The notes under the pieces: generated by a model
Database searches by the model: none
What the model saw: only the letters and a program-made list of their open reading frames with translations
Told to the model about the DNA's origin: nothing
Translations under genes and position numbers: made by a program
Assembly (NCBI GenBank): GCA_963666985.2
Contig: CAXXIA010000002.1
Coordinates: 2,912,001 to 2,976,000, forward strand
Length of the DNA stretch: 64,000 nt
Reading direction: 5' to 3'
Source: Spirochaetia bacterium
GTDB lineage: Bacteria; Spirochaetota; Spirochaetia; DSM-2461
Part shown: piece after piece, positions 1 to 64,000 of the stretch
Position numbering within the stretch: the stretch's first letter is position 1
How the letters are laid out: each line of letters begins with the position of its first letter

Positions 1-1
1 G

Positions 2-232
2 GACGAGCCTTTCTCTTCGCTGGATCCGGACCTCCGGGTGCGTATCGTGGAAAGAGTTCGTCCGCGGCTTTCGGGGAAAACAGTTATTCTTGTAACACAC
101 GATTACACTGCGGCCGAGGCGCTTTCGGACGCCATCTACAGACTTTCAATGCCTCCTGTGCGCTTAACGTCCGTGGATAAGGCCGATGTAAAAAGCGAGC
201 TGGACCGGATTAAACGAATGGATTCGGATTAG
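2..232 (+). CDS. ABC transporter ATP-binding protein, C-terminal fragment (truncated by window start)
   Basis: Frame from nt 2 reads DEPFSSLDPDLRVRI...TVILVTHD: Walker B/D-loop and H-loop. Confidence 0.85.
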   Translation, partial: DEPFSSLDPDLRVRIVERVRPRLSGKTVILVTHDYTAAEALSDAIYRLSMPPVRLTSVDKADVKSELDRIKRMDSD

Positions 233-1440
233 AGCGTCCATTCTCCGCCGAAAAAGAGAACCAGATCGGGGCCTTCCCAGGTGAGAGGATCTTCTTCGAA
301 ATAGAACTGCCAGACGAACCTGTCAAAGCGGCCTTTCACGCCGATTTTCAAATCGAGCTGCGGGAGCGAGAACATGGTTCGGACGCCGAAAACATCATGG
401 TAGTAGGTTTCCGTTCCTATGACAGGCGACCTCTGGATGTTGCCTTGGATAAGGAGCGACCAATCCGGGCCGAGACGGAATTCCGCCGCCGGGATGAACT
501 GGTACATAAACCGTCCGTCCGGCCCCAGCGGAAGAATCATTCCCGCGGTGTTATAGAACGCCCAGCGCGGCCGGGGCCGCCAGTCGGCGATAAAGGCAAG
601 GCCTAAATCGGGATAGCCCGATCCGTAACCGACTTCGCGCCGGCCGATGGGAATTTTAAAGGCGCCGCAGAGGGCCAGATCGGCTCGGGATCGTTCCCAA
701 AAAGTCCAAAGAGCCCTTAGATCCAAATCTCCCAACCCCGCGACAACACCGGATCCTTCGTAGTTTCCGGCATTCGAAGTTTTAATGTTCCAGTACGAAC
801 GGTTTTGGTCGAAGTATTCCCGGCCGGCGTTGCTGAGTCCGAAGAGAGCATGGAATCCTTCGATGAGGCTATCGGCGAATCCCGGATAGCGGATGTGCAG
901 GCGGCCGTCGGCGCTGAAGCGCCAGTGATCGAAGGCCTGCCAGTCCACTCCGAGTTTCCACACGGTGCTTTCATAGTCCAGAGCCGTATAATCGTCCTGG
1001 TCGTCCACTTTGCCGTCGTCGTCGGCATCGGACAAATCCAAGTCCACGGGATAGGAAGAGAATTCGTTCAGAAAGGACAATGACGATCGGAGATGAATGG
1101 TTCCTTTATCGAGAGCGGCGGCGCTTTCGGCGGGAAAGCTGAACCAGGGAAGGTGCGGGGCGTAGAGGTTCCGGCCTCCTAAGGGACCTAAGGGTTCTGA
1201 ATCGGCGAGAGACTGCGCCGTGAGGATTCGGGGCGAGGCAAGAGCGATAAAAATAATCAGGAGTGCCGAGGTTCGGCGGCGGAAGAACGTAATGAAGGGC
1301 GTATGACGGCCCCGGCGGCCTCGGAATGCGCCGGGGTTGGCGGGTGTGGAAGAAGCCGAACGGCCGGAGTGGTTCCCGGTTGCGCACCATCGTTCCGTTT
1401 TTAAAGAGCCCTCGGTCGTTTGTGCGCTTCTTGAATTCAC
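229..1440 (-). CDS. Probable outer-membrane beta-barrel protein (DUF3187-like)
   Basis: Signal-peptide-like ALLIIFIALAS, alternating aromatic beta-strands, C-terminal GGEWTL. GTG start overlaps the upstream stop; start uncertain. Confidence 0.55.
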   Translation of the reverse strand: MNSRSAQTTEGSLKTERWCATGNHSGRSASSTPANPGAFRGRRGRHTPFITFFRRRTSALLIIFIALASPRILTAQSLADSEPLGPLGGRNLYAPHLPWFSFPAESAAALDKGTIHLRSSLSFLNEFSSYPVDLDLSDADDDGKVDDQDDYTALDYESTVWKLGVDWQAFDHWRFSADGRLHIRYPGFADSLIEGFHALFGLSNAGREYFDQNRSYWNIKTSNAGNYEGSGVVAGLGDLDLRALWTFWERSRADLALCGAFKIPIGRREVGYGSGYPDLGLAFIADWRPRPRWAFYNTAGMILPLGPDGRFMYQFIPAAEFRLGPDWSLLIQGNIQRSPVIGTETYYHDVFGVRTMFSLPQLDLKIGVKGRFDRFVWQFYFEEDPLTWEGPDLVLFFGGEWTL

Positions 1441-3320
1441 TCTACGTCCCGTGCGGCCAATTCTTCCCACCGAGAGGTCCGTTCGGCAATTTCCGCGAGC
1501 AGCGGTCCGTGCCGTTTCCCGGCCTCGGCAAGCGCTTCGGCATCCGGTGAACCGCTGGAAAAGACGCGTTCAATTTCCGTCAGTTCATCTTCCAGCATCC
1601 CGATGGACTCCATCAATTCTTCCATTTCCTTTTTTTCTTTATAAGATAATCCTTTCTTGGGTTCCCGGTTCGACCGCTGAGCCGCGACGGCCGCCGTTCT
1701 TCGGGACTCACGAGCCGCCAGCGATTCGGAGCGTTCATCATTTCTTGCCGTTTCGCGGTATTCGGACCATGTGCCGGAGAAACCCGCCACGGATCCCCGT
1801 CCGTCGAGGATAAAGAAATAATCGACAACGCGTTCCAGAAAGGTTCGATCGTGAGAAACCGCCATCAGACAGCCTTCGAATCCTTCCAGAAAGTTTTCCA
1901 AGAGACCGAGTGTTTCCAAATCCAAATCGTTGGTGGGTTCATCGAGCAGAAGGAAGTTCGGTTCGCTCATCAGCAGACGGACAAGCTGTAGCCTTCGCCG
2001 TTCTCCTCCCGAAAGATACCGAATTTTCCCGCGTGCCGCGGCAACAGGGAAGCCGAAACGTTCCAGCCATCCGGATACGTCGATTAAGCCTCCGTCGGCC
2101 CGGCGTACATGCTCGGCCTCTTCCTTCATATAGTCGATGAGCGTCGAATCCTCATCCGCCCTCAGCGGCGATTGATCCAGCACGGCGAATCGGGTGTTCA
2201 CTCCCACGTCGATTCGTCCCGCATCGGGGGCCAGATGTCCCGCGATAAGAGAGATCAGCGTTGTTTTGCCGGCCCCGTTGGGCCCGGCGATCCCGATCCG
2301 CTCTCCTCTTCGGAAGCTGTAGGAAAACGGCGTGATGACTTTTCTCTCGCCGCGGGAAACCTCGACATTCACCAATTCGAGAACCTTTTTCCCCAAACGG
2401 CGGCCGCCGGCGGTAAATTCCGAAAGGCGCCTCACATCGGCCTGGGGCGCGTCCTGAAGATTCTCAATCCGGGCCAGTCTTTTTTTATCTTTACCGGTCC
2501 GAGCTTTCGGACCGCGGCTCGCCCATTCCAATTCCCGCCGGAGGATGGTGGCGCGCTTGACGGCGGCCTTTTCCTGTTCTTCCAGTCTTTTCGCTTTCGA
2601 TGTGAGGAATGTGGACCAGTTGCCCGGATATTTCCGTAAGGTTTGATCCTCGAGTTCCAGAATGAAATCGCACACCGAATCGAGAAAACTCCGATCGTGA
2701 GTTACCAGGATATAGCTTTTTCGGCCGGTCTTCAGCCAGCCTTCCAGCCATTCCACGGTCTCCAAATCCAGATGGTTCGTCGGTTCGTCCAGGAGAAGAA
2801 GATCCGCTCCCGAAGCCAGAACCCGCGCCAGATCCGCCTTGCGGAGTTCGCCTCCCGAAAGCGTGTTTAAAGGGCGGGAAAGATCATGAATGCCCAGCTC
2901 GGAGAGAAAGGAGTGGAAGGCTGTTTCCAGATTCCATGCGTCCTCGCGTTCCATGCGGGACTGGAGTTCGGCCAGTTTCTCTCCGGAGGATTCATCATAG
3001 GCTTCCAGAAGAGACTCATATTCCCGAACCAGAGCGGCCTTGGGATCATCGGAACGAAAAACCAAATCCGCCAGAAGGGCACCCTCTTCATACCGGGGAA
3101 TCTGCGGAAGAAAGGCGATCTTTAAATCGCCGCGGTGATGGTAGGCGCCTGTATCCGGCTTTCTTGTTCCGGTCAGCAGGGAAAGGAAGGTTGACTTACC
3201 GGCGCCGTTGGGACCGATAAAGCCGATGCGGTCTCCGGCGTCGATGCCGAGATTCACCTCCCGGAAAAGGGGAGTGTCGCCGAGGGTGAGTGATGCGTCC
3301 ACCAGAGATAGAAGGTTCAT
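1437..3320 (-). CDS. uup: ABC-F family ATP-binding protein (Uup-like)
   Basis: Two ABC cassettes ([29 protein letters not shown]) with no TM segments; C-terminal LSYKEKKE coiled-coil domain. Confidence 0.85.
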   Translation of the reverse strand: MNLLSLVDASLTLGDTPLFREVNLGIDAGDRIGFIGPNGAGKSTFLSLLTGTRKPDTGAYHHRGDLKIAFLPQIPRYEEGALLADLVFRSDDPKAALVREYESLLEAYDESSGEKLAELQSRMEREDAWNLETAFHSFLSELGIHDLSRPLNTLSGGELRKADLARVLASGADLLLLDEPTNHLDLETVEWLEGWLKTGRKSYILVTHDRSFLDSVCDFILELEDQTLRKYPGNWSTFLTSKAKRLEEQEKAAVKRATILRRELEWASRGPKARTGKDKKRLARIENLQDAPQADVRRLSEFTAGGRRLGKKVLELVNVEVSRGERKVITPFSYSFRRGERIGIAGPNGAGKTTLISLIAGHLAPDAGRIDVGVNTRFAVLDQSPLRADEDSTLIDYMKEEAEHVRRADGGLIDVSGWLERFGFPVAAARGKIRYLSGGERRRLQLVRLLMSEPNFLLLDEPTNDLDLETLGLLENFLEGFEGCLMAVSHDRTFLERVVDYFFILDGRGSVAGFSGTWSEYRETARNDERSESLAARESRRTAAVAAQRSNREPKKGLSYKEKKEMEELMESIGMLEDELTEIERVFSSGSPDAEALAEAGKRHGPLLAEIAERTSRWEELAARDVE

Positions 3321-3373
3321 GCGGGGCCTATTGTACCCGGAGTGAAGATGGTGGCCAATGCGGGAGGAATAAC

Positions 3374-4522
3374 TCAGACGACCGCGGAGCGGGATGTTGA
3401 ATAGATCGCGCCTTGCTCCATCTCTACCCGAGAAACAGCGCCTGTATGCGAGGTGAAAATCATTTCGATGCCGTCGAGGTTTTTGATTTTTTCAAATGAT
3501 GCTTTGGCCCTGCGGTGATTCATATTGAAAAGGCGGTAGAACGGACGCAGGGAACCGTTCTGGAAAACCGCCGCGTCTCCGGTAAAGAGAAAGCGGTCGT
3601 TGATAAGGTAGGCTGTATGCCCGAAGGTATGCCCCGGCGTTGCAATCGCCGTTACCCGGATGGAGCCGAAGGTGAGCTGTTCTTTGTCCTGCAGGATTGT
3701 GAAGCCGCGACCGAGCGGTTTGTTTCGATAAAAAGGCAGACGATACTTACGGCCGCTGATCATGGCATCTTCATCCTTTCCTATGAAGAGTTTCGCGTTT
3801 GGGAAGCACTTCAGTCCTTCGCGATGATCCTTGTCCGTATGGGTCAGGAGGACCGCCGAGATTGACTGCGGATCATACCCCAGTTCCCGGATGTTTTCGG
3901 CCAGATGCTCAGCTTTGTACCCTGAGTCGATGCAGATGGTGTGTGATCCGTCGGTAACGAGGAAGACGTTTACGTCTTTATCCCGGATTGCGAAGATCCC
4001 TTCGGTGATTTTCCCGGTCTCGGACGGATAGAAAAAAGCCTGAAACAGTCCTGCCGGATGCGGAATCACGGCCGGTATTCTTCTCCGGTAGGTTTGATAG
4101 GCCTCGCCGAATGCCTCATGCATAACCTTCTCTTCGCGCCGCAGCAGAACGCGCAGGATAAGATAAATCACAACAGGCGGGATGAGCAGAATCAGGGAAT
4201 GCGCGGCGATGCAGAATCCGGAAAGAACAAACAGGATACCCGAATAGATTGGATGGCGCACGATGCCGTACACCCCCTGATCGGCAATAAAGCCCCGCCT
4301 GATACATCCGTCGATCCGGCTTCCCGCGGGAATCCACAGAAAGAAACCCATGCCGATGAGAAGAGCACCGATGAAATAAAAAATCAGGAGTCCTCTGTTT
4401 ATTGAAAAGATTGCGGGGTAACTCCATGCAAGGACGGCGCAGCCGGCGATCATCAAAAGGGAGAGGATGGTGAAAACCGGGCCGACTCCCCATAATGACA
4501 TGGGCTTTGTTTCTTTCTTCAT
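3374..4522 (-). CDS. Fusion of ICMT/PEMT-family membrane methyltransferase and metallo-beta-lactamase-fold hydrolase
   Basis: N-half has TM helices with GVYGIVRHPIYSG, REE and FGEAYQTY; C-half has THTDKDH, TPGHT, LFTGD and SH MBL motifs. Confidence 0.75.
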   Translation of the reverse strand: MKKETKPMSLWGVGPVFTILSLLMIAGCAVLAWSYPAIFSINRGLLIFYFIGALLIGMGFFLWIPAGSRIDGCIRRGFIADQGVYGIVRHPIYSGILFVLSGFCIAAHSLILLIPPVVIYLILRVLLRREEKVMHEAFGEAYQTYRRRIPAVIPHPAGLFQAFFYPSETGKITEGIFAIRDKDVNVFLVTDGSHTICIDSGYKAEHLAENIRELGYDPQSISAVLLTHTDKDHREGLKCFPNAKLFIGKDEDAMISGRKYRLPFYRNKPLGRGFTILQDKEQLTFGSIRVTAIATPGHTFGHTAYLINDRFLFTGDAAVFQNGSLRPFYRLFNMNHRRAKASFEKIKNLDGIEMIFTSHTGAVSRVEMEQGAIYSTSRSAVV

Positions 4523-4621
4523 TTGGATTTTATTGTACCCGGGGTGTGATGAAGTCTCCAACAGGTTCCGGGTGAGTAGTCGTCTCGGAAATTGTAGGTG
4601 ACCAATCTGTATCGGTATATC

Positions 4622-4722
4622 GCAGCCCGGATCGCAGCGGTTACGGCCCGACCGGACCCGGCGGAGCGGACAAGCGGAGCCGGAAAAGGCCGGCGATTAG
4701 GCCGTTTGAGCGGAGAGCCGGA
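4622..4722. repeat. Dispersed intergenic repeat (MITE/REP-like), copy 1
   Basis: Matches the reverse complement of 47426-47571. Confidence 0.8.
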
Positions 4723-4787
4723 AAAGCTGTTCATAACAGAAGAGAAAAACCAACATTCATCCTATAATTAAAATATGTTTAGAGTTG

Positions 4788-6203
4788 ATGATTATGAATG
4801 AGAACGGCGGCAAAGACGAAAATCAAGATCTCATTATAAGCGGGGAGATTAGCAATATCCCCATCTGCACTTTGTTTCGTTATAGTGAAGAAGAAATCCT
4901 GACTCGTAAAATTTCCATGAATCTGGATGATCTTACTCCTGTTTCGGAAGCGGAGAAAATTCTGCTGGAAGGGATTGATCTGAGTCGATACGGGTATGTT
5001 GATCCGGATACTCAAGAAATAAAAACACTGACCATCGACGTCCTTAAAACGCCTTCCAAGATAAGATTACCCAATGAGTTGCTGCTGAAAATATTGGAAA
5101 ACGCCGCCGATAATTTGGCGGGCGGAGATGAAGCGGTTTTTAAAGCCGGTAAGAGGGCGGCGGAATTCATTCCTGAGCTTCGAAAATTAATCGTGTATAT
5201 GAAGGTTCTGCCTCCACAGTTTTTTCTGCAGCAGGTAAAAAGATTTGCGGGCGGACTTTCCACAAGATCTGTAGAGCTGGATCTTCATCAAAAGAATTCC
5301 ATGCATATCAATCTGCATTATCCGGAGGATATGACGAAGAATAACGGATGTGTAACATCCGGAGCACGCTGCGCGGGCTTTCGGGGATCGGTTGATGCGA
5401 TTCTTTCGTTAATGGATCTTGAAAATGTCAAAATTACCGAAAGCCATTGTATGGTCGATGGAGCCGAGTACTGTGAATTTGATGTCTCTTGGGATCCTCC
5501 CGGTGTTTTGAAGAGACTGAAGAATATTCTCATGTTTACTATGTTTCGTGAGATTTATGATTCGTTTCATGAAACCGAAACTTCCAAGGATCATGAGATT
5601 TTCGTTATTACGGCCAACCTCAGGGCGGAGCAGAAAAAACTTGAATCGGCTCTCAAACAGCTTGATGCCGCCAATAAAAGACTTGAGATGCTTTCGATAA
5701 CCGACGGACTTACCGAGGTTCGGAATCGGGGTTTTTTCGATAAAGAAATGCCCAGGCTGTGCCGGATTATGTCCAGAACAAAAAACAATTATCTTTCGCT
5801 TTTAATCGTTGATATCGATCATTTCAAGTCGGTCAACGATACCTACGGGCATCAGGCGGGAGATATAACGCTGAGCAGAGTTGCTTCCATCATACAGACT
5901 TACGCACGGCGTCCCGAGGATTTCGTGGCCAGATACGGCGGTGAGGAGTTCACCGTTGTTCTGCCGTATACGGATCCCGAGAATGCGCTGAACATCGCCG
6001 AATCCCTCAGGGAAGCCATAGCCGAGTCTTATGACTGCAGGCCGAAGCTTGATCATCCGATTACGGTCAGTGTCGGTGTCTGCACCAAACAACTTGAAGA
6101 AACGGATTTTGACGGATTTGTTAATGAACTCATCGCACAAGCGGATAAAAATCTTTATCAGGCGAAAGAGAGCGGCCGCAACCGCGTGGTTGCCAGCAGC
6201 TGA
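4788..6203 (+). CDS. Diguanylate cyclase with V4R-like sensor domain
   Basis: ESHCMVDGAEYCEFDVSW (V4R-type), coiled coil, DIDHFKSVNDTYGH, RPED I-site, GGEEF. Confidence 0.85.
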   Translation: MIMNENGGKDENQDLIISGEISNIPICTLFRYSEEEILTRKISMNLDDLTPVSEAEKILLEGIDLSRYGYVDPDTQEIKTLTIDVLKTPSKIRLPNELLLKILENAADNLAGGDEAVFKAGKRAAEFIPELRKLIVYMKVLPPQFFLQQVKRFAGGLSTRSVELDLHQKNSMHINLHYPEDMTKNNGCVTSGARCAGFRGSVDAILSLMDLENVKITESHCMVDGAEYCEFDVSWDPPGVLKRLKNILMFTMFREIYDSFHETETSKDHEIFVITANLRAEQKKLESALKQLDAANKRLEMLSITDGLTEVRNRGFFDKEMPRLCRIMSRTKNNYLSLLIVDIDHFKSVNDTYGHQAGDITLSRVASIIQTYARRPEDFVARYGGEEFTVVLPYTDPENALNIAESLREAIAESYDCRPKLDHPITVSVGVCTKQLEETDFDGFVNELIAQADKNLYQAKESGRNRVVASS

Positions 6204-6351
6204 TTCACGAAGCGAATGAGCGAGACTTAAACAGTTGAATCGCGAAGCGATTTAACGAGCAATAGCTGTTTCGCAGAGCGAAATAGCGAGCAACAGTTGT
6301 TTCGCAACGCGAAATAACGAACCTTAAACAGCGTGTTCGGCAACGCCGAAC
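6201..6351. repeat. Hairpin array with three tandem 31-bp units (6230-6322); attC/REP-like
   Basis: Units start at 6230, 6261 and 6292, each a 10-bp stem with a 3-nt loop; CTTAAACAG occurs at both ends. Confidence 0.75.
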
Positions 6352-6407
6352 CGCAAGTCCGGCGGCCGACAGTTGAGTTCTCCGACTCCGGCGGCCGCTT
6401 CCCCGAT

Positions 6408-7550
6408 TTATTTTCCCGCGATTCGCATCCCGATACGAATCATTCTGCAGGCCCGCTCGGCGGCGTCTTTCAAGGATTCGGCGGAGCAGGCGATTGCCTC
6501 TTCAAGAGTCATGGTTTTGGAGACGGTGCTCATGATGGAGTCTATTCCGTAAGCGTACACGGCCGATGCGCCTTCCCCGATGTTGCCGACGATCGCCAAT
6601 ACAGGCAGTCCTGCGGGTTTTGACCGGGAGGCGACTCCGATGGGCACTTTTCCCCGGATCGATTGACCGTCGATTTTCCCTTCTCCGGTAATGACCAGAT
6701 CCGCCCCTTTGATTTTTTCCTCAAAATCGGTCAAATCCAGAATGGTATCGATGCCGCTTTTCATTACCGCGTCGCAGAATGCGTTCAGTCCGAATCCCAA
6801 ACCGCCGGCCGCGCCGGCTCCCGGTATGTTCCGCATGGAGCGGCCCTTCCATCGTTCCACGACATCGGCGAATCGGCCCAGCGCGGCATCGAGTTCTTTC
6901 ACCATGACAGGATCGGCTCCTTTTTGGGGACCGTAAATGAAAGAAGCGCCGTTTTCGCCCAGCAGGGGATTATCCACGTCGCAGGCCACGTGAATCACGG
7001 CCTCTTTAAGCCGCTGATCGGCGGCCGAGTCGTCGATGGAGGCGATGTCGGCCAAGGCGGCGCCGCCGGGGGGAAGTTCCCTGCCGTTTGAATCTTTGAG
7101 TGAAAAGCCCAGAGCCTGGGCCATTCCGGCGCCGCCGTCGTTGGTGGCGCTTCCGCCGATGCCTATGGTGATGTCGCGGTAACCGGCGTCAAGGGCCGCG
7201 CGCAGAATCTGGCCTGTTCCGTATGTGCCGGCAATTCGAGGATTCTTTTCGTTTTCCAAAAGAAGAGGCAGTCCGCTGGCGGCGGCCATTTCCGCGACGA
7301 CTTTACCGCCGACGACGCCGTAGAAGGCGTCCGTCGAGCGGCCCAGAGGATCGGTCGCCTTAACGGTGACCGTTTCACCGCCCAAACCGCCGACCAAGGC
7401 TTCAACGGTGCCTTCCCCGCCGTCCGCGATGGGAATCTTTACGTATTCTGCGTCGGGGAAAACGGCTTTGGAGCCTTCTTCGATGAGTCCGGCGACTTTC
7501 AGACTGCTGTTGCTGCCTTTATAGGAATCCGATGCAATGACGATTTTCAC
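6408..7550 (-). CDS. glxK: Glycerate kinase (class I, GlxK/GarK)
   Basis: KIVIASDSYKGS, IADGGEGT, GIGGSATNDGG, GAGAAGG, TGEG; GGAGG RBS before GTG at 7550. Confidence 0.9.
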   Translation of the reverse strand: MKIVIASDSYKGSNSSLKVAGLIEEGSKAVFPDAEYVKIPIADGGEGTVEALVGGLGGETVTVKATDPLGRSTDAFYGVVGGKVVAEMAAASGLPLLLENEKNPRIAGTYGTGQILRAALDAGYRDITIGIGGSATNDGGAGMAQALGFSLKDSNGRELPPGGAALADIASIDDSAADQRLKEAVIHVACDVDNPLLGENGASFIYGPQKGADPVMVKELDAALGRFADVVERWKGRSMRNIPGAGAAGGLGFGLNAFCDAVMKSGIDTILDLTDFEEKIKGADLVITGEGKIDGQSIRGKVPIGVASRSKPAGLPVLAIVGNIGEGASAVYAYGIDSIMSTVSKTMTLEEAIACSAESLKDAAERACRMIRIGMRIAGK

Positions 7551-7844
7551 AAAATCCTCCCCTTTCACGGTAAACGGCGGGAATTGAAGAGATATACCCG
7601 GCATGGATGCTGATGAACTCCGTTTCCATTCTTAGTCTAACGGGTGAACGCCATTCTGTCGAAAGGAGTTAAAAGGAGCCGAAAGGAAAAGAGGGTACCG
7701 GGCTTTCTGAAGAGCCTCCGACTGTTACAGTGCGGTGAAATCCGACCTTCACTTGGCCGGAATCGGAGTCTGTGCGGGCTATGAGTCCTCATGAAGAGCC
7801 GAATGCGGCATCATGTACTGACGATTTACCGGCTGAAAAGCTGA

Positions 7845-8675
7845 TTAGAGCCTTACGTCGTCTCGGTGCCGCAGTACAGCCGTTGATCGGCCGAGAACGG
7901 CGGTAGCCCAAAGCCTCCGGATACGGCCATAGATCAAAACCGCGACAATTTTATTCAGGAAACCTGGAATCACGGATGTTTTTCGTCCCAATGCGCGAAC
8001 GGCCGACTTGGCGACAGCTCGCGATGACTGGACCGGTGCCCCCGGGCCTTGTTTCACGACGCTGTCTCTGTATCCCGGCGTATCCGTGGCCCCGGCGATG
8101 CAGGCCATGATATCAACGCCTTCTTTTCGTGCCTCGGCACCGGTTCCTTCGGCGAAAATAATGTTCCAGGCTTTTGAAGCGGCGTAGGCGGCCACATACG
8201 GCGTTCCGCCCAGACCCGACAGTGACGAGAGGAGGATAATTCCGCCCCTACGGCCCGTTTCCATCCAGCGTTTTCTAAAAAGGTTGCCGGCTCCATGGAC
8301 CACGTTGAGCGGTGAAGCAACATTGACAGCCACTGTTCTTTGAGCCGCATTCAGGTCCATGTCTAAAAAGGGGCCGATGGGGCTCGCGGCAGCGTTATAT
8401 ATGATAAGACCTAAATCCTTTTCACCGATAACCGTTTCGATGTTCCGCCACGGATTGGGAAGAGACAGATCGAGAATGAGGATTTCTGTATCGATTTTGT
8501 ATTGGACCTTGAGGTATTCGGCGGCTTTTAGAAGAGGGGCTTCTCGCCTGGCCGCCAGAATCAGTGACAGACCCGCGGCGGCAAGTTCCTCGGCGAAAGC
8601 AAAACCAATGCCTTCCGATGCGCCCATAACGGCGGCCCATCGTCCGTATTTTTCTACAATGCGGTTTTTTTTCAT
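7845..8675 (-). CDS. Short-chain dehydrogenase/reductase
   Basis: GASEGIG Rossmann motif, YNAA, catalytic S and YAASK. Confidence 0.9.
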   Translation of the reverse strand: MKKNRIVEKYGRWAAVMGASEGIGFAFAEELAAAGLSLILAARREAPLLKAAEYLKVQYKIDTEILILDLSLPNPWRNIETVIGEKDLGLIIYNAAASPIGPFLDMDLNAAQRTVAVNVASPLNVVHGAGNLFRKRWMETGRRGGIILLSSLSGLGGTPYVAAYAASKAWNIIFAEGTGAEARKEGVDIMACIAGATDTPGYRDSVVKQGPGAPVQSSRAVAKSAVRALGRKTSVIPGFLNKIVAVLIYGRIRRLWATAVLGRSTAVLRHRDDVRL

Positions 8676-8918
8676 CAATAACTCCCCGGGGTAAGGGTCG
8701 GAACTCTCGAGATTCTCTTTTCTTGAACTTTATTCCCGATGGCGGTCGGCGACAATAGTCCGACTTTCGAATATAAGAGATGTACGGCGGATCAGAATCT
8801 TCATGTGAAACGGGAATGCCGGTAAAGGTACTTGCGGTTGATTATTTAAAGGGAATAGACTTCGGTTTTCCGCAGGTCGGTAAAAACCGATGGAATGGAA
8901 TAAGGAGCGATCGACACC

Positions 8919-9860
8919 ATGGCCGAGAAACTCGTTATCGCAGTCGGCGGAAACGCCCTCATTGAAGACCCCCATCACATTTCCGTTCATGCCCAATACC
9001 TCGCGGCCCGGCATGCCGCCGAGAGCCTCGGAGGTTTGATGGCCGCCGGTCATCATATTTCCATCGTGCATGGCAACGGCCCTCAGGTGGGATTCATTCT
9101 CCGGCGGGCCGAATTGGCCCGCGGCGTGCTTCATGAAGTTCCTCTCGATTCCTGCGTGGCGGATACTCAAGGAGCTCTCGGCTACAACCTTCAGATGGCC
9201 CTCGGGAATGAGATTACGGCGAGAAAACTGAATCGAAGCGCCGCGACCGTGGTTACTCAGGTTTTGGTTGACCGTGACGATCCGGCGTTTTTGAATCCGG
9301 TGAAACCGATCGGCGGATTCATGGACGAAGAAGAGGCTCGGCGCCGCGGCGAAGAAGAAGGCTGGAAGGTTGTTGAGGATGCGGGAAGAGGATGGCGGCG
9401 CGTCGTACCGTCGCCCGAACCGAAGAGTATTCTGGAATTGGACGTAATCCGCTCCCTTGTGGACGCGGGAGTTGTCACCATCGCGGTCGGCGGCGGAGGA
9501 ATCCCCGTGGCTCCGGGAATATCGGGAGAGCTGGAGGGAGTTGAGGCGGTTATCGATAAAGATAAGGCGGCTTCCCTGCTCGCCGTGTCGCTGAACGCCG
9601 ACAGGCTGATTATTTCAACGGCCGTTCCCCGTGTCTGTATCGATTACGGGAAGCCGACGCAGAAGGAACTGACGAAGATCAATGTCGCGGAGGCGGAATC
9701 TCTGGCCGCTCAAGGGCAGTTCGCTCCGGGCAGCATGCTTCCGAAAATTGAAGCGGTGGTGGCCTTTATCAAGAAAACGGGCCGGGAAGGACTCATTACC
9801 GATCCGCCGCATTTGGCCGCCGCTTTGAAAGGGCGGGCGGGGACGAGGATTGTTCCTTGA
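8919..9860 (+). CDS. arcC: Carbamate kinase
   Basis: AVGGNAL, HGNGPQVG, KPIG, GRGWRRVVPSP, GGGGIPV, VIDKD, GSMLPK. Confidence 0.93.
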   Translation: MAEKLVIAVGGNALIEDPHHISVHAQYLAARHAAESLGGLMAAGHHISIVHGNGPQVGFILRRAELARGVLHEVPLDSCVADTQGALGYNLQMALGNEITARKLNRSAATVVTQVLVDRDDPAFLNPVKPIGGFMDEEEARRRGEEEGWKVVEDAGRGWRRVVPSPEPKSILELDVIRSLVDAGVVTIAVGGGGIPVAPGISGELEGVEAVIDKDKAASLLAVSLNADRLIISTAVPRVCIDYGKPTQKELTKINVAEAESLAAQGQFAPGSMLPKIEAVVAFIKKTGREGLITDPPHLAAALKGRAGTRIVP

Positions 9861-9873
9861 AATTGATGAAATC

Positions 9874-9921
9874 GTCAATATTGGTATTGTATATTGACAT
9901 ATTTTGAAGATTGGATAAGAT
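9874..9921 (+). promoter_or_regulatory. Sigma70 promoter of serC with overlapping inverted repeat
   Basis: TTGACA (9894-9899), 16 bp, TAAGAT (9916-9921); GTCAATAT-N9-ATATTGAC dyad covers the -35. Confidence 0.6.
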
Positions 9922-10005
9922 TAATGAAAGGAGCATCGCAGATCTTGATATTTTTGTGATGCAGGATCACAATAAAATCCATTAAGGAAAACAGGAGTTC
10001 GATCC

Positions 10006-11085
10006 ATGAATCGTCCCGTCAATTTTTCAGCCGGTCCGTCCATGATTCCCACGGAAGTTCTTGAGTCTCTCGCCGCGGATATGGTGGATTACCGCGGTAC
10101 CGGCCTTTCGCTTGTGGAAGTGAGTCATCGCGGCGCCGTTTATGACGGCGTTCATCAGGAGGCCATCTCTCTTTTAAAAGAGCTGATGAATATTCCCGAT
10201 GGTTATTCGATTCTTCTTCTCGGCGGCGGCGCGACGTTGCAGTTTTCCATGCTTCCCATGAATCTGATGCTTCCCGGAAAAAGCGCCGATTACGTCAACT
10301 CGGGTTCTTGGGCCAAAAAGGCCATTACCGAAGCGAAAAAGGTCGGTGATGTCAACGTTGTCTGGGACGGAGCGGGAAGCAGTTACATGTCTTTGCCCGA
10401 TCCCGCTTCCGTCAAACCGTCTTCCGCTTCTTCCTATCTTCATATTACCAGCAACGAAACCATCGGCGGCGTCCAGTGGAAAACGTTCCCCGATACCGGA
10501 GATGTCCCTCTTGTCGCGGACATGTCCAGCGATATTTTAAGCCGGCCGATTGATGTGAGCCGTTTCGGAGTGATTTACGCCGGAGCTCAGAAGAACCTGG
10601 CTCCCTCCGGTTTGACCGTGGTTATCATCAGGGACGATCTCTTGACAAGATCGTCCGATTCCCTCGGATCCTATCTGAATTATGCCGTTCACGCGGAAGC
10701 GAACTCGCTGTACAATACCCCGCCGGTTTTCCCCATATGGGCCATGAAGCTTGTTCTGGAAGGCGTGAAAAAACGCGGAGGCGCCGCGGCCGTTGCCAAA
10801 GATAACGCCGATCAGGCGGCGGCACTTTATGACGCGATCGATTCCTCCGGCGGATTTTACCGATGCCCCGTGGAAAAGGCGGTGCGTTCGGATATGAATA
10901 TCGTCTGGCGTCTGGCCGAGGAAAGCCGGGAAGCCGATTTCATCAAATCCGCCTCCGAAGCGGGACTCATCGGGTTGAAGGGGCATAGAAGCGTCGGCGG
11001 ATGCCGGGCCTCATTGTACAACGCCATGACGATGGACGGTGTTCGGCGGCTTATTGATTTCATGGCGGACTTTGCCCGGAAATAA
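10006..11085 (+). CDS. serC: Phosphoserine aminotransferase
   Basis: NFSAGP, SHR, NETIGG, DMSS, YAGAQKN (PLP lysine), YNTPP, GHRSVGG.RASLYNA. Confidence 0.95.
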   Translation: MNRPVNFSAGPSMIPTEVLESLAADMVDYRGTGLSLVEVSHRGAVYDGVHQEAISLLKELMNIPDGYSILLLGGGATLQFSMLPMNLMLPGKSADYVNSGSWAKKAITEAKKVGDVNVVWDGAGSSYMSLPDPASVKPSSASSYLHITSNETIGGVQWKTFPDTGDVPLVADMSSDILSRPIDVSRFGVIYAGAQKNLAPSGLTVVIIRDDLLTRSSDSLGSYLNYAVHAEANSLYNTPPVFPIWAMKLVLEGVKKRGGAAAVAKDNADQAAALYDAIDSSGGFYRCPVEKAVRSDMNIVWRLAEESREADFIKSASEAGLIGLKGHRSVGGCRASLYNAMTMDGVRRLIDFMADFARK

Positions 11086-11182
11086 GGTAAGGACGTCGGC
11101 TCCCTGAAGCCGCTTTACGGGTTCCGTATCGGATTCGGTATCAATGCCTCAATAGCGTTCGCGGGAGTCTGAGGAGGAGAGA

Positions 11183-11659
11183 ATGTTCCGCCTTGATCGG
11201 TTGAACATGAGTATTATCGACCATCTTCAGGAGGGTCGAAAATCCTATAAGAAAATCGCCGATAATCTGGGAATCTCGGAAAATACGGTCAAGGCGCGGG
11301 TAAGAAAGCTTGAAGAAGAAGGCATTCTTAAAATCGCGGGATTCGTTGATCCCGAATCCATGGAAGGACACCAGATTATCTATATAGGCGTGAAGCTTAA
11401 GGATATGAATTACCCGACCAAAGGCGAAGAAATCAGCCGGCTGCGCCGGGTTGTTTCCGTGGGCGTCGTTACGGGCCGCTACGATCTTATTGTAACGGTT
11501 CATCTGAAAACCGGTTTCGGGCTTTTGGAGTTCCTCAGCGAGGAGCTCGGCCGCATCGACCGGATTGAGTCCATTGAAACGTTTATGGTGTACAAAGGAT
11601 ACAACATTAAAGTTCCTTATATCGCCGATGAAAAAGAACTGATTGAGGTGGCGGAATGA
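11183..11659 (+). CDS. Lrp/AsnC family transcriptional regulator
   Basis: N-terminal HTH (GRKSYKKIA...SENTVKARVRKL) and RAM domain (VTGRYD). Confidence 0.9.
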   Translation: MFRLDRLNMSIIDHLQEGRKSYKKIADNLGISENTVKARVRKLEEEGILKIAGFVDPESMEGHQIIYIGVKLKDMNYPTKGEEISRLRRVVSVGVVTGRYDLIVTVHLKTGFGLLEFLSEELGRIDRIESIETFMVYKGYNIKVPYIADEKELIEVAE

Positions 11660-12903
11660 ATTCTGTTGAACGTCTTCGTAAGTTGGGTATCGCCGTTCCC
11701 AATATTCTCGTTCCCGGCGCGGGAACGGCTCCGGAAACCTGGTCCGTTATCGCCTGCGATCAGTTCTCTTCGGATCGCGGTTATTGGGAAGAAACACGGC
11801 GTATTGTCGGCGGTGATCCTTCAACGCTTGATTTGATTATTCCCGAATGCTACCTGGAAGATGGGGATAGGGATGAACGGGCGGGCGCGGCCAATACCGC
11901 GATGGCTGAAATCTTGGAACATGGTGTTTTAAAGCAGCTTGATTCCGGTTTCATTCTGGTGGACAGATCCACTCTTTACGCTCCTCGCCGACGGGGATTG
12001 GTTTTGGCCGTTGATTTGGAGGCCTACGATTTCTCGAAAGGATCGACCAGCGCCATCCGGCCCACCGAAGGAACGATTCGCGATCGGCTGCCGCCGAGAA
12101 TGGCCGTTCGCCGGGGCGCCTTGCTGGATCTGCCGCACGTTCTTTTACTCATGGATGACCCTGATGATTCGGTCATGAATGCGGCTTCGGCCGCCGCCGC
12201 GGCCAAGGTTTACGACTTTGATCTGATGCAGAAAGGCGGTCATGTAACCGGCCGTTTTATTCCCGAAGAGGCGATGAGCGCTCTGGCCGGCGCTTTTGAA
12301 GGAATCCTTTCCCAATCCGGCTTTCTGTTCGCCGTCGGGGACGGCAATCATTCTCTGGCATCCGCAAAAGAGATTTGGAAAGAGAAGAAAAAAGCCGGAG
12401 CGCCGGAGGATCATCCCGCTCGTTTCGCCCTGGTGGAGGTGGAGAATATTCACGATGACGGACTTCATTTCCATCCCATCCACCGTGTTCTCTTCGGTGT
12501 TAACGCCCGGGAAACGGCGGACTTTATTCGGAAGAAACTCGGCGCGAAAGAGGCGGCCGGAGCCGGTGATGTGTTTGTAAAACTTCTGACTCCCGATTCG
12601 GAATGTTCCCTTGATTTTGCCGTTCCCGCCGGACGTTTGGCGGTTGAACCTTTGCAGGATGCCCTCGATGCCTACTTGGCGGATCATCCCGAAACCTATA
12701 TCGATTATATCCACGGCGCCGATGCCGTTCGAAATCTCGTGTCCGATTCCAATGACCGCATCGGTTTGATATTGCCGGACATTGATAAAAAGACGTTTTT
12801 CAAAAGGATTCTGGAGTTGGGACCGTATCCGCGCAAGACGTTCAGCATCGGGGAAGCGGTTGAAAAGCGCTATTACCTTGAAGCGAGAAAGCTTGTTGAC
12901 TGA
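11656..12903 (+). CDS. DUF1015 family protein (ParB/Srx-like fold)
   Basis: WSVIACDQF, IRPTEGT, GDGNHSLA, PIHR, PRKTFS.GEA.EKRYY; usual serC neighbour. Confidence 0.85.
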   Translation: MNSVERLRKLGIAVPNILVPGAGTAPETWSVIACDQFSSDRGYWEETRRIVGGDPSTLDLIIPECYLEDGDRDERAGAANTAMAEILEHGVLKQLDSGFILVDRSTLYAPRRRGLVLAVDLEAYDFSKGSTSAIRPTEGTIRDRLPPRMAVRRGALLDLPHVLLLMDDPDDSVMNAASAAAAAKVYDFDLMQKGGHVTGRFIPEEAMSALAGAFEGILSQSGFLFAVGDGNHSLASAKEIWKEKKKAGAPEDHPARFALVEVENIHDDGLHFHPIHRVLFGVNARETADFIRKKLGAKEAAGAGDVFVKLLTPDSECSLDFAVPAGRLAVEPLQDALDAYLADHPETYIDYIHGADAVRNLVSDSNDRIGLILPDIDKKTFFKRILELGPYPRKTFSIGEAVEKRYYLEARKLVD

Positions 12904-12984
12904 TGAATCTGTTTTCCGTGCGGTTTGTTTCCCGGGCCCAATTCGGCCGGAAAATGTACGCCGCAGCCTTTAACTGACGCCTCT

Positions 12985-13239
12985 ATGGAATGCCGTCCCG
13001 GCTGCGCCGCCTGCTGTATCGCCATTACTATTTCGTCTCCTGTTCCGGGATTTCCGAACGGCAAACCGGCCGGTGTGCGCTGCGGCGCTTTGGCTCCGGA
13101 CGGACGATGCCGGATCTGGGAAACCGCGGAATATCCCGAAGTCTGCCGGAATTTCCGGGCCGGAAGAGAGTATTGCGGAAAGACCGCCGACGAGGCACTC
13201 CGTCTTCTTTCGGAACTGGAAGCGGCGACCGGCGGTTGA
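12985..13239 (+). CDS. YkgJ family cysteine-cluster protein
   Basis: MECRPGCAACCIA...GKPAGVRC...C.I...PEVC...C. Confidence 0.85.
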   Translation: MECRPGCAACCIAITISSPVPGFPNGKPAGVRCGALAPDGRCRIWETAEYPEVCRNFRAGREYCGKTADEALRLLSELEAATGG

Positions 13240-13468
13240 GCCTTTCTTGCTTCCTTATCAGGGGGTGTATGCAAAACGAAGCCGGCTTTTGAGCGCATGA
13301 TCGGGTTCTTTCTCCGGTGGGCTCATTAAGAGTCATTAAAAAATTTTCATAATCTTTTCATATGAGGACTTTGTGTTATTGACTCTTTTTTTTCAGGAGG
13401 TTATCCCTCCATCATAAGGCGGACCCGTCCCTTAAGGGACCTGAAGGGGTTCGCGCGAGGTATACCGG

Positions 13469-14638
13469 GTGAATAAATCACCTTTGCTTTCCCGTGCTTA
13501 CGATTCGGGAGAGCTCATGTCCGGAAACGGTGACGATTCCGGCGAGAACGGCCCTGAACACGGCGGGAATTGGGAGCCTTTGCTGGACGGCGCCACATCC
13601 CAATTCCCTGTTATCGATCCGGACATCCAGGATTTAACGCGAACCGTTACGGATCATAGGCTTCCCACCCCCGAGCGGGTGATGGCGTTCCGGGACATCA
13701 TCGATTCGGAAATAGGTGATACGGCTCTTACCCGGGTGCGGAACATCGAGCGCCAGATCAATCTGCGAAACCTCTATTTGAAGTTCGAAGGCGGCAATCC
13801 CACGGGCACCCAAAAAGACAGGGTGGCTTTTGCCCAGGCCCAGGATGCTCTTCGCCGAGGATATGAAGGCGTGGCTTTGGCGACATGCGGAAATTACGGA
13901 GCCGCCATGGCTCTTGCGTGCCGGTTGGCCGGCTTGCGGTGCATCGTGTATATACCGGAAGGCTACGCGACCAAGCGGGTTGAGGAGATTACCGAATACG
14001 GCGCCGAAATTCGATTTTGCGGCAAGGATTACGAAACCGCCTGCGAACTCGCCCGAAAATCCGCTCAGGACGATGATTTCTACGACGCGAATCCGGGCGG
14101 ATCAAACACGGCCCTTCAGCTTGAAGCGTATGCACAAATCGCATACGAGATTTATGACGAACTGCGTGATGCCCCCGCGGCGGTAGCGGTTCCGGTTTCC
14201 AACGGAACGACTTTGGCGGGCATCCACTTGGGATTTTTAAGTCTCTACAGGCGCTGCAAGACTTCGCGCATTCCAAAGCTTATTGCCGGATCGGCGTATA
14301 AGAAAAATCCAATTGTGGATTCGTGGATTAAAGGACGTCAGGAATGCCGGGATTTGGATCCGTCGACGATAAAGGAAAGCGCCGTGAACGAACCGCTTAT
14401 CAACTGGCATTCCACTGACGGCGATGAAGCTCTTAAAGCCATCCGTGATTCGGGAGGTTGGGCCTCCTATGTTTCGGATAAAGCCATGAAGCGTTCGGCG
14501 CGGATGCTGAAAGAAACAGACGGTCTTTGGGTGCTTCCGGCGTCAACCGCGGGGCTTTTGGCCCTCATGGAGAAGCATGCCGCCGAGCCGCTGCCGGGAG
14601 ATCGGTATGTAGCGGTTATTACCGGTAAACAGTCCTAA
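13469..14638 (+). CDS. Fold-type II PLP-dependent enzyme (threonine synthase-like, non-canonical)
   Basis: KFEGGNPTGTQKDR (PLP lysine), ATCGNYG, PVSNGTT, PASTAG, VITG. Confidence 0.85.
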   Translation: MNKSPLLSRAYDSGELMSGNGDDSGENGPEHGGNWEPLLDGATSQFPVIDPDIQDLTRTVTDHRLPTPERVMAFRDIIDSEIGDTALTRVRNIERQINLRNLYLKFEGGNPTGTQKDRVAFAQAQDALRRGYEGVALATCGNYGAAMALACRLAGLRCIVYIPEGYATKRVEEITEYGAEIRFCGKDYETACELARKSAQDDDFYDANPGGSNTALQLEAYAQIAYEIYDELRDAPAAVAVPVSNGTTLAGIHLGFLSLYRRCKTSRIPKLIAGSAYKKNPIVDSWIKGRQECRDLDPSTIKESAVNEPLINWHSTDGDEALKAIRDSGGWASYVSDKAMKRSARMLKETDGLWVLPASTAGLLALMEKHAAEPLPGDRYVAVITGKQS

Positions 14639-16041
14639 TGGGGATTAACAATTTTCTTTCAGTCGGAGCCGCGGCCGAAGAGGCCGGAATCAGTGTGGGA
14701 TTTCACGAAAGGTCATATGACATTTCCTATCCCCGAGAGATATGGAAGGCTGTTCCACCCTCCGCTCGGGACTTGCTTGTTGATAATGTCGCCCTTGCGT
14801 CGGTTCTGCATCTGCCTATGGTTTACCCGGAAACGCGGGGCGTGGAGCTGAATACCGTCCGTCCTCTTTTCGAACCCTATTTTTTTCGGAATTTCGTGGG
14901 AGACATTCCTTCCTGCTGCGATATGGACGGCAATTCGATTATTACGGACATCGAACGTTTTTTGAATCTCGAATACCGGTTTGCGCCGGGGGCGGTCCGT
15001 ATTCCGGAGATATGGCCGGCACCGAAAAAAAAAGAAGCCGGAGCTCTCGTGCCTCTGACCTTCGGCAAGGATTCCCTATTGTCGTTCGCCGTTGCCGAGG
15101 AAATCGGTCTGAAACCGAAAGCCGTTTTCGTCGACGAACCGTCTTTCGGCCGGGAACGGGGATACAAGGAAGAACTGGGAAGCCGGTTTGAATCGGAGTT
15201 CGGACATCGTCTGGAAATCCTCGATCATGAGACAGGCCGGCTTCGCGATGCCGCGCATCTGGGAGTACCTCTCGGAGAATACGGATGGGGACTTCAGTCC
15301 ACCGAATACGCTCTGTTGATGCTGCCTTTCGCCCGGTACTGGGGCGTCGGGTATTTGTTTTTCGGAAATGAACAAACAGCCGGAACCACGTATCGCGATA
15401 AGGAAGGGCGGTGGACCATTCACCCGTGCTTCGATCAGTCCCACCAATGGACTCTTCATATCGACGCCATGACGTCTCTCTTAACGAATCCCGAACCGGT
15501 GCGCACCGGCAGTCTTATCGAACCGCTGATGGATATGATGATTCAGGGGATTCTGGTTCGGCGATACCCGAAGTATGCGGATCTGCAGATGAGCTGTTTC
15601 GTCGAGGATGAAGGCGGCCGGGAATCACGCTGGTGTCATAACTGCACCATATGCGCCAAAATGTACCTGATGTGCGCCGGAGCCGGTGTCGATCCGGCGG
15701 CCGTGGGATTTCGCCGATCCATGCTGACGGAGAAGCAGAGGGACTTTTTTGCTCTTTTCGGCGGCTCATCTCCCTTCCCGTACGCCCGGACCGCCGAGGC
15801 CCGGGACGAACAGCTTTTTGCTTTTCACTGTGCCGCCCGTTTCGGTTTCGACGATCCGCTCGTCAAGGAATTTAAATCCTCACGGGCGGGAGAAGAAGCC
15901 GCCCGCCGTGAAGAAGAATTGATGGATCGGTTCGTTTCGCTTCATTCTTATGATACGGTCCCCGCCGAACTTCGGGATTCCGTGTTCCGTATTTACTCCG
16001 AAGAACTTGCCGCGTTTAAGCGGCGCTATGAGGCAGCATGA
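14638..16041 (+). CDS. PP-loop ATP pyrophosphatase, MurL/QueC-like
   Basis: LTFGKDS PP-loop variant, FGNE, SC...RWCHNCTIC cysteine cluster; start overlaps the upstream stop (TAATG). Confidence 0.6.
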   Translation: MGINNFLSVGAAAEEAGISVGFHERSYDISYPREIWKAVPPSARDLLVDNVALASVLHLPMVYPETRGVELNTVRPLFEPYFFRNFVGDIPSCCDMDGNSIITDIERFLNLEYRFAPGAVRIPEIWPAPKKKEAGALVPLTFGKDSLLSFAVAEEIGLKPKAVFVDEPSFGRERGYKEELGSRFESEFGHRLEILDHETGRLRDAAHLGVPLGEYGWGLQSTEYALLMLPFARYWGVGYLFFGNEQTAGTTYRDKEGRWTIHPCFDQSHQWTLHIDAMTSLLTNPEPVRTGSLIEPLMDMMIQGILVRRYPKYADLQMSCFVEDEGGRESRWCHNCTICAKMYLMCAGAGVDPAAVGFRRSMLTEKQRDFFALFGGSSPFPYARTAEARDEQLFAFHCAARFGFDDPLVKEFKSSRAGEEAARREEELMDRFVSLHSYDTVPAELRDSVFRIYSEELAAFKRRYEAA

Positions 16042-17036
16042 AGATTGCATTAGTCGTAAATACACGCAGAGAAGAAGATGAATTTCAGGTGGAATTCGAT
16101 CCTCCCTCGACAATTGAGAAGATCCGCGAGGGAATCGAAGCCGCGGGTCATGAGTATGTATTCATCGAAGCCGATGAAAACGTAGTGGAGAATCTTAAGG
16201 CCGTCCGGCCCGATCTGGTTTTCAACCGATCGGAAGGCTTGCGGGGCGAGAGCCGGGAATCTCATATCCCATGCATTCTGGAAATGCTGGGAATCCCGTA
16301 TGTGGGTTCCGGTCCGCGAACTCTGGCGGTGTGTCTGGATAAAGCTTGGACGAAGACGTTCGTTCGGGCTCACGGGGTTGATACGCCTTCTTTCAGTGTT
16401 CTTGATTCGATGGAAAGCGCGAAGAATTGCAGGGTGGATTTTCCGATCATCCTTAAGCCCAATTCCGAGGGTTCGTCCATCGGAATCAACGAAGACAACG
16501 TGGTGCGGGATGAACAAAGTTTTCTGAACAAAGTTCGGGATATGCTGGATTTGTATCGGGAACCGGTATTGGCCGAAGAATTCGTTCCCGGAAGGGAAAT
16601 CAGCGTGAGTCTCCTGGGCCGCCCCGGAGGGGAACCGCAAGTCTTCCCGCTTTTGGAAGTGGATTTTTCCCGAATGCCGGAGACGGTAGGCAACGTGTTC
16701 GGACAAGTTGCCAAGACCGAGTACGACGATTTGGCGAATTATGTTTGTCCTGCTTCGGTTTCTCAGGATTTGGACGATCAAATTCGAAAGGCGGTTCTGC
16801 AAGCCTGGAACGTTTTGGAAATTCGGGATTTCGCGCGTTTCGATTTCCGTATCGACGGCCGCGGACGTCCGAGATTTTTGGAAGTGAATCCCCTGCCGGG
16901 CATGGATTATGACGAATCGAGCCGGGATTTTTCTTTTTACATTTTGATGGCCTTCCGTGCCGGTTACGACTACAACGGCCTGGTGGCCGCTTTGATTGAT
17001 TCCGCTCTTTCGAGAATCTCCGGTGGAACTGCTTGA
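16038..17036 (+). CDS. ATP-grasp ligase, D-Ala-D-Ala ligase-like
   Basis: EFD, VFNRSEG, LGIPYVGS, CLDK, KPNSEGSSIGI, EEFVPGRE, RFDFR, LEVNPLPG; ATGA overlap. Confidence 0.85.
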   Translation: MKIALVVNTRREEDEFQVEFDPPSTIEKIREGIEAAGHEYVFIEADENVVENLKAVRPDLVFNRSEGLRGESRESHIPCILEMLGIPYVGSGPRTLAVCLDKAWTKTFVRAHGVDTPSFSVLDSMESAKNCRVDFPIILKPNSEGSSIGINEDNVVRDEQSFLNKVRDMLDLYREPVLAEEFVPGREISVSLLGRPGGEPQVFPLLEVDFSRMPETVGNVFGQVAKTEYDDLANYVCPASVSQDLDDQIRKAVLQAWNVLEIRDFARFDFRIDGRGRPRFLEVNPLPGMDYDESSRDFSFYILMAFRAGYDYNGLVAALIDSALSRISGGTA

Positions 17037-17553
17037 ACGGGCTGCAATAGCGGCTTTCGGGACTTGCGCGGGATTCGCGGAAGGAAAGAAGACTCAGCTG
17101 ATTTGGAAGTCTTTTTCTCAATGGACTCCCGCTCTTTACCGCATGTTCCGACGAGTGGAAAAGACGGCTTTTCGCGCCGAACTGCGCTATACCCGCAAAG
17201 AGCTGCGGGAACGTTCGCTTAAGCCGAGTTTTGAGACTCTGATTGTTTTTACCGGGCATCGGCCGAGTGCGGTGATGCTTGTGTATCAAGGCGGCGGTGA
17301 AAAAGTCCTTTATCTTGATACCCTCGCTGTACGGAATCCCGGGAAGGGAACCGGCGGCAGACTGCTCAGAGCGTTCCTGGAAGAAGCCCGCTCCGACGGG
17401 TATCGCGGTATCGAATTGGATACGGAAAACATTAACGATCAGGGGATTCGTCTGGTGGATTGGTATTGCCGCTTCGGATTTACCGTTCTCAAAGAAGAAG
17501 CGGACGGGAATGTGTCCATGGAATGTATCCTGTCGGTTCCTTCAACCTTCTAA
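17023..17553 (+). CDS. GNAT family N-acetyltransferase
   Basis: YLDTLAV..PGKGTGGRLL (motif A), LVDWYCRFGF; overlaps the ligase stop. Confidence 0.8.
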   Translation: MELLERAAIAAFGTCAGFAEGKKTQLIWKSFSQWTPALYRMFRRVEKTAFRAELRYTRKELRERSLKPSFETLIVFTGHRPSAVMLVYQGGGEKVLYLDTLAVRNPGKGTGGRLLRAFLEEARSDGYRGIELDTENINDQGIRLVDWYCRFGFTVLKEEADGNVSMECILSVPSTF

Positions 17554-17565
17554 CGAATGGAATAA

Positions 17566-19551
17566 TTAGAATAAGCCGAATCGCTGAAGAAAAATATCGT
17601 TCCCGCGCCTCATTGCCGAGCGCCATGGATCAATTTTGGGTTCGATGATGGTGCATCCCCTCCGCTCCATATCTATAAGCATTCTCTTTTCGTATTCCGC
17701 GAGTTGGAGACGACTGAATTCTTCAGCTTCTCTTGCCGCCCTTTCAATTCCATGTTGGTGTTCTTTGGAAAGATCTACCCACGATTTCATGCTTGCCGCC
17801 ATAAGCAGGGGGCTGTACATATGACGAGTTAGAATGATATAGGGAGCTACTTCAAAGAAATGCTGTGCCCATATTGTTGAAATGGGATTTTCTTGGGCAT
17901 CCAGTTCATCCTGCTTAAGGGCTTCATAGACTTTATTTATTTCCAGCGGAATTGGTTCCGCACCGAGATTACTCCAGAGAACAGAGTGTAGAGGATTTGG
18001 AGGAACACGAATCCTCAGTCCTTTTACATCATTCGGATTTCGTATCTCTGATTTAGCTGTAAGACATCGAAAACCCCGTTCCCAACATGAAAGAATCCGG
18101 AAACCGCTTGTTTCCAATTCACGGAACATATGCTGAATATTAGTTGAATCTTTCATCATTTCCCAGCCTTCCTTATTACTGGTAACGACGAAAGGACTGA
18201 GAAATAGAATCATTTCTTTTAGGTACTGTGCAAAAATGGAGATTCCTGCTACAACAAAATCAACACCACCTGCGGAAACCAATTCCAGAAGCTTCGTATC
18301 ATATCCCAAGAGGCTTTCGGGATATGTTCTAACCGAATAATATCCGTTTGTGTAGAATCTGACTTTTTCCGCGAATACTTGTGCGGTTTTTTCTCTTAAT
18401 CCATCAGGTGGATCCGTATGAGCGAAAATAAGATCACGGGAAGCATATTTACCAATATAAATCCAGGATCTGTCCAATTCAGGTTTACCTTTATTTTTCA
18501 TTCTATAATCGGAAGGAGAGAGGCCCGATTTCTTTTTAAATGTTCTTCGAAACGTAATCGGTGTATTGAACCCGCATTTATGCCCAATTTCCTTTAAGGA
18601 TAAGTTTGTTGATATTATGAGATCTTTTGCTTTGTCTGTACGATGTCTCTCCACATATTCGGTAAACGTTTCTCCAGTTCCCTTATGGAAAACTGTAGAA
18701 ATATATTCTCTTGTGAGATGGAAATGGGATGATAATGTCTGAAGGCTCAAATCGGGTTGAACTAAGCATGAACTAATATAGTGTTTAAGACTTTCTATCA
18801 GTTGATTTTGATGACAGTTCCGTATTCCCTTGTAGTATTGAGAAAGAATGTTCGCAATAAGTCTGACTTGATCAAAATATAAGGAAGTCTTGCAGTATGT
18901 TCGTAATTTAAAAATTTTATTTGCTATAGTTTTAATTAAGTCCTTTTCCCCACTTTGTTCCAGTTCAGAAAGAAATCGAAGAAACATCAGTTCAATCGCA
19001 TCCATCAGTTTCTCGGCCATTTGATCCGAAAGAATCATATCTTCTGTGTTTTCTTTTAGAGTTAAATCTATAAGACGTTCGGTGTTAAGAAAATTCCCCG
19101 ATTTAATTGATTTAGCCAGCATTTCTTCACGTTCAAGAGAAAATCGGGGATAAGGTGAGTCTTTTGGGATTGAAGAATATAGTATGAGTTTTCTATCAGA
19201 TCGATGAAAAGGATAGGAAACCATTTTAAGAAGACTTCCCGCGATGTCAATAACGGTTGATTCCTTTTTACAATTCTTTCTGGCAAAAGCAAATTCAACA
19301 CCTTCATCTTCAAGTATGGATTCAATAACACTTCGTGTGATTGAATCTTCTTTAAATTGAATAAAGGATATTTTCTTATTACTAATTTCATAACAAGCAA
19401 GTACATGAACATGGGATTCTGATGATGGACATGTGAAATTCGGCATTGTGTTTTGAAGAAATGGAAAGATAATGGCAACAATTTCACCATTTCCCGTGAA
19501 GTATTCATTTAAAATCTCAATACCAGAACTCATGATTTGTATTTTTCGCAT
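17566..19551 (-). CDS. AraC-family regulator fused to a C-terminal TRAP DctP-like domain
   Basis: Central AraC HTH (PDLSL...YISTVFHKGTG...CGF...FRRTFKKKSGLSPSDYR), then HTDPP...GFR...KGLRIRVP...DAQENP; no signal peptide. Confidence 0.85.
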   Translation of the reverse strand: MRKIQIMSSGIEILNEYFTGNGEIVAIIFPFLQNTMPNFTCPSSESHVHVLACYEISNKKISFIQFKEDSITRSVIESILEDEGVEFAFARKNCKKESTVIDIAGSLLKMVSYPFHRSDRKLILYSSIPKDSPYPRFSLEREEMLAKSIKSGNFLNTERLIDLTLKENTEDMILSDQMAEKLMDAIELMFLRFLSELEQSGEKDLIKTIANKIFKLRTYCKTSLYFDQVRLIANILSQYYKGIRNCHQNQLIESLKHYISSCLVQPDLSLQTLSSHFHLTREYISTVFHKGTGETFTEYVERHRTDKAKDLIISTNLSLKEIGHKCGFNTPITFRRTFKKKSGLSPSDYRMKNKGKPELDRSWIYIGKYASRDLIFAHTDPPDGLREKTAQVFAEKVRFYTNGYYSVRTYPESLLGYDTKLLELVSAGGVDFVVAGISIFAQYLKEMILFLSPFVVTSNKEGWEMMKDSTNIQHMFRELETSGFRILSCWERGFRCLTAKSEIRNPNDVKGLRIRVPPNPLHSVLWSNLGAEPIPLEINKVYEALKQDELDAQENPISTIWAQHFFEVAPYIILTRHMYSPLLMAASMKSWVDLSKEHQHGIERAAREAEEFSRLQLAEYEKRMLIDMERRGCTIIEPKIDPWRSAMRRGNDIFLQRFGLF

Positions 19552-19691
19552 ACTGGAATATTAAAATATGATTGGGTAAGCATGAAGTAGAATGTGGGAA
19601 TATTAATATTTGATCCCTCTGTGAACGATTGATGCTATCTGATCTTAAAATGAGTCCCTATGATAAATGAAAACATTCGTGGAGGGACTTA

Positions 19692-20735
19692 ATGAATAGT
19701 AAGGCAAAACGATTCCTATTGTACGTGATATTGACAATGGTATTGGGGCCTTTAACGTTGATGGCTAACGGCCAAGGAGAAGAGAACAGCCCAGTTAAAA
19801 CTGTAACTCTCAAACTTGGGCATACAGATCCGCCCGGAGGGATACTTGACGAAACGACTCAATTATTTGCTGAAAAAGTTTACGAATACACCGATGGAAG
19901 GTATGAAATCAATTGTTTTCCCAGTGGGCAACTTGGTGACAACCGAAAACTTCTCGAACTCGAACAACTTGGTGCCGTTGATTTTGTAATTACGGGAGCA
20001 GCTATTTACGGCCGGGTTTATGAGCCTATGAGTTTGACTCTTTGCCCATTCCTTCTGGAAACTCTGGAACAGGGTTGGCATCTCTATGATGATTCCGATT
20101 GGGTTCAGTCCCGATTTACAGAACTGGAAAGTGAAGGATTCAAGATGCTTGCTACATGGGAAGCCGGTTTTCGGTGTCTGACAACCAAAAAACCTGTCGG
20201 CGGCCCCTCTGATGTAAAAGGAATGAAACTTCGTGTCCCCGGGAATCCGATTCATTTGGCAATTTGGAACTCAATGGGCGCAAATCCTGTTGGGATGGGT
20301 ATAACAGAGGTCTATATGGCTATTCAGCAGGATATTGTTGATGGCCAGGAAAATCCGATACAGACCATCCATGTTCAGAAATTCTATGAAGTGGCTCCCT
20401 ATGTCACGATAACCAATCATGTCTATGGACCGACTCCCATATCTATGAGTATGAAAACTTGGAATACTTTGTCGACCGAGGATCAGTCGGCAATAACAAA
20501 CGCTGCTCAAGAATGTTCCGAATATATGCGGAATCGCGTGAAGAACTCTATTAACGAACTCATCAAGGATATGGAATCTCAGGGTGCAACCATCTCTTAT
20601 CCGGATAATCTTGATGAATGGCGCGAAAAAGCAATGCCAGCCTATGACGAAATTCGAAAGATCTATGGCGATGATTTGGTTAATTCTTTGATAGAAGAAG
20701 CTGCCGAGATACGAGCGAAATATCCGGCAAAATGA
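19692..20735 (+). CDS. dctP: TRAP transporter substrate-binding protein
   Basis: Signal peptide; GFR, KGMKLRVP, EVY, DGQENP. Confidence 0.9.
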   Translation: MNSKAKRFLLYVILTMVLGPLTLMANGQGEENSPVKTVTLKLGHTDPPGGILDETTQLFAEKVYEYTDGRYEINCFPSGQLGDNRKLLELEQLGAVDFVITGAAIYGRVYEPMSLTLCPFLLETLEQGWHLYDDSDWVQSRFTELESEGFKMLATWEAGFRCLTTKKPVGGPSDVKGMKLRVPGNPIHLAIWNSMGANPVGMGITEVYMAIQQDIVDGQENPIQTIHVQKFYEVAPYVTITNHVYGPTPISMSMKTWNTLSTEDQSAITNAAQECSEYMRNRVKNSINELIKDMESQGATISYPDNLDEWREKAMPAYDEIRKIYGDDLVNSLIEEAAEIRAKYPAK

Positions 20736-20742
20736 TATTGAC

Positions 20743-20777
20743 GGGGAAAGTGTCCGAATAAATTCGGCTCTTTCTCC
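20743..20777 (+). terminator. Intercistronic hairpin after dctP (partial terminator or mRNA stabiliser)
   Basis: GGGGAAAG-tgt-CCGAA taaa TTCGG-ct-CTTTCTCC. Confidence 0.5.
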
Positions 20778-20791
20778 TATGGAGAAATCTT

Positions 20792-21277
20792 TTGAAAATC
20801 GTACAAAAAATTCTTAATGATTATCTTGGAAAAATTATCGATATTTCAGCGATGGTGATAATGACCGTACTTGTATCGGTTGTATTTATCGGCATTTGTT
20901 TTCGCTACTTTCTTGATCTTCCTTTAGCATGGTCTAATGAATTGTCACAGTTCCTTTTGGTTTGGCTGACCTTCTTTGGCGCGGCGGCGGCAACTCGAAG
21001 GGCCAAGCATCTCAGTATCGACGATATTTTCAATGCGTTGGGGCCAAAGACACAAGATATTGTGAAACGAATGATAAATGCTTTGATTTGCCTTTTTCTT
21101 ATCTTTATGGCAATCAGGGGATTAAGCATGGCTCGTACCGTCTGGTCGAGTAAGTCGGAAGCTTTGCAAGTTTCCAACGGTTTACTGTATCTGCCGTTAT
21201 CGGTGGGATTTTTCTTAATGCTTCCTTACAACCTATACAACGTATTCGCTGGGAAGGAATGGAGTGACCAAGAATGA
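20792..21277 (+). CDS. dctQ: TRAP transporter small permease
   Basis: Four TM segments; RY..W.NEL..W..F.G....HLSID. Confidence 0.9.
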   Translation: MKIVQKILNDYLGKIIDISAMVIMTVLVSVVFIGICFRYFLDLPLAWSNELSQFLLVWLTFFGAAAATRRAKHLSIDDIFNALGPKTQDIVKRMINALICLFLIFMAIRGLSMARTVWSSKSEALQVSNGLLYLPLSVGFFLMLPYNLYNVFAGKEWSDQE

Positions 21278-22557
21278 CTTTGGCAATAACCATTATTTTA
21301 TTTTTCGGTTTGATCATTGTCGGTGTTCCTTTGTTCTTCGGTGTTGGGACGGCTAGCCTATTCTATTTCACAAGTAGCGGTTTCCCATTGGAAATAATGA
21401 TTCAGAGAATTGAAGCTACCAGCGAGTCGTTTTCTCTTCTTGCTATTCCTTTTTTTGTTCTGGCCGGTCACCTGATGATGCAGGGTGGCGCCGGAAAAAG
21501 AATCGTAAAGGTTTCTGACTCTCTGGTACGTTGGCTGCCCGGTGGACTTGCGATAGTAACGGTTGGTGCCGCGATGATATTTGCCGGTATGAGCGGATCT
21601 CTAATCGCCGATGCAGCAGCCGTCGGTTCCATCATGATTCCCGGCATGACACAAAAAGGGTATCACAAGAATTATGCCTCGGCAGTTGTCGCCAGTTCCG
21701 GGAGTATCGGAGTCATTATTCCACCGAGCATTCCGATGGTTTTGTATGGATTTATCGCCGGTGTCAGTGTCGGTGAGTTATTTATGGCCGGAATTGTTCC
21801 GGGGATTCTTGTCGGATTAGCCTTGATGATTACAGCAGGGATTATCGCGACCACAAGGCGATATCAGGTTGAGAAGTTCATTGGACTTAAAGAACTTTTA
21901 AAGGATCTGGTCGTCTGCTTTCCGGCAGTTGGAATGATCATCATTATTCTTGGTGGGATTTTCGGAGGAATATTTACAGCTACAGAATCTGCGGCTGTGG
22001 CTGTCGTATATGGACTTCTGGTTGGATTCTTTGTTTATCGTGAATTGAAGCTAAAAGATCTTCCGAAGATTCTGATTGATTCGGCGGTTACCAGCGCGAC
22101 GATACTTGTGGTTATCGGTGTAGTAGGTGCATTGACTTGGGGGCTAACTGCAAATCTTGTTCCCCAGAGATTAACAAGTGCCATACTTTCTGTGACTCAA
22201 AATAAGATTTTGGTTTTGTTTCTAATAAATCTTCTTCTGCTTTTCTTTGGATGCGTTATGGGACTGGCTCCGGCTCTCTTACTCACAACGCCGCTTTTGC
22301 TTCCCGTTGCGCTATCGTTGGGCATTAACCCTTTGCATTTCGGCTTGATCGTCGTGTCGAATCTGGCAATCGGATCATTTACGCCTCCGGTTGGCGGAGC
22401 TCTTTATGTTTCATCTCAGATTGCAGGTATATCAATATGGCAAACCGCCAAAGGTCTTATTCCGTTTCTGGCGGCAAACCTCATTGTCTTGTTTCTTATT
22501 ACCTATATACCGGAAATAACATTATTGATACCCCGTTTAATGGGTGCTTTGGGTTAG
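21274..22557 (+). CDS. dctM: TRAP transporter large permease
   Basis: LLAIPFFVLAG, IIPPSIP, FTATESA, HFG, TPPVG. Confidence 0.93.
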   Translation: MTLAITIILFFGLIIVGVPLFFGVGTASLFYFTSSGFPLEIMIQRIEATSESFSLLAIPFFVLAGHLMMQGGAGKRIVKVSDSLVRWLPGGLAIVTVGAAMIFAGMSGSLIADAAAVGSIMIPGMTQKGYHKNYASAVVASSGSIGVIIPPSIPMVLYGFIAGVSVGELFMAGIVPGILVGLALMITAGIIATTRRYQVEKFIGLKELLKDLVVCFPAVGMIIIILGGIFGGIFTATESAAVAVVYGLLVGFFVYRELKLKDLPKILIDSAVTSATILVVIGVVGALTWGLTANLVPQRLTSAILSVTQNKILVLFLINLLLLFFGCVMGLAPALLLTTPLLLPVALSLGINPLHFGLIVVSNLAIGSFTPPVGGALYVSSQIAGISIWQTAKGLIPFLAANLIVLFLITYIPEITLLIPRLMGALG

Positions 22558-22561
22558 CTTG

Positions 22562-23380
22562 ATGAAAGCAGCATTCTCCTCAATGGCTTTCTTTGACCGT
22601 GATATTACATTTATTGCTTCTTTTGCCGTGAGGCACGGTTTTGATGCTGTTGAGTTATGCATGAATGAGCATCTTCATCTGAACCTGCGAACAACCGGCA
22701 AGGAGCTTAGAAATATTGCAACCGTCTTTGAGGGTGAAGGAATTAAGATCGCTTCGATTTCCAGTTATGCTAAGTTTAACAATGGCGATTCTCGAATTCG
22801 TGAAAAAGAAATTTTTGGGTTGGTAAAAGCCATAGAGTTTGCCGAGGAACTTGGCGCACCGTATGTTCGTTCTCTCGGTGGAAAGATCCCTCCGGTATTA
22901 TGGGATAAAGATTCAAAATCAAACATTGAAAATCTGGCCGGATGTCTACGAACAGTTGTCGATATGACACCGGGAAGTAATGTAGAGATTCTTCAGGCAA
23001 CTCATGACAATTTCAGCCCGGGGTATGTAGCTGCCGAAGTTGTTGAGAAAGCCGCCACACCGCGAGTTGGTGTTCTTTGGTGTGTGATTCATCCGATGGA
23101 ATACAACGAAACCCCAGATGAAACTTGGGCTGCTATAAACGAAACGGTTCGTCTGGTTCATCTTAAAGATGCGTTAAAAACCACAGATGGAGAAACGTGG
23201 GCTTTAAAGCCGCTTGGTGAAGGAAACTTACCGTTGTTTCAAGTGTTGGAAATCTTGAAAGGTGCGGAATTCAACGGACATGTGTCCATTGAATGGGAAC
23301 GTCATTCCAGACCTGAAATTTGTGATTCCGAATATGTTTTATCAGAAGGAATCAAGTACCTCGAACCTTACCTCAGTTAA
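22562..23380 (+). CDS. Sugar phosphate isomerase/epimerase (xylose-isomerase-like TIM barrel), atypical metal ligands
   Basis: GFDAVEL, VHLKD, PLGEG, SIEWE; has QATHD and LWCVIHP where ETHD and WDxxH are usual. Confidence 0.8.
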   Translation: MKAAFSSMAFFDRDITFIASFAVRHGFDAVELCMNEHLHLNLRTTGKELRNIATVFEGEGIKIASISSYAKFNNGDSRIREKEIFGLVKAIEFAEELGAPYVRSLGGKIPPVLWDKDSKSNIENLAGCLRTVVDMTPGSNVEILQATHDNFSPGYVAAEVVEKAATPRVGVLWCVIHPMEYNETPDETWAAINETVRLVHLKDALKTTDGETWALKPLGEGNLPLFQVLEILKGAEFNGHVSIEWERHSRPEICDSEYVLSEGIKYLEPYLS

Positions 23381-23399
23381 TGAACAGGAGTTAAAAGCT

Positions 23400-24359
23400 A
23401 TGAATTATAAATATGGAGTTTGTTCAGGATTACTCGGTGAACAACGAACACGCTGGATGCCTTACCAAGAGAAGCGCGACTTGGAAGGTCGATTGAAGAT
23501 TGCCTCCAAAATTAGAGGACTGGATGGTGTCGAGGTAGGATATCCTGGAGATTTTCAGAGCCCAGGCGCTCTAAAATCCTTACTGGAAAAATATGAACTT
23601 GAAGTCGCCGCGGTAAATTTGAAAGTCCGTGGACCATCATTCATGTATAAGGGCTCTTTTTCTTCACCGGAGAAACAGGCAGTCGATACGGCGATAAAAT
23701 GGGGAAAAGAGGCACTGGATGCCGCTGCCGATTGCGGGTGCGGCGTTGTGACGACTTGTCCTTTGAATGATGGTTTTGATTATCCTTTTGAAGTCGAATA
23801 TGGTACTGCCTGGGACGGAATGGTATCGGGTATAAGCTCTGTCGCATCTCACAGAAGTGATATAAATCTGGCTATTGAATATAAGCTTTCGGATCCGAGA
23901 ACACGATCTTTGGTTTCCAATGTCGGTGAGGCACTTTTGTTGGCCCGACAAACAGAAAAAAGTAATGTTGGGGTTAATCTCGATTTCGGCCATTGTCTTA
24001 TAGCACGAGAAAATCCGGCTATGTCGGTTGCCATGGCCGTAAGGGAGAAACGTCTGTTTCATGTTCACCTGAATGATAATGACCGGGTTGCGGATATCGA
24101 TTTGGCGACTGGAACAATTCATTATTGGGAAACCTTGGAATTTCTTTGGTATTTAAAGGAATACGGATATCAAGGATGGCTCGTAACAGATGTCTATCCG
24201 AAAGAAAATGATGTTGCCGAAGTTTTTTCAAGAACTATAGAACTACAGAAAAGATATCTGGCTTTAACGGAAAAAATCGATGATGTCGATTTCAGTTCCG
24301 TCCTTCGTGAACGTAATGTGATGAATACGTGGAAGAAGATGGCGGAGGTGCTGGCGTAG
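23400..24359 (+). CDS. Xylose/rhamnose isomerase-like TIM-barrel enzyme
   Basis: DGFDYPFE, IEYK..DPR, LDFGH, HLNDND...DID. Confidence 0.8.
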   Translation: MNYKYGVCSGLLGEQRTRWMPYQEKRDLEGRLKIASKIRGLDGVEVGYPGDFQSPGALKSLLEKYELEVAAVNLKVRGPSFMYKGSFSSPEKQAVDTAIKWGKEALDAAADCGCGVVTTCPLNDGFDYPFEVEYGTAWDGMVSGISSVASHRSDINLAIEYKLSDPRTRSLVSNVGEALLLARQTEKSNVGVNLDFGHCLIARENPAMSVAMAVREKRLFHVHLNDNDRVADIDLATGTIHYWETLEFLWYLKEYGYQGWLVTDVYPKENDVAEVFSRTIELQKRYLALTEKIDDVDFSSVLRERNVMNTWKKMAEVLA

Positions 24360-24377
24360 TGCGTCGGCAGTGAAAAA

Positions 24378-25235
24378 TTGATTTGTAGTACCAAATTATT
24401 ACTCAGCAGTTATTCTCATAAGTGGTCGATGGGATTTCGGAAGTTTATGCCGCAAAAACCTATGTCGATTGAATGGCTCGTTGAACGGGCCGGTGAGTTT
24501 GGATTAGATGGTATTCAGCTGGCCGATAATCTTTTTCCGGAAACTTTCAGCGACAGTCGTTGTATGGAAATCGGTGTTTTCGCCAAGGATAAAGGGATTG
24601 AACTTCAATGGGGTTTTGACGGTTGGGATAGAGAAAAGATCGATCGTATGATGGAAATTTGCCAGCTTACCGGATCCGGATTACTTCGTGGTGTTTTCGG
24701 GCCTGAATTTGTTGATGGTTTTTCGGGCGATAATGCAATCCTGACCGCTTGTCGCAAGGAAATAGACATCCTAATTCCGAAATTGGAAAAAAACGGCATT
24801 GTTCTTGCCCTTGAAAACCATTTCGACCTTTCTCTTCCATTATTAAGGCAGCTTGTAAGTTCATATGACAGGCCTGAGATTAGGGTCTGTCTGGACACAA
24901 CGAACGCCTTAGGACAGCTTTGGCGGCCTTTGGATGTCGTTCAGTATTTAGCTCCTCTCAGCACCTCCATGCATTTCAAAGATTTTACAGTTAAGAAAGT
25001 CATTGGCGGATATGAAATTATGGGGGTTGCCATTGGAGCCGGTGATCAGAATTGCTATGAGATTCTTCAACAAGCATTAAAGATAAATCCGGAGATGGAA
25101 ATCTGTATTGAGTTGGGGACTCCGCGCCCCGATGGCGAGGCCCCCTATGTTGAAAATGAAATCAAAGATGTTAATCACAGTATCGAAGTAACGAAGACAC
25201 TGCTGAAGAGATTTTATGAGGAAATCTCCTTATGA
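24378..25235 (+). CDS. Sugar phosphate isomerase/epimerase-family TIM-barrel protein
   Basis: LALENHFD, CLDTTN, HFKD, G.AIGAG, CIE. Confidence 0.8.
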   Translation: MICSTKLLLSSYSHKWSMGFRKFMPQKPMSIEWLVERAGEFGLDGIQLADNLFPETFSDSRCMEIGVFAKDKGIELQWGFDGWDREKIDRMMEICQLTGSGLLRGVFGPEFVDGFSGDNAILTACRKEIDILIPKLEKNGIVLALENHFDLSLPLLRQLVSSYDRPEIRVCLDTTNALGQLWRPLDVVQYLAPLSTSMHFKDFTVKKVIGGYEIMGVAIGAGDQNCYEILQQALKINPEMEICIELGTPRPDGEAPYVENEIKDVNHSIEVTKTLLKRFYEEISL

Positions 25236-25951
25236 AAGCTAAGAAAGCGATGAAGTATGATATATGTCTGGCTAATCAAGAATTACCGAAAAGAGGTTTA
25301 GTCCTGTACAGCTGGGGCAATGTGAGTATTGTTGACAGAGAAGAGAACCATCTGATTATCAAACCGGCCGGAGTCGCTTATGAAGATTTGAATCCTGAAT
25401 TGATGAATGTTGTTGGTTTAGGTGGAGAAAACTTGGAAGGTGAGAATAAACCTTCAGTTGATACACCTATTCATTGTGAACTTTACCGTGCGTTCGGGGG
25501 AATTTGCTCCATCGTTCATACACATTCCACTTACGCGACTATTTGGGCTCAGGCAGGAAGGGCGATTCCTGTACTGGGGACAACACATGCCGATTATTTC
25601 AACGGCCCTATTCCTTGCGCCAGAATGCCGATTGTCGAGGAAGTGACTCATGAGTATGAAATCAATACAGCAAAAACAATCATTGAATGCTTCGTTAATC
25701 GCGATCCGGAGGCTGTACCGGGATGTTTAGTGTCAGGTCATGGTGTATTCACCTGGGGCGGTGATCCCTGGACGGCTATCCATAATGCGGTTGTTCTGGA
25801 AGAAATTGCTCATATGGCTTTTGGAACGCTTCAGCTTAATCCGGAGATGAGTTCTTTGCCTGAGTATATCTTGAACCATCATTTTTTCCGAAAGCATGGA
25901 CCGAATGCGTATTTTGAAGTTGATGATATGGGAGCCGGAAATGCTGGATAA
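25232..25951 (+). CDS. araD: L-ribulose-5-phosphate 4-epimerase family
   Basis: WGNVS, KPSVDTPIH, HTHS.YAT.WAQAG, GTTHADYF, HG, RKHG..AY. Confidence 0.9.
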   Translation: MKAKKAMKYDICLANQELPKRGLVLYSWGNVSIVDREENHLIIKPAGVAYEDLNPELMNVVGLGGENLEGENKPSVDTPIHCELYRAFGGICSIVHTHSTYATIWAQAGRAIPVLGTTHADYFNGPIPCARMPIVEEVTHEYEINTAKTIIECFVNRDPEAVPGCLVSGHGVFTWGGDPWTAIHNAVVLEEIAHMAFGTLQLNPEMSSLPEYILNHHFFRKHGPNAYFEVDDMGAGNAG

Positions 25952-27935
25952 TCAGGCTCTTGACGCTGTCGCACTGTCTGTTCGATGCATTTCCGCCGAT
26001 GCGATAGAAGCGGCTCAATCCGGACATCCAGGTTTACCTTTGGGATGCGCAGAGCTTATTGCACTGTTGTATGGTGAGATTTTAATACATGATCCAACAA
26101 AGCCGGATTGGATAAACCGGGATCGGTTCATTCTTTCGGCCGGACACGGTTCGATTCTTCTTTACGCCATACTGCATCTTTCGGGTTATGGAATCTCGCT
26201 GGATGAAATCAGGAAATTCCGACAGTTGGGTGAAAGAACCCAGGGGCATCCGGAATATGGTTCAATTCCAGGGATAGAAACCACAACTGGAATGCTTGGA
26301 CAGGGTTTTGCCAATGCCGTCGGTATTGCTTTGGCCGAACGGATGCTTGCTGCCCGCTTTAATACTCAAAAGGATGAAGTTTTTGATCATTACACCTATG
26401 TCCTTGCCGGAGAAGGCGATCTCATGGAAGGTGTCTCTTACGAAGCCGCATCACTGGCGGGACACTTGGGTTTGGGAAAGCTTATTGTTTTCTATGATGA
26501 GAACAGAATTACTATCGATGGTGAGACGGATCTCGCCCTTTCCGAAAATATTTCAGAAAGGTTTAATGCGGCCGGTTGGCAAGTCCTCGAAGGTGATATG
26601 TATGACTACGAGGCGATTTTTAGCCTTGTTTCCCAGGCAAAAACAGAACATAGGAAACCGTCTCTTATTCGTTTAGCTTCGATTATAGGCAGAGGAAGCC
26701 CGACTAAAGCCGGGACATCGTCTATCCATGGAGCTGTTTTGGGAGCTGAAGAACTCCGGAATATGAAGATAAAATTGGGAGTAAATCCTGATATATCTTT
26801 TTATGTTGATCCGAAAGCCCGAGAGTATTTTGAGAACAAGCGGAGTTCATGGATCAATATGAGAGCTGCTTGGGAACAAGGCACTTTTTCTTCCTTTATA
26901 TCTAGTCCTTCCGGAAGTGGACTATGGAAAACGTTTTTTGGAAAGAAAGAGGATGGGAAATCAGAGTCAATTCAATGGCCTGAGTACTCTACAGGAGATT
27001 TTATCGCAACACGGACGGCGTCAGGAAAAGTGTTGGAAGTAATCGCCCGGAGAAGGCCTGAAATCATTGGTGGAACAGCGGACCTTACCGGTCCTTGTTT
27101 TCAGGCTCTTGGTGATTGGGCATCAGTAACCCGAAATGATATGTCTGGAAAGCTGATTCGTTTCGGTGTACGGGAACATGCAATGGGAGCCGTTGCAAAC
27201 GGTTTGGCTCTTCATACTTATGGAGCATTGAGACCCTTTTGCGCGACATTCCTTGTATTCTCCGATTACATGCGTCCGGCTGTCAGAATGGCCGCATTGA
27301 TGAAATTACCGGTTATATTTGTCTTTTCACATGACAGCATCAAGATCGGAGAAGATGGTGCCACCCATCAGCCGATTGAGCAATTATCAGCTCTGCGGCT
27401 TATTCCAAATCTCCTTGTTTTACGCCCGGCCGATGCGGAAGAAACTGTTGAAGTCTGGAAAATGGCTGTGGCTTATAATGATGGTCCTGTAGCCATTGTA
27501 ACGGCTCGGCAGGAAACGGAGATTTTTGCAAAAAGAGATGAAAACTGGCGAGAGGATATTCGCAAAGGTGCCTATATCGTAAAAAAAAGTCATTCGAATC
27601 CGGATGTTGTGATATGCGCCACAGGATCCGAAGTCCAGGATGCTCTTAAGGCAGCAGAACAAATTCCGGGGAATATCCAAGTCGTTTCAATAGTATCCCG
27701 AGAACTTTTTCTTAGTCAGTCGAAGGAGTTTAGGAAAAAGATGATTCCCGATTCCTCGAAAACGGTTGTACTGGAGGCGGGTTGCACCGACTTATGGTAC
27801 GTCCTTTTTGCCGAGAAAAGTCGCATAATCGGTATCAATCGATTTGGAGAATCCGGTAAGGGACCGGAAGTTGCCCGGCATCTTGGTATATCACCGGATT
27901 CAATAGTCTCCCTTCTTGAAAAGGAAAGAACGTGA
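25941..27935 (+). CDS. tkt: Transketolase
   Basis: SGHPG, RDRFILSAGHGS, GHPE, FGVREHAM, HDSI..GEDGATHQP; ThDP motif reads GEG rather than GDG. Confidence 0.92.
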   Translation: MLDNQALDAVALSVRCISADAIEAAQSGHPGLPLGCAELIALLYGEILIHDPTKPDWINRDRFILSAGHGSILLYAILHLSGYGISLDEIRKFRQLGERTQGHPEYGSIPGIETTTGMLGQGFANAVGIALAERMLAARFNTQKDEVFDHYTYVLAGEGDLMEGVSYEAASLAGHLGLGKLIVFYDENRITIDGETDLALSENISERFNAAGWQVLEGDMYDYEAIFSLVSQAKTEHRKPSLIRLASIIGRGSPTKAGTSSIHGAVLGAEELRNMKIKLGVNPDISFYVDPKAREYFENKRSSWINMRAAWEQGTFSSFISSPSGSGLWKTFFGKKEDGKSESIQWPEYSTGDFIATRTASGKVLEVIARRRPEIIGGTADLTGPCFQALGDWASVTRNDMSGKLIRFGVREHAMGAVANGLALHTYGALRPFCATFLVFSDYMRPAVRMAALMKLPVIFVFSHDSIKIGEDGATHQPIEQLSALRLIPNLLVLRPADAEETVEVWKMAVAYNDGPVAIVTARQETEIFAKRDENWREDIRKGAYIVKKSHSNPDVVICATGSEVQDALKAAEQIPGNIQVVSIVSRELFLSQSKEFRKKMIPDSSKTVVLEAGCTDLWYVLFAEKSRIIGINRFGESGKGPEVARHLGISPDSIVSLLEKERT

Positions 27936-28861
27936 AAGAAATCTTTATAAATCTAAAACGTTTCGATGTTCCGAAATCTTCCGGTGGATTGTGTCCGGTG
28001 GAAGATCCTCAGGAATGGATTTCCACCGTGATGGAAGAGACAATCGATTCGGGTATTTTTCAGTATCCTCAGATACCCGTTACTTTTTTTCTCCCAGAAG
28101 GTCTTATACCGCAAGCAGTGCAAACAATGACGCATCACGGGAATATAGGACAGAAACGTCTGTCTATCGGATGTCAGGGTGTATATCGAAAGGATATCGA
28201 GCCGGCTGTAAATTTCGGCGCATTCACGTCCCATAGGCCTGCAAGCGCTGCAAAAGCATTAGGAGCGACATGGGCCATCATCGGTCATTCCGAGGAACGT
28301 CTTGGTTTTGAAGAACTCTTCTCTTTGGCTCGAACGAAGGATGATATTAGCCGGAATACGATAAATACAGTTTTGGGAGAAGAGGCAATGGCCGCTGTGA
28401 AAGCGGGACTTAATGTTCTTTACTGTATCGGAGAAACGGAGGAAGAAAGGGGAGTAGGTAATCCTGATGAAATAAAGAATCGAGTTGGTCGGATTCTTGA
28501 ATCTCAGTTGAGAATTGGGCTATTAAATTTTTTTGCTGCTGATAAATCATTTGTTCCTCCTATTATCGCATACGAGCCCAGATGGGCTATTGGACCCGGC
28601 AAACTACCACCGGACGCCGAATATATCGAGTTCGTCGCGGATCTCATCAAGCTATCCTGCATTAAATTGTTCGGTCATGAGCTGAAGATTGTCTATGGAG
28701 GAGGACTGAAGGAGTCGAATGCCTCTTCAATTTCCTCCGTTTCTTCTCTTGATGGGGGATTGATCGCTCTTACTCAATTCGAAGGTGATATCGGATTTTC
28801 GGTTAAGGGCCTCAAACGGATTATTGACAGGTACATGGAGAACGAGAATGAAGTACATTGA
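27932..28861 (+). CDS. Divergent triosephosphate isomerase-family protein
   Basis: NLK, GHSEER, AYEPRWAIGPG, YGGG. Confidence 0.8.
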   Translation: MKEIFINLKRFDVPKSSGGLCPVEDPQEWISTVMEETIDSGIFQYPQIPVTFFLPEGLIPQAVQTMTHHGNIGQKRLSIGCQGVYRKDIEPAVNFGAFTSHRPASAAKALGATWAIIGHSEERLGFEELFSLARTKDDISRNTINTVLGEEAMAAVKAGLNVLYCIGETEEERGVGNPDEIKNRVGRILESQLRIGLLNFFAADKSFVPPIIAYEPRWAIGPGKLPPDAEYIEFVADLIKLSCIKLFGHELKIVYGGGLKESNASSISSVSSLDGGLIALTQFEGDIGFSVKGLKRIIDRYMENENEVH

Positions 28862-30287
28862 TTTTGAGTATGGAGAAGGCTATTTACGTGCTGAATTGCC
28901 GGATGATACAGATGTTTTTATCCCCGGAGATACTATTCCTGATCCGGAACGAATATCGGAAGATAAAATAGTTGAGGAGACTCGCCGGTCCATACAAAAT
29001 CCTATTGGAATGAAGCCGATTAAAGAACTTGTCTGTAAAGGATCAAAAGTCTGCATCGTCTTTCCGGATCGTGTAAAAGGTGGATTCCAACCGTCAAGTC
29101 ACCGAAAGACTTCAATTCCTATAATTCTTGAAGAACTGAAAAAAGCAGGGGTGTGTAAAGAGGATATTCTTCTTATTTGTTCAAACGGTCTGCATCGCAA
29201 GAATACGAAGAAAGAAATTAACGCAATATTAGGTGATGTAATTTTTAATGATTTTTGGTGGAACAATCAGATTATCAACCATGACAGCGAGGACTACGAT
29301 AATCTGGTAGATCTTGGAACGGATGAAGATGGTAATCCGGTTATTATCAACAGGTATGTGTATGAAAGCGATTTAACAGTCTGTATCGGCCATACGCTTG
29401 GGAATCCTTATGGAGGTTATTCAGGAGGATATAAGCATACTGCAACAGGAATTACACATTGGAAGTCTATAGCGAGCCATCATGTTCCCGATGTCATGCA
29501 TCGAGAGGACTTCGTACCTGTCAGTTCTTCATCATTGATGCGTAGAAAGTTCGATACAATCAGCATGCATATGGAAAAACGCATGAATAAGAAGTTTTTC
29601 ATGTGTGACGCTGTTCTTGATACTAACTCCAATCAAATAGCTGTTTTTTCCGGCTATGGACGAGAGATGCAACCCATGTCTTGGGAAGTGGCCGATATGA
29701 GAACGTATGTTCCTTTTGCTGAGAAGAAATATGATGTAATGATTTTCGGCATGCCTCAAAATTTTCATTATGGGAATGGTATGGGAACGAATCCGATCTT
29801 TATTATGCAGGCCGCATCAGCTCAAATAATACGACATAAACGGATTATGAATGAGAACTGTGTCATGATTTTTTCTTCAATCTGCAATGGATATTTTCAT
29901 GATCAGGAATTCCCATCCTATAGGGAAACTTATGAATTGTTTCAGCAGGATTATCATAATGTGTTACCCGACATGGCGGAACATGGACCGGCATTCGCGC
30001 ATAGGTCGGAATTCATAGATGCATATAGATATAACTATGCCTATCATCCTTATCATGCGTTCTCAATGATGAGTTGCGGACATTTGGCGGAGAAATATTG
30101 TTCTGCCGTATATTGTGTCGGTGCTTATGAACCCGGTATTGCAAGAGGTATGGGGCTAAAAACACGATCCACTTTCGAAGAGGCTTTAAAAGATGCGCAG
30201 AAATATGTCGGAGCTACACCGCATATTCTGGCTCTGCCCAAAGCATTTCGGACAGCTTCGGTTCATCTTTGTCTGAAGGATGGATAA
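28848..30287 (+). CDS. Lactate racemase (LarA)-superfamily 2-hydroxyacid racemase/epimerase
   Basis: PDR, GLHR, NHD, GH...GGYSGGYK and SHH motifs of the LarA domain. Confidence 0.8.
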   Translation: MKYIDFEYGEGYLRAELPDDTDVFIPGDTIPDPERISEDKIVEETRRSIQNPIGMKPIKELVCKGSKVCIVFPDRVKGGFQPSSHRKTSIPIILEELKKAGVCKEDILLICSNGLHRKNTKKEINAILGDVIFNDFWWNNQIINHDSEDYDNLVDLGTDEDGNPVIINRYVYESDLTVCIGHTLGNPYGGYSGGYKHTATGITHWKSIASHHVPDVMHREDFVPVSSSSLMRRKFDTISMHMEKRMNKKFFMCDAVLDTNSNQIAVFSGYGREMQPMSWEVADMRTYVPFAEKKYDVMIFGMPQNFHYGNGMGTNPIFIMQAASAQIIRHKRIMNENCVMIFSSICNGYFHDQEFPSYRETYELFQQDYHNVLPDMAEHGPAFAHRSEFIDAYRYNYAYHPYHAFSMMSCGHLAEKYCSAVYCVGAYEPGIARGMGLKTRSTFEEALKDAQKYVGATPHILALPKAFRTASVHLCLKDG

Positions 30288-30351
30288 TTCATAAGATACG
30301 AGGACCCTGCGGAGACTTCTTTTTCGGCACTGCATTTGTTTGGAAAGAAAG

Positions 30352-30377
30352 CTTGCCGGTTCTGATGAACCGGCAAG
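30352..30377. terminator. Perfect 11-bp stem-loop between convergent operons
   Basis: CTTGCCGGTTC-tgat-GAACCGGCAAG. Confidence 0.6.
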
Positions 30378-30406
30378 TGCCACATTCCGTTCATTTCATT
30401 TGCGCC

Positions 30407-30717
30407 TCAGTCGCTTCCCGGCCCTTACGGACCAGGAAGTGCCTAAGAACGCTCGGCTATGGATTAACAAGCTAATCCGCAAGCCCTCGCTTAGTCATCC
30501 TGGACTCCTAACGGACTCCAGGCGCCTTGCGTCGCTCGAAAATGGTCGAATCTCACGACTCGATTTTTTCGCTCGCTATCCTAGGGAAATGCGCCGGTGA
30601 ATCGCCGCACTTCTCTCGTTTCACTCGTAGATCAGTCACTTCCCGGCCCTTACGGACCAGGAAGTGCCTAAGAACGCTCGGCTATGGATTAACAAGCTAA
30701 TCCGCAGCCCTCGCTTA
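30407..30717 (-). repeat. Structured element with two near-identical ~87-bp direct repeats (30407-30493, 30632-30717)
   Basis: Copies differ by one substitution and one indel; units and spacer form hairpins. Confidence 0.85.
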
Positions 30718-30719
30718 TC

Positions 30720-31826
30720 TTAGTCGTAAAGCAGAGGAGCGATGTCGGCCTGATCCATGTTCTCCGAGGTGTAATACTTCGCGCCGGTGTCGACGTCGGA
30801 GACCGATTCACCCTTGTAGGCCTTGTAGGCCAGTTCCACGGCTTTGTAGCCGATGGAGTAGGGATCTTGAGTGATGGAACCGACGAAGAGGCCCTTGCGG
30901 ACGGCGTTCTTCTGGCCGGCGCCCGCGTCGTAGCCGATAACCACGAGACCCTTGTACTTGGAGGCCAAGTCGGCGCCGTCGTTGGTGGCGGCGAGAAGAC
31001 CTTTAACGGTGGCTTCATTGGAGCAGAATACGCCGAGGATGCGGTCGCCGGCGACTTTGTTCAGCATGGCCGAAGCCGAAGCGGCGGCATCGGTATTGGC
31101 GGCCGAGGCCGGAACGATCATTTCGATGAAGACTTTCTTTCCGGAAGTAGGACTGTTGGAGGCGATGTAGGCCGGGTTGCCGATGACGGCGATGTCGGCC
31201 TTGGAAAGAGCGGTATTCTTGTCGATGAGGTCCACCATGTTGTCACGGAAGCCTTTACCGCGGCTGAGCAGGGATTCGCCCGAAGCGTCCTGGTTCAGAA
31301 CCACGATTTTCACGGGGGCGGCCGCTGTAGCCGCTTCGATGCTGCCTTTGATGATTTCGAACATCTTCTGAGCGGCCAGTCCGGCGGCGGCATAGTTATC
31401 GGTGGACGCGTTTGCCACGATGGAGCCGGCGGGAGCTTCGGGAACGCCCGAGTCGAAACCGACGACCGGAATGCCTTTGCTCTTCAATTCCTCGAGCTGG
31501 TCGATGACGGATGTTGTGCTGAGCGCGGCCAGGGCGATGGCCACGGGGGCTTTCGCCATGGCGTTGTTGAGCATTTCAACCTGGATCTGAACGTCGGATT
31601 CGGAGGGCGGACCCTCGAATGTAACGTCGACGCTGTAGTCGGCGGCCGCGTCCATGGAGCCTCGTTTAACCTGCTGCCAGAAATCGTGCTGCTCGCCTTT
31701 GGACACGACGGCGATGTAGGGCTTGCCTCCCTTGTCTGCGGCCGGCTTTTCTTCTTTTTTGCAGCCGATGAATGCGGTTGTGGCCACGAGGGCCATTGCG
31801 AGAAGTATGAGAATAACTTTCTTCAT
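30720..31826 (-). CDS. Monosaccharide ABC transporter substrate-binding lipoprotein (RbsB-like)
   Basis: Lipobox FIGC; SKG.QHDFWQ, GFDS, TDNY, GYD, TQDPY. Confidence 0.9.
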   Translation of the reverse strand: MKKVILILLAMALVATTAFIGCKKEEKPAADKGGKPYIAVVSKGEQHDFWQQVKRGSMDAAADYSVDVTFEGPPSESDVQIQVEMLNNAMAKAPVAIALAALSTTSVIDQLEELKSKGIPVVGFDSGVPEAPAGSIVANASTDNYAAAGLAAQKMFEIIKGSIEAATAAAPVKIVVLNQDASGESLLSRGKGFRDNMVDLIDKNTALSKADIAVIGNPAYIASNSPTSGKKVFIEMIVPASAANTDAAASASAMLNKVAGDRILGVFCSNEATVKGLLAATNDGADLASKYKGLVVIGYDAGAGQKNAVRKGLFVGSITQDPYSIGYKAVELAYKAYKGESVSDVDTGAKYYTSENMDQADIAPLLYD

Positions 31827-32004
31827 ACTGTCCTCCTTTTCATTTGTATCGGGATTCGGCGGTACCGGATTCCGACTTACCCGGCCGACGGCCGGGCCGT
31901 TTTCAATTTTGATGAGCGGCTTTTCCTTACCACCCCGTTCGGCAGCTCTCCCGCCGCCGAACAGGCTCCTGATTCCCGCACTGCCGGGGTGCGGCTGAAA
32001 CGAT

Positions 32005-33255
32005 CTAGATTTCCTTCTGCTCCTGGTGAAAAGCCTTTTCGGCGGCTTTTTCTTCGGCGAGTATCCGTTTGAGTTCGGCCTTTTCTTCAGCCTTCATCCG
32101 GGCGTAAGTTGATTTCATTTCCGCTTTTGTTTCCGATATCTCTTTCTTCTTTTTGGCGGCGGCCTCTCCGCCGAGTCCCGCCAGTTCTTCCTTCAGCCGC
32201 GCGAGTTTCACCAGTTCTCCGTTCCGATAGGCGGCCGCCGGGGTGAGAACTTTTACCTCGGAAGCTTTCTTGTTCCGGTATTGGTCGAGAAGCACGGCGC
32301 CGATAACGACCACACCGGTGAAGAAGGTCTGGTAATGAGCCTGCAGATCCATGGAGGGCAGTCCCACGCGGAGGATGCTCATGATGTACACGCCGATAAG
32401 GGTGCCGGAGATGGTTCCCATTCCGCCGGAAAGGGAGGTTCCGCCGATAACGGCTCCCGCGATGGCGTAGAGTTCGAATCCGGCGCCTTGAGCCGGCATA
32501 ACGGTGGTGTAAACCGCGGCGAAGGCGATGCCGCCGAAACCGGCCATAATGCCGCTGACCACATAGGCCATCAGTTCCCATTTCCGAACGTTTACTCCGG
32601 AAAGCCGGGCGGCTTCCTTGTTGGAACCGACGGCGAAAATGTAGCGGCCCATTTTTGTTTTTGTCAGAATCAGGGCGCAGATGACGGCGACGACGATGAG
32701 AATCATGAACCCCGTGGGAATGGTCGTCCCGTCATCACCGAGGTACTTGAACATGCTTTTAAACCAGCCGTCCGCCTCGGATCGGGTGGGGAAGGTGGCG
32801 CTCCGTACGTTCGAGACGATGGAACCGAGACCTTTGGAGATCATCATGGTTCCGAGCGTTGCGATGAAGGGAGGAAGCTTCCACCAGGCCACCATGATTC
32901 CGTTGACGATGCCGAAGAGTGTCGCCACCACCATAATCAGCACCAGGGAGAGCCACATGGACCATCCCCAGGTTTTATAGGCCGTGCCGCCGATGATGGC
33001 CGCGCACATCATGATGGTTCCGCAGCTGAGGTCGATGCCGCCGGTGATGATGACGAAGGTGACGCCGATGGCGATGAAGCCGATATAATACGAGGCGTCC
33101 AGAATGTTGATCAGCGAAACGTACGAGAAGAAATTTCTTCCGAAGATGCCGAAGAAGATGTAGAGGATTAGCAAAGCGGCGGGGGCCAGGAATTTCAGCA
33201 GCCCGATTTCCCGAATTTTGTCGCCCATGCTTTTTCGAATACCGATATCGCTCAT
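32005..33255 (-). CDS. Sugar ABC transporter permease with C-terminal coiled-coil extension
   Basis: GGIDLS, PPFIATLG, GSNKEAARLSG, IGGTSLSGG. Confidence 0.9.
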   Translation of the reverse strand: MSDIGIRKSMGDKIREIGLLKFLAPAALLILYIFFGIFGRNFFSYVSLINILDASYYIGFIAIGVTFVIITGGIDLSCGTIMMCAAIIGGTAYKTWGWSMWLSLVLIMVVATLFGIVNGIMVAWWKLPPFIATLGTMMISKGLGSIVSNVRSATFPTRSEADGWFKSMFKYLGDDGTTIPTGFMILIVVAVICALILTKTKMGRYIFAVGSNKEAARLSGVNVRKWELMAYVVSGIMAGFGGIAFAAVYTTVMPAQGAGFELYAIAGAVIGGTSLSGGMGTISGTLIGVYIMSILRVGLPSMDLQAHYQTFFTGVVVIGAVLLDQYRNKKASEVKVLTPAAAYRNGELVKLARLKEELAGLGGEAAAKKKKEISETKAEMKSTYARMKAEEKAELKRILAEEKAAEKAFHQEQKEI

Positions 33256-33275
33256 GATTGTTATTTCTCCCGTTC

Positions 33276-34778
33276 TTACGCCGACTCACGCATGGTGGCG
33301 AATTTCATGATTTTTTCCTGACTGGCTCCCTCGATATCGAGTTCGCCGGTTACCCGCCCTTCGCACATCACCACGATGCGGTCGCTCATGCGGAGCACCT
33401 CGGGCAGTTCCGAGGAAATCATGATGATGGATTTTCCTTGTGCCGCCAGTTCGTTCATCAGGGTGTAGATTTCACTCTTGGCGCCGACGTCGATGCCGCG
33501 GGTGGGCTCGTCGAAAATGAGAATTTCCGCGTCGTTTATAAGCCATTTCGCGACGACCACTTTCTGCTGATTCCCGCCCGAGAGATTCTTCAGAAGCTGA
33601 TCCAGCGAGGGAGTTTTAATGCTCAGCATTTTGACGTATTCGTCGGTAATCTCCCGGACTCTGGCGGCGTGGATAAAGACGCCTCTTTCGTATTTATCGT
33701 AGGAGGCCATCAGGGAGTTTTCGATAACGTTCAAGCCGACGGCCAGTCCGAATCGTTTGCGGTCTTCCGAAAGGTATCCGATTCCGTGGTTTACGGCGTC
33801 TATGGGGCTGGTGATTTTAACGGGTCTGCCTTTCACTTTGATGGTGCCGCTTTGAATCTCATCGGCGCCGAAAATGGCGCGGGCTGTTTCGGTGCGGCCG
33901 GCGCCCATAAGACCGGCGAATCCGAGTATTTCACCCCGGCGCAGATAAAAGCCGACGTCTTTCACCAATTTCCCGGCATTCAGATTGCGGACTTCGAGAA
34001 CCACTTCGGCGTCCGGCTTAACGTTGCTTCTCTCCTTGGGCTTCTCGTAAATGATTCGGCCGACCATCATGTTGATGATGTCTTCCTTGGTTGTTTTCTC
34101 CGTGTCGCTGGTTCCGACGTATTCGCCGTCGCGCATTACGGTAACCCGGTCGGTAATCCGGCCGATTTCATCCATTCGGTGGGAAATGTAAATCATCGCC
34201 ACGCCTTTGGAGGCCAAATCCCGCATGATGACAAAGAGTTCTTCGATTTCCGTTTCCGTCAGCGCCGCCGTGGGTTCGTCCAGGATGAGCACCTTCAAAT
34301 GATGGGAAACGGCTTTGGCGATTTCCACCATTTGCTGTTTTCCAATGGTCAGACGGCTCAGGGTTTCGGCCGGATTGATGTTCATGTTGAGCCGATCGAA
34401 GAGTGCCTCGGCCCGTTTGTTCTGGCGTTTTTCGTCAAGGAAAAGTCCGCCCTTCATGGACTCGCGTCCGATGAAGATGTTCTGGGCCACCGTGAGATGC
34501 TCCATCATGTTGAGTTCCTGATGGATAATGCCGACGCCGGCGTTAAGTGCCTGTTTCGGATTGTGCGGATGAAACAGCTTTCCCTGGAAATGGATTTCGC
34601 CGGAGTCTTTTTCGTAAATGCCGGTGAGGACTTTCATCAGGGTGGATTTTCCGGCCCCGTTTTCGCCTACCAGGGCATGAATTTCTCCGGCCCGAAGTTC
34701 GAAATCCACGCCTTTAAGGGCATGGACTCCCATGAATCGTTTATGGATGTTCTTCATCGAAAGGACGATTTCGCCCAA
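33276..34778 (-). CDS. Sugar ABC transporter ATP-binding protein (RbsA/MglA type)
   Basis: GENGAGKS, LDEPT, LSGGNQQK, DEPTRGIDVGAK. Confidence 0.93.
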   Translation of the reverse strand: MGEIVLSMKNIHKRFMGVHALKGVDFELRAGEIHALVGENGAGKSTLMKVLTGIYEKDSGEIHFQGKLFHPHNPKQALNAGVGIIHQELNMMEHLTVAQNIFIGRESMKGGLFLDEKRQNKRAEALFDRLNMNINPAETLSRLTIGKQQMVEIAKAVSHHLKVLILDEPTAALTETEIEELFVIMRDLASKGVAMIYISHRMDEIGRITDRVTVMRDGEYVGTSDTEKTTKEDIINMMVGRIIYEKPKERSNVKPDAEVVLEVRNLNAGKLVKDVGFYLRRGEILGFAGLMGAGRTETARAIFGADEIQSGTIKVKGRPVKITSPIDAVNHGIGYLSEDRKRFGLAVGLNVIENSLMASYDKYERGVFIHAARVREITDEYVKMLSIKTPSLDQLLKNLSGGNQQKVVVAKWLINDAEILIFDEPTRGIDVGAKSEIYTLMNELAAQGKSIIMISSELPEVLRMSDRIVVMCEGRVTGELDIEGASQEKIMKFATMRESA

Positions 34779-34914
34779 TACGTCCCCCTTGTCGGATGAG
34801 CACGGTATCGCCTTCGCGGTTGGCGATTCGGCTTGTCGTGAGTCTATTATCCGACCGGTTTTAGTGAACGCGAAATCGAGAATATTACGATGATTGTTGA
34901 AAAACGTCCGGCGG

Positions 34915-35902
34915 TTACTCGTTTACCGGAAACAGCAGTTCCTGATACTCCCGCTGGAACATGTTTTTCTGCGGTAATAAGAACCGATCCTGTGTCGATG
35001 ATCGGCTGCACTTCGTGCCCCTTCAGATATTCCACGGCCGTGAGAACGGACATGTAGCCCATGTTGTACGGCCGCTGCACCACCAGCGCGTCGATCACGC
35101 CCGTTTCCAGGAAAGCCAGTTCCTTGGGCGCGTTGTCGAATCCGACCACGAAAATCCGTTCGGCGGCGCCCGCGTCGGCTACGGCCTGTCCCGCGCCCAA
35201 AGCGACGATTTCATTGAGCGCCACGATTCCTTTAATCGACGGAATCTTCAGGATTTCCATCGTGTTTTCGTAAGCGATACTCTCGTCGATTTCACAGAAC
35301 CAGGTACCCGCCACCGTACTCATGGGCAGAGTCTGCCGAACGCCCGCCTCCCTCTCGATGGCGGTGGCCGTTTCCCGGCTGTGGCTGACGATGGCCACGG
35401 AAGCGGGTTCGGGATTCTCCAAAAGCCGCGCAATCTCCCCTCCGGCCTTAACTCCGGCCTGAAGATTGTCGGTTGCTATGAAGGAAACCGGATAGGAGGA
35501 GTTCACGCCCGAGTCCAGAGTGATAACGGGGATATTCTTTTCGGCCGCTTTTTTTAAAGGCTCGGCCAAAAGGTAATAATCCGAAGCCGCCAGGATGATG
35601 AGCGGGGGATCTTCTTCGATAACGCGCTGTAGGATATTCAGCTGCCGATTAATCTGTTTTTCATGGTCGGGACCCGTGATGACAACTTCGACGCCGAATT
35701 CCTTGGCGGCTTCTTTCATGCCTTCCTGTGCCACGTTCCAGAAATTCATGGGCTGGCCTGTAACGGTCGCTTTAAAAATCGCCACGATGGGTTTGTCCAG
35801 GTTCAATTCGTCGGATTTCCCCGGCTCCAGGGAAAAAGTCAGCACAAGAAAGAGCGTCAGAGCGAGGATGAGGCCGCCGAGAAAAAAAAGGAAGTACTTC
35901 AT
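34915..35902 (-). CDS. Membrane-anchored sugar-binding protein associated with the two-component system (one +1 frameshift near the 3' end)
   Basis: RbsB-like fold; removing one base from the run at 34964-34968 gives ...ITAENMFQREYQELLFPVNE-stop. Confidence 0.8.
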
Positions 35903-37675
35903 GCCGTTTCGCTCCTTTCGGCGGGAAGGCGAATGGTGATGACGGTGCCTTTTCCCGCTCCGCTGTCGTAGGTGAGTCCGTATTCCCTGCCGAAGTAGAG
36001 CCGGATGCGTTCGTGAACATTGCGGATACCCGTTCCTTCCCGTCTCTGCGGATCGGGTTCTTCCTCGTCGTCAACACTGTTGAGCATCGCCGCCAGCTGC
36101 CGAACGTCCATGCCTTCTCCGTTGTCTTTTACGGTGAGAATCAAGGAGTTTCCGTTCCGGCTTCCTCTGATTTCGATAAGCCCTTCGTAATCGACGCTGC
36201 GGATTCCGTGGTAGATGGCGTTTTCCACCAGCGGCTGGAGGGTGATTTTGAGCACGGAAAGATCCAGAAGGTCTTCGGAAATATCGATCAGGTAGCGGAA
36301 CTTGTTTTTATAGCGCATTTCCTGGATGGTCAGATAGGAGCGGACATGTTCGAGTTCGTCGCGCAGGGAAATGATTTCATGCCCTTTGCTGATGGAAATG
36401 CGGAAAAGGCGCGAGAGCGCGGAGGTCATTTTAACGACTTCTTCGTGCTTTTCCATTTCGCCCATCCAGATGATGGAGTCCAGCGTGTTATAAAGGAAGT
36501 GGGGATTAATTTGCGCCTGCAGCGCTTTGAGATCGCTTTTTCTTTTAAGCTCCTGTTCCCGAATGTTTTCTTCCATGAGTTCCCCGATGCGGCCCACCAT
36601 CAGATCGTATTCTTTCGCCAGTTCACGAATCTCATCGGTGGCTTCCAGTTCTCCGGCCTTCTTGAAATCACCGGTTTCAACGCTTCTCATGACGAATTGG
36701 AGCTGCCTGAGCGGCTTCGTGATGCCTTTGGTGATGAGGTTGGTCGCCAGACCGACGATGATGAAAAGGATCAGCCCGACCAGGGCGTTCATCATTTGGA
36801 CATAAGGGCCGCCGGTTACCAAATCGCTGTCGTAGGAAACACTGACCACGTACCATCCCGTGCTGGCCGATTCCGCGGCGATATAATTGCGCCCTTTCGT
36901 TCTTAAGAGGGGTTTTTCGGTATTGAGGGTTTTCCCGGACGGCGGCGATCGGTTCCTGTTTAATTTCACTGTAAACGAGCTGCTGTGACGGATGGAACAC
37001 ATAATTTCCGAATTTGTCGATGATGAAGTCGTATCCCTTTCGGCCGATTACCAGCGATTCGCAGAGTTCCTTAATGCGATTGAATTTCAAATCAACGAGG
37101 AGAACTCCCGCCGGAGAACCGTCGTCTCCGAAGATTTCGGTGCTCAGCGAAACAACCCAGGAGTACCGGCCCGGGACAAGGTTTTGAACGTACGCCGTCG
37201 AGGCGACTGTTTTTCCTCCGGCCTTCAGGGTTTCGCGATACCATGCGGCGTTTTGATAATCCGAGAATTCGGCGGGATCGGTGCCGTCGCCGCAGACGGC
37301 GTCTCCATCGCCGCGAAAAAGGATGATGGAGGAAATGTCGTCACGGGCTTTGATATAAGAGGCCAGTCGTTCTTCCAGGATACGGCGCGGATCGGTATCG
37401 GTGTCGAAGGATTTCGAGGTAAGAAACGCCCTGGCATCCTTGTCGTCGATAACCGCGCGGGTGATTCGTTCCATACCGGCGATGTAGCTGTCGATTTGTT
37501 CCACAAGCTCTCCGAGCAGCAGGCGATTGTTTTCCAGAGCGGCGTTTCGTACCGAACTGATGGTGAAGCGCGTGGAAATTATCTGCATGGTGAGAATGGT
37601 GCTGAAGAAAATCAGTGTGAAAATGAGGTAGAACCGGGATTCCAATGTTCCGAAACGGCGCAGCAGATGCGGCAT
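35899..37675 (-). CDS. Sensor histidine kinase (YesM/LytS type; Cache and HAMP), one +1 frameshift near 36930
   Basis: Split over two ORFs; LQAQINPHFLYNTL, LQPLVENAIYHG, DNGEGM; span is 3n+1. Confidence 0.85.
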
Positions 37676-39249
37676 CAGCGTTCCATCTCCCTGCGATATT
37701 CGGTCGTGGTGAATCCGGTGACTTTCTTGAAAATGCTTGAGAAATAGCGGGGATCCTGGTAGCCCACGGCCTCGGCCACCTCATAGCTCTTCATGTCCGT
37801 TGTTTTCAGCAGCCGTTTGGCTTCGTCTATGCGGGCTTCGGTGAGGTATTCCACGAATGTTCTGCCCGTTCCCTCTTTAAAGAGGGTGCTGAACTGACTG
37901 GTGCTGAGGTACAGTTCGGCGCAGATATCCCGAAGAGAGAAGCTTTTTTCAACGAAACGCCGGGCGATGATTCCTCGGGCTTTATCAATGCGTGAGTGGA
38001 CGGCGTCAAGCCGTCTTTTTCTGATATGTTCCTCGATGGAAAGGATTTGTTCCCTGTAGAAATTATGGGCCTCCGTGAGCCGGGCGAAACGCCGGGGTTC
38101 GGCGGTGAGGGAAAGATCGTTTAAAACTCCTTCGGAACCGAGATTCATTTCATCGACAAAATCCGAGAGATGGTATTGAAGCCGCGCCAGATAATCGACG
38201 ACATCCGAAGAGGTCAGATAGCTTTCATTGAAAAGAGCGAAGATGCTTTCAAGGGCCTCGACGGATGAACGGCCGACTCCTTCCCTCAGAGCCGTCATCA
38301 GGCGGCGTATGCGGCTGATGAACGCTTCCTGCGAAACACGGCTTTTTCGTCTGATATCCTCAATGGATTGAATTCGTGAAAGCCCCAGTATCTTTGCATG
38401 ATCTACGGCGGATCCGGCTCCCAGGTAGCTGCTGTTGACATCTTCGAGATGGTTTACGGTTTCTCCGATACCGATGATAACGGGTGTTTCCCCCAGAGAC
38501 AGAGCCGCGGCGAAGAGGTCTTCGGCGACGGAGTTTGCTCGTGTTTCCAGAGGCGCCTCTTCGGATTCTTGAAAAAGAATAACCAAGTCTTCGTTTCTAT
38601 TGCTGAACACCGCGTCACGGGTTTCGGTTTTTTCCTTGGCCTTTTCGGCCAGGGCCAGCCGCATGATTTCGTTCCATTCGTCCGGATAGCAGACGATCAT
38701 CGTTTTGCAGAATCCGCATTCGTTTTTCCAACCGAAGTACGGCAGACGGCGGTGTATATCCTCCGGATTTATTCTTCCCGAGACCAGGCGATAAAAAAAG
38801 CGCTCTCTGAGCAGAGGCAGACTCCGCTCCAGAAGCTCCTTCAGCCTCTCCCGCTCTTTCTCGGCTTCCGCGAACCTGTCGAGTTCGGTTTTCGTTCGTT
38901 CCAGAACATCGGTCAGTTCTTCGGCGGTGATGGGTTTAAGGAGAAACTCCTTAACCCGGTTCCTTACCGCTTCCTGGGCGTACTCGAATTCGTCGAATCC
39001 CGTTAGAAGCAGGATCTGTACCCGCGGGTGTGTTTCGGCCAGTTTCCGGCTGAGCGTAAGCCCGTCCATTTTCGGCATGCTGATGTCCGAAAGAACGACG
39101 TCCACTTCGTTCTCTTGAATAAACTCAAGCGCCGCCAGACCGTCGCCGAACACGCCGGTCAGTTCGAATCCGTTTTCGCCCCATCGGATGCGCGATGAGA
39201 TGCCTTCCCGGATAATGTCTTCGTCGTCGACGAAGATGAGCTTATACAC
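37675..39249 (-). CDS. Response regulator with AraC output domain (YesN type)
   Basis: VDDE, SDISMP, LLKP; C-terminal AraC HTH. Confidence 0.92.
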   Translation of the reverse strand: MYKLIFVDDEDIIREGISSRIRWGENGFELTGVFGDGLAALEFIQENEVDVVLSDISMPKMDGLTLSRKLAETHPRVQILLLTGFDEFEYAQEAVRNRVKEFLLKPITAEELTDVLERTKTELDRFAEAEKERERLKELLERSLPLLRERFFYRLVSGRINPEDIHRRLPYFGWKNECGFCKTMIVCYPDEWNEIMRLALAEKAKEKTETRDAVFSNRNEDLVILFQESEEAPLETRANSVAEDLFAAALSLGETPVIIGIGETVNHLEDVNSSYLGAGSAVDHAKILGLSRIQSIEDIRRKSRVSQEAFISRIRRLMTALREGVGRSSVEALESIFALFNESYLTSSDVVDYLARLQYHLSDFVDEMNLGSEGVLNDLSLTAEPRRFARLTEAHNFYREQILSIEEHIRKRRLDAVHSRIDKARGIIARRFVEKSFSLRDICAELYLSTSQFSTLFKEGTGRTFVEYLTEARIDEAKRLLKTTDMKSYEVAEAVGYQDPRYFSSIFKKVTGFTTTEYRREMER

Positions 39250-39362
39250 GCCGATACTCCCGATGGAACATCAGCATAACATATCAATCGCTTCGGCGGG
39301 TCAATCGATATTCGCCGAAGCCGTCTTGAGCCTATGCTCACCGCTTCGGCGGAGATCGGTTC

Positions 39363-40289
39363 CTACCTGTCGCCCCTGACGAAGGCTTCACCCAGGGTGG
39401 CCGGAGCATTCATTCTGCGCTGACCGGATTTTGAGAGGCCGTAAAGGAAGAGCACCACCAGCGTGGAGAGGTAAGGCAGCATGGCCAGGATGTTCGGAGA
39501 AATGCCCAGGGGCTGCAGCATGTACTGCAGAACGAAGATTCCTCCGAAAAGATAGGCTCCCACGAAGGCCATGCCCGGCTGCCACAGAGAGAAGATGGTC
39601 AGCGCGATGACGATCCAGCCCCGTCCCGCGGTCATTCCTTCGTTCCAGGATCCGCTGTAAGCGGTTGAAAGGTAGGCGCCGGCCATTCCGGCCAAGCCCC
39701 CGCCGGCCATAACGGCAAGATATTTCACTCTGTTGACGGGAATCCCCTGTGATTCGGCGGCCTTGGGGTTCTCGCCGACCGAACGCAGGGTAATGCCCAG
39801 ACGCGTGTGCTTCAGAAGGAACCAGGCAATGATGCCGATGAGCACCGAGAGGTACACATAGGCGTCGTGCTGAAAAAGAATCGAACCTACCACGGGCAGA
39901 TCGGAAAGACCGGGAATGTTCAAAAACGGCATTTTATTCTGCAGAGGGTGGCCGATGTAGGGCTTGCCCCAGAGACCGCTGATTCCCAGTCCGAGCATGG
40001 TCAGGGCCAATCCGCTGACCACCTGGTTCGCACGCAGGCCGATGCAGACAAAACCGTGCAGACTCGCCAGGAGCATTCCCACGAGTATGGCCGCCAGGAG
40101 TCCCAGCCATGGGTTTCCGGAAGTGAAGGTAACGATGAAGCCCGTAACCGCACCCGCGGACATCAGTCCTTCCATGCCGAGATTCATGATTCCGGAGCGT
40201 TCGGTGATGATTTCTCCCAGGGTACCCAGAAGCAGGGGCGTTCCGGCGATGATGGTTCGGGTAAGAACGGATACGAAGAGATTAAGCAT
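39363..40289 (-). CDS. Nucleoside/purine ABC transporter permease
   Basis: ERSGIMNLGMEG, GENPKAA, GRGWI, LPY. Confidence 0.88.
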   Translation of the reverse strand: MLNLFVSVLTRTIIAGTPLLLGTLGEIITERSGIMNLGMEGLMSAGAVTGFIVTFTSGNPWLGLLAAILVGMLLASLHGFVCIGLRANQVVSGLALTMLGLGISGLWGKPYIGHPLQNKMPFLNIPGLSDLPVVGSILFQHDAYVYLSVLIGIIAWFLLKHTRLGITLRSVGENPKAAESQGIPVNRVKYLAVMAGGGLAGMAGAYLSTAYSGSWNEGMTAGRGWIVIALTIFSLWQPGMAFVGAYLFGGIFVLQYMLQPLGISPNILAMLPYLSTLVVLFLYGLSKSGQRRMNAPATLGEAFVRGDR

Positions 40290-41370
40290 GGACGGCGGCT
40301 CCTTTCCGGATGCGGATTCTGTGACTGATGAAGAAATCCCCCATAATCAGGAACGTCAGGATCATTCCGTTGAAAACATTCACCGTGGCGGCGGGCATCT
40401 GCATCGAAATCTGAATGGCGTCTCCGCCGACGATAATGCCCGCGAAGAACAATCCTGAGATAATGGTGTAGGCCGGATTCAGTCTGGCCAGCCAAGCCAC
40501 GATGATGGCGGTGAATCCGTACCCGGCGCTCAACGTTTCCGGATAGCTTAAGTAGTGATGGATGGACATCAGTTCTCCGGCTCCGGCCAGTCCCGCCATG
40601 CCTCCGGATATGGCCATAAGAACCAGGGAGGTGCGGAAAAAGTTTATTCCGGAATACCGGGCGGCATGGGTATTCTCGCCGATGACTCGAATCTCATAAC
40701 CGAATCGGCTGCGGTACACCAGCCAGCCCAGAATCAGCGCTCCGGCGGCGGCGAGAATGAGCAGAACCGGAGAAATGCGGGAGTAGGGCAGATGTTTCAA
40801 AATCCCGGCCGCCGGCAGATCGTCCGTGTAGGGATATCCGCCCTTTGTGGCGCCTTTCCAGGGACCGACCACGAGAAACTTGACGAATTCGGCCGCGATG
40901 TAGTTCAGCATGAGGGTGGAAATCACTTCGTTGATTCCGAATTTGATTTTCAATACCGCCGGAATCATTCCCCAAAGTCCGCCGCCGATGAAGGCGACCA
41001 GGAACATCAGCGGAACCAGAACCACGGCCGGCAGATGGGGGCCCCAGTTCAGGCCTGCCCAGGTTGCGAAAATGCCGCCCACCAAGAGCTGGCTTTCGGC
41101 GCCGATGTTCCAGAATTTGGCTTTATAGGCCATGGCCAGTCCGCTTCCGATCAGGATGAGGGGGATGGCCTTTGTAATGGTTTCCTTAATGCCGTACAGA
41201 CTGCCGAAGCATCCTTTGAAAATGGCGAAGATGGCGGCGGCCGGATTCACACCGTTGAGGGCGAAGACAACGCTTACGGCCAGCAAACCCGCGATGAGCG
41301 AGGTTACTAGGATGAGGAGGTTCAGCGCCGGCGTGGTGCGTTCCCTCGGGAACAGATCGATTTGCATCAC
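40282..41370 (-). CDS. Nucleoside/purine ABC transporter permease
   Basis: WNIGAE.Q, NEVISTLMLNYIA, GYGFTAI.VA.LA.LNP. Confidence 0.88.
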   Translation of the reverse strand: MMQIDLFPRERTTPALNLLILVTSLIAGLLAVSVVFALNGVNPAAAIFAIFKGCFGSLYGIKETITKAIPLILIGSGLAMAYKAKFWNIGAESQLLVGGIFATWAGLNWGPHLPAVVLVPLMFLVAFIGGGLWGMIPAVLKIKFGINEVISTLMLNYIAAEFVKFLVVGPWKGATKGGYPYTDDLPAAGILKHLPYSRISPVLLILAAAGALILGWLVYRSRFGYEIRVIGENTHAARYSGINFFRTSLVLMAISGGMAGLAGAGELMSIHHYLSYPETLSAGYGFTAIIVAWLARLNPAYTIISGLFFAGIIVGGDAIQISMQMPAATVNVFNGMILTFLIMGDFFISHRIRIRKGAAVHA

Positions 41371-42929
41371 GCGTCCTCCTTGGGCAGGGATGCTTCGGCT
41401 TCCGTGGGATTCACTTCGGAAGCGGACGAACCGGCCATCATCAGGCCGATTTCTTCGATGGTGCAGGCATCCGGGGTGACTTCACCCATAAACTTGCCCT
41501 CGAACATAACCGCGATTCGATCGCAGACCATGAACAGCTCATCCAGATCTTCGGACACCAAAAGCACGGCGCCTCCGCCGTCCCTCAAGGCGATAATCTG
41601 TTTGCGCACGTATTCGGTGGCGCCGACATCCAGACCGTATGTGGGGTGGGCCGCGATGAGCAGATCCGGTTCACCGGAGATTTCACGGCCCAGGATGAGC
41701 TTCTGAATATTTCCGCCCGAAAGGCTTTTTACCTGAATGTTGATGGACGGGGTATCAACCTGGAATCCGTCGACGAGTTTCTCGGCATGGTCCTTGATTA
41801 CACCGTAATTCATCTGAAGCCCATTGCTGAACGGAGCGTCGCGATGCTGCTTGAGTACGGAATTTTCATAAAGAAGCAAATTCGGGACGATTCCGTATTT
41901 AATCCGTTCTTCGGGAACATGCGTGATGCCGAGTGTGTGGGCTTTCCGGGCGTCGGCATGGTCCAGAGGCTTCCCCTTCATCGTTATGGTGCCGTTCAGC
42001 GGGGTGCGCAGACCGGTAATCGTTTCCACCAGTTCCTGCTGACCGTTTCCCGAAACACCGGCGATTCCCAGGATTTCTCCGCTGCGGACTTCCAGGTTCA
42101 GATTACGGACCGCCGGCAGCCCCCGGTCCGAATCAACATCCAGATTCGTTACCTTCAGCACCGTTTTTCCGGGAGGTCTGTCGGCTTTGGGATAAGCCGT
42201 GGCAATCTGCCTCCCGATCATCATTTCGGCCAGCTTTCCTTTATTCACGTCTTTAATGGAGGCTTCTCCGGTTACTTGGCCTTTGCGGAGAACCATCACC
42301 CGGTTGCAGATGCTCAGGATTTCTTCGAGCTTGTGACTGATCAGGATGACCGAATGCCCCCCCGAACACATTTTTTTAAGAATCTCGAAGAGTTCGTCCG
42401 CTTCCTGCGGAGTAAGAACCGAAGTCGGTTCGTCCATGATGAGCAGGTCGGCGTTTCGGGAAAGAGCCTTAATGATTTCCACGCGCTGCTGCTCACCGGC
42501 GGAGAGTTCCCATATGGGCTTGTCCGGATCCACTTCCAGTCCGTATTGAGACGAGAGTTCCCTGATTCGTCCCCGCAGCTTCTTATGCGGAAAGAAGAAC
42601 GGCGCGTCTTCGTATCCCAAGGCGATGTTTTCGAGAACCGAATGCTTCTCCACCAGCATGAAGTGCTGATGGATCATGCCGATTCCCGCTCTCATGCTGT
42701 CCTTGGGGCTTCGAAGCCGTATCAGTTCGTTGTTGATCAGGATGTCGCCTTCATCGGGGTAGTAAAGGCCGAAGAGGATGTTCATCAGCGTCGTTTTTCC
42801 GGCGCCGTTTTCGCCGAGCAGTCCCAGGATTTCCCCGGATTCCACTTTGAGGTTAATATCCCTGTTTGCTTTTACCTCAAGAAAGGATTTGCTGATGCCC
42901 CGCATTTCGAGTGACTGGATTCTGTTCAA
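41367..42929 (-). CDS. Nucleoside/purine ABC transporter ATP-binding protein
   Basis: GENGAGKT, HQHFMLV, DEPTSVLTPQE, GVSGNGQ, LSGGNIQK; GGAGG RBS before TTG at 42929. Confidence 0.9.
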   Translation of the reverse strand: MNRIQSLEMRGISKSFLEVKANRDINLKVESGEILGLLGENGAGKTTLMNILFGLYYPDEGDILINNELIRLRSPKDSMRAGIGMIHQHFMLVEKHSVLENIALGYEDAPFFFPHKKLRGRIRELSSQYGLEVDPDKPIWELSAGEQQRVEIIKALSRNADLLIMDEPTSVLTPQEADELFEILKKMCSGGHSVILISHKLEEILSICNRVMVLRKGQVTGEASIKDVNKGKLAEMMIGRQIATAYPKADRPPGKTVLKVTNLDVDSDRGLPAVRNLNLEVRSGEILGIAGVSGNGQQELVETITGLRTPLNGTITMKGKPLDHADARKAHTLGITHVPEERIKYGIVPNLLLYENSVLKQHRDAPFSNGLQMNYGVIKDHAEKLVDGFQVDTPSINIQVKSLSGGNIQKLILGREISGEPDLLIAAHPTYGLDVGATEYVRKQIIALRDGGGAVLLVSEDLDELFMVCDRIAVMFEGKFMGEVTPDACTIEEIGLMMAGSSASEVNPTEAEASLPKEDA

Positions 42930-43218
42930 GGGAACCTCCGTACCGCTTTTCGTCCCGGCGAAAATGGGGCCGGCCGCGGTGATGCGGCTGCCGGAATCGT
43001 CCGTAATCGGCCACGGCTCCGGCGACAGCCCTAGGCTATCAGTCCTAAGGCAGGTGCACAATAAAAGAGAATACCATAGCTTCAGCGTTTCGATGAGTAC
43101 CTTTTGTTTTTTCCAAAGAACGCGCTTTGAGGCGGGAGACACTTCAAGACCGTTTCGGCGTAGCGGAAGATGCCGCGGGAGCCTGAGAAGCGCCGCCCTC
43201 CGGTCGGGCCGTACGGGA

Positions 43219-44421
43219 TTAATCGACGGCTTCGGCCGCCGGCTTAATTTCTTCCGCACCGACAGATTCGATCGGCGTGAAATCGAAGCGTTTGTAAATA
43301 TCGGAAAACAAACTCCGGACGATCTCTTCCGAAAAGCCGATCTCTTCGGGATCCAGGCGTTTGGGATTGGCGTACTCGTCGGTTTTTTTCGATTCCCGTT
43401 TCAGCCGCTCTTCAAAATCGTCGGTCATGGGAAGGTTGAAATGGGCATAGAGATTCCGGATGGTGCGTGCCGGCCGGGCGATGAGATTTCTGTATTCGAT
43501 GATAAGCCGATCCTCACTCGGCATTCCGTCGAGAACCTCCAAAGGATATTCGTACCAGTGGCGCGTCATCTGAAGCAGTTCGTTCCGAAACGGATAATCA
43601 TCCGTGGGCGATGCGAAATAGTGCCAGCAGAAAGAAAACCATGCCGACTGCGACACGAGGACTTTGGCCGGATCTCTGACTAAATAGACAATACGAGAAT
43701 CGGGGAAGGCCTCTTTCAAACTTTGCAGCTTGGGCGTGAAGGCCGGATTCTTCGACAGGTAGACCGGGGCGTTCGGATGGCAGTAGAGATGGCGGCGGAT
43801 ACAGGCGCGATAAAAAGCATACTTTCTTTTCTGGCGGCGAGGACTCATTTCCCTATCGGCGTACTGGTAGTCTTCGATACCGTCCGTATCGGGGAAAAAA
43901 AACCAGGTGAACAGAGAATCCCAGAGGAAAAGGAGGAGTCCTTCATCTTCCTCCTCTTTCCAAAGTCCCACTTGGTGCAGCTGGATATCGCCGAGACTGC
44001 CCGAATCGTAGTTTTTAAGTCGTTTAATAATCGGTGACCCGACGAGTGAATCCAGTTTCTTCCAAGCTTTAAGAATTTTCCTTTGAAGAATGGAAGGCGC
44101 GAGATAAATCTCCCAGGTTTTGAAGGTACTGAAGTTCTCCGAATCTCCGGCGAGAAGCCGGTGCAGGAACGTGGTGCCGCTGCGGAACAGGCCGGTTATA
44201 AAGAGCGGCTTGTTGATGACGGTTTTTCTCCATCGGGGGAAGAAGATGTTGTCCAAAAAAAAGCAAAGACGGGTAACGATTTGATGCGGGATGAACAGAA
44301 TCCAGAATATGAGGAGGACTTTGATCCGATGACACGTCAGGCGGCGGTGCGTCCCTCTCGTGCCGAAGACGGACCTGACGGCCTGTCTTCCCAGGTGCCT
44401 TATGTTGAAAGGCATCGCCAT
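43219..44421 (-). CDS. PAPS-dependent sulfotransferase
   Basis: ITGLFRSGTTFLHRLL (5'-PSB), KNP, YLVRDP...S (3'-PB). Confidence 0.85.
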   Translation of the reverse strand: MAMPFNIRHLGRQAVRSVFGTRGTHRRLTCHRIKVLLIFWILFIPHQIVTRLCFFLDNIFFPRWRKTVINKPLFITGLFRSGTTFLHRLLAGDSENFSTFKTWEIYLAPSILQRKILKAWKKLDSLVGSPIIKRLKNYDSGSLGDIQLHQVGLWKEEEDEGLLLFLWDSLFTWFFFPDTDGIEDYQYADREMSPRRQKRKYAFYRACIRRHLYCHPNAPVYLSKNPAFTPKLQSLKEAFPDSRIVYLVRDPAKVLVSQSAWFSFCWHYFASPTDDYPFRNELLQMTRHWYEYPLEVLDGMPSEDRLIIEYRNLIARPARTIRNLYAHFNLPMTDDFEERLKRESKKTDEYANPKRLDPEEIGFSEEIVRSLFSDIYKRFDFTPIESVGAEEIKPAAEAVD

Positions 44422-44423
44422 CG

Positions 44424-45464
44424 TTAGCGGCGTGTTTTACGGTTTTGGGAACCGCCCTTGCCTGACTTCGCCGGTGTTTTTTTCGAAGATTGTCCCCCGT
44501 GCGCTCCGGATGCGGACGTTTTGGCCGCCGAGGACTTTCCGCTCGGCCGTTCATCCGGGTTTCCGTAAACGGCGTTGGGTACGTTTTTCCGAAAACTCAT
44601 CAAAAGGCCGAGGGCGCCCGCCAGCACCATGGGAACGCTGAAAAGCATGCTGAGCGTAAACCAGTTCCCCGCGATAATGGCCGAATGACTGGTGGGGAAG
44701 CGGTAGAATTCCATCCAGAACCGCATCAGACCGTAGCATAAGAGGAAAAGACTTAAAATCGATCCGCGCGGCTTCGGCTTCCCGACGTTCCGGAACGCCA
44801 GAAGAATGAAAAAGAGAATGATGCCTTCAAGAATCAATTCATAGAGCTGTACCGGATGCCGCGGCAGGTTCACCAATCCCGAAGGCGGAGTTTTCATACC
44901 GATTTCAGCCATCCGTTCGGACACCCAGGGAACGGACGGATCGAATCGGTTTGCGTTCGGAACCGTTGAAAACACCATGGCCCAGGGCGCTCGGCTCGGT
45001 TTTCCCCAGAACTCTCCGTTGATGAAATTCCCGAACCGTCCGAAGGCCAGGCCGATGGGGGCCGGAATGATGATGAGATCGGCCACGTCCAGGTAATTAA
45101 GATCCGTCTTTCGGATGGCCAGCCACGGCAGAAACATGGCGGCGATGAGCCCGCCGAAGAAATACATCCCGCCGTCCCAGACATGCAGGATTTGAAGAGG
45201 GTTGCTTAAGTAGTAGGAGGGATGGACGAACAGACAGAATCCGAGACGTCCGCCTGCCAGAACTCCCAGGAAAATGAGAGCGATGATGTTCGAAAATTCA
45301 TCCGAACTCATAACGATTTGTTTGCGTTTGATGTGCCGCTGGACGAAAAAATAAGCGAAAAGGAATCCGCAGAGATACATCATCCCATACCAGCTGACGG
45401 CCAGCGGGCCGGGAAGCTCGAGAAGAATAGGATTGAATTGAGGGGCCGTCAGGTAGGACTTCAT
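44424..45464 (-). CDS. lgt: Prolipoprotein diacylglyceryl transferase
   Basis: WYG, GGRLG, GRFGNFINGE.WG, HPVQLYE, YG..RF..EFYR. Confidence 0.9.
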   Translation of the reverse strand: MKSYLTAPQFNPILLELPGPLAVSWYGMMYLCGFLFAYFFVQRHIKRKQIVMSSDEFSNIIALIFLGVLAGGRLGFCLFVHPSYYLSNPLQILHVWDGGMYFFGGLIAAMFLPWLAIRKTDLNYLDVADLIIIPAPIGLAFGRFGNFINGEFWGKPSRAPWAMVFSTVPNANRFDPSVPWVSERMAEIGMKTPPSGLVNLPRHPVQLYELILEGIILFFILLAFRNVGKPKPRGSILSLFLLCYGLMRFWMEFYRFPTSHSAIIAGNWFTLSMLFSVPMVLAGALGLLMSFRKNVPNAVYGNPDERPSGKSSAAKTSASGAHGGQSSKKTPAKSGKGGSQNRKTRR

Positions 45465-46020
45465 TGATGTTCCTCAGTGTAGCGGTCCAACTCCGGGGTG
45501 GCAACGGGCCGGAGGGATTATCGCGCCTTTGCGCGGCTCTTTCTTATGAGCCTCAGGCATAAAACCAAGAATCCCTTGACTGACGAATCGATAATAATCC
45601 CAAAGAACGAACAGTTCCGGAGCCGTCATAAGGCTGGAGGCGATAAAAAGAGATGCGTTATTTCGGTGTTCGGGATTTCGATTTTTTACAAGCCGGGAAT
45701 AAAAGAACCTTCCTCATGCAGAAAGGCGAGAAAAATATTTCTAAACGTCATAATCGTCTGAAAAAAATACTGTACATATCCCGGCATATCTTCATCTTAT
45801 CAACTCGGCTGAGATCGAAAGATTTTCCTGTTTCTCATAAAAAAGCGATATTAGACGGGAATGATGAAAAACGCGTCATTATAATTGGAGAATTGGAGAA
45901 TCATAGAAGCCGGGCCGAAGAGGAACTCTTGATTCCCGCGGACGATTTATTCTTTCGAATCGGCATCGGCCGGGGAAGCCTCCGCTCCGATGCCGATTCG
46001 AAACCTTAAAGGGAAAATTA

Positions 46021-47382
46021 TTGAGCAATACGGAACAAAGAACGGAACGTCTCGATCTGGGAATAGCCCCTATCGGGCGGATGCTGCTGAAATTATCGCT
46101 GCCGGCAACCTTCGCCATGGTTGTGAATGGTCTGTACAATTTGGTGGATACGTTTTTCATCGGAAGAAGGGTCGGTACGAACGGCATCGGAGGATTGGCG
46201 CTGGCTTTTCCCGTACAGATGATCGTTATGGCCGTCGGTCTCGCCGTCGGGCAAGGAACCGCATCGGTCGTCTCCAGGAATCTCGGCGCGAATAATGAAG
46301 AAAAAGCACGCCGCGCCGCGGGCGTCGCCGTCGCCATGTCCCTCACTTTCGGATTGGTTATTTTCATCGCGGGAAAGATTTTTCTGGAACCGCTGCTGAA
46401 CATTCTGGGAGCCACGGAAGCTCTGCACGAATATGCACGCAGCTACTTGAACGTGATTCTCTTCGGGTTTCCCGTAATGACGATAACGATGACCTTTAAC
46501 AATCTTTTGCGTTCCGAAGGCATGGCCAAACAGTCCATGACCGTCATGCTTATCGGCGCATTAACCAACATCGTCTTAGATCCTCTGTTTATCTTTGTTT
46601 TCAATATGGGCGTGGCCGGCGCCGCGTGGGCGACCGTTATCGGACAGGCCTTTTCGCTGCTCTATGCCGCCTATTTTTACCTAATGAAGAAAACCCATGT
46701 CACGATAGGGCTTAAAGATTTAATTCCGGAAGTCTCGGTGATGAAGGAAATCTTCGGATTGGGCCTTCCGTCCTTTGTGCGGCAGGCGGGGCAGAGCATC
46801 GTCGCCATGATGATCAACAATCTCTTGGGACGCTACGGCGGCGATCTTTACATTTCGGCGTACGGAATCGTGTATCGAATCGTGATGTTCTGCTTCATGC
46901 CCATGTTCGGTTTGGTTCAGGGATTCCAGCCGCTTGCGGGCTATAACTACGGAGCAAAATTGTACGGCCGCGTCAGGCGAACGTTAAAAGTAACCATATC
47001 CGCGGCGAGCGTGTATTCGGCCGCCGGCTTTCTGATGATGTTTTTGTTCCCGGGACTTCTGGCCCGGATTTTCACAACGGACGGCGCACTCATCGATACC
47101 TCCGAATATGTTATGAGGCATATCGTCCTTATGTTTGCCCTCTTGGGAATGCAGGTTGTCGGCGGACAGTACTTTCAATCGACCGGGAAGCCCTTTCCGA
47201 GTTTGATCCTGAATCTTTCCAGGCAGTTTATCTTTTTGATTCCTCTGCTTCTGTTCATGCCCGGACTTTTCGGAATCAAGGGGATTCTGCTTTGCTTTCC
47301 GATCGCCGACGTTCTTTCCGTCGCGCTGACGATGACATGGCTTCTGGCTGATTTGAGGCGTCTGCCGAAAAAAGACGGCTAA
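46021..47382 (+). CDS. MATE family efflux transporter (MepA-like)
   Basis: LYNLVDTFFIG, NIVLDPLFIF, MGVAGAAWAT, GYNYGA, RQ. Confidence 0.92.
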   Translation: MSNTEQRTERLDLGIAPIGRMLLKLSLPATFAMVVNGLYNLVDTFFIGRRVGTNGIGGLALAFPVQMIVMAVGLAVGQGTASVVSRNLGANNEEKARRAAGVAVAMSLTFGLVIFIAGKIFLEPLLNILGATEALHEYARSYLNVILFGFPVMTITMTFNNLLRSEGMAKQSMTVMLIGALTNIVLDPLFIFVFNMGVAGAAWATVIGQAFSLLYAAYFYLMKKTHVTIGLKDLIPEVSVMKEIFGLGLPSFVRQAGQSIVAMMINNLLGRYGGDLYISAYGIVYRIVMFCFMPMFGLVQGFQPLAGYNYGAKLYGRVRRTLKVTISAASVYSAAGFLMMFLFPGLLARIFTTDGALIDTSEYVMRHIVLMFALLGMQVVGGQYFQSTGKPFPSLILNLSRQFIFLIPLLLFMPGLFGIKGILLCFPIADVLSVALTMTWLLADLRRLPKKDG

Positions 47383-47425
47383 ACGGCCGATTAAGGCCCC
47401 AATCCGATTTTAGAAGGGCAGCGAA

Positions 47426-47571
47426 TCCGGCTCTCCGCTCAAACGGCCTTATCCGTCCCGCTTTTCCGGCTCCGCTCGTCCGCTCCGCCGGTGCTGGTCG
47501 GAAGCCAACGGCTTCCTGCTCGCACATGCAGCCGGACCGGACGGGCCCGTAACCGCTGCGATCCGGGCTGC
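47426..47571. repeat. Dispersed intergenic repeat (MITE/REP-like), copy 2, inverted and with an internal insertion
   Basis: Reverse complement matches 4622-4722 with about 45 extra bp in the middle. Confidence 0.8.
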
Positions 47572-47584
47572 ATCATAATGTCCC

Positions 47585-48817
47585 CTAAATAACGAAGCGG
47601 CCCTCCCTCATTATCGGAATCTCTCCGCCGCCGGCGCTTCGGCCCGTGACTTTCGTTGCGGGCGATCCGATCATGAAGTCCAAGTGGACCAGCGAAGCAT
47701 TGCAGCCGGCGGCGAGTTTCGCCGCATCGTCGGTGAGTTTTTTCCCGTCCTCCAGGCATCCCGTGTATCCCGCTCCCAAGGCGATATGACACGAGGCGTT
47801 TTCATCGAAGAGGATGGAGGCGAAGTTCAGGCCGCTGGAGGCGATGGGCGAGTCGCCGCCCACCAATGCCACCTCCCCGAGGCGGCGGGAGCCCTCGTCG
47901 GTTCCGGCGAATCCTTCCAGCGCGGCTTCTCCGGCATCGGCGCTCCAGCCCGTGAGCAGGCCGCCCTCAAAGGTCAGGCGGGCCCCTTCCACGAGAGTGC
48001 CGCGAATCTCCACCGGACGGGTTACCCGGACCGTGCCTTCCGCGGCGAGGCGGTCGGGAGTGGTGAACACCTCTTCGGTGGGGATGTTCGGCATGGTCCG
48101 AATTCCGTCGGCGGTTTCCGGACCGCCTTTCCAGCGCGACCGATTTAAAAGCCCCACCGTCAAATCGGTCCCGTCATCCTCAAAATGCAGACTTGAGAGG
48201 CTCAGACCGTTGAGCCGTTCGGAGCGTTCCAGGAGTACCTGCGCTTTTTGAATCCAGGCGGCCGACGGATCGGGTTGATCCAGAAGCAGGATGGGCTTGA
48301 GAATGCGCCAAAGATCGTTTGTTTCGGCCTGCGGTCCGAGAATCTGTTTCGCCCACCGCGGTCCGGGTACGGCGGCGACGCACCAGGGAATGGAATGAGC
48401 CGTAACGGCATCGCGGAAGCGTCTGATGTTCGACCGGTGGTTTTTTTCAAGGATCATCAAAGCCTTCTGGTCCGCATCGGCCAAAAGACCGATATCCTCA
48501 TGTGATTCCAGCGCCAAATAGGCCCATTTTTCATCAACGACTGTTTGTTCCCAGGCGGCCGTCCAGCCGGGAAAGGCGGCCAGGGCCTCTTCGTTTCCGG
48601 CCTGTGCGGCGATTCTTGCTTTCGTCAGATACGGATCGACGGGCTGCATTTCAACGATTCGGGCCCCGCGGGCATAAGCGGTCTCGGCGCATTTCCGCGC
48701 CAGCAGGGTTCCTTCGGCGTGGTACCTGATAATCAAGCTGCGTCCTTTCTCGAATCCGAGACCGGCGTTAAGAAGAAGGTCCGCGTAGGGACCGTAGTCA
48801 ATTTCGGGTATATTCAT
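47585..48817 (-). CDS. Aminopeptidase, M29 family (AmpS/PepS)
   Basis: NIPTEEVFTTP, LGEVALV, LFDENASCHIALGAGY, H.DFMIG. Confidence 0.92.
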   Translation of the reverse strand: MNIPEIDYGPYADLLLNAGLGFEKGRSLIIRYHAEGTLLARKCAETAYARGARIVEMQPVDPYLTKARIAAQAGNEEALAAFPGWTAAWEQTVVDEKWAYLALESHEDIGLLADADQKALMILEKNHRSNIRRFRDAVTAHSIPWCVAAVPGPRWAKQILGPQAETNDLWRILKPILLLDQPDPSAAWIQKAQVLLERSERLNGLSLSSLHFEDDGTDLTVGLLNRSRWKGGPETADGIRTMPNIPTEEVFTTPDRLAAEGTVRVTRPVEIRGTLVEGARLTFEGGLLTGWSADAGEAALEGFAGTDEGSRRLGEVALVGGDSPIASSGLNFASILFDENASCHIALGAGYTGCLEDGKKLTDDAAKLAAGCNASLVHLDFMIGSPATKVTGRSAGGGEIPIMREGRFVI

Positions 48818-48895
48818 CGTAAGGAAACTATAGCGTGTTTAACCTCGTGTGTAACGGAAGAGAAGGCGTTACCATGTAGGGATAAAGGATAAAAA

Positions 48896-50458
48896 ATGCG
48901 GTTCTGCGAAACAGATAAAGAAGAAAGGGGCCGATTTTCGGCTTTTAAGAAATCCGGTGATTCTTATTTTTCGGCGCTGATTCGGAATTTCGGCCAAGCG
49001 GCGTTTATGCTCGTCATGGTGTTTCTCCTCGTTCTCCCTCTGGAGGCCGGAGCGCCCCGTTACCCCAGACTGGTTCCGGGAGAAGAGGCCCAGGGCATTA
49101 TTCGGCCGTCGGCGGACGGCGGCCGCTATCGGACCTTTATTCTCGATGTGCCTCCCGATGCTTCGGCCATTCGAATCCGAATTACCGAAGCGGCCGCCGA
49201 TTTGGATCTTTTTCTGCGCTGCGGTGAAGAAATGGAGGACTATTCGGAGGCCGATTTCTTTTCCGAAGAGGAAGAATGGCTGGAGGAGCTTCTTGTCTAC
49301 AAGGTCTATGAAACTCAATTCTCTTCCGGGCGCTACTACCTTGATGTGGCTTATCAATGGGATGAAGTTCCCCGCCGCAACGGAGAGATTCAGGAAGAAG
49401 TTCCTTTTTCCCTTATTTATGATGTTATTGACGCACCTTCCTTCGCGAAGGAATTAAAACCCGATATCGATGCGGATATGACGTTGAATTCGCGCAATCT
49501 CTATCTGGCCCATTTCTTCATCGATGTTCCCAAGCGAATCCCGGCGCTGCGTTTCGATGTGCTGGACACACCGGGTGATATCGATCTTTTTCTTTCCCGG
49601 GATAATCCGGCTCCCGAGCGGGACGGATACCTGCTGATCGGTGAAACATGCCTTGGACGGGAATCCATTGTGTATAACGGTGAGGGACGTCCCATCGAGC
49701 CGGGCCGATACTGGCTGACGGTTATCGAAGCTTCGGAGAAGGATTATCCGGTACCGGTTCGAATCACGGCGGGCTTCGGAACCGAAGCTCCGCTATCCGT
49801 GCCGAGTCCTCCCAACCTCCCCATTCCTCCTTTGGGACCCGAGACGGCACGTTTGGCGACGGTGCAGCTGGTTAATGAAACAGGCATCGGTTCCGGCTGT
49901 CTCGTGAGCGGCGACGGCCTGATTATCACCAATCATCATGTTGTCGCGGACGATGAGGGTTCCATGGATTCCGAGCTTTACGTCGCGATTTCGCTGGATC
50001 CTTTCGAGGCGCCGGTGGAACTGTTCGTCGCCCAAATCGTTGAAAGTCTGCCGGAGGACGATCTGGCTCTGCTGCGGATTACCGGGGACCGCTGGGGGCG
50101 GCCTCTCCCCGAGGGGTACCGATTCCCCGCGTGGCGCATCGGAACACCCGAAACCCTGGCTCCCGGTGATGCCCTCTTGCTCATGGGATATCCCTGGATG
50201 GGGTCCGGTTTATCCCGATCGTATTTCACGCTAACGCGCGGCATCCTTTCCGGCGGGGAACGGACTCCGCGGGGAATCGTGTACAAAACGGACGCGGTTA
50301 TCGCCGGAGGCAGTTCGGGCGGAGCCGTAACCGACGGGAATTGGCGTTTGCTGGGCTTTCCCACCTTTGTCGTCAGTCAGGATTCGGCTCAGCTCAGTTA
50401 TTTTGTTCCCGTGGACCGCATCCCCCGGGGGTGGCGTGTTCTCTTCAGATATGAATAA
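48896..50458 (+). CDS. Secreted trypsin-like serine protease with two N-terminal PPC-like domains
   Basis: Repeated D.DLFL...GRY modules; GSG, TNHHVV, DLALL, GSSGG. Confidence 0.8.
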   Translation: MRFCETDKEERGRFSAFKKSGDSYFSALIRNFGQAAFMLVMVFLLVLPLEAGAPRYPRLVPGEEAQGIIRPSADGGRYRTFILDVPPDASAIRIRITEAAADLDLFLRCGEEMEDYSEADFFSEEEEWLEELLVYKVYETQFSSGRYYLDVAYQWDEVPRRNGEIQEEVPFSLIYDVIDAPSFAKELKPDIDADMTLNSRNLYLAHFFIDVPKRIPALRFDVLDTPGDIDLFLSRDNPAPERDGYLLIGETCLGRESIVYNGEGRPIEPGRYWLTVIEASEKDYPVPVRITAGFGTEAPLSVPSPPNLPIPPLGPETARLATVQLVNETGIGSGCLVSGDGLIITNHHVVADDEGSMDSELYVAISLDPFEAPVELFVAQIVESLPEDDLALLRITGDRWGRPLPEGYRFPAWRIGTPETLAPGDALLLMGYPWMGSGLSRSYFTLTRGILSGGERTPRGIVYKTDAVIAGGSSGGAVTDGNWRLLGFPTFVVSQDSAQLSYFVPVDRIPRGWRVLFRYE

Positions 50459-50479
50459 TAGGCTTTCGCGGAGAAACTC

Positions 50480-50929
50480 ATGAGATTCAGAATCTTTCCA
50501 ATTCAATTTCTGCCCGCCCTTTTTCTTTTGTGGTCCTGTGCCACCGTACCCACGGGACAAACGACGGCACTGCACCAGGCGGCCGAAACCGGTGATTTGG
50601 GAGTTCTTGAGTCGCTCATCACCAAAGAATCGGATGTGGATGCCCGGGATGAGAGGGGCCGTTCGGCGCTGCATCGAGCCGCTATTGCGGGAGATTTGAT
50701 GGCCGCCGCGGCGCTTCTGGACGCCGGCGCCGATCAGAATTGTATCGACCGGGATGGAAGAACTCCCCTGCATTACACCGTATTTTCAAGGCAGCCGGAT
50801 CTGGTGGCCATGCTTCTCGGCGCGGATGCCGATCCTTCCATCCTCGACAAGGAAGGCAAAACTCCCCTGGATTTGGCGGAGGATGCCGGATACGAGGAAA
50901 TCATTCAGACGATTCTCTCTTCGATGTAG
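50480..50929 (+). CDS. Ankyrin-repeat lipoprotein
   Basis: Lipobox LWSC; TALHQAA, SALHRAA, TPLHY, TPLDLA. Confidence 0.88.
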   Translation: MRFRIFPIQFLPALFLLWSCATVPTGQTTALHQAAETGDLGVLESLITKESDVDARDERGRSALHRAAIAGDLMAAAALLDAGADQNCIDRDGRTPLHYTVFSRQPDLVAMLLGADADPSILDKEGKTPLDLAEDAGYEEIIQTILSSM

Positions 50930-50957
50930 AGGGCTCTCGGGGACTGTGAGCCTAACC

Positions 50958-51584
50958 TCAGAGGCGTCTTTTCCTGCCGGATTTCTCCGTCTTGGATTCT
51001 TTTTGTTTCACTTCCACGCCGCCCATTAGAGCGAATCCCCGAACCTCGAGCGTCGGAGCGTTCGGTGTTCCCGAACCGGCTTTGTTTTCGAAACCGCCCA
51101 TGAGCGGAATGCCCGAAACATCGGCGTTGATTCCCGGCGGAATAATCACTTCAAGGCCGCCCATGATGCAGCCGGTGTTGATTCGAATGCCTTCACGCGG
51201 AAAATCCGCTTCCCGGAAATCCAGCTTGATGCCGCCCATCAGGGAAAAACAGGTTATCTGCCGCGCCGGCTGCCATCGTCCGGTTTTTTCCGAACCTCCC
51301 AGAACGGCGAAAAAGGATTCGCTCTCCCGGGGGATGCGGTCATTCTCGTTCCAGGTTCTTTCACTCTTTGCACCGGCGCCCGCCGACTTCCCCGCGGGAG
51401 CCGGGATATCCGCCACAAGGGCGATCAGCGTCTCTTTGTTCTCGGCTCCCGTGGCGTCTTTCAGCCGTCTTTCCAGCGTATCGACGCCGATGCGGCCGTC
51501 GGCATAGGCCTGTTTGAGCAGAGAAATCGTTTCGGCTTTAAGTTCCTCGACGCTCATCCTCTGAAAGGAATCAATAAATCCCAT
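50958..51584 (-). CDS. DUF1707 (SHOCT-like) plus LiaF-like C-terminal domain protein
   Basis: L..AYADGRI...E.RL; repeated MGG beta-motifs; GGAGG RBS. Confidence 0.75.
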   Translation of the reverse strand: MGFIDSFQRMSVEELKAETISLLKQAYADGRIGVDTLERRLKDATGAENKETLIALVADIPAPAGKSAGAGAKSERTWNENDRIPRESESFFAVLGGSEKTGRWQPARQITCFSLMGGIKLDFREADFPREGIRINTGCIMGGLEVIIPPGINADVSGIPLMGGFENKAGSGTPNAPTLEVRGFALMGGVEVKQKESKTEKSGRKRRL

Positions 51585-51810
51585 ATGTTTTCCTCCATCT
51601 TTCCTCGTGTGCATTGTACCCCGATGAAGTACAAGATGGAAACGCCGTTTATGATCGGATCGGCCGCCGCGATCGGATTTTGACGAGTATGCGATAGTTT
51701 ATTTTAACGGGGATCGGTCCGGCTGAACTTCGCCGGGGACTCATTCTAATAACGTTCGGCGGTCCGGAAACCGGCCGAACATCAGGAGATACTCAATTAC
51801 TCATCAGCCG

Positions 51811-54213
51811 CTACTCTTTTGCCGCTTCGAGCCTTTTCGCCGTTTTCGGGAGCGCCAGGGCGATAACGTCCCGCAGTTCCGAAACGGGATGGAAGGTGAT
51901 GCCCTTTTTCACATGTTCCGGGATTTCCTCAAGATCGCGGAGGTTGGCTTCCGGAATGATGACGTTCTTTATTCCGTGGCGCCGTGCCGCAATGGTTTTC
52001 TCTTTCAGTCCTCCGATGGCCAGAACCTTCCCCGTCAGGCTCAGCTCTCCGGTCATGGCCAGTCCCGCTTTAATGCGTTCACCCGCGGCCAAGGAGAGGA
52101 GGGCTGTGGTCATGGTGATGCCGGCCGAAGGACCGTCTTTGGGTGTGGCGCCTTCCGGGATATGAAGATGAACCTCATGCTTTTCGAAGAAGTCCGAAGG
52201 CTCTTCTTTCCCTTCGGAGAATTCGTTTGAGCCGATGATTTTCTTTGCCCGCGTATAGGCGATGGCCGCCGATTCCTTCATCACATCGCCCATTTGGCCG
52301 GTGAGTTTAAGATGCCCTTTCCCTTTTACGGCGTCGGCCTCTATAACCAGAACGTCTCCGCCCATGTTGGTCCAGGCCAGCCCCAGGGCCATGCCCGGCA
52401 GTTCCGCTTTTTTCAGACCGTCTTCCCTGAAATAGGGTTTTTTCAGGTACTCCTCAAGAGTGTCGGCGGTGATGCGGATGGGAAGTTTCTCTTTTCCTTC
52501 CACAACCGTCCTGGCCACTTTCCTGTGAATGCGGTCGACGGCTTTTTCATACGTCCGCATTCCCGCGTCCCGGGCATATCCTTCGGCAATGGCTTTGAGA
52601 GTTGTCGCGTTATAGCGGATTTGACCCTTTTTGAGGCCATGTTTCTTCAAGCTTTTCGGGATGAGGTAGCGCTTGGCGATTTCGACTTTTTCTTCAACGA
52701 CATACCCCGAGAGCCGAATCATTTCCATGCGGTCGAGCAGCGGCCTCGGGATGCTGTCCAAGGTATTCGCCGTGGCGATGAAAACCACGTGGGACAAATC
52801 GAAAGGCAAATCAAGGTAATGATCCCGGAAACTGATGTTCTGTTCCGGATCGAGGACTTCCAGGAGCGCCGAGGACGGATCGCCCTGGTAACTGCTGCCG
52901 AGCTTGTCGATTTCATCGATCATGAACACGGGGGCTCGGGATTTCACGATTTTCATGCCTTGAAGAATCTTTCCGGGCATGGCCCCGACATAGGTGCGCC
53001 GGTGCCCCTTAATTTCGGCCTCGTCCCGCATGCCTCCGACGGAAAAACGAAAAAACGGCCGTCCCATGGAGCGGGCGACGGATTTTCCAATGGAAGTTTT
53101 GCCTACGCCCGGGGGGCCCACCAGAAGAATGATGGAGCCCTTTGAGTCTTGTTTCAGCTTGCGCACCGCGAGGTATTCGAGGATGCGCTCTTTCACGTCT
53201 TCCAGACCGTAATGGTCTTCTTCCAGGATTTCCGAAGCCGCTTTCATGTCGATTTCGTCCGCTTTGGGTTCGGCCCAGGGCAGAGAAACAATCCAGTCGA
53301 GATAGCTGCGGGTAACGATGTATTCGCTGGAGGAAGGCTCCATCACCTGGAATTTATCCAGTTCGCGTTCCACCTGTTCGGCGATTTCCCCTTCGAATTC
53401 GAAGGCGTCGATGGCTTCTTTGAATTTCTGATATTCACTGGAACGGGCGTCGGTGGGCTCGCCCAGTTCTTTTTTTATTGCTTTTAATTCTTCCCGAAGA
53501 AAGTAGTCCCGCTGGCTTTTTTCAATTTTCTCGTTGATTTCCCCGGCGATGCGCTTTTGGATTTTGGCCAGTTCGTGCTCTTTTTTGATGTAAACGAGCA
53601 CCATCTCCATGCGTTTCTTCACATCCAGCGTTTCGAGGATTTCCTGCTGCTTTTCCCTGTCCACATTGAGGATGCTGGTAATGAAATCCGCGATTTTTCC
53701 CGGATTATCGATATTCACCATGTTCAGCCTCATTTCTTCGGAGAACATGGGATTATCCTCGCTGATCTGCTTCATTTCGGTCAAAAGCGCCCGAGTATAC
53801 GCTTTCAGTTCCTTATCGTCGGGATCGTAGTCGTCGTCCAGGTAGTCGACAACGGCGGAGTAAGGGCTTACTTCGTTAAGGATTTTAATGGTTTTGAAGC
53901 GCCGAAGAGTGCTGATAAAGATATTGATTCCGCCGTCGGGCAGGTTGATGCGTTTGACGATTTTCGCGGCCGTTCCTATGGAGTGCAGTTCTTCGGGCAT
54001 GGGAGAATCCGCACCGGGATCGGTGGTGAGCACCAAACCGACGACTTTATTGGTTTCCATCGCCTTATCGATAACGGCAATGTCTTCGGCCCCGGTGATC
54101 ATTATGGGTGTGAAAATTCCGGGAAAAATCGGTTTTCCCTGGAGCGGAACGACATAAATGTTCTGCGGCAGTATTTCCGCCGCCGAGATGACTTGGTTGT
54201 TTTCATCGGACAT
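51811..54213 (-). CDS. lon: Lon protease
   Basis: DHYGL, GPPGVGKT, GHRRTYVGAMPG, DEIDK, PKDGPSAG, IGGLKEK. Confidence 0.97.
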   Translation of the reverse strand: MSDENNQVISAAEILPQNIYVVPLQGKPIFPGIFTPIMITGAEDIAVIDKAMETNKVVGLVLTTDPGADSPMPEELHSIGTAAKIVKRINLPDGGINIFISTLRRFKTIKILNEVSPYSAVVDYLDDDYDPDDKELKAYTRALLTEMKQISEDNPMFSEEMRLNMVNIDNPGKIADFITSILNVDREKQQEILETLDVKKRMEMVLVYIKKEHELAKIQKRIAGEINEKIEKSQRDYFLREELKAIKKELGEPTDARSSEYQKFKEAIDAFEFEGEIAEQVERELDKFQVMEPSSSEYIVTRSYLDWIVSLPWAEPKADEIDMKAASEILEEDHYGLEDVKERILEYLAVRKLKQDSKGSIILLVGPPGVGKTSIGKSVARSMGRPFFRFSVGGMRDEAEIKGHRRTYVGAMPGKILQGMKIVKSRAPVFMIDEIDKLGSSYQGDPSSALLEVLDPEQNISFRDHYLDLPFDLSHVVFIATANTLDSIPRPLLDRMEMIRLSGYVVEEKVEIAKRYLIPKSLKKHGLKKGQIRYNATTLKAIAEGYARDAGMRTYEKAVDRIHRKVARTVVEGKEKLPIRITADTLEEYLKKPYFREDGLKKAELPGMALGLAWTNMGGDVLVIEADAVKGKGHLKLTGQMGDVMKESAAIAYTRAKKIIGSNEFSEGKEEPSDFFEKHEVHLHIPEGATPKDGPSAGITMTTALLSLAAGERIKAGLAMTGELSLTGKVLAIGGLKEKTIAARRHGIKNVIIPEANLRDLEEIPEHVKKGITFHPVSELRDVIALALPKTAKRLEAAKE

Positions 54214-54478
54214 GTTCTAAAAATAAGCCGTTAGAGGTAACGGGGCAAACCGAAAAATCAGGAAGGATTGGAAAAGCGGGCATTCCGAAGCACCGAAGCC
54301 TTTCAAAAGGGTTTTTCGGAGGCCTCCGATACTCTTTAAGCGGCGATTCTATTCTTTTCGGCCCGATTTTTTTCTCCGGTTTGGACGAATGCATCACGGC
54401 CGGCTTTTGCCCGGCGGCGTTTTCGTCTTATGAAGTCCCCCTCTTGCCGAGCCGCCTTCTACACGACATCATCACCCC

Positions 54479-55225
54479 ATGACCCGCGACATCAAGGCAC
54501 CGGCACTCATTCTTAAGATGAATCCCGTAGGTGAAAATCATCGGGGGATTTCCATGCTGGTGAGCGGCGAAGGGCTCCTTCGTCCTTTCGCTTATGGGGC
54601 TCAAGGGAAGCGCAGCGTTCTTCGCGGAACCGCCGTGCCCTATAATCGCGGCATCGCGGATCTGCATTTCGACGGGACAAAGAGCCGATGGCGCTTAACC
54701 GCTTTCGATCCCGAAAACACCCATGACGGCCTTCGTGAAGATTTGGACCGGTTTTATACGGCAACCACCTGGGCGGAGATTTTGCTCGGAACACACGGCG
54801 GAGGCGGGGAATCGGCCGAACTTTTCGAACTCGCCGCCGATGCTTTCAGGCTGCTTTCCGATTGCGTTCCCAAGGATCGGATGCGGCTGGATGTCGGTTT
54901 TCTCTGGCGTTTTCTTGAAATCGAAGGCGTCCGGCCCGATCCGCTGCACTGCGGTCAATGCGGGCGTGCATTACCCCTCGGCGGATCGGCCTCTCCGGCC
55001 CGGTTTCGTTCCGACGGATTCTTGCTCGGCCCCTGCTGCTGTGAAGGCCGGGGAGAGGAACTCTCCGACGGCGCCCGGCGCTGGCTGGAGGCCGTGAGCG
55101 GCAATGAACTTGAAGCGTCTCTGTTCATAGGACTGCCGCCGTCCGCCGTCTCTTCCGCCCGTCACTGGCTGGTGGTTCTGATTCAGACAATGCTGGAGCG
55201 TCCTCTTCGAAGTCTTCGAATCTAG
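54479..55225 (+). CDS. recO: DNA repair protein RecO
   Basis: N-terminal OB fold (GE....L...G...AYGA) and CGQC..CPCC zinc finger. Confidence 0.8.
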   Translation: MTRDIKAPALILKMNPVGENHRGISMLVSGEGLLRPFAYGAQGKRSVLRGTAVPYNRGIADLHFDGTKSRWRLTAFDPENTHDGLREDLDRFYTATTWAEILLGTHGGGGESAELFELAADAFRLLSDCVPKDRMRLDVGFLWRFLEIEGVRPDPLHCGQCGRALPLGGSASPARFRSDGFLLGPCCCEGRGEELSDGARRWLEAVSGNELEASLFIGLPPSAVSSARHWLVVLIQTMLERPLRSLRI

Positions 55226-55423
55226 CAAAAAACCGGTGCGAACTAAGAGAAGCCGGCATATTTATGCGATGAACTCCGGAAGAGCTCGGGGGACAGGGAT
55301 AAAACCAACTCATCGGACACAGGCCCTTTCCTGAGTGATGATGAACGACATCAACAAGGAGCTTCAATTTCGACTCTTAGAGAAAGCTGCTTGATAGAGT
55401 GGATGTGGAATTTCAAACAGCCC

Positions 55424-56656
55424 TTAATCGGAAAGATCTTCGCGGATTCGTAATGCCGGTTTGAAAGCGGGATCTATCCGGAGTACCGTATCGCAGTCGG
55501 CCGCCGCACTCTCCCTGTCGCCTGCGGCCAGGGCTGTTTCGGCCCGAGCGGTGAGGTATTCCAGGTTGTAGGGATCGGAACGTATGCACGCTTCCAGGTC
55601 GCGGTACGCTTCTTCGAAATGTCCGTCCAGCCGGGACTGGACCGCCCGATAGTAGCGGGCTTTGGAGTGTCCCGGATCCAAACGGAGGGCCTGATCGAAA
55701 TCCGCCGCCGCTTCGGCGGTCCCGCCTTGGGAGAAGAACGCCATGCCCCGGTGAACCAGGATGATGGATCGGATGCGGGTTTCAAGTTCTCTTTCGAGAA
55801 TCTCCGAATAGATCGCGATGGCCTTTTCATACCGTCCTTCGTTATGCAGCAGGAGCCCCTGAAGGAGGAGGGCGTCGATTGTATTTTTGGACGGATCGGC
55901 CGAGATTTCGGGCGTCTGTGTAGAGCGGCGGTGATTCTCATCATCTTGGCCGCCGTTCGTACGAATCAGCTTGTAAAAGTCCCAGCTCCGTTTTTTTAAT
56001 GCGGTATGGAGATCTTTCTGATAGTCCCGGATTTCCTGAAACATGATGTCCGAAAGAGTCAGGTTCGCGTTCAGCGCCGCCAGCTTCCGCCTAAGGGGTT
56101 TGTCCAGCGGAGAGAATTCCGATTTATAGACAAGTTCGTGTTCCACTTCCGCCCAGGCTTCCTGAAGAATCGTCCGTATCTGTATTTCGCATACCGGTTT
56201 TTTGGGGAAGAATTCCGGGATTGGTTTCGACGGAAGAAATCCCGGCGGCACATCGATGAGAAAATGTTCCGATTCATAACCGAAATGACCGGATGCGTAA
56301 TCCGCGCCCTTAATTTCCCGTTCCCTCACGGTGAAAATCTCTTGGAGCATCAGTGAAACCTGGTTCACCTCCTCTAAAAAGGGACAGACAATCCGAATCC
56401 CCAGCACATCGGTAATCCGCAGGTGCCGGTCCGCCGAATCACAAGATTCCTCCGGTACGCGGTGAAGGAGTTTTTTATACCAGCTGGAAAAGTCTTTGAC
56501 CCGATACCGAAGGGTTGCCGACAGATTGTTTCCGGCGGCCGCCGCACGGATGGATTTAACCAGTTTCTCCAGGACTTCTTCGTAGAATGGCGCGCATGCG
56601 GCGTATCGCTTTTCCAGATCTCCCATGGACGGGAGAGGAAACGAGATTTTCATCAT
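55424..56656 (-). CDS. Small alarmone ((p)ppGpp) synthetase with C-terminal TPR repeats
   Basis: RVKDF.S..KK, D.LGIRIV, GYESEH, EIQIRT..QEAWAEVEH; TPR motifs. Confidence 0.88.
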   Translation of the reverse strand: MMKISFPLPSMGDLEKRYAACAPFYEEVLEKLVKSIRAAAAGNNLSATLRYRVKDFSSWYKKLLHRVPEESCDSADRHLRITDVLGIRIVCPFLEEVNQVSLMLQEIFTVREREIKGADYASGHFGYESEHFLIDVPPGFLPSKPIPEFFPKKPVCEIQIRTILQEAWAEVEHELVYKSEFSPLDKPLRRKLAALNANLTLSDIMFQEIRDYQKDLHTALKKRSWDFYKLIRTNGGQDDENHRRSTQTPEISADPSKNTIDALLLQGLLLHNEGRYEKAIAIYSEILERELETRIRSIILVHRGMAFFSQGGTAEAAADFDQALRLDPGHSKARYYRAVQSRLDGHFEEAYRDLEACIRSDPYNLEYLTARAETALAAGDRESAAADCDTVLRIDPAFKPALRIREDLSD

Positions 56657-56767
56657 AAGAATACTGTACAATAAAATCGCTTTGAACGGAGCCTCGGATT
56701 AAAGCTTTCGGCCTTCGTATTCGGCCTTCGGGCGCCTCGCGGAAGCGGCGGGGAAAGAGCGAAAAAG

Positions 56768-57460
56768 CTATGGCTGTTTGGGAATCGGCCGCACCCATAT
56801 ATTCGAGGCGATTTCCAGTGAAAGCGAAACCATGCCGTATACCCCGGACACCGCCACGGTGCCGGTTCCTTCTATCCGTTCCAGCCTCAGACGCTTCCCC
56901 GGACTGATGCCCGCCTTCTCCAGAGCTCGAAGGAGTTCCGGGCTTCGATCGGGAATACGGATCAGCACCGCTTCACACTCCCTCATCAAAGTGTTCAGTG
57001 GCACCTCTCCTTCGGATTCGGAGAACCGCAAATCCTTATCCGGGATTAAACCTCCGTGGGGATCGCGCAGGGGACGGCCCAGAAAATCCCAAAGCCTGTT
57101 GATAACCGTATCGGAAACCCCGTGTTCCATGCACTGAGCTTCTTCATGAACCACCGACCAGTCCATTCCCAAACTTTCCACCAGGAAGGTTTCCAGCACG
57201 CGATGACGCCTGAGGGTTCGAAGGGCGATACCGCGTCCTTTCTCGGTAAGAGTGCACCCTTTTCGCGGCTCATACACCGTCAGTCCGTCTGTGGTGAGAC
57301 GCTGAACCATGGTGGTGACCGTTCCGGGAGTCAGCGAGAGGGTTTCGGCGACCAGCCCCATGGGCGCCAAATCCGTATTCCCGGCCTGGAGAACTTCCAA
57401 GATGGCCTTGAGGTAATCTTCCGCGGTTGAAGAATGAACCGGAGCCTTTTTCTTCCTCAT
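56768..57460 (-). CDS. troR: DtxR/MntR-family metal-dependent repressor with FeoA-like domain
   Basis: EDYLKAI, RRHR.LETFL, HEEA..MEH, DPHG..IP. Confidence 0.88.
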   Translation of the reverse strand: MRKKKAPVHSSTAEDYLKAILEVLQAGNTDLAPMGLVAETLSLTPGTVTTMVQRLTTDGLTVYEPRKGCTLTEKGRGIALRTLRRHRVLETFLVESLGMDWSVVHEEAQCMEHGVSDTVINRLWDFLGRPLRDPHGGLIPDKDLRFSESEGEVPLNTLMRECEAVLIRIPDRSPELLRALEKAGISPGKRLRLERIEGTGTVAVSGVYGMVSLSLEIASNIWVRPIPKQP

Positions 57461-58574
57461 CCGACCATGGCTTCTCGGGCCAGAGAAACACCCTCGTCCG
57501 TCAGCAGAAGCAGCGAGTTTCGTTCCCGTATCAGATTCCGGCGTACGGCGCTCTTCACCACCTTTTCCGCGAATGATTCGGACCAGGCGATATGCTTTGT
57601 CAGATGATCCCGGAGGCACTCAACCTCGTCATTTTCGCCCTCTCCGCAGTCGCTGTGGTGGCTTAAATGAACAATCAGCATCCGAATCCCCAAATCCAGC
57701 TTTTGTTCGTTGCGCAGCAGTTTTTGAGACAATAAACCGCGGATCGGAGCGAAAATGAGTACCAGGGTGAAGGCGATTCCGCAGAACGTTGCCATGGAGC
57801 CGGCGATGGACACGTCCAGCGCGGCGGCCGCGCCGTATCCGAAGGCGGCGGAAAAAGCTCCGATAAGGGCGGCCAGCATCAGCATGATTTCGAGCCTGCG
57901 GGTCAGCAGGGAAGCCGCCGCGGCCGGAGCGATCATCAGCGCCACGACAAGAATGGATCCGACGCTGTCGAAGGCACCCACCACGGTAATGCTCACCATG
58001 GCCATCAATCCGTAATGAAGGAGGCCCGGTCTGAAACCCTGGGCCTGGGCCAGCCCGGAATCGAAAGTGGAAAGCTTCAATTCCTTAAAGAAGACGAGAA
58101 TGAGGACCAGGTTCAGAATCAAAATGGTTCCCATGGACCAAAGACTCCGGGGCCCCAAGTCGTAACCGTTCACGACGAAGCGGTCGAAAGGCGCGAAGGC
58201 CAATTCGCCGAGCAGAACCGCATCGGTATCCAGATGGACATTCCCGGCGTGCCGGGAAACGAGGATAACGCCGATGCTGAAAAGTACCGGGAACACCAAA
58301 CCGATGGCCGCATCTTCTTTTACCAAGCGGGTTCGGGTTTAAAAGTTCGGTAAACCAAGCGGTAAAGAGGCCGGCCAAAACAGCACCGAGCATCAACAGC
58401 GGCGAGGAAATATTTTCAGTCAGGAAGAATCCTAAAAACAATCCCCGGAAGAACAGCATGACTGATGGCATCGCTGATGAGAGCCCGTTTGCGCAGCAGC
58501 AGAAACGTTCCGGGCAGGGCGCAGGCTACGGCGACCACGACGGCGATAAGAAGAATCTCAAGATGGGCGTTCAT
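57457..58574 (-). CDS. troD: Mn/Zn/Fe ABC permease (two +1 frameshifts)
   Basis: DAISHA.LPG, KEDAAIG, HLDTDAVLLGE, KELKLSTFD across three frames; span is 3n+2. Confidence 0.85.
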
Positions 58575-59687
58575 ACGGTACCTCCCCGCATGTTTTCGGC
58601 ATAATCCCGTCCCTCGGGCGTCAGAGCAAATCGGCCCTGTTTGTCCCTGCTGACCAATCCTCTTCCTCGAAGCGCTTCGAGTCCTCCGTCCACGCTTCTG
58701 GGACGCTCGGGAACGAGCACCCTTAGGGTTTTCAGACTGTGGGGATGATCGAAACTGTCGTGGTTCATCGCCAGTTTCCAGAGTCCTTCGAGGATTTTAT
58801 CCGCCGCGTAGGTTTTGCGGTTTCTCGCCCGGAGAATTAATCGGGAGATCAGCCCCCTTCCGGGAGCAAGCAGAATGGACAGTCCGGAAACGGCCCCCAA
58901 GGCGAGCACGATGGCCGGACCGGTGGGCAGTTTTGAAACAAAACTGGAAAAAAGAGCTCCGGTAATACCGGCCGCGGCCCCGATGATTCCGCTCAATACC
59001 ACAATGGTTTCCAGACGGTTCGTCCACTGTCGGGCCGAGGCGGCGGGAGCCACCACCATAGCGCTCATAAGAACCACACCTACGGTCTGTAGGCCGATAA
59101 CAACGGCGGCGACGATAAGAAACGTTAATAAGTATTCCAGTTTTCGAGCCGGGAAGCCCTGAGATGACGTGTAGTCCGGATCGAAAGAGAGTATTTTGAA
59201 TTCTTTCCAGAAGATAATCATCAAAAGAAGAGCAAGTGCGCCGACAACGCTCATGGCGATAATATCTTCGGTCATCAGAGTCGCCGCCTGGCCGAAAAGG
59301 AATTTATCCAGACCGGCTTTAGCCGCCGTGGGCATCCTTTGGATTTTTGAAAGCAGCACCAGACCGAATCCAAAAAAGACGCTGAGGATGATTCCTTGAG
59401 CGCCGTCTTCGTGAATGGCTGTTTTTCCTGTAATGAGGAGAATCATCCATGTTCCCAGCCAGCCGGCCAGAGCCGCTCCGATAAGCAGGATAAAGGGGGG
59501 CTTTGCTTCCGGTGATGATAAAAGCCAGAGCAATTCCCGGCAGGGCCGCATGCGACATAGAGTCGCCCAGAAGGCTCCGCTGGCGGAGAACCGCAAAGCT
59601 GCCCAGGGTTCCTGACACAATCCCTAAGACCGCGGATCCCAACACCACGTTCCGTAGCGTGTAATCCGAAAAGATTTGTTGAATCAT
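58571..59687 (-). CDS. troC: Mn/Zn/Fe ABC permease (one +1 frameshift)
   Basis: SLLGD..SHAALPG, FLFGQAA, KEFK..SFD, LPTGP; span is 3n+1. Confidence 0.85.
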
Positions 59688-60447
59688 GCTGCGCCTCCGA
59701 CATTTTCCTTGAGGAAGGATATGCGGCCGCCGAAGGCCTTGCGCAGATTTTCCGGAGTGAAGGTTGTTTCCACGGGCCCCGATGCGATGCGTCTGACGTT
59801 CAGCAATGTGACCCAATCAAAATATTCGGGAACGGTTTGCAAATCGTGATGGACGCAGATAACCGTTTTGCCCGAGTCCCGAAGTTCCTGCAGCAGGGAG
59901 ATGATGGCTCTTTCGGTGGTGGCGTCCACGCCCTGGAAGGGTTCGTCCATCATGTAAAGATCGGCGTTTTCCAAAAGAGCCCTCGCCAGAAAGACTCGCT
60001 GCTGCTGTCCTGCCCGAGAGCTGGCTGATTTGTCTGTAGGAGAAATCCGTCATACCCACTTTTTCCAGGGCGGCCATGGCGGCCGCTTTTTCTTTTTTCC
60101 CCGGCCGTTTGATCCAGCCGAGTGCTCCGTAGCTGCCCATGAGAACAACATCCATCGCGGTTGTGGGAAAGTCCCAATCCACCGCGGTGCGCTGGGGAAC
60201 ATATCCGATTCGGCGTCTGTTTTCCTTCAGGGAACCGCCGAATGCGGACACTTCTCCGGCCGTGGCCGGAATGAGTCCCAGCATGGCCTTCAAAAGCGTG
60301 GTTTTACCGGCGCCGTTGGGGCCCACGATGGCCATAAGAACCGCCGGCGGCACCGCCAAGTCGATATCCCAGAGAACCCGGTTTTTCGTTGTACGAGACG
60401 GTAAGGTCTTCGATCCGGATAACGGCGTTTTCAGCGTATTCCTTCAT
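59684..60447 (-). CDS. troB: Mn/Zn/Fe ABC ATP-binding protein (two +1 frameshifts)
   Basis: [46 protein letters not shown]; span is 3n+2. Confidence 0.88.
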
Positions 60448-60448
60448 T

Positions 60449-61375
60449 TTATTCCTCTCCCTGCAAAGCCTTGGCTATGGTATCCGCGTTATGAGTGACC
60501 ATTCCGATATAGGTTCCTTCAAAGGTGCCTTCCGCGCCCATGGCGTCGGAATAAAGCTCTCCGCCGATTTGAACATCAAATCCCCGATTTTGAACCGCGG
60601 CCTGGAGAGCCTCGATGTTTTTTTTCGGGACCGAGCTTTCGATGAAAATGGCCCTAATCTTTTTTCCCGCGATGTAATCCGCCAGATTCTGCACATCCTT
60701 GGCTCCGGCTTCCGTAACGGTGCTGATGCCCTGGAGTCCCCGGACTTCCATGCCGTAGGCGCGTCCGAAGTAATGGAAGGCATCATGGGCCGTAATAAGA
60801 ACCCGCTGATGTTCATCGATGGAGGAAATTGTATCCCGGACGTATTGATCCAGCTCTTCGAGTTTGGAACGGTAAGCCGCGGAATTGGCTTCATAGGTGT
60901 CTTTGCCTTCGGGATCCGCTTTAACGAGGGCTTCGGTTATGGTATCGGCAACAACCATCCAATTTGATACGTCGAACCAGATATGCGGATCGTGGGTGCC
61001 TCCGAAGCTTTCATCACTGATGAGTTTCGATTCATCCAGGGATTCCCCGACGGCGACGACGGGACGATTTGCGGAAATCTTCTCCAGCATATCTCCCATG
61101 CGGGCCTCCAGATGGAGTCCGTTGAACAGGATCAGATCGGCCTTCTGCAGTCTGTCGACATCTCCGGCGCTGGCCTTGTAGAGATGGGGATCCACACCGG
61201 GTCCCATCAGGGCGACAGCATCAACCCGTTCTCCGCCGATTTCGGCGGCGGTATCGGCAATCATGCCGATTGTTGTTACGACGAACAGTTTGCCGTCGTC
61301 GTCTTTTTTCTCGGCCGGGCCGCATCCCGCAAACAGAATGGTCAGCAATAACGATGTATATAAAAACTTTTTCAC
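60449..61375 (-). CDS. troA: Mn/Zn/Fe ABC substrate-binding lipoprotein
   Basis: Lipobox FAGC; DPHLY, DPHIW, HDAF.YF, SD metal ligands. Confidence 0.92.
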   Translation of the reverse strand: MKKFLYTSLLLTILFAGCGPAEKKDDDGKLFVVTTIGMIADTAAEIGGERVDAVALMGPGVDPHLYKASAGDVDRLQKADLILFNGLHLEARMGDMLEKISANRPVVAVGESLDESKLISDESFGGTHDPHIWFDVSNWMVVADTITEALVKADPEGKDTYEANSAAYRSKLEELDQYVRDTISSIDEHQRVLITAHDAFHYFGRAYGMEVRGLQGISTVTEAGAKDVQNLADYIAGKKIRAIFIESSVPKKNIEALQAAVQNRGFDVQIGGELYSDAMGAEGTFEGTYIGMVTHNADTIAKALQGEE

Positions 61376-61397
61376 GGCACAACTCCTTGATAGTGCA

Positions 61398-61426
61398 AAA
61401 TTAGCATTTTGATTATTCAAAGTCAA
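61398..61426 (-). promoter_or_regulatory. tro promoter with TroR-type operator dyad
   Basis: Minus strand TTGACT-N17-TAATTT with extended TG; dyad TTTGA-N4-TCAAA (61408-61421) lies in the spacer. Confidence 0.75.
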
Positions 61427-61587
61427 GAGAGTTGATAATAATAAAAATAGTTATAACTAACAAAACGAAATTCCGGTATGGGGGTTTTTACGACGCGGAA
61501 AATCCATTGGCTTATTTCGTCGAACAGGAAATCCCGATCTTCATTTTACCCAATCCCGACACTTGCACTCACCGGTCCTGCGGGGTC

Positions 61588-62169
61588 ATGATGGAAAAGA
61601 TGAGGACTTTTCTGGCCGTATCTCCTCCGGCTGATACGGCTCGCGATATTTACACAGAACGCGCTTTGCTGCGGGCCGCCTGGTCCGGCGTTCGGTGGAC
61701 CGATCCGTCTTCTTTTCACATCACACTCGTTTTTCTCGGGGAAAACGATGAGTTTACCGTCGAAAGAATCAGGGAATCATCAGGCGCCGTTCTTATGGAA
61801 TACGAATCTTTCGATGTCGAATTCAACGGCACGGATTATTTCGGCAGTCTTCATCACCCGAAACTTTTCATTGAGAAAGTGGGTGAGGGCTTTCGGGAAC
61901 TTTCGGAATTGAGGGAAGCCCTTCGGCCCGCTTTGCAGCCCATTGCGGGATGGGAAGGGCGAACATATCGTCCTCATCTGACTCTGGGACGGCCGAAACG
62001 GCGCGGCTGTGAGGGGCCGGAAGGGGGAGGATTGTTGCCTCCGGGTGTAAAAAACGATACCGTGTGGACTTTCCGAGCCCGGGAGGTTGTTCTGTATCAA
62101 TCGATACTCCGTCCCGAAGGTCCGGAATACAGCCCTTTGGAGATTTGGCCGCTGAAGGAGGCCTCATGA
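61588..62169 (+). CDS. thpR: RNA 2',3'-cyclic phosphodiesterase (2H family)
   Basis: R.FLA, HITLVFLG, PHLTLGR, S.LRPEGP.Y. Confidence 0.9.
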   Translation: MMEKMRTFLAVSPPADTARDIYTERALLRAAWSGVRWTDPSSFHITLVFLGENDEFTVERIRESSGAVLMEYESFDVEFNGTDYFGSLHHPKLFIEKVGEGFRELSELREALRPALQPIAGWEGRTYRPHLTLGRPKRRGCEGPEGGGLLPPGVKNDTVWTFRAREVVLYQSILRPEGPEYSPLEIWPLKEAS

Positions 62170-63491
62170 ACGATTCATTACGAACCGTAGACATTATTGC
62201 CGCGAAGCGAAACGGCGCGGTACTGACGGAAAAGCAGATTGAGACGTTCATCAAGGGATACGCCGACGGGAGCATCCCCGATTATCAGGCGGCGGCTTGG
62301 TGCATGGCTGTGTTTCTGAAAGGGATGAGTCCCGAAGAAACGGGTTTTCTGACACGGGCCATGATTCATTCCGGGGATATCATCAACCTCTCGGGATTGA
62401 AGGGGCCTTTCGTCGATAAGCATTCCACCGGCGGCGTGGGCGATAAAATTTCACTGATTCTGGCACCCCTGGCGGCCGCCTGCGGACTGAAAGTGCCCAT
62501 GATGAGCGGCCGCGCTCTCGGACATACCGGAGGAACTCTGGATAAACTGGAATCCATTCCCGGATATACCACCGCGCTTTCTCCGGAACGCTTTATCGAA
62601 GGCGTGGAGCGTATCGGTTACGCCATGACCGGACAAAGCGAATCCGTGGTGCCCGCCGACCGAAAGCTGTACGCGCTCAGGGATGTTATCGCCGCTGTGG
62701 AGTCCGTACCGCTGATTACCGCCAGCATCCTTTCAAAAAAATTCGCCGAAGGCTCGCAGGCTCTGGTTATGGACGTGAAGTGCGGCGGCGGGGCTTTTAT
62801 GAAAACCCCCGAAGAGGCGTCGGCCTTGGCGGACTCCCTGGTTCGGACCGGCGAGAGTCTGGGACGGAAGGTTGTGGCCGTTCTGACGGATATGTCCGAG
62901 CCCCTGGGCCGAATGGTGGGAAATTTTCTGGAAGTGGAAGAGTCTCTCGCCGCTCTCAGGGGTGAAGGTCCCGCGGATATCATGGAGCTGACCATCGGAC
63001 TTACGTCCTGGATGATTGTCGCGGGCGGACTGGAAACCGATGTATCCGCGGCCCGGGAGCGCTGCCGGAAAGCTTTGGCGGACGGATCGGCCATGGCGAA
63101 ATTCAGAAAAAACGTCGAGTTTCAGGGCGGCCGGCTTGAAGAACTCGATTCCATGCTGGGAAGCGCCCGGGCGGCGTACTTCCGGGACATTATGGCCTCC
63201 GAATCGGGTTATGTAACGGGCATCGACGCTTTTGCCGTCGGCATGGCCGGTGTGGCTCTGGGCGTGGGGCGCGATACGGCGGCCGACTCCGTGGAAGCAC
63301 TGGCCGGAGTTGAGTTTTTTCGAAAGACCGGTGAAAAAGTTGCTTCCGGAGAACCTTTGATGCGTCTTTACGCGGAAGATGAGGCTCGGCTGGATGCGGC
63401 CGAAACGCGGCTGGAAGGCGCCGTTGCGATTGGGCGTACACCGCCGCCGGAACGGAAAAGTCTGATACTTCGGGAGATTGTTCCGGAATGA
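62166..63491 (+). CDS. pdp: Pyrimidine-nucleoside/thymidine phosphorylase
   Basis: DKHSTGGVGDK, SGRALGHTGGTLDKLE, RD, SILSKK, DVK.G.GAF. Confidence 0.93.
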   Translation: MNDSLRTVDIIAAKRNGAVLTEKQIETFIKGYADGSIPDYQAAAWCMAVFLKGMSPEETGFLTRAMIHSGDIINLSGLKGPFVDKHSTGGVGDKISLILAPLAAACGLKVPMMSGRALGHTGGTLDKLESIPGYTTALSPERFIEGVERIGYAMTGQSESVVPADRKLYALRDVIAAVESVPLITASILSKKFAEGSQALVMDVKCGGGAFMKTPEEASALADSLVRTGESLGRKVVAVLTDMSEPLGRMVGNFLEVEESLAALRGEGPADIMELTIGLTSWMIVAGGLETDVSAARERCRKALADGSAMAKFRKNVEFQGGRLEELDSMLGSARAAYFRDIMASESGYVTGIDAFAVGMAGVALGVGRDTAADSVEALAGVEFFRKTGEKVASGEPLMRLYAEDEARLDAAETRLEGAVAIGRTPPPERKSLILREIVPE

Positions 63492-64000
63492 AATGGGTGA
63501 AGCCGCCCATCGAGGGTGAGAGGGTTCGCGCCCTCGCGGCATCGCATAATCTGGATCTCTTAACGGCATCCATCCTTACCAGGAGGGATCTGACGGCTCC
63601 CGAACAAATCGCGTTTTTTCTGGAAGAAGATGAGAGATTCCTGCACAATCCTTTTCTGTTTCCCGATATGGAAAAGGCCGTGGACCGGATTCTTGCCGCC
63701 GCCGAAGAAGGCGAGAAAATCCTGATCTGCGGCGATAAGGACGCCGACGGCATCACCTCGACGGTTCTGATGATGGAAGCCTTGGCGGGAGTGGGACTGA
63801 ACGCCGAATGGCGCGTTCCCTTGGGTGATGACGATTACGGATTGAATTCGGACGTTCTGCTCCGAATGGCGGACGAAGATGTTACGCTCGTGATTACGGT
63901 CGACTGCGGAGTCACGGATTTTCAGGAGATCGCCCTGGCCGGAGAACTCGGCATGGACGTTCTTGTGTTCGATCATCACGTTCCGCGCTCCGAAGGTCTT
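63488..64000 (+). CDS. recJ: Single-stranded DNA exonuclease RecJ (5' part; runs off window; absent from ORF track)
   Basis: From ATG at 63488: LHNPF..DM.KAV.RI, GDKDADGITST, YGLN, ITVDCG, DHH. Confidence 0.9.
   Translation, partial: MKWVKPPIEGERVRALAASHNLDLLTASILTRRDLTAPEQIAFFLEEDERFLHNPFLFPDMEKAVDRILAAAEEGEKILICGDKDADGITSTVLMMEALAGVGLNAEWRVPLGDDDYGLNSDVLLRMADEDVTLVITVDCGVTDFQEIALAGELGMDVLVFDHHVPRSEGL

Follow-up and report, generated by a model that had tools for sequence, protein, structure and literature searches.

A four-gene set with PRK06381, MurL-like, Ddl-like and GNAT proteins in a spirochaete and in archaea: a candidate route to an N-acetylated D-residue peptide

In a window of 64,000 nucleotides (the whole stretch of DNA analysed) from a Spirochaetia bacterium, four genes form one co-directional operon of 4.1 kb with ordinary GC content, and the same set recurs mostly in archaea. 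Our best explanation, which we put forward tentatively, is that the operon's product is a small peptide, N-acetylated and probably with a D-residue inverted at the cost of ATP, and that this peptide likely serves outside the cell wall. The features are as follows.

13419..13454, + strand: leader hairpin, likely cis-regulatory, conserved in 5 spirochaete loci
13469-14638, + strand: PRK06381 PLP enzyme gene (P0001), GTG start, 389 aa
14638-16041, + strand: MurL-like gene (P0002), 467 aa
16038-17036, + strand: Ddl-like ATP-grasp ligase gene (P0003), 332 aa
17023-17553, + strand: GNAT gene, GTG start, 176 aa

The PLP and MurL-like genes meet at TAATG (14636-14640) and the MurL-like and ligase genes at ATGA (16038-16041). 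The ligase and GNAT genes overlap by 14 bp if the latter begins at the GTG at 17023, which matches the start residue in homologues; an alternative in-frame TTG at 16996 would give a protein of 185 aa. All three junctions are as an earlier sequence-only reading had described them. A recent foreign origin of the operon was considered and rejected, the GC3 of 0.54-0.60 being compared with 0.56-0.62 in the flanking serC and DUF1015 genes. A scan for promoters and terminators gave matches at chance level (4 versus 2.8 expected; 8 versus 6.9), and a search of sequencing runs listed no RNA set holding the region.

When loci were picked by the MurL-like gene alone, the complete four-gene set was found in 61 of 71, so the arrangement is not due to chance. 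Seven of the ten incomplete loci stop at a contig edge. Three loci count against our explanation: L022 lacks the PLP and GNAT genes, and neither L029 nor L045 has the GNAT gene. Fusions of ligase to GNAT occur in L048-L050 and of MurL-like protein to ligase in L069. The carriers are mostly Asgard and Bathyarchaeia archaea, with record titles chiefly of Thorarchaeota and Bathyarchaeia. The four genes are 40-55% identical across the two domains and their spread is patchy (3 of 61 related genomes). Flanking genes differ from genome to genome, and neither a fifth conserved gene nor a carrier or precursor peptide was found in a set of 80 loci selected with the MurL-like gene. Our literature searches found no description of the four-gene operon. 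The earlier suggestion that these genes belong together withstood the check on whether they co-occur elsewhere.

P0001 contains the TQKDR and ATCGNYG motifs reported in the sequence-only reading. It scores 416 bits against the PRK06381 model (NF004996; cut-off 266), while its score of 95 against the threonine synthase model TIGR00260 is below the cut-off of 167; a canonical thrC elsewhere in the same genome scores 265 against that model. The name ‘threonine synthase’ given to PRK06381 in NCBIfam is annotation, and no experimentally tested function for the family was found in the literature searched. With threonine synthase (TIGR00260) and the fold-II serine/aspartate racemases, P0001 has in common the fold, the PLP lysine (Lys116) and the NPTG..KDR motif. 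It differs from threonine synthase in having TQKDR in place of SFKDR, ATCGNY in place of ASTGNT and an NPGGxN..Q loop in place of NSVN..R. Within this ThrC-like fold II, the near-invariant Cys140 aligns at the column of the threonine in ThrC's ASTGN, and the Cys-before-GN motif is kept in 151 of 156 PLP homologues. At the columns of the ThrC active-site Thr, Ser and Arg, which we take to be the phosphate-binding residues, P0001 has Tyr, Pro and Gln, the loop register being read from the alignment. Judging from this alignment, part of the ThrC phosphate site is lost in P0001.

The near-invariant cysteine and the partial loss of the ThrC phosphate site fit a predicted racemase or lyase rather than a housekeeping ThrC. 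The cysteine may occupy a position equivalent to Ser84 of serine racemase. In that enzyme racemisation is controlled by a re-face residue, according to PMC6424897. Two observations count against a racemase: threonine synthases were the structures closest to P0001 in a fold search, with serine racemases ranking lower, and CysK has a serine at the position of the P0001 cysteine, yet is no known racemase. A Chondrinema plasmid carries one PRK06381 gene without an annotated MurL-like neighbour, which counts against our explanation.

P0002 is a PP-loop protein with a Cys cluster, as the sequence-only reading had it, with TFGKDS and C320/C333/C336/C339. The term ‘MurL-like’ from the same reading holds as remote homology, the hhalign probability against true MurL being 96.6 (E 5.5e-10), but not as family membership, since P0002 scores 17.1 bits against the MurL model NF041275 with its cut-off of 700. 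The identity of about 22% over 228 columns counts against our explanation. Among characterised proteins MurL is the one nearest to P0002 in sequence, and the named clusters closest to it in the Atlas are also MurL (0.97). The P0002 family and MurL have in common the PP-loop, GNE/SNE, [DN]xxxW, SLxxP and the SC..CxxCxxC site; the core motifs (PP-loop, S/G-N-E, SLxxP and SC..CxxCxxC) are present in 65-73 of 73 homologues. These homologues were recovered from genome contigs by an alignment-based scan, a single-sequence scan having given none. On these grounds we regard P0002 as a PP-loop adenylating enzyme and a predicted ATP-dependent epimerase of the C-terminus of an acyl-amino acid.

The predicted structure of P0002 (pLDDT 94.5) has the QueC fold and Cys4 site. 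VIA-align matched it to QueC with Z 14.5 (rmsd 2.8, 190 aligned) and to Cap9 with Z 13.8. The closest solved structures, QueC, Cap9 and QatC, are amide formers and not epimerases, which counts against our explanation. Neither fold search with P0002 returned a MurL structure, and for that reason QueC is possibly the top match by default. The motifs of QueC (PF06508 cluster 1) are YxQxHxxE and the substrate motifs VPxRN and YPDC (PMC13329287). Among the P0002 homologues VPxRN and YPDC each occur in 0 of 73, and a string like YxQxHxxE, wherever placed, in 14 of 73. P0002 shares the fold, PP-loop and Cys4 site with the QueC family (QueC, Cap9, QatC; PF06508; PMC13329287) but has extra N- and C-terminal regions, and que, qat and CBASS genes are absent from the neighbours that recur at MurL-like loci. 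No Pfam family covers P0002, and 10 of 73 homologues match QueC weakly. Neither P0002 nor A1 had a real match when searched by sequence against the PDB.

The MurD2/MurL route of Xanthomonas oryzae (XOO_1320/XOO_1319) likewise combines a ligase with a PP-loop/Cys4 enzyme, whose catalytic core is homologous; according to PMC8788868 and PMC5808125, MurL takes in ATP, releases AMP and works from L to D only. In contrast, the partner of P0002 is a Ddl-like ATP-grasp protein and no Mur ligase, the set also includes a PLP enzyme and a GNAT, the genome has MurI, and the carriers are mostly archaea.

P0003 scores 104 bits against PF07478 and is below every Ddl NCBIfam cut-off (170 versus 243; 143 versus 246). 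It had been described as lacking the GGxSxEH and HGxxGEDG motifs of Ddl, and we find FQVEFD and NRSEGLRGESRE in their place. The ATP-grasp catalytic set of R-x-D, E-x-N and EGSS loop is kept, with R267, D269, E282, N284 and E144 invariant in 13 of 13 aligned sequences. In a ligase tree P0003 falls into a separate clade, distant from the Ddl of the same genome. From its motifs and the tree, we place P0003 among the Ddl-like amide ligases of the ATP-grasp type, in a clade apart from the housekeeping enzymes. The fourth gene, correctly read earlier as an acyltransferase, encodes a GNAT (PF00583, 24.3 bits versus a cut-off of 20.7). Its acetyl-CoA loop GxGxG (here GKGTG) has glycines conserved in 58-67 of 67 homologues, and F59, L63, Y65, D108, G120 and E144 are invariant in 67 of 67. 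A PDB sequence search with it gave no real match. By this conservation the protein is classed as a member of a dedicated N-acetyltransferase subfamily.

The closest relatives of the PLP gene lie in a different cassette. We call the four-gene set type A; type B consists of the PLP gene with a DUF1611/DgcN-like acetyltransferase, a MurL-like::creatininase protein and an Ala-Glu-epimerase/DgcA-like protein. In type B loci with room, the DUF1611/DgcN-like gene was found in 66 of 66, the MurL-like gene in 41 of 43, the creatininase-family gene in 26 of 31 and the Ala-Glu-epimerase/DgcA-like gene in 29 of 31. The pair common to both types is the PLP and MurL-like genes. The ligase is present in 70 of 71 type A loci, where creatininase occurs in none and enolase in one; it is absent nearby in 77 of 80 type B loci, which counts against our explanation. 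In type B the MurL-like domain is fused to an acetyltransferase-like domain (8 loci) or an amidohydrolase (30 loci), and these fusions suggest an N-acyl amino-acid substrate. The type B cassette points to N-acyl-D-amino-acid chemistry. In a CPR variant (7 loci) the MurL-like gene is paired with a tandem ligase and with a protein of the epimerase-like family seen in type B.

The DUF1611/DgcN-like, DgcA-like and amidohydrolase proteins of type B resemble the DgcN-DgcA D-glutamate route, of which we take NF041892 and NF042940 to be the models. The resemblance is limited, since the DUF1611 protein is below the DgcN cut-off (140 versus 480) and the enolase below that of DgcA (153 versus 400), which counts against our explanation, and the operon in the window has a GNAT and a ligase instead. 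No match to DUF1611 (PF07755) was found in this genome, which is 93% complete.

From the genes, their coupling, fold and family placement, co-occurrence and fusions, all directly observed, we infer the following catalytic steps. The PLP enzyme would provide a non-standard amino acid, most likely by racemisation or by beta-elimination/replacement, in which Lys116 and Cys140 would act from opposite faces. The Ddl-like ligase would couple two amino acids by way of an acyl-phosphate. The MurL-like enzyme would convert ATP to AMP in adenylating the carboxyl at the C-terminus, and would turn this residue one-way from L to D, like MurL; capping of the free amine would fall to the GNAT. For the residue that is inverted our first guess is Glu, given that the relatives include MurL, DgcN-like and Ala-Glu-epimerase-like proteins. 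A racemase and an epimerase in one route might be redundant. The logic of the sequence-only reading, in which an amino acid is made or altered, ligated, adenylated or epimerised and capped, is consistent with all the data.

Two other readings are each unlikely in our judgement. P0002 could act as QueC does and adenylate a carboxyl to give a C-terminal amide; the product would be an N-acetyl-dipeptide-amide solute like that of the NAGGN route, and the PLP enzyme would deaminate Ser or Thr to supply ammonia. QueC and Cap9 head the structural matches, the Cys4 site is common, the cassette contains no glutaminase domain or gene, both cassette types share the PLP gene and the MurL-like gene, and MscS genes adjoin a few type B loci (L129, L158). 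However, the missing VPxRN and YPDC motifs and the agreement of the sequence motifs with MurL speak against an amide former, as do the epimerase-like neighbours recurring in two variants. Type B neighbours are diverse and mostly without a link to osmotic stress; an osmolyte signature was unsupported among the 45 of 91 candidate neighbour proteins scanned. The enzyme kinds (GNAT, ATP-grasp, PP-loop or PLP) and the likely logic are shared with capped-peptide routes such as NAGGN and dapdiamide, but we know of no such route with a MurL-like or PRK06381 enzyme. The operon could instead be catabolic, with D-amino acids or D-residue peptides of sediments acetylated or ligated, inverted from D to L with ATP and deaminated by the PLP enzyme, much as in the DgcN-DgcA route. 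Thorarchaeota and Bathyarchaeia, the chief carriers, are peptide fermenters, the GNAT and DUF1611 genes swap between cassette types, and the DgcN-like, DgcA-like and amidohydrolase genes of type B are parts from which a route from D-Glu to L-Glu could be built (PMC10845958). In contrast, type A nearly always has the ligase, lacks creatininase and has no conserved transporter or peptidase beside it; two ATP-consuming enzymes would be expensive for salvage, and characterised MurL runs in the opposite direction.

It is distinctly improbable that the enzymes modify a cofactor or macromolecule, such as the C-terminus of a protein, a peptide linked to a glycan or the tail of a coenzyme. The protein-modifying QatC and Cap9 are among the top Foldseek and VIA matches, the MurL substrate is a peptide linked to a nucleotide sugar, and glycosyltransferases lie beside some f38 type B loci, but the loci have changing flanks and no conserved carrier or precursor. 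We consider a secreted antimetabolite peptide, with the GNAT for self-protection, very improbable. Sets of PLP, ATP-grasp and GNAT enzymes occur in the dapdiamide, rhizocticin and tabtoxin clusters, and the patchy spread would suit such a product; no exporter is conserved, however, the ligase and GNAT are fused in some loci, and identity at this level across two domains is more like that of a metabolic route. Least probable of all, and hardly credible, is modification of the peptidoglycan stem or a set of ordinary ThrC and Ddl. P0001 does pass the cut-off of a family named ‘threonine synthase’, P0003 matches Ddl models, and MurL and Ddl are wall enzymes. However, canonical thrC, ddl, murI (181 versus 147) and murD (365 versus 212) sit elsewhere in the genome and no mur gene is among the recurring neighbours. 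The mostly archaeal carriers make a wall product unlikely, and a search of 3 archaeal MAGs, themselves incomplete, found murD in none of them. The peptidoglycan stem named as a possible product in the sequence-only reading is therefore unlikely, and its own alternative of housekeeping enzymes was not borne out.

If the N-acetylated D-residue peptide is the product, ATP-driven epimerisation of the MurL type would extend beyond peptidoglycan to a small-molecule route of Asgard archaea, Bathyarchaeia and some bacteria, and the orphan ‘threonine synthase’ family PRK06381 would gain a function. The two non-orthologous cassettes provide a built-in cross-check on the chemistry, and the bacterial copy, a single co-directional operon with ordinary GC, is the easiest version for expression and assay. 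A wider proposal is possible but rather doubtful. PRK06381 and the MurL-like protein, as a Cys-based fold-II racemase and an ATP-driven one-way N-acyl-amino-acid epimerase, would be the constant part of a D-amino-acid pathway that crosses domains and is so far undescribed. Around them, the modules for acylation and ligation could be exchanged (GNAT and Ddl-like versus DgcN-like, creatininase and Ala-Glu epimerase). The pathway would make a D-peptide metabolite for wall-less Asgard archaea. Spirochaetes would have rebuilt it from a bacterial PLP gene and a MurL-ligase-GNAT trio of archaeal type, and placed the whole behind a new leader hairpin. In the trees the bacterial operon looks like a mosaic, with the MurL-like protein and ligase grouping with archaeal copies and the PLP enzyme with type B. 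Three topology tests gave this mosaicism no support: they failed to reject ‘all type A together’ in the PLP tree with outgroup (p 0.083), ‘bacterial A with type B’ in the MurL-like tree (p 0.335) and ‘all archaea together’ in the ligase tree (p 0.19).

The leader hairpin is likely a cis-regulatory element. Rfam gave no match to it and one chance match overall. A search of 96 sources with a model built on the hairpin returned its 5 training copies and none independent, and a search of 41 genomes returned copies already known. The hairpin has an 8-bp outer stem, a 3′ bulge and a 5-bp inner GTCC/GGAC stem, and ends directly before the GAGG ribosome-binding site (13457-13460). In the alignment of the 5 spirochaete loci 96.9% of cells are paired, with two-sided changes at 3 pairs, and 4 of 500 shuffles reached as high a score.

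The four genes constitute a real, uncharacterised pathway made up of known kinds of enzymes. The ORFs, their motifs and the three overlaps described in the sequence-only reading were all present in the sequence. The genes and the leader element 5′ of them are as follows:

13419-13454, + strand, leader hairpin, a 36-nt stem-bulge-stem ending two bases before a GAGG site
13469-14638, + strand, PLP enzyme P0001
14638-16041, + strand, MurL-like protein P0002
16038-17036, + strand, Ddl-like ligase P0003
17023-17553, + strand, GNAT

The GTG start of P0001 at 13469 is backed by a homologue in another genome (L006; 76% identity across all 389 residues), and the GTG start of the GNAT at 17023 by where its homologues start. 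The GC3 of the operon (0.54-0.60) is in line with that of the flanking genes. The source genome is 4.86 Mb and 93% complete.

Homologues of P0002 numbered 175 among 8000 scored candidates and 307 among 50%-identity representatives. For cassettes of this kind (type A), an alignment scan of species genomes yielded 87 confirmed loci. Of the 80 that were retained, nine (L077-L085; seven of a CPR-type variant and two truncated) were set aside, leaving 71. The genes do occur together elsewhere: the ligase was found in 70 of these loci, the GNAT in 65, the PLP gene in 64 and all four in 61. Seven of the 10 incomplete loci lie at contig ends; the GNAT is missing from L022, L029 and L045, and L022 is also without the PLP gene. 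Most record titles name Thorarchaeota, other Asgard groups or Bathyarchaeia, with seven Spirochaetota and one Rickettsiales. The distribution of the cassette is patchy; it occurs in 3 of 61 related genomes, the source genome included, and in 18 of 151 genomes in the phylum of one Thorarchaeota genome (G360). Lineages differ in whether the PLP gene lies upstream, divergent or convergent. Fusions join the ligase to the GNAT in L048-L050 and to the MurL-like protein in L069. No fifth gene family recurs beside the cassette across lineages. Divergent copies from the same phylum as G360 (L199:7493-11592 and L200:7593-11988) have a further order, MurL-like, PLP, ligase and GNAT, all on the same strand. 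L062 also encodes another MurL-like paralogue (5547-6989), divergent at 31% identity, which is convergent on the PLP gene and adjoins a tryptophanase-like PLP enzyme. Two loci titled Actinomycetota and Patescibacteria (L027 and L063) carry Bathyarchaeia-type cassettes, the PLP gene of L027 lying at a branch length of 0.012 from one of Bathyarchaeota, and are probably mis-binned contigs.

P0001 and P0003 are not an ordinary threonine synthase and D-Ala-D-Ala ligase. The source genome has its thrC elsewhere (C2:1700795, above cut-off), as well as a ddl bearing GGRSGEH and HGSFGEDG (C2:433190). P0001 falls in the PLP fold-II family PRK06381 (416 bits versus a cut-off of 266) but outside TIGR00260, and P0003 is below all Ddl cut-offs. 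Another non-canonical Ddl-like ligase of this genome (C2:940739-942883) forms one protein with an M20-like peptidase region, and an orthologue of it lies near a type-B cassette (described below) in L158. Two more ThrC-like enzymes are encoded beside the true thrC (C2:754679-756166 and C2:2831485-2833128); one is in a xanthine-dehydrogenase/M20 cluster, and the other, from its motif, presumably resembles cysteate synthase.

The fold of P0001 is nearest to threonine synthases, and Tyr, Pro and Gln occupy the columns that align with what we take to be the phosphate site of ThrC. Of 156 homologues, 151 have a Cys immediately ahead of GN; in the other five the pattern was not found. We assume that the re-face residue of serine racemase and the DAPAL residues named below would sit at this Cys position, and the prediction that P0001 is a racemase or D-specific lyase therefore serves as a lead only. 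In the portions of the papers available, the re-face residue decides racemisation in serine racemase (PMC6424897) and DAPAL works with Lys77 and Asp120 (PMC4000059). A PRK06381-like gene (61% identity) also occurs on a Chondrinema plasmid (L185:9944-13558), where its companions are ppk2, a 2OG-Fe(II) oxygenase and a gene of the aspartoacylase family; no MurL-like gene is annotated there.

The label ‘MurL-like ATPase’ given to P0002 in the sequence-only reading holds as a remote likeness and fails as family membership. The predicted model (pLDDT 94.5) has QatC and QueC as neighbours in Foldseek and QueC (Z 14.5) and Cap9 (Z 13.8) in VIA-align; no MurL structure came up in either search. The Atlas sequence placement puts P0002 beside MurL clusters (0.97), and the type-A profile matched 11 fetched MurL-family proteins, four of them above the MurL cut-off, with a probability of 96.6. 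Common to type A and MurL are the PP-loop, GNE/SNE, DQSHxW/NHQWS, SLxxP and SC..WCxxCxxC, while the QueC motifs VPxRN and YPDC were found in 0 of 73 P0002 homologues. MurL, in the sections of the reports available, adenylates the C-terminal Glu of a peptide and inverts it one way (PMC8788868, PMC5808125). From the profile match, the common motifs, the lack of QueC motifs and this chemistry, P0002 probably works like MurL, yet is not a MurL member. A very divergent MurL-like gene (L201:8148-9476, E 9e-14) has transposases and an HTH/metallopeptidase-like gene as neighbours, surroundings suggestive of a defence island.

PRK06381 was found in 10 of 301 genomes of the spirochaete phylum, nine of them in one other family. 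There the gene is followed by an 857-aa DUF1611/DgcN-like::MurL-like fusion, with a creatininase-family gene and an Ala-Glu-epimerase/DgcA-like enolase completing a type-B cassette. Scanning metagenomes with an alignment of the PLP enzyme confirmed at least 573 loci; the best 80 were used, so that close relatives are over-represented. At those of the 80 whose contigs extend far enough, DUF1611 follows in 66/66, the MurL-like gene is present in 41/43, creatininase in 26/31 and the enolase in 29/31. A Ddl-like gene is in range at only three of the 80, and the MurL-like protein is fused to creatininase in 30 and to DUF1611 in eight. These counts and those for type A therefore identify the PLP and MurL-like genes as the pair common to both cassettes, each of which has its own partners for acylation and ligation. 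The seven CPR-variant loci have a tandem L-amino-acid-ligase/Ddl-like protein, the MurL-like gene and an enolase of the type-B family, and no PRK06381 gene. In L107 and L151, gene sets of a KamA-like gene (named from its translation) and two Ddl-like genes directly adjoin type-B cassettes, with a GNAT added in L151.

P0001 shares 56-63% identity with the PLP enzymes of type B and 39-48% with those of archaeal type A. For P0002 the figures are 42-52% with archaeal type A and 21-29% (partial) with type B. In the analysis of origin, L027 and L063 were counted as archaeal despite their bacterial titles. In the MurL-like and ligase trees, bacterial copies join a Thorarchaeota/Bathyarchaeia subgroup (SH-aLRT 99 and 98), while in the PLP tree, built without odd-numbered metagenome loci and rows <270 aa, they join type B (SH-aLRT 97). 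The MurL-type grouping was rejected in the PLP tree (p-AU 4e-8, with subgroups set after the trees were seen), and an all-archaeal clade was rejected for the MurL-like tree (p 0.0026). Counting against a mosaic origin are three other tests, on the PLP, MurL-like and ligase trees, that failed to reject their alternatives, and the long branch of type B. The case for a module swap is nevertheless good, and its direction was likely from archaea to spirochaetes.

We tentatively favour a biosynthetic route, all of whose chemistry we infer, in which the operon would make a small N-acetylated peptide with one residue turned to the D form at the cost of ATP. C-terminal amidation giving an NAGGN-like solute, over which the Atlas placement and the MurL profile match favour epimerisation, is rather unlikely, and we would give D-amino-acid salvage a similarly low chance; DgcN-DgcA turns D-Glu into L-Glu (PMC10845958). 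Modification of a macromolecule is improbable, and an antimetabolite with self-protection still more so. Least credible are wall or housekeeping roles; murI and murD are both present in the source genome, and a murD match was absent from all three archaeal MAGs searched, which are incomplete. Neither cassette is described in the literature searched, which comprised listings and the beginnings of abstracts, with subscription journals outside its scope. In the main text of a QueC family survey (PMC13329287), as far as available, MurL, ATP-grasp and acetyltransferase are absent; its supplementary neighbourhood tables may bear on the matter.

The leader hairpin is kept in L006-L009 with three two-sided changes. 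Four of 500 shuffles scored as high; kinship can give such a score without structure. The hairpin has no Rfam match and was found only before this operon, being absent even from L010, L020 and L044. A role as a translational control element is plausible from just five sequences, those of the source genome and L006-L009.

Upstream of the operon (8919-13239) are carbamate kinase-like, serC-like, Lrp-like and DUF1015 genes and a Cys-rich ORF of 83 aa (12986-13239) with no family match; none of these recurs beside the cassette in other genomes. Directly 3′ of the operon is a lower-GC island (17566-30000, GC 0.37-0.50), whose genes were named by reading translations:

17566-19551, − strand, fused AraC and TRAP solute-binding protein
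rest of 17566-30000, TRAP transporter, three TIM-barrel sugar isomerase-like genes, AraD-like aldolase and transketolase

At 4785-6203 the window encodes a GGDEF protein (motif GGEEF) with a Cys-containing N-terminal sensor region, which we take to resemble V4R.
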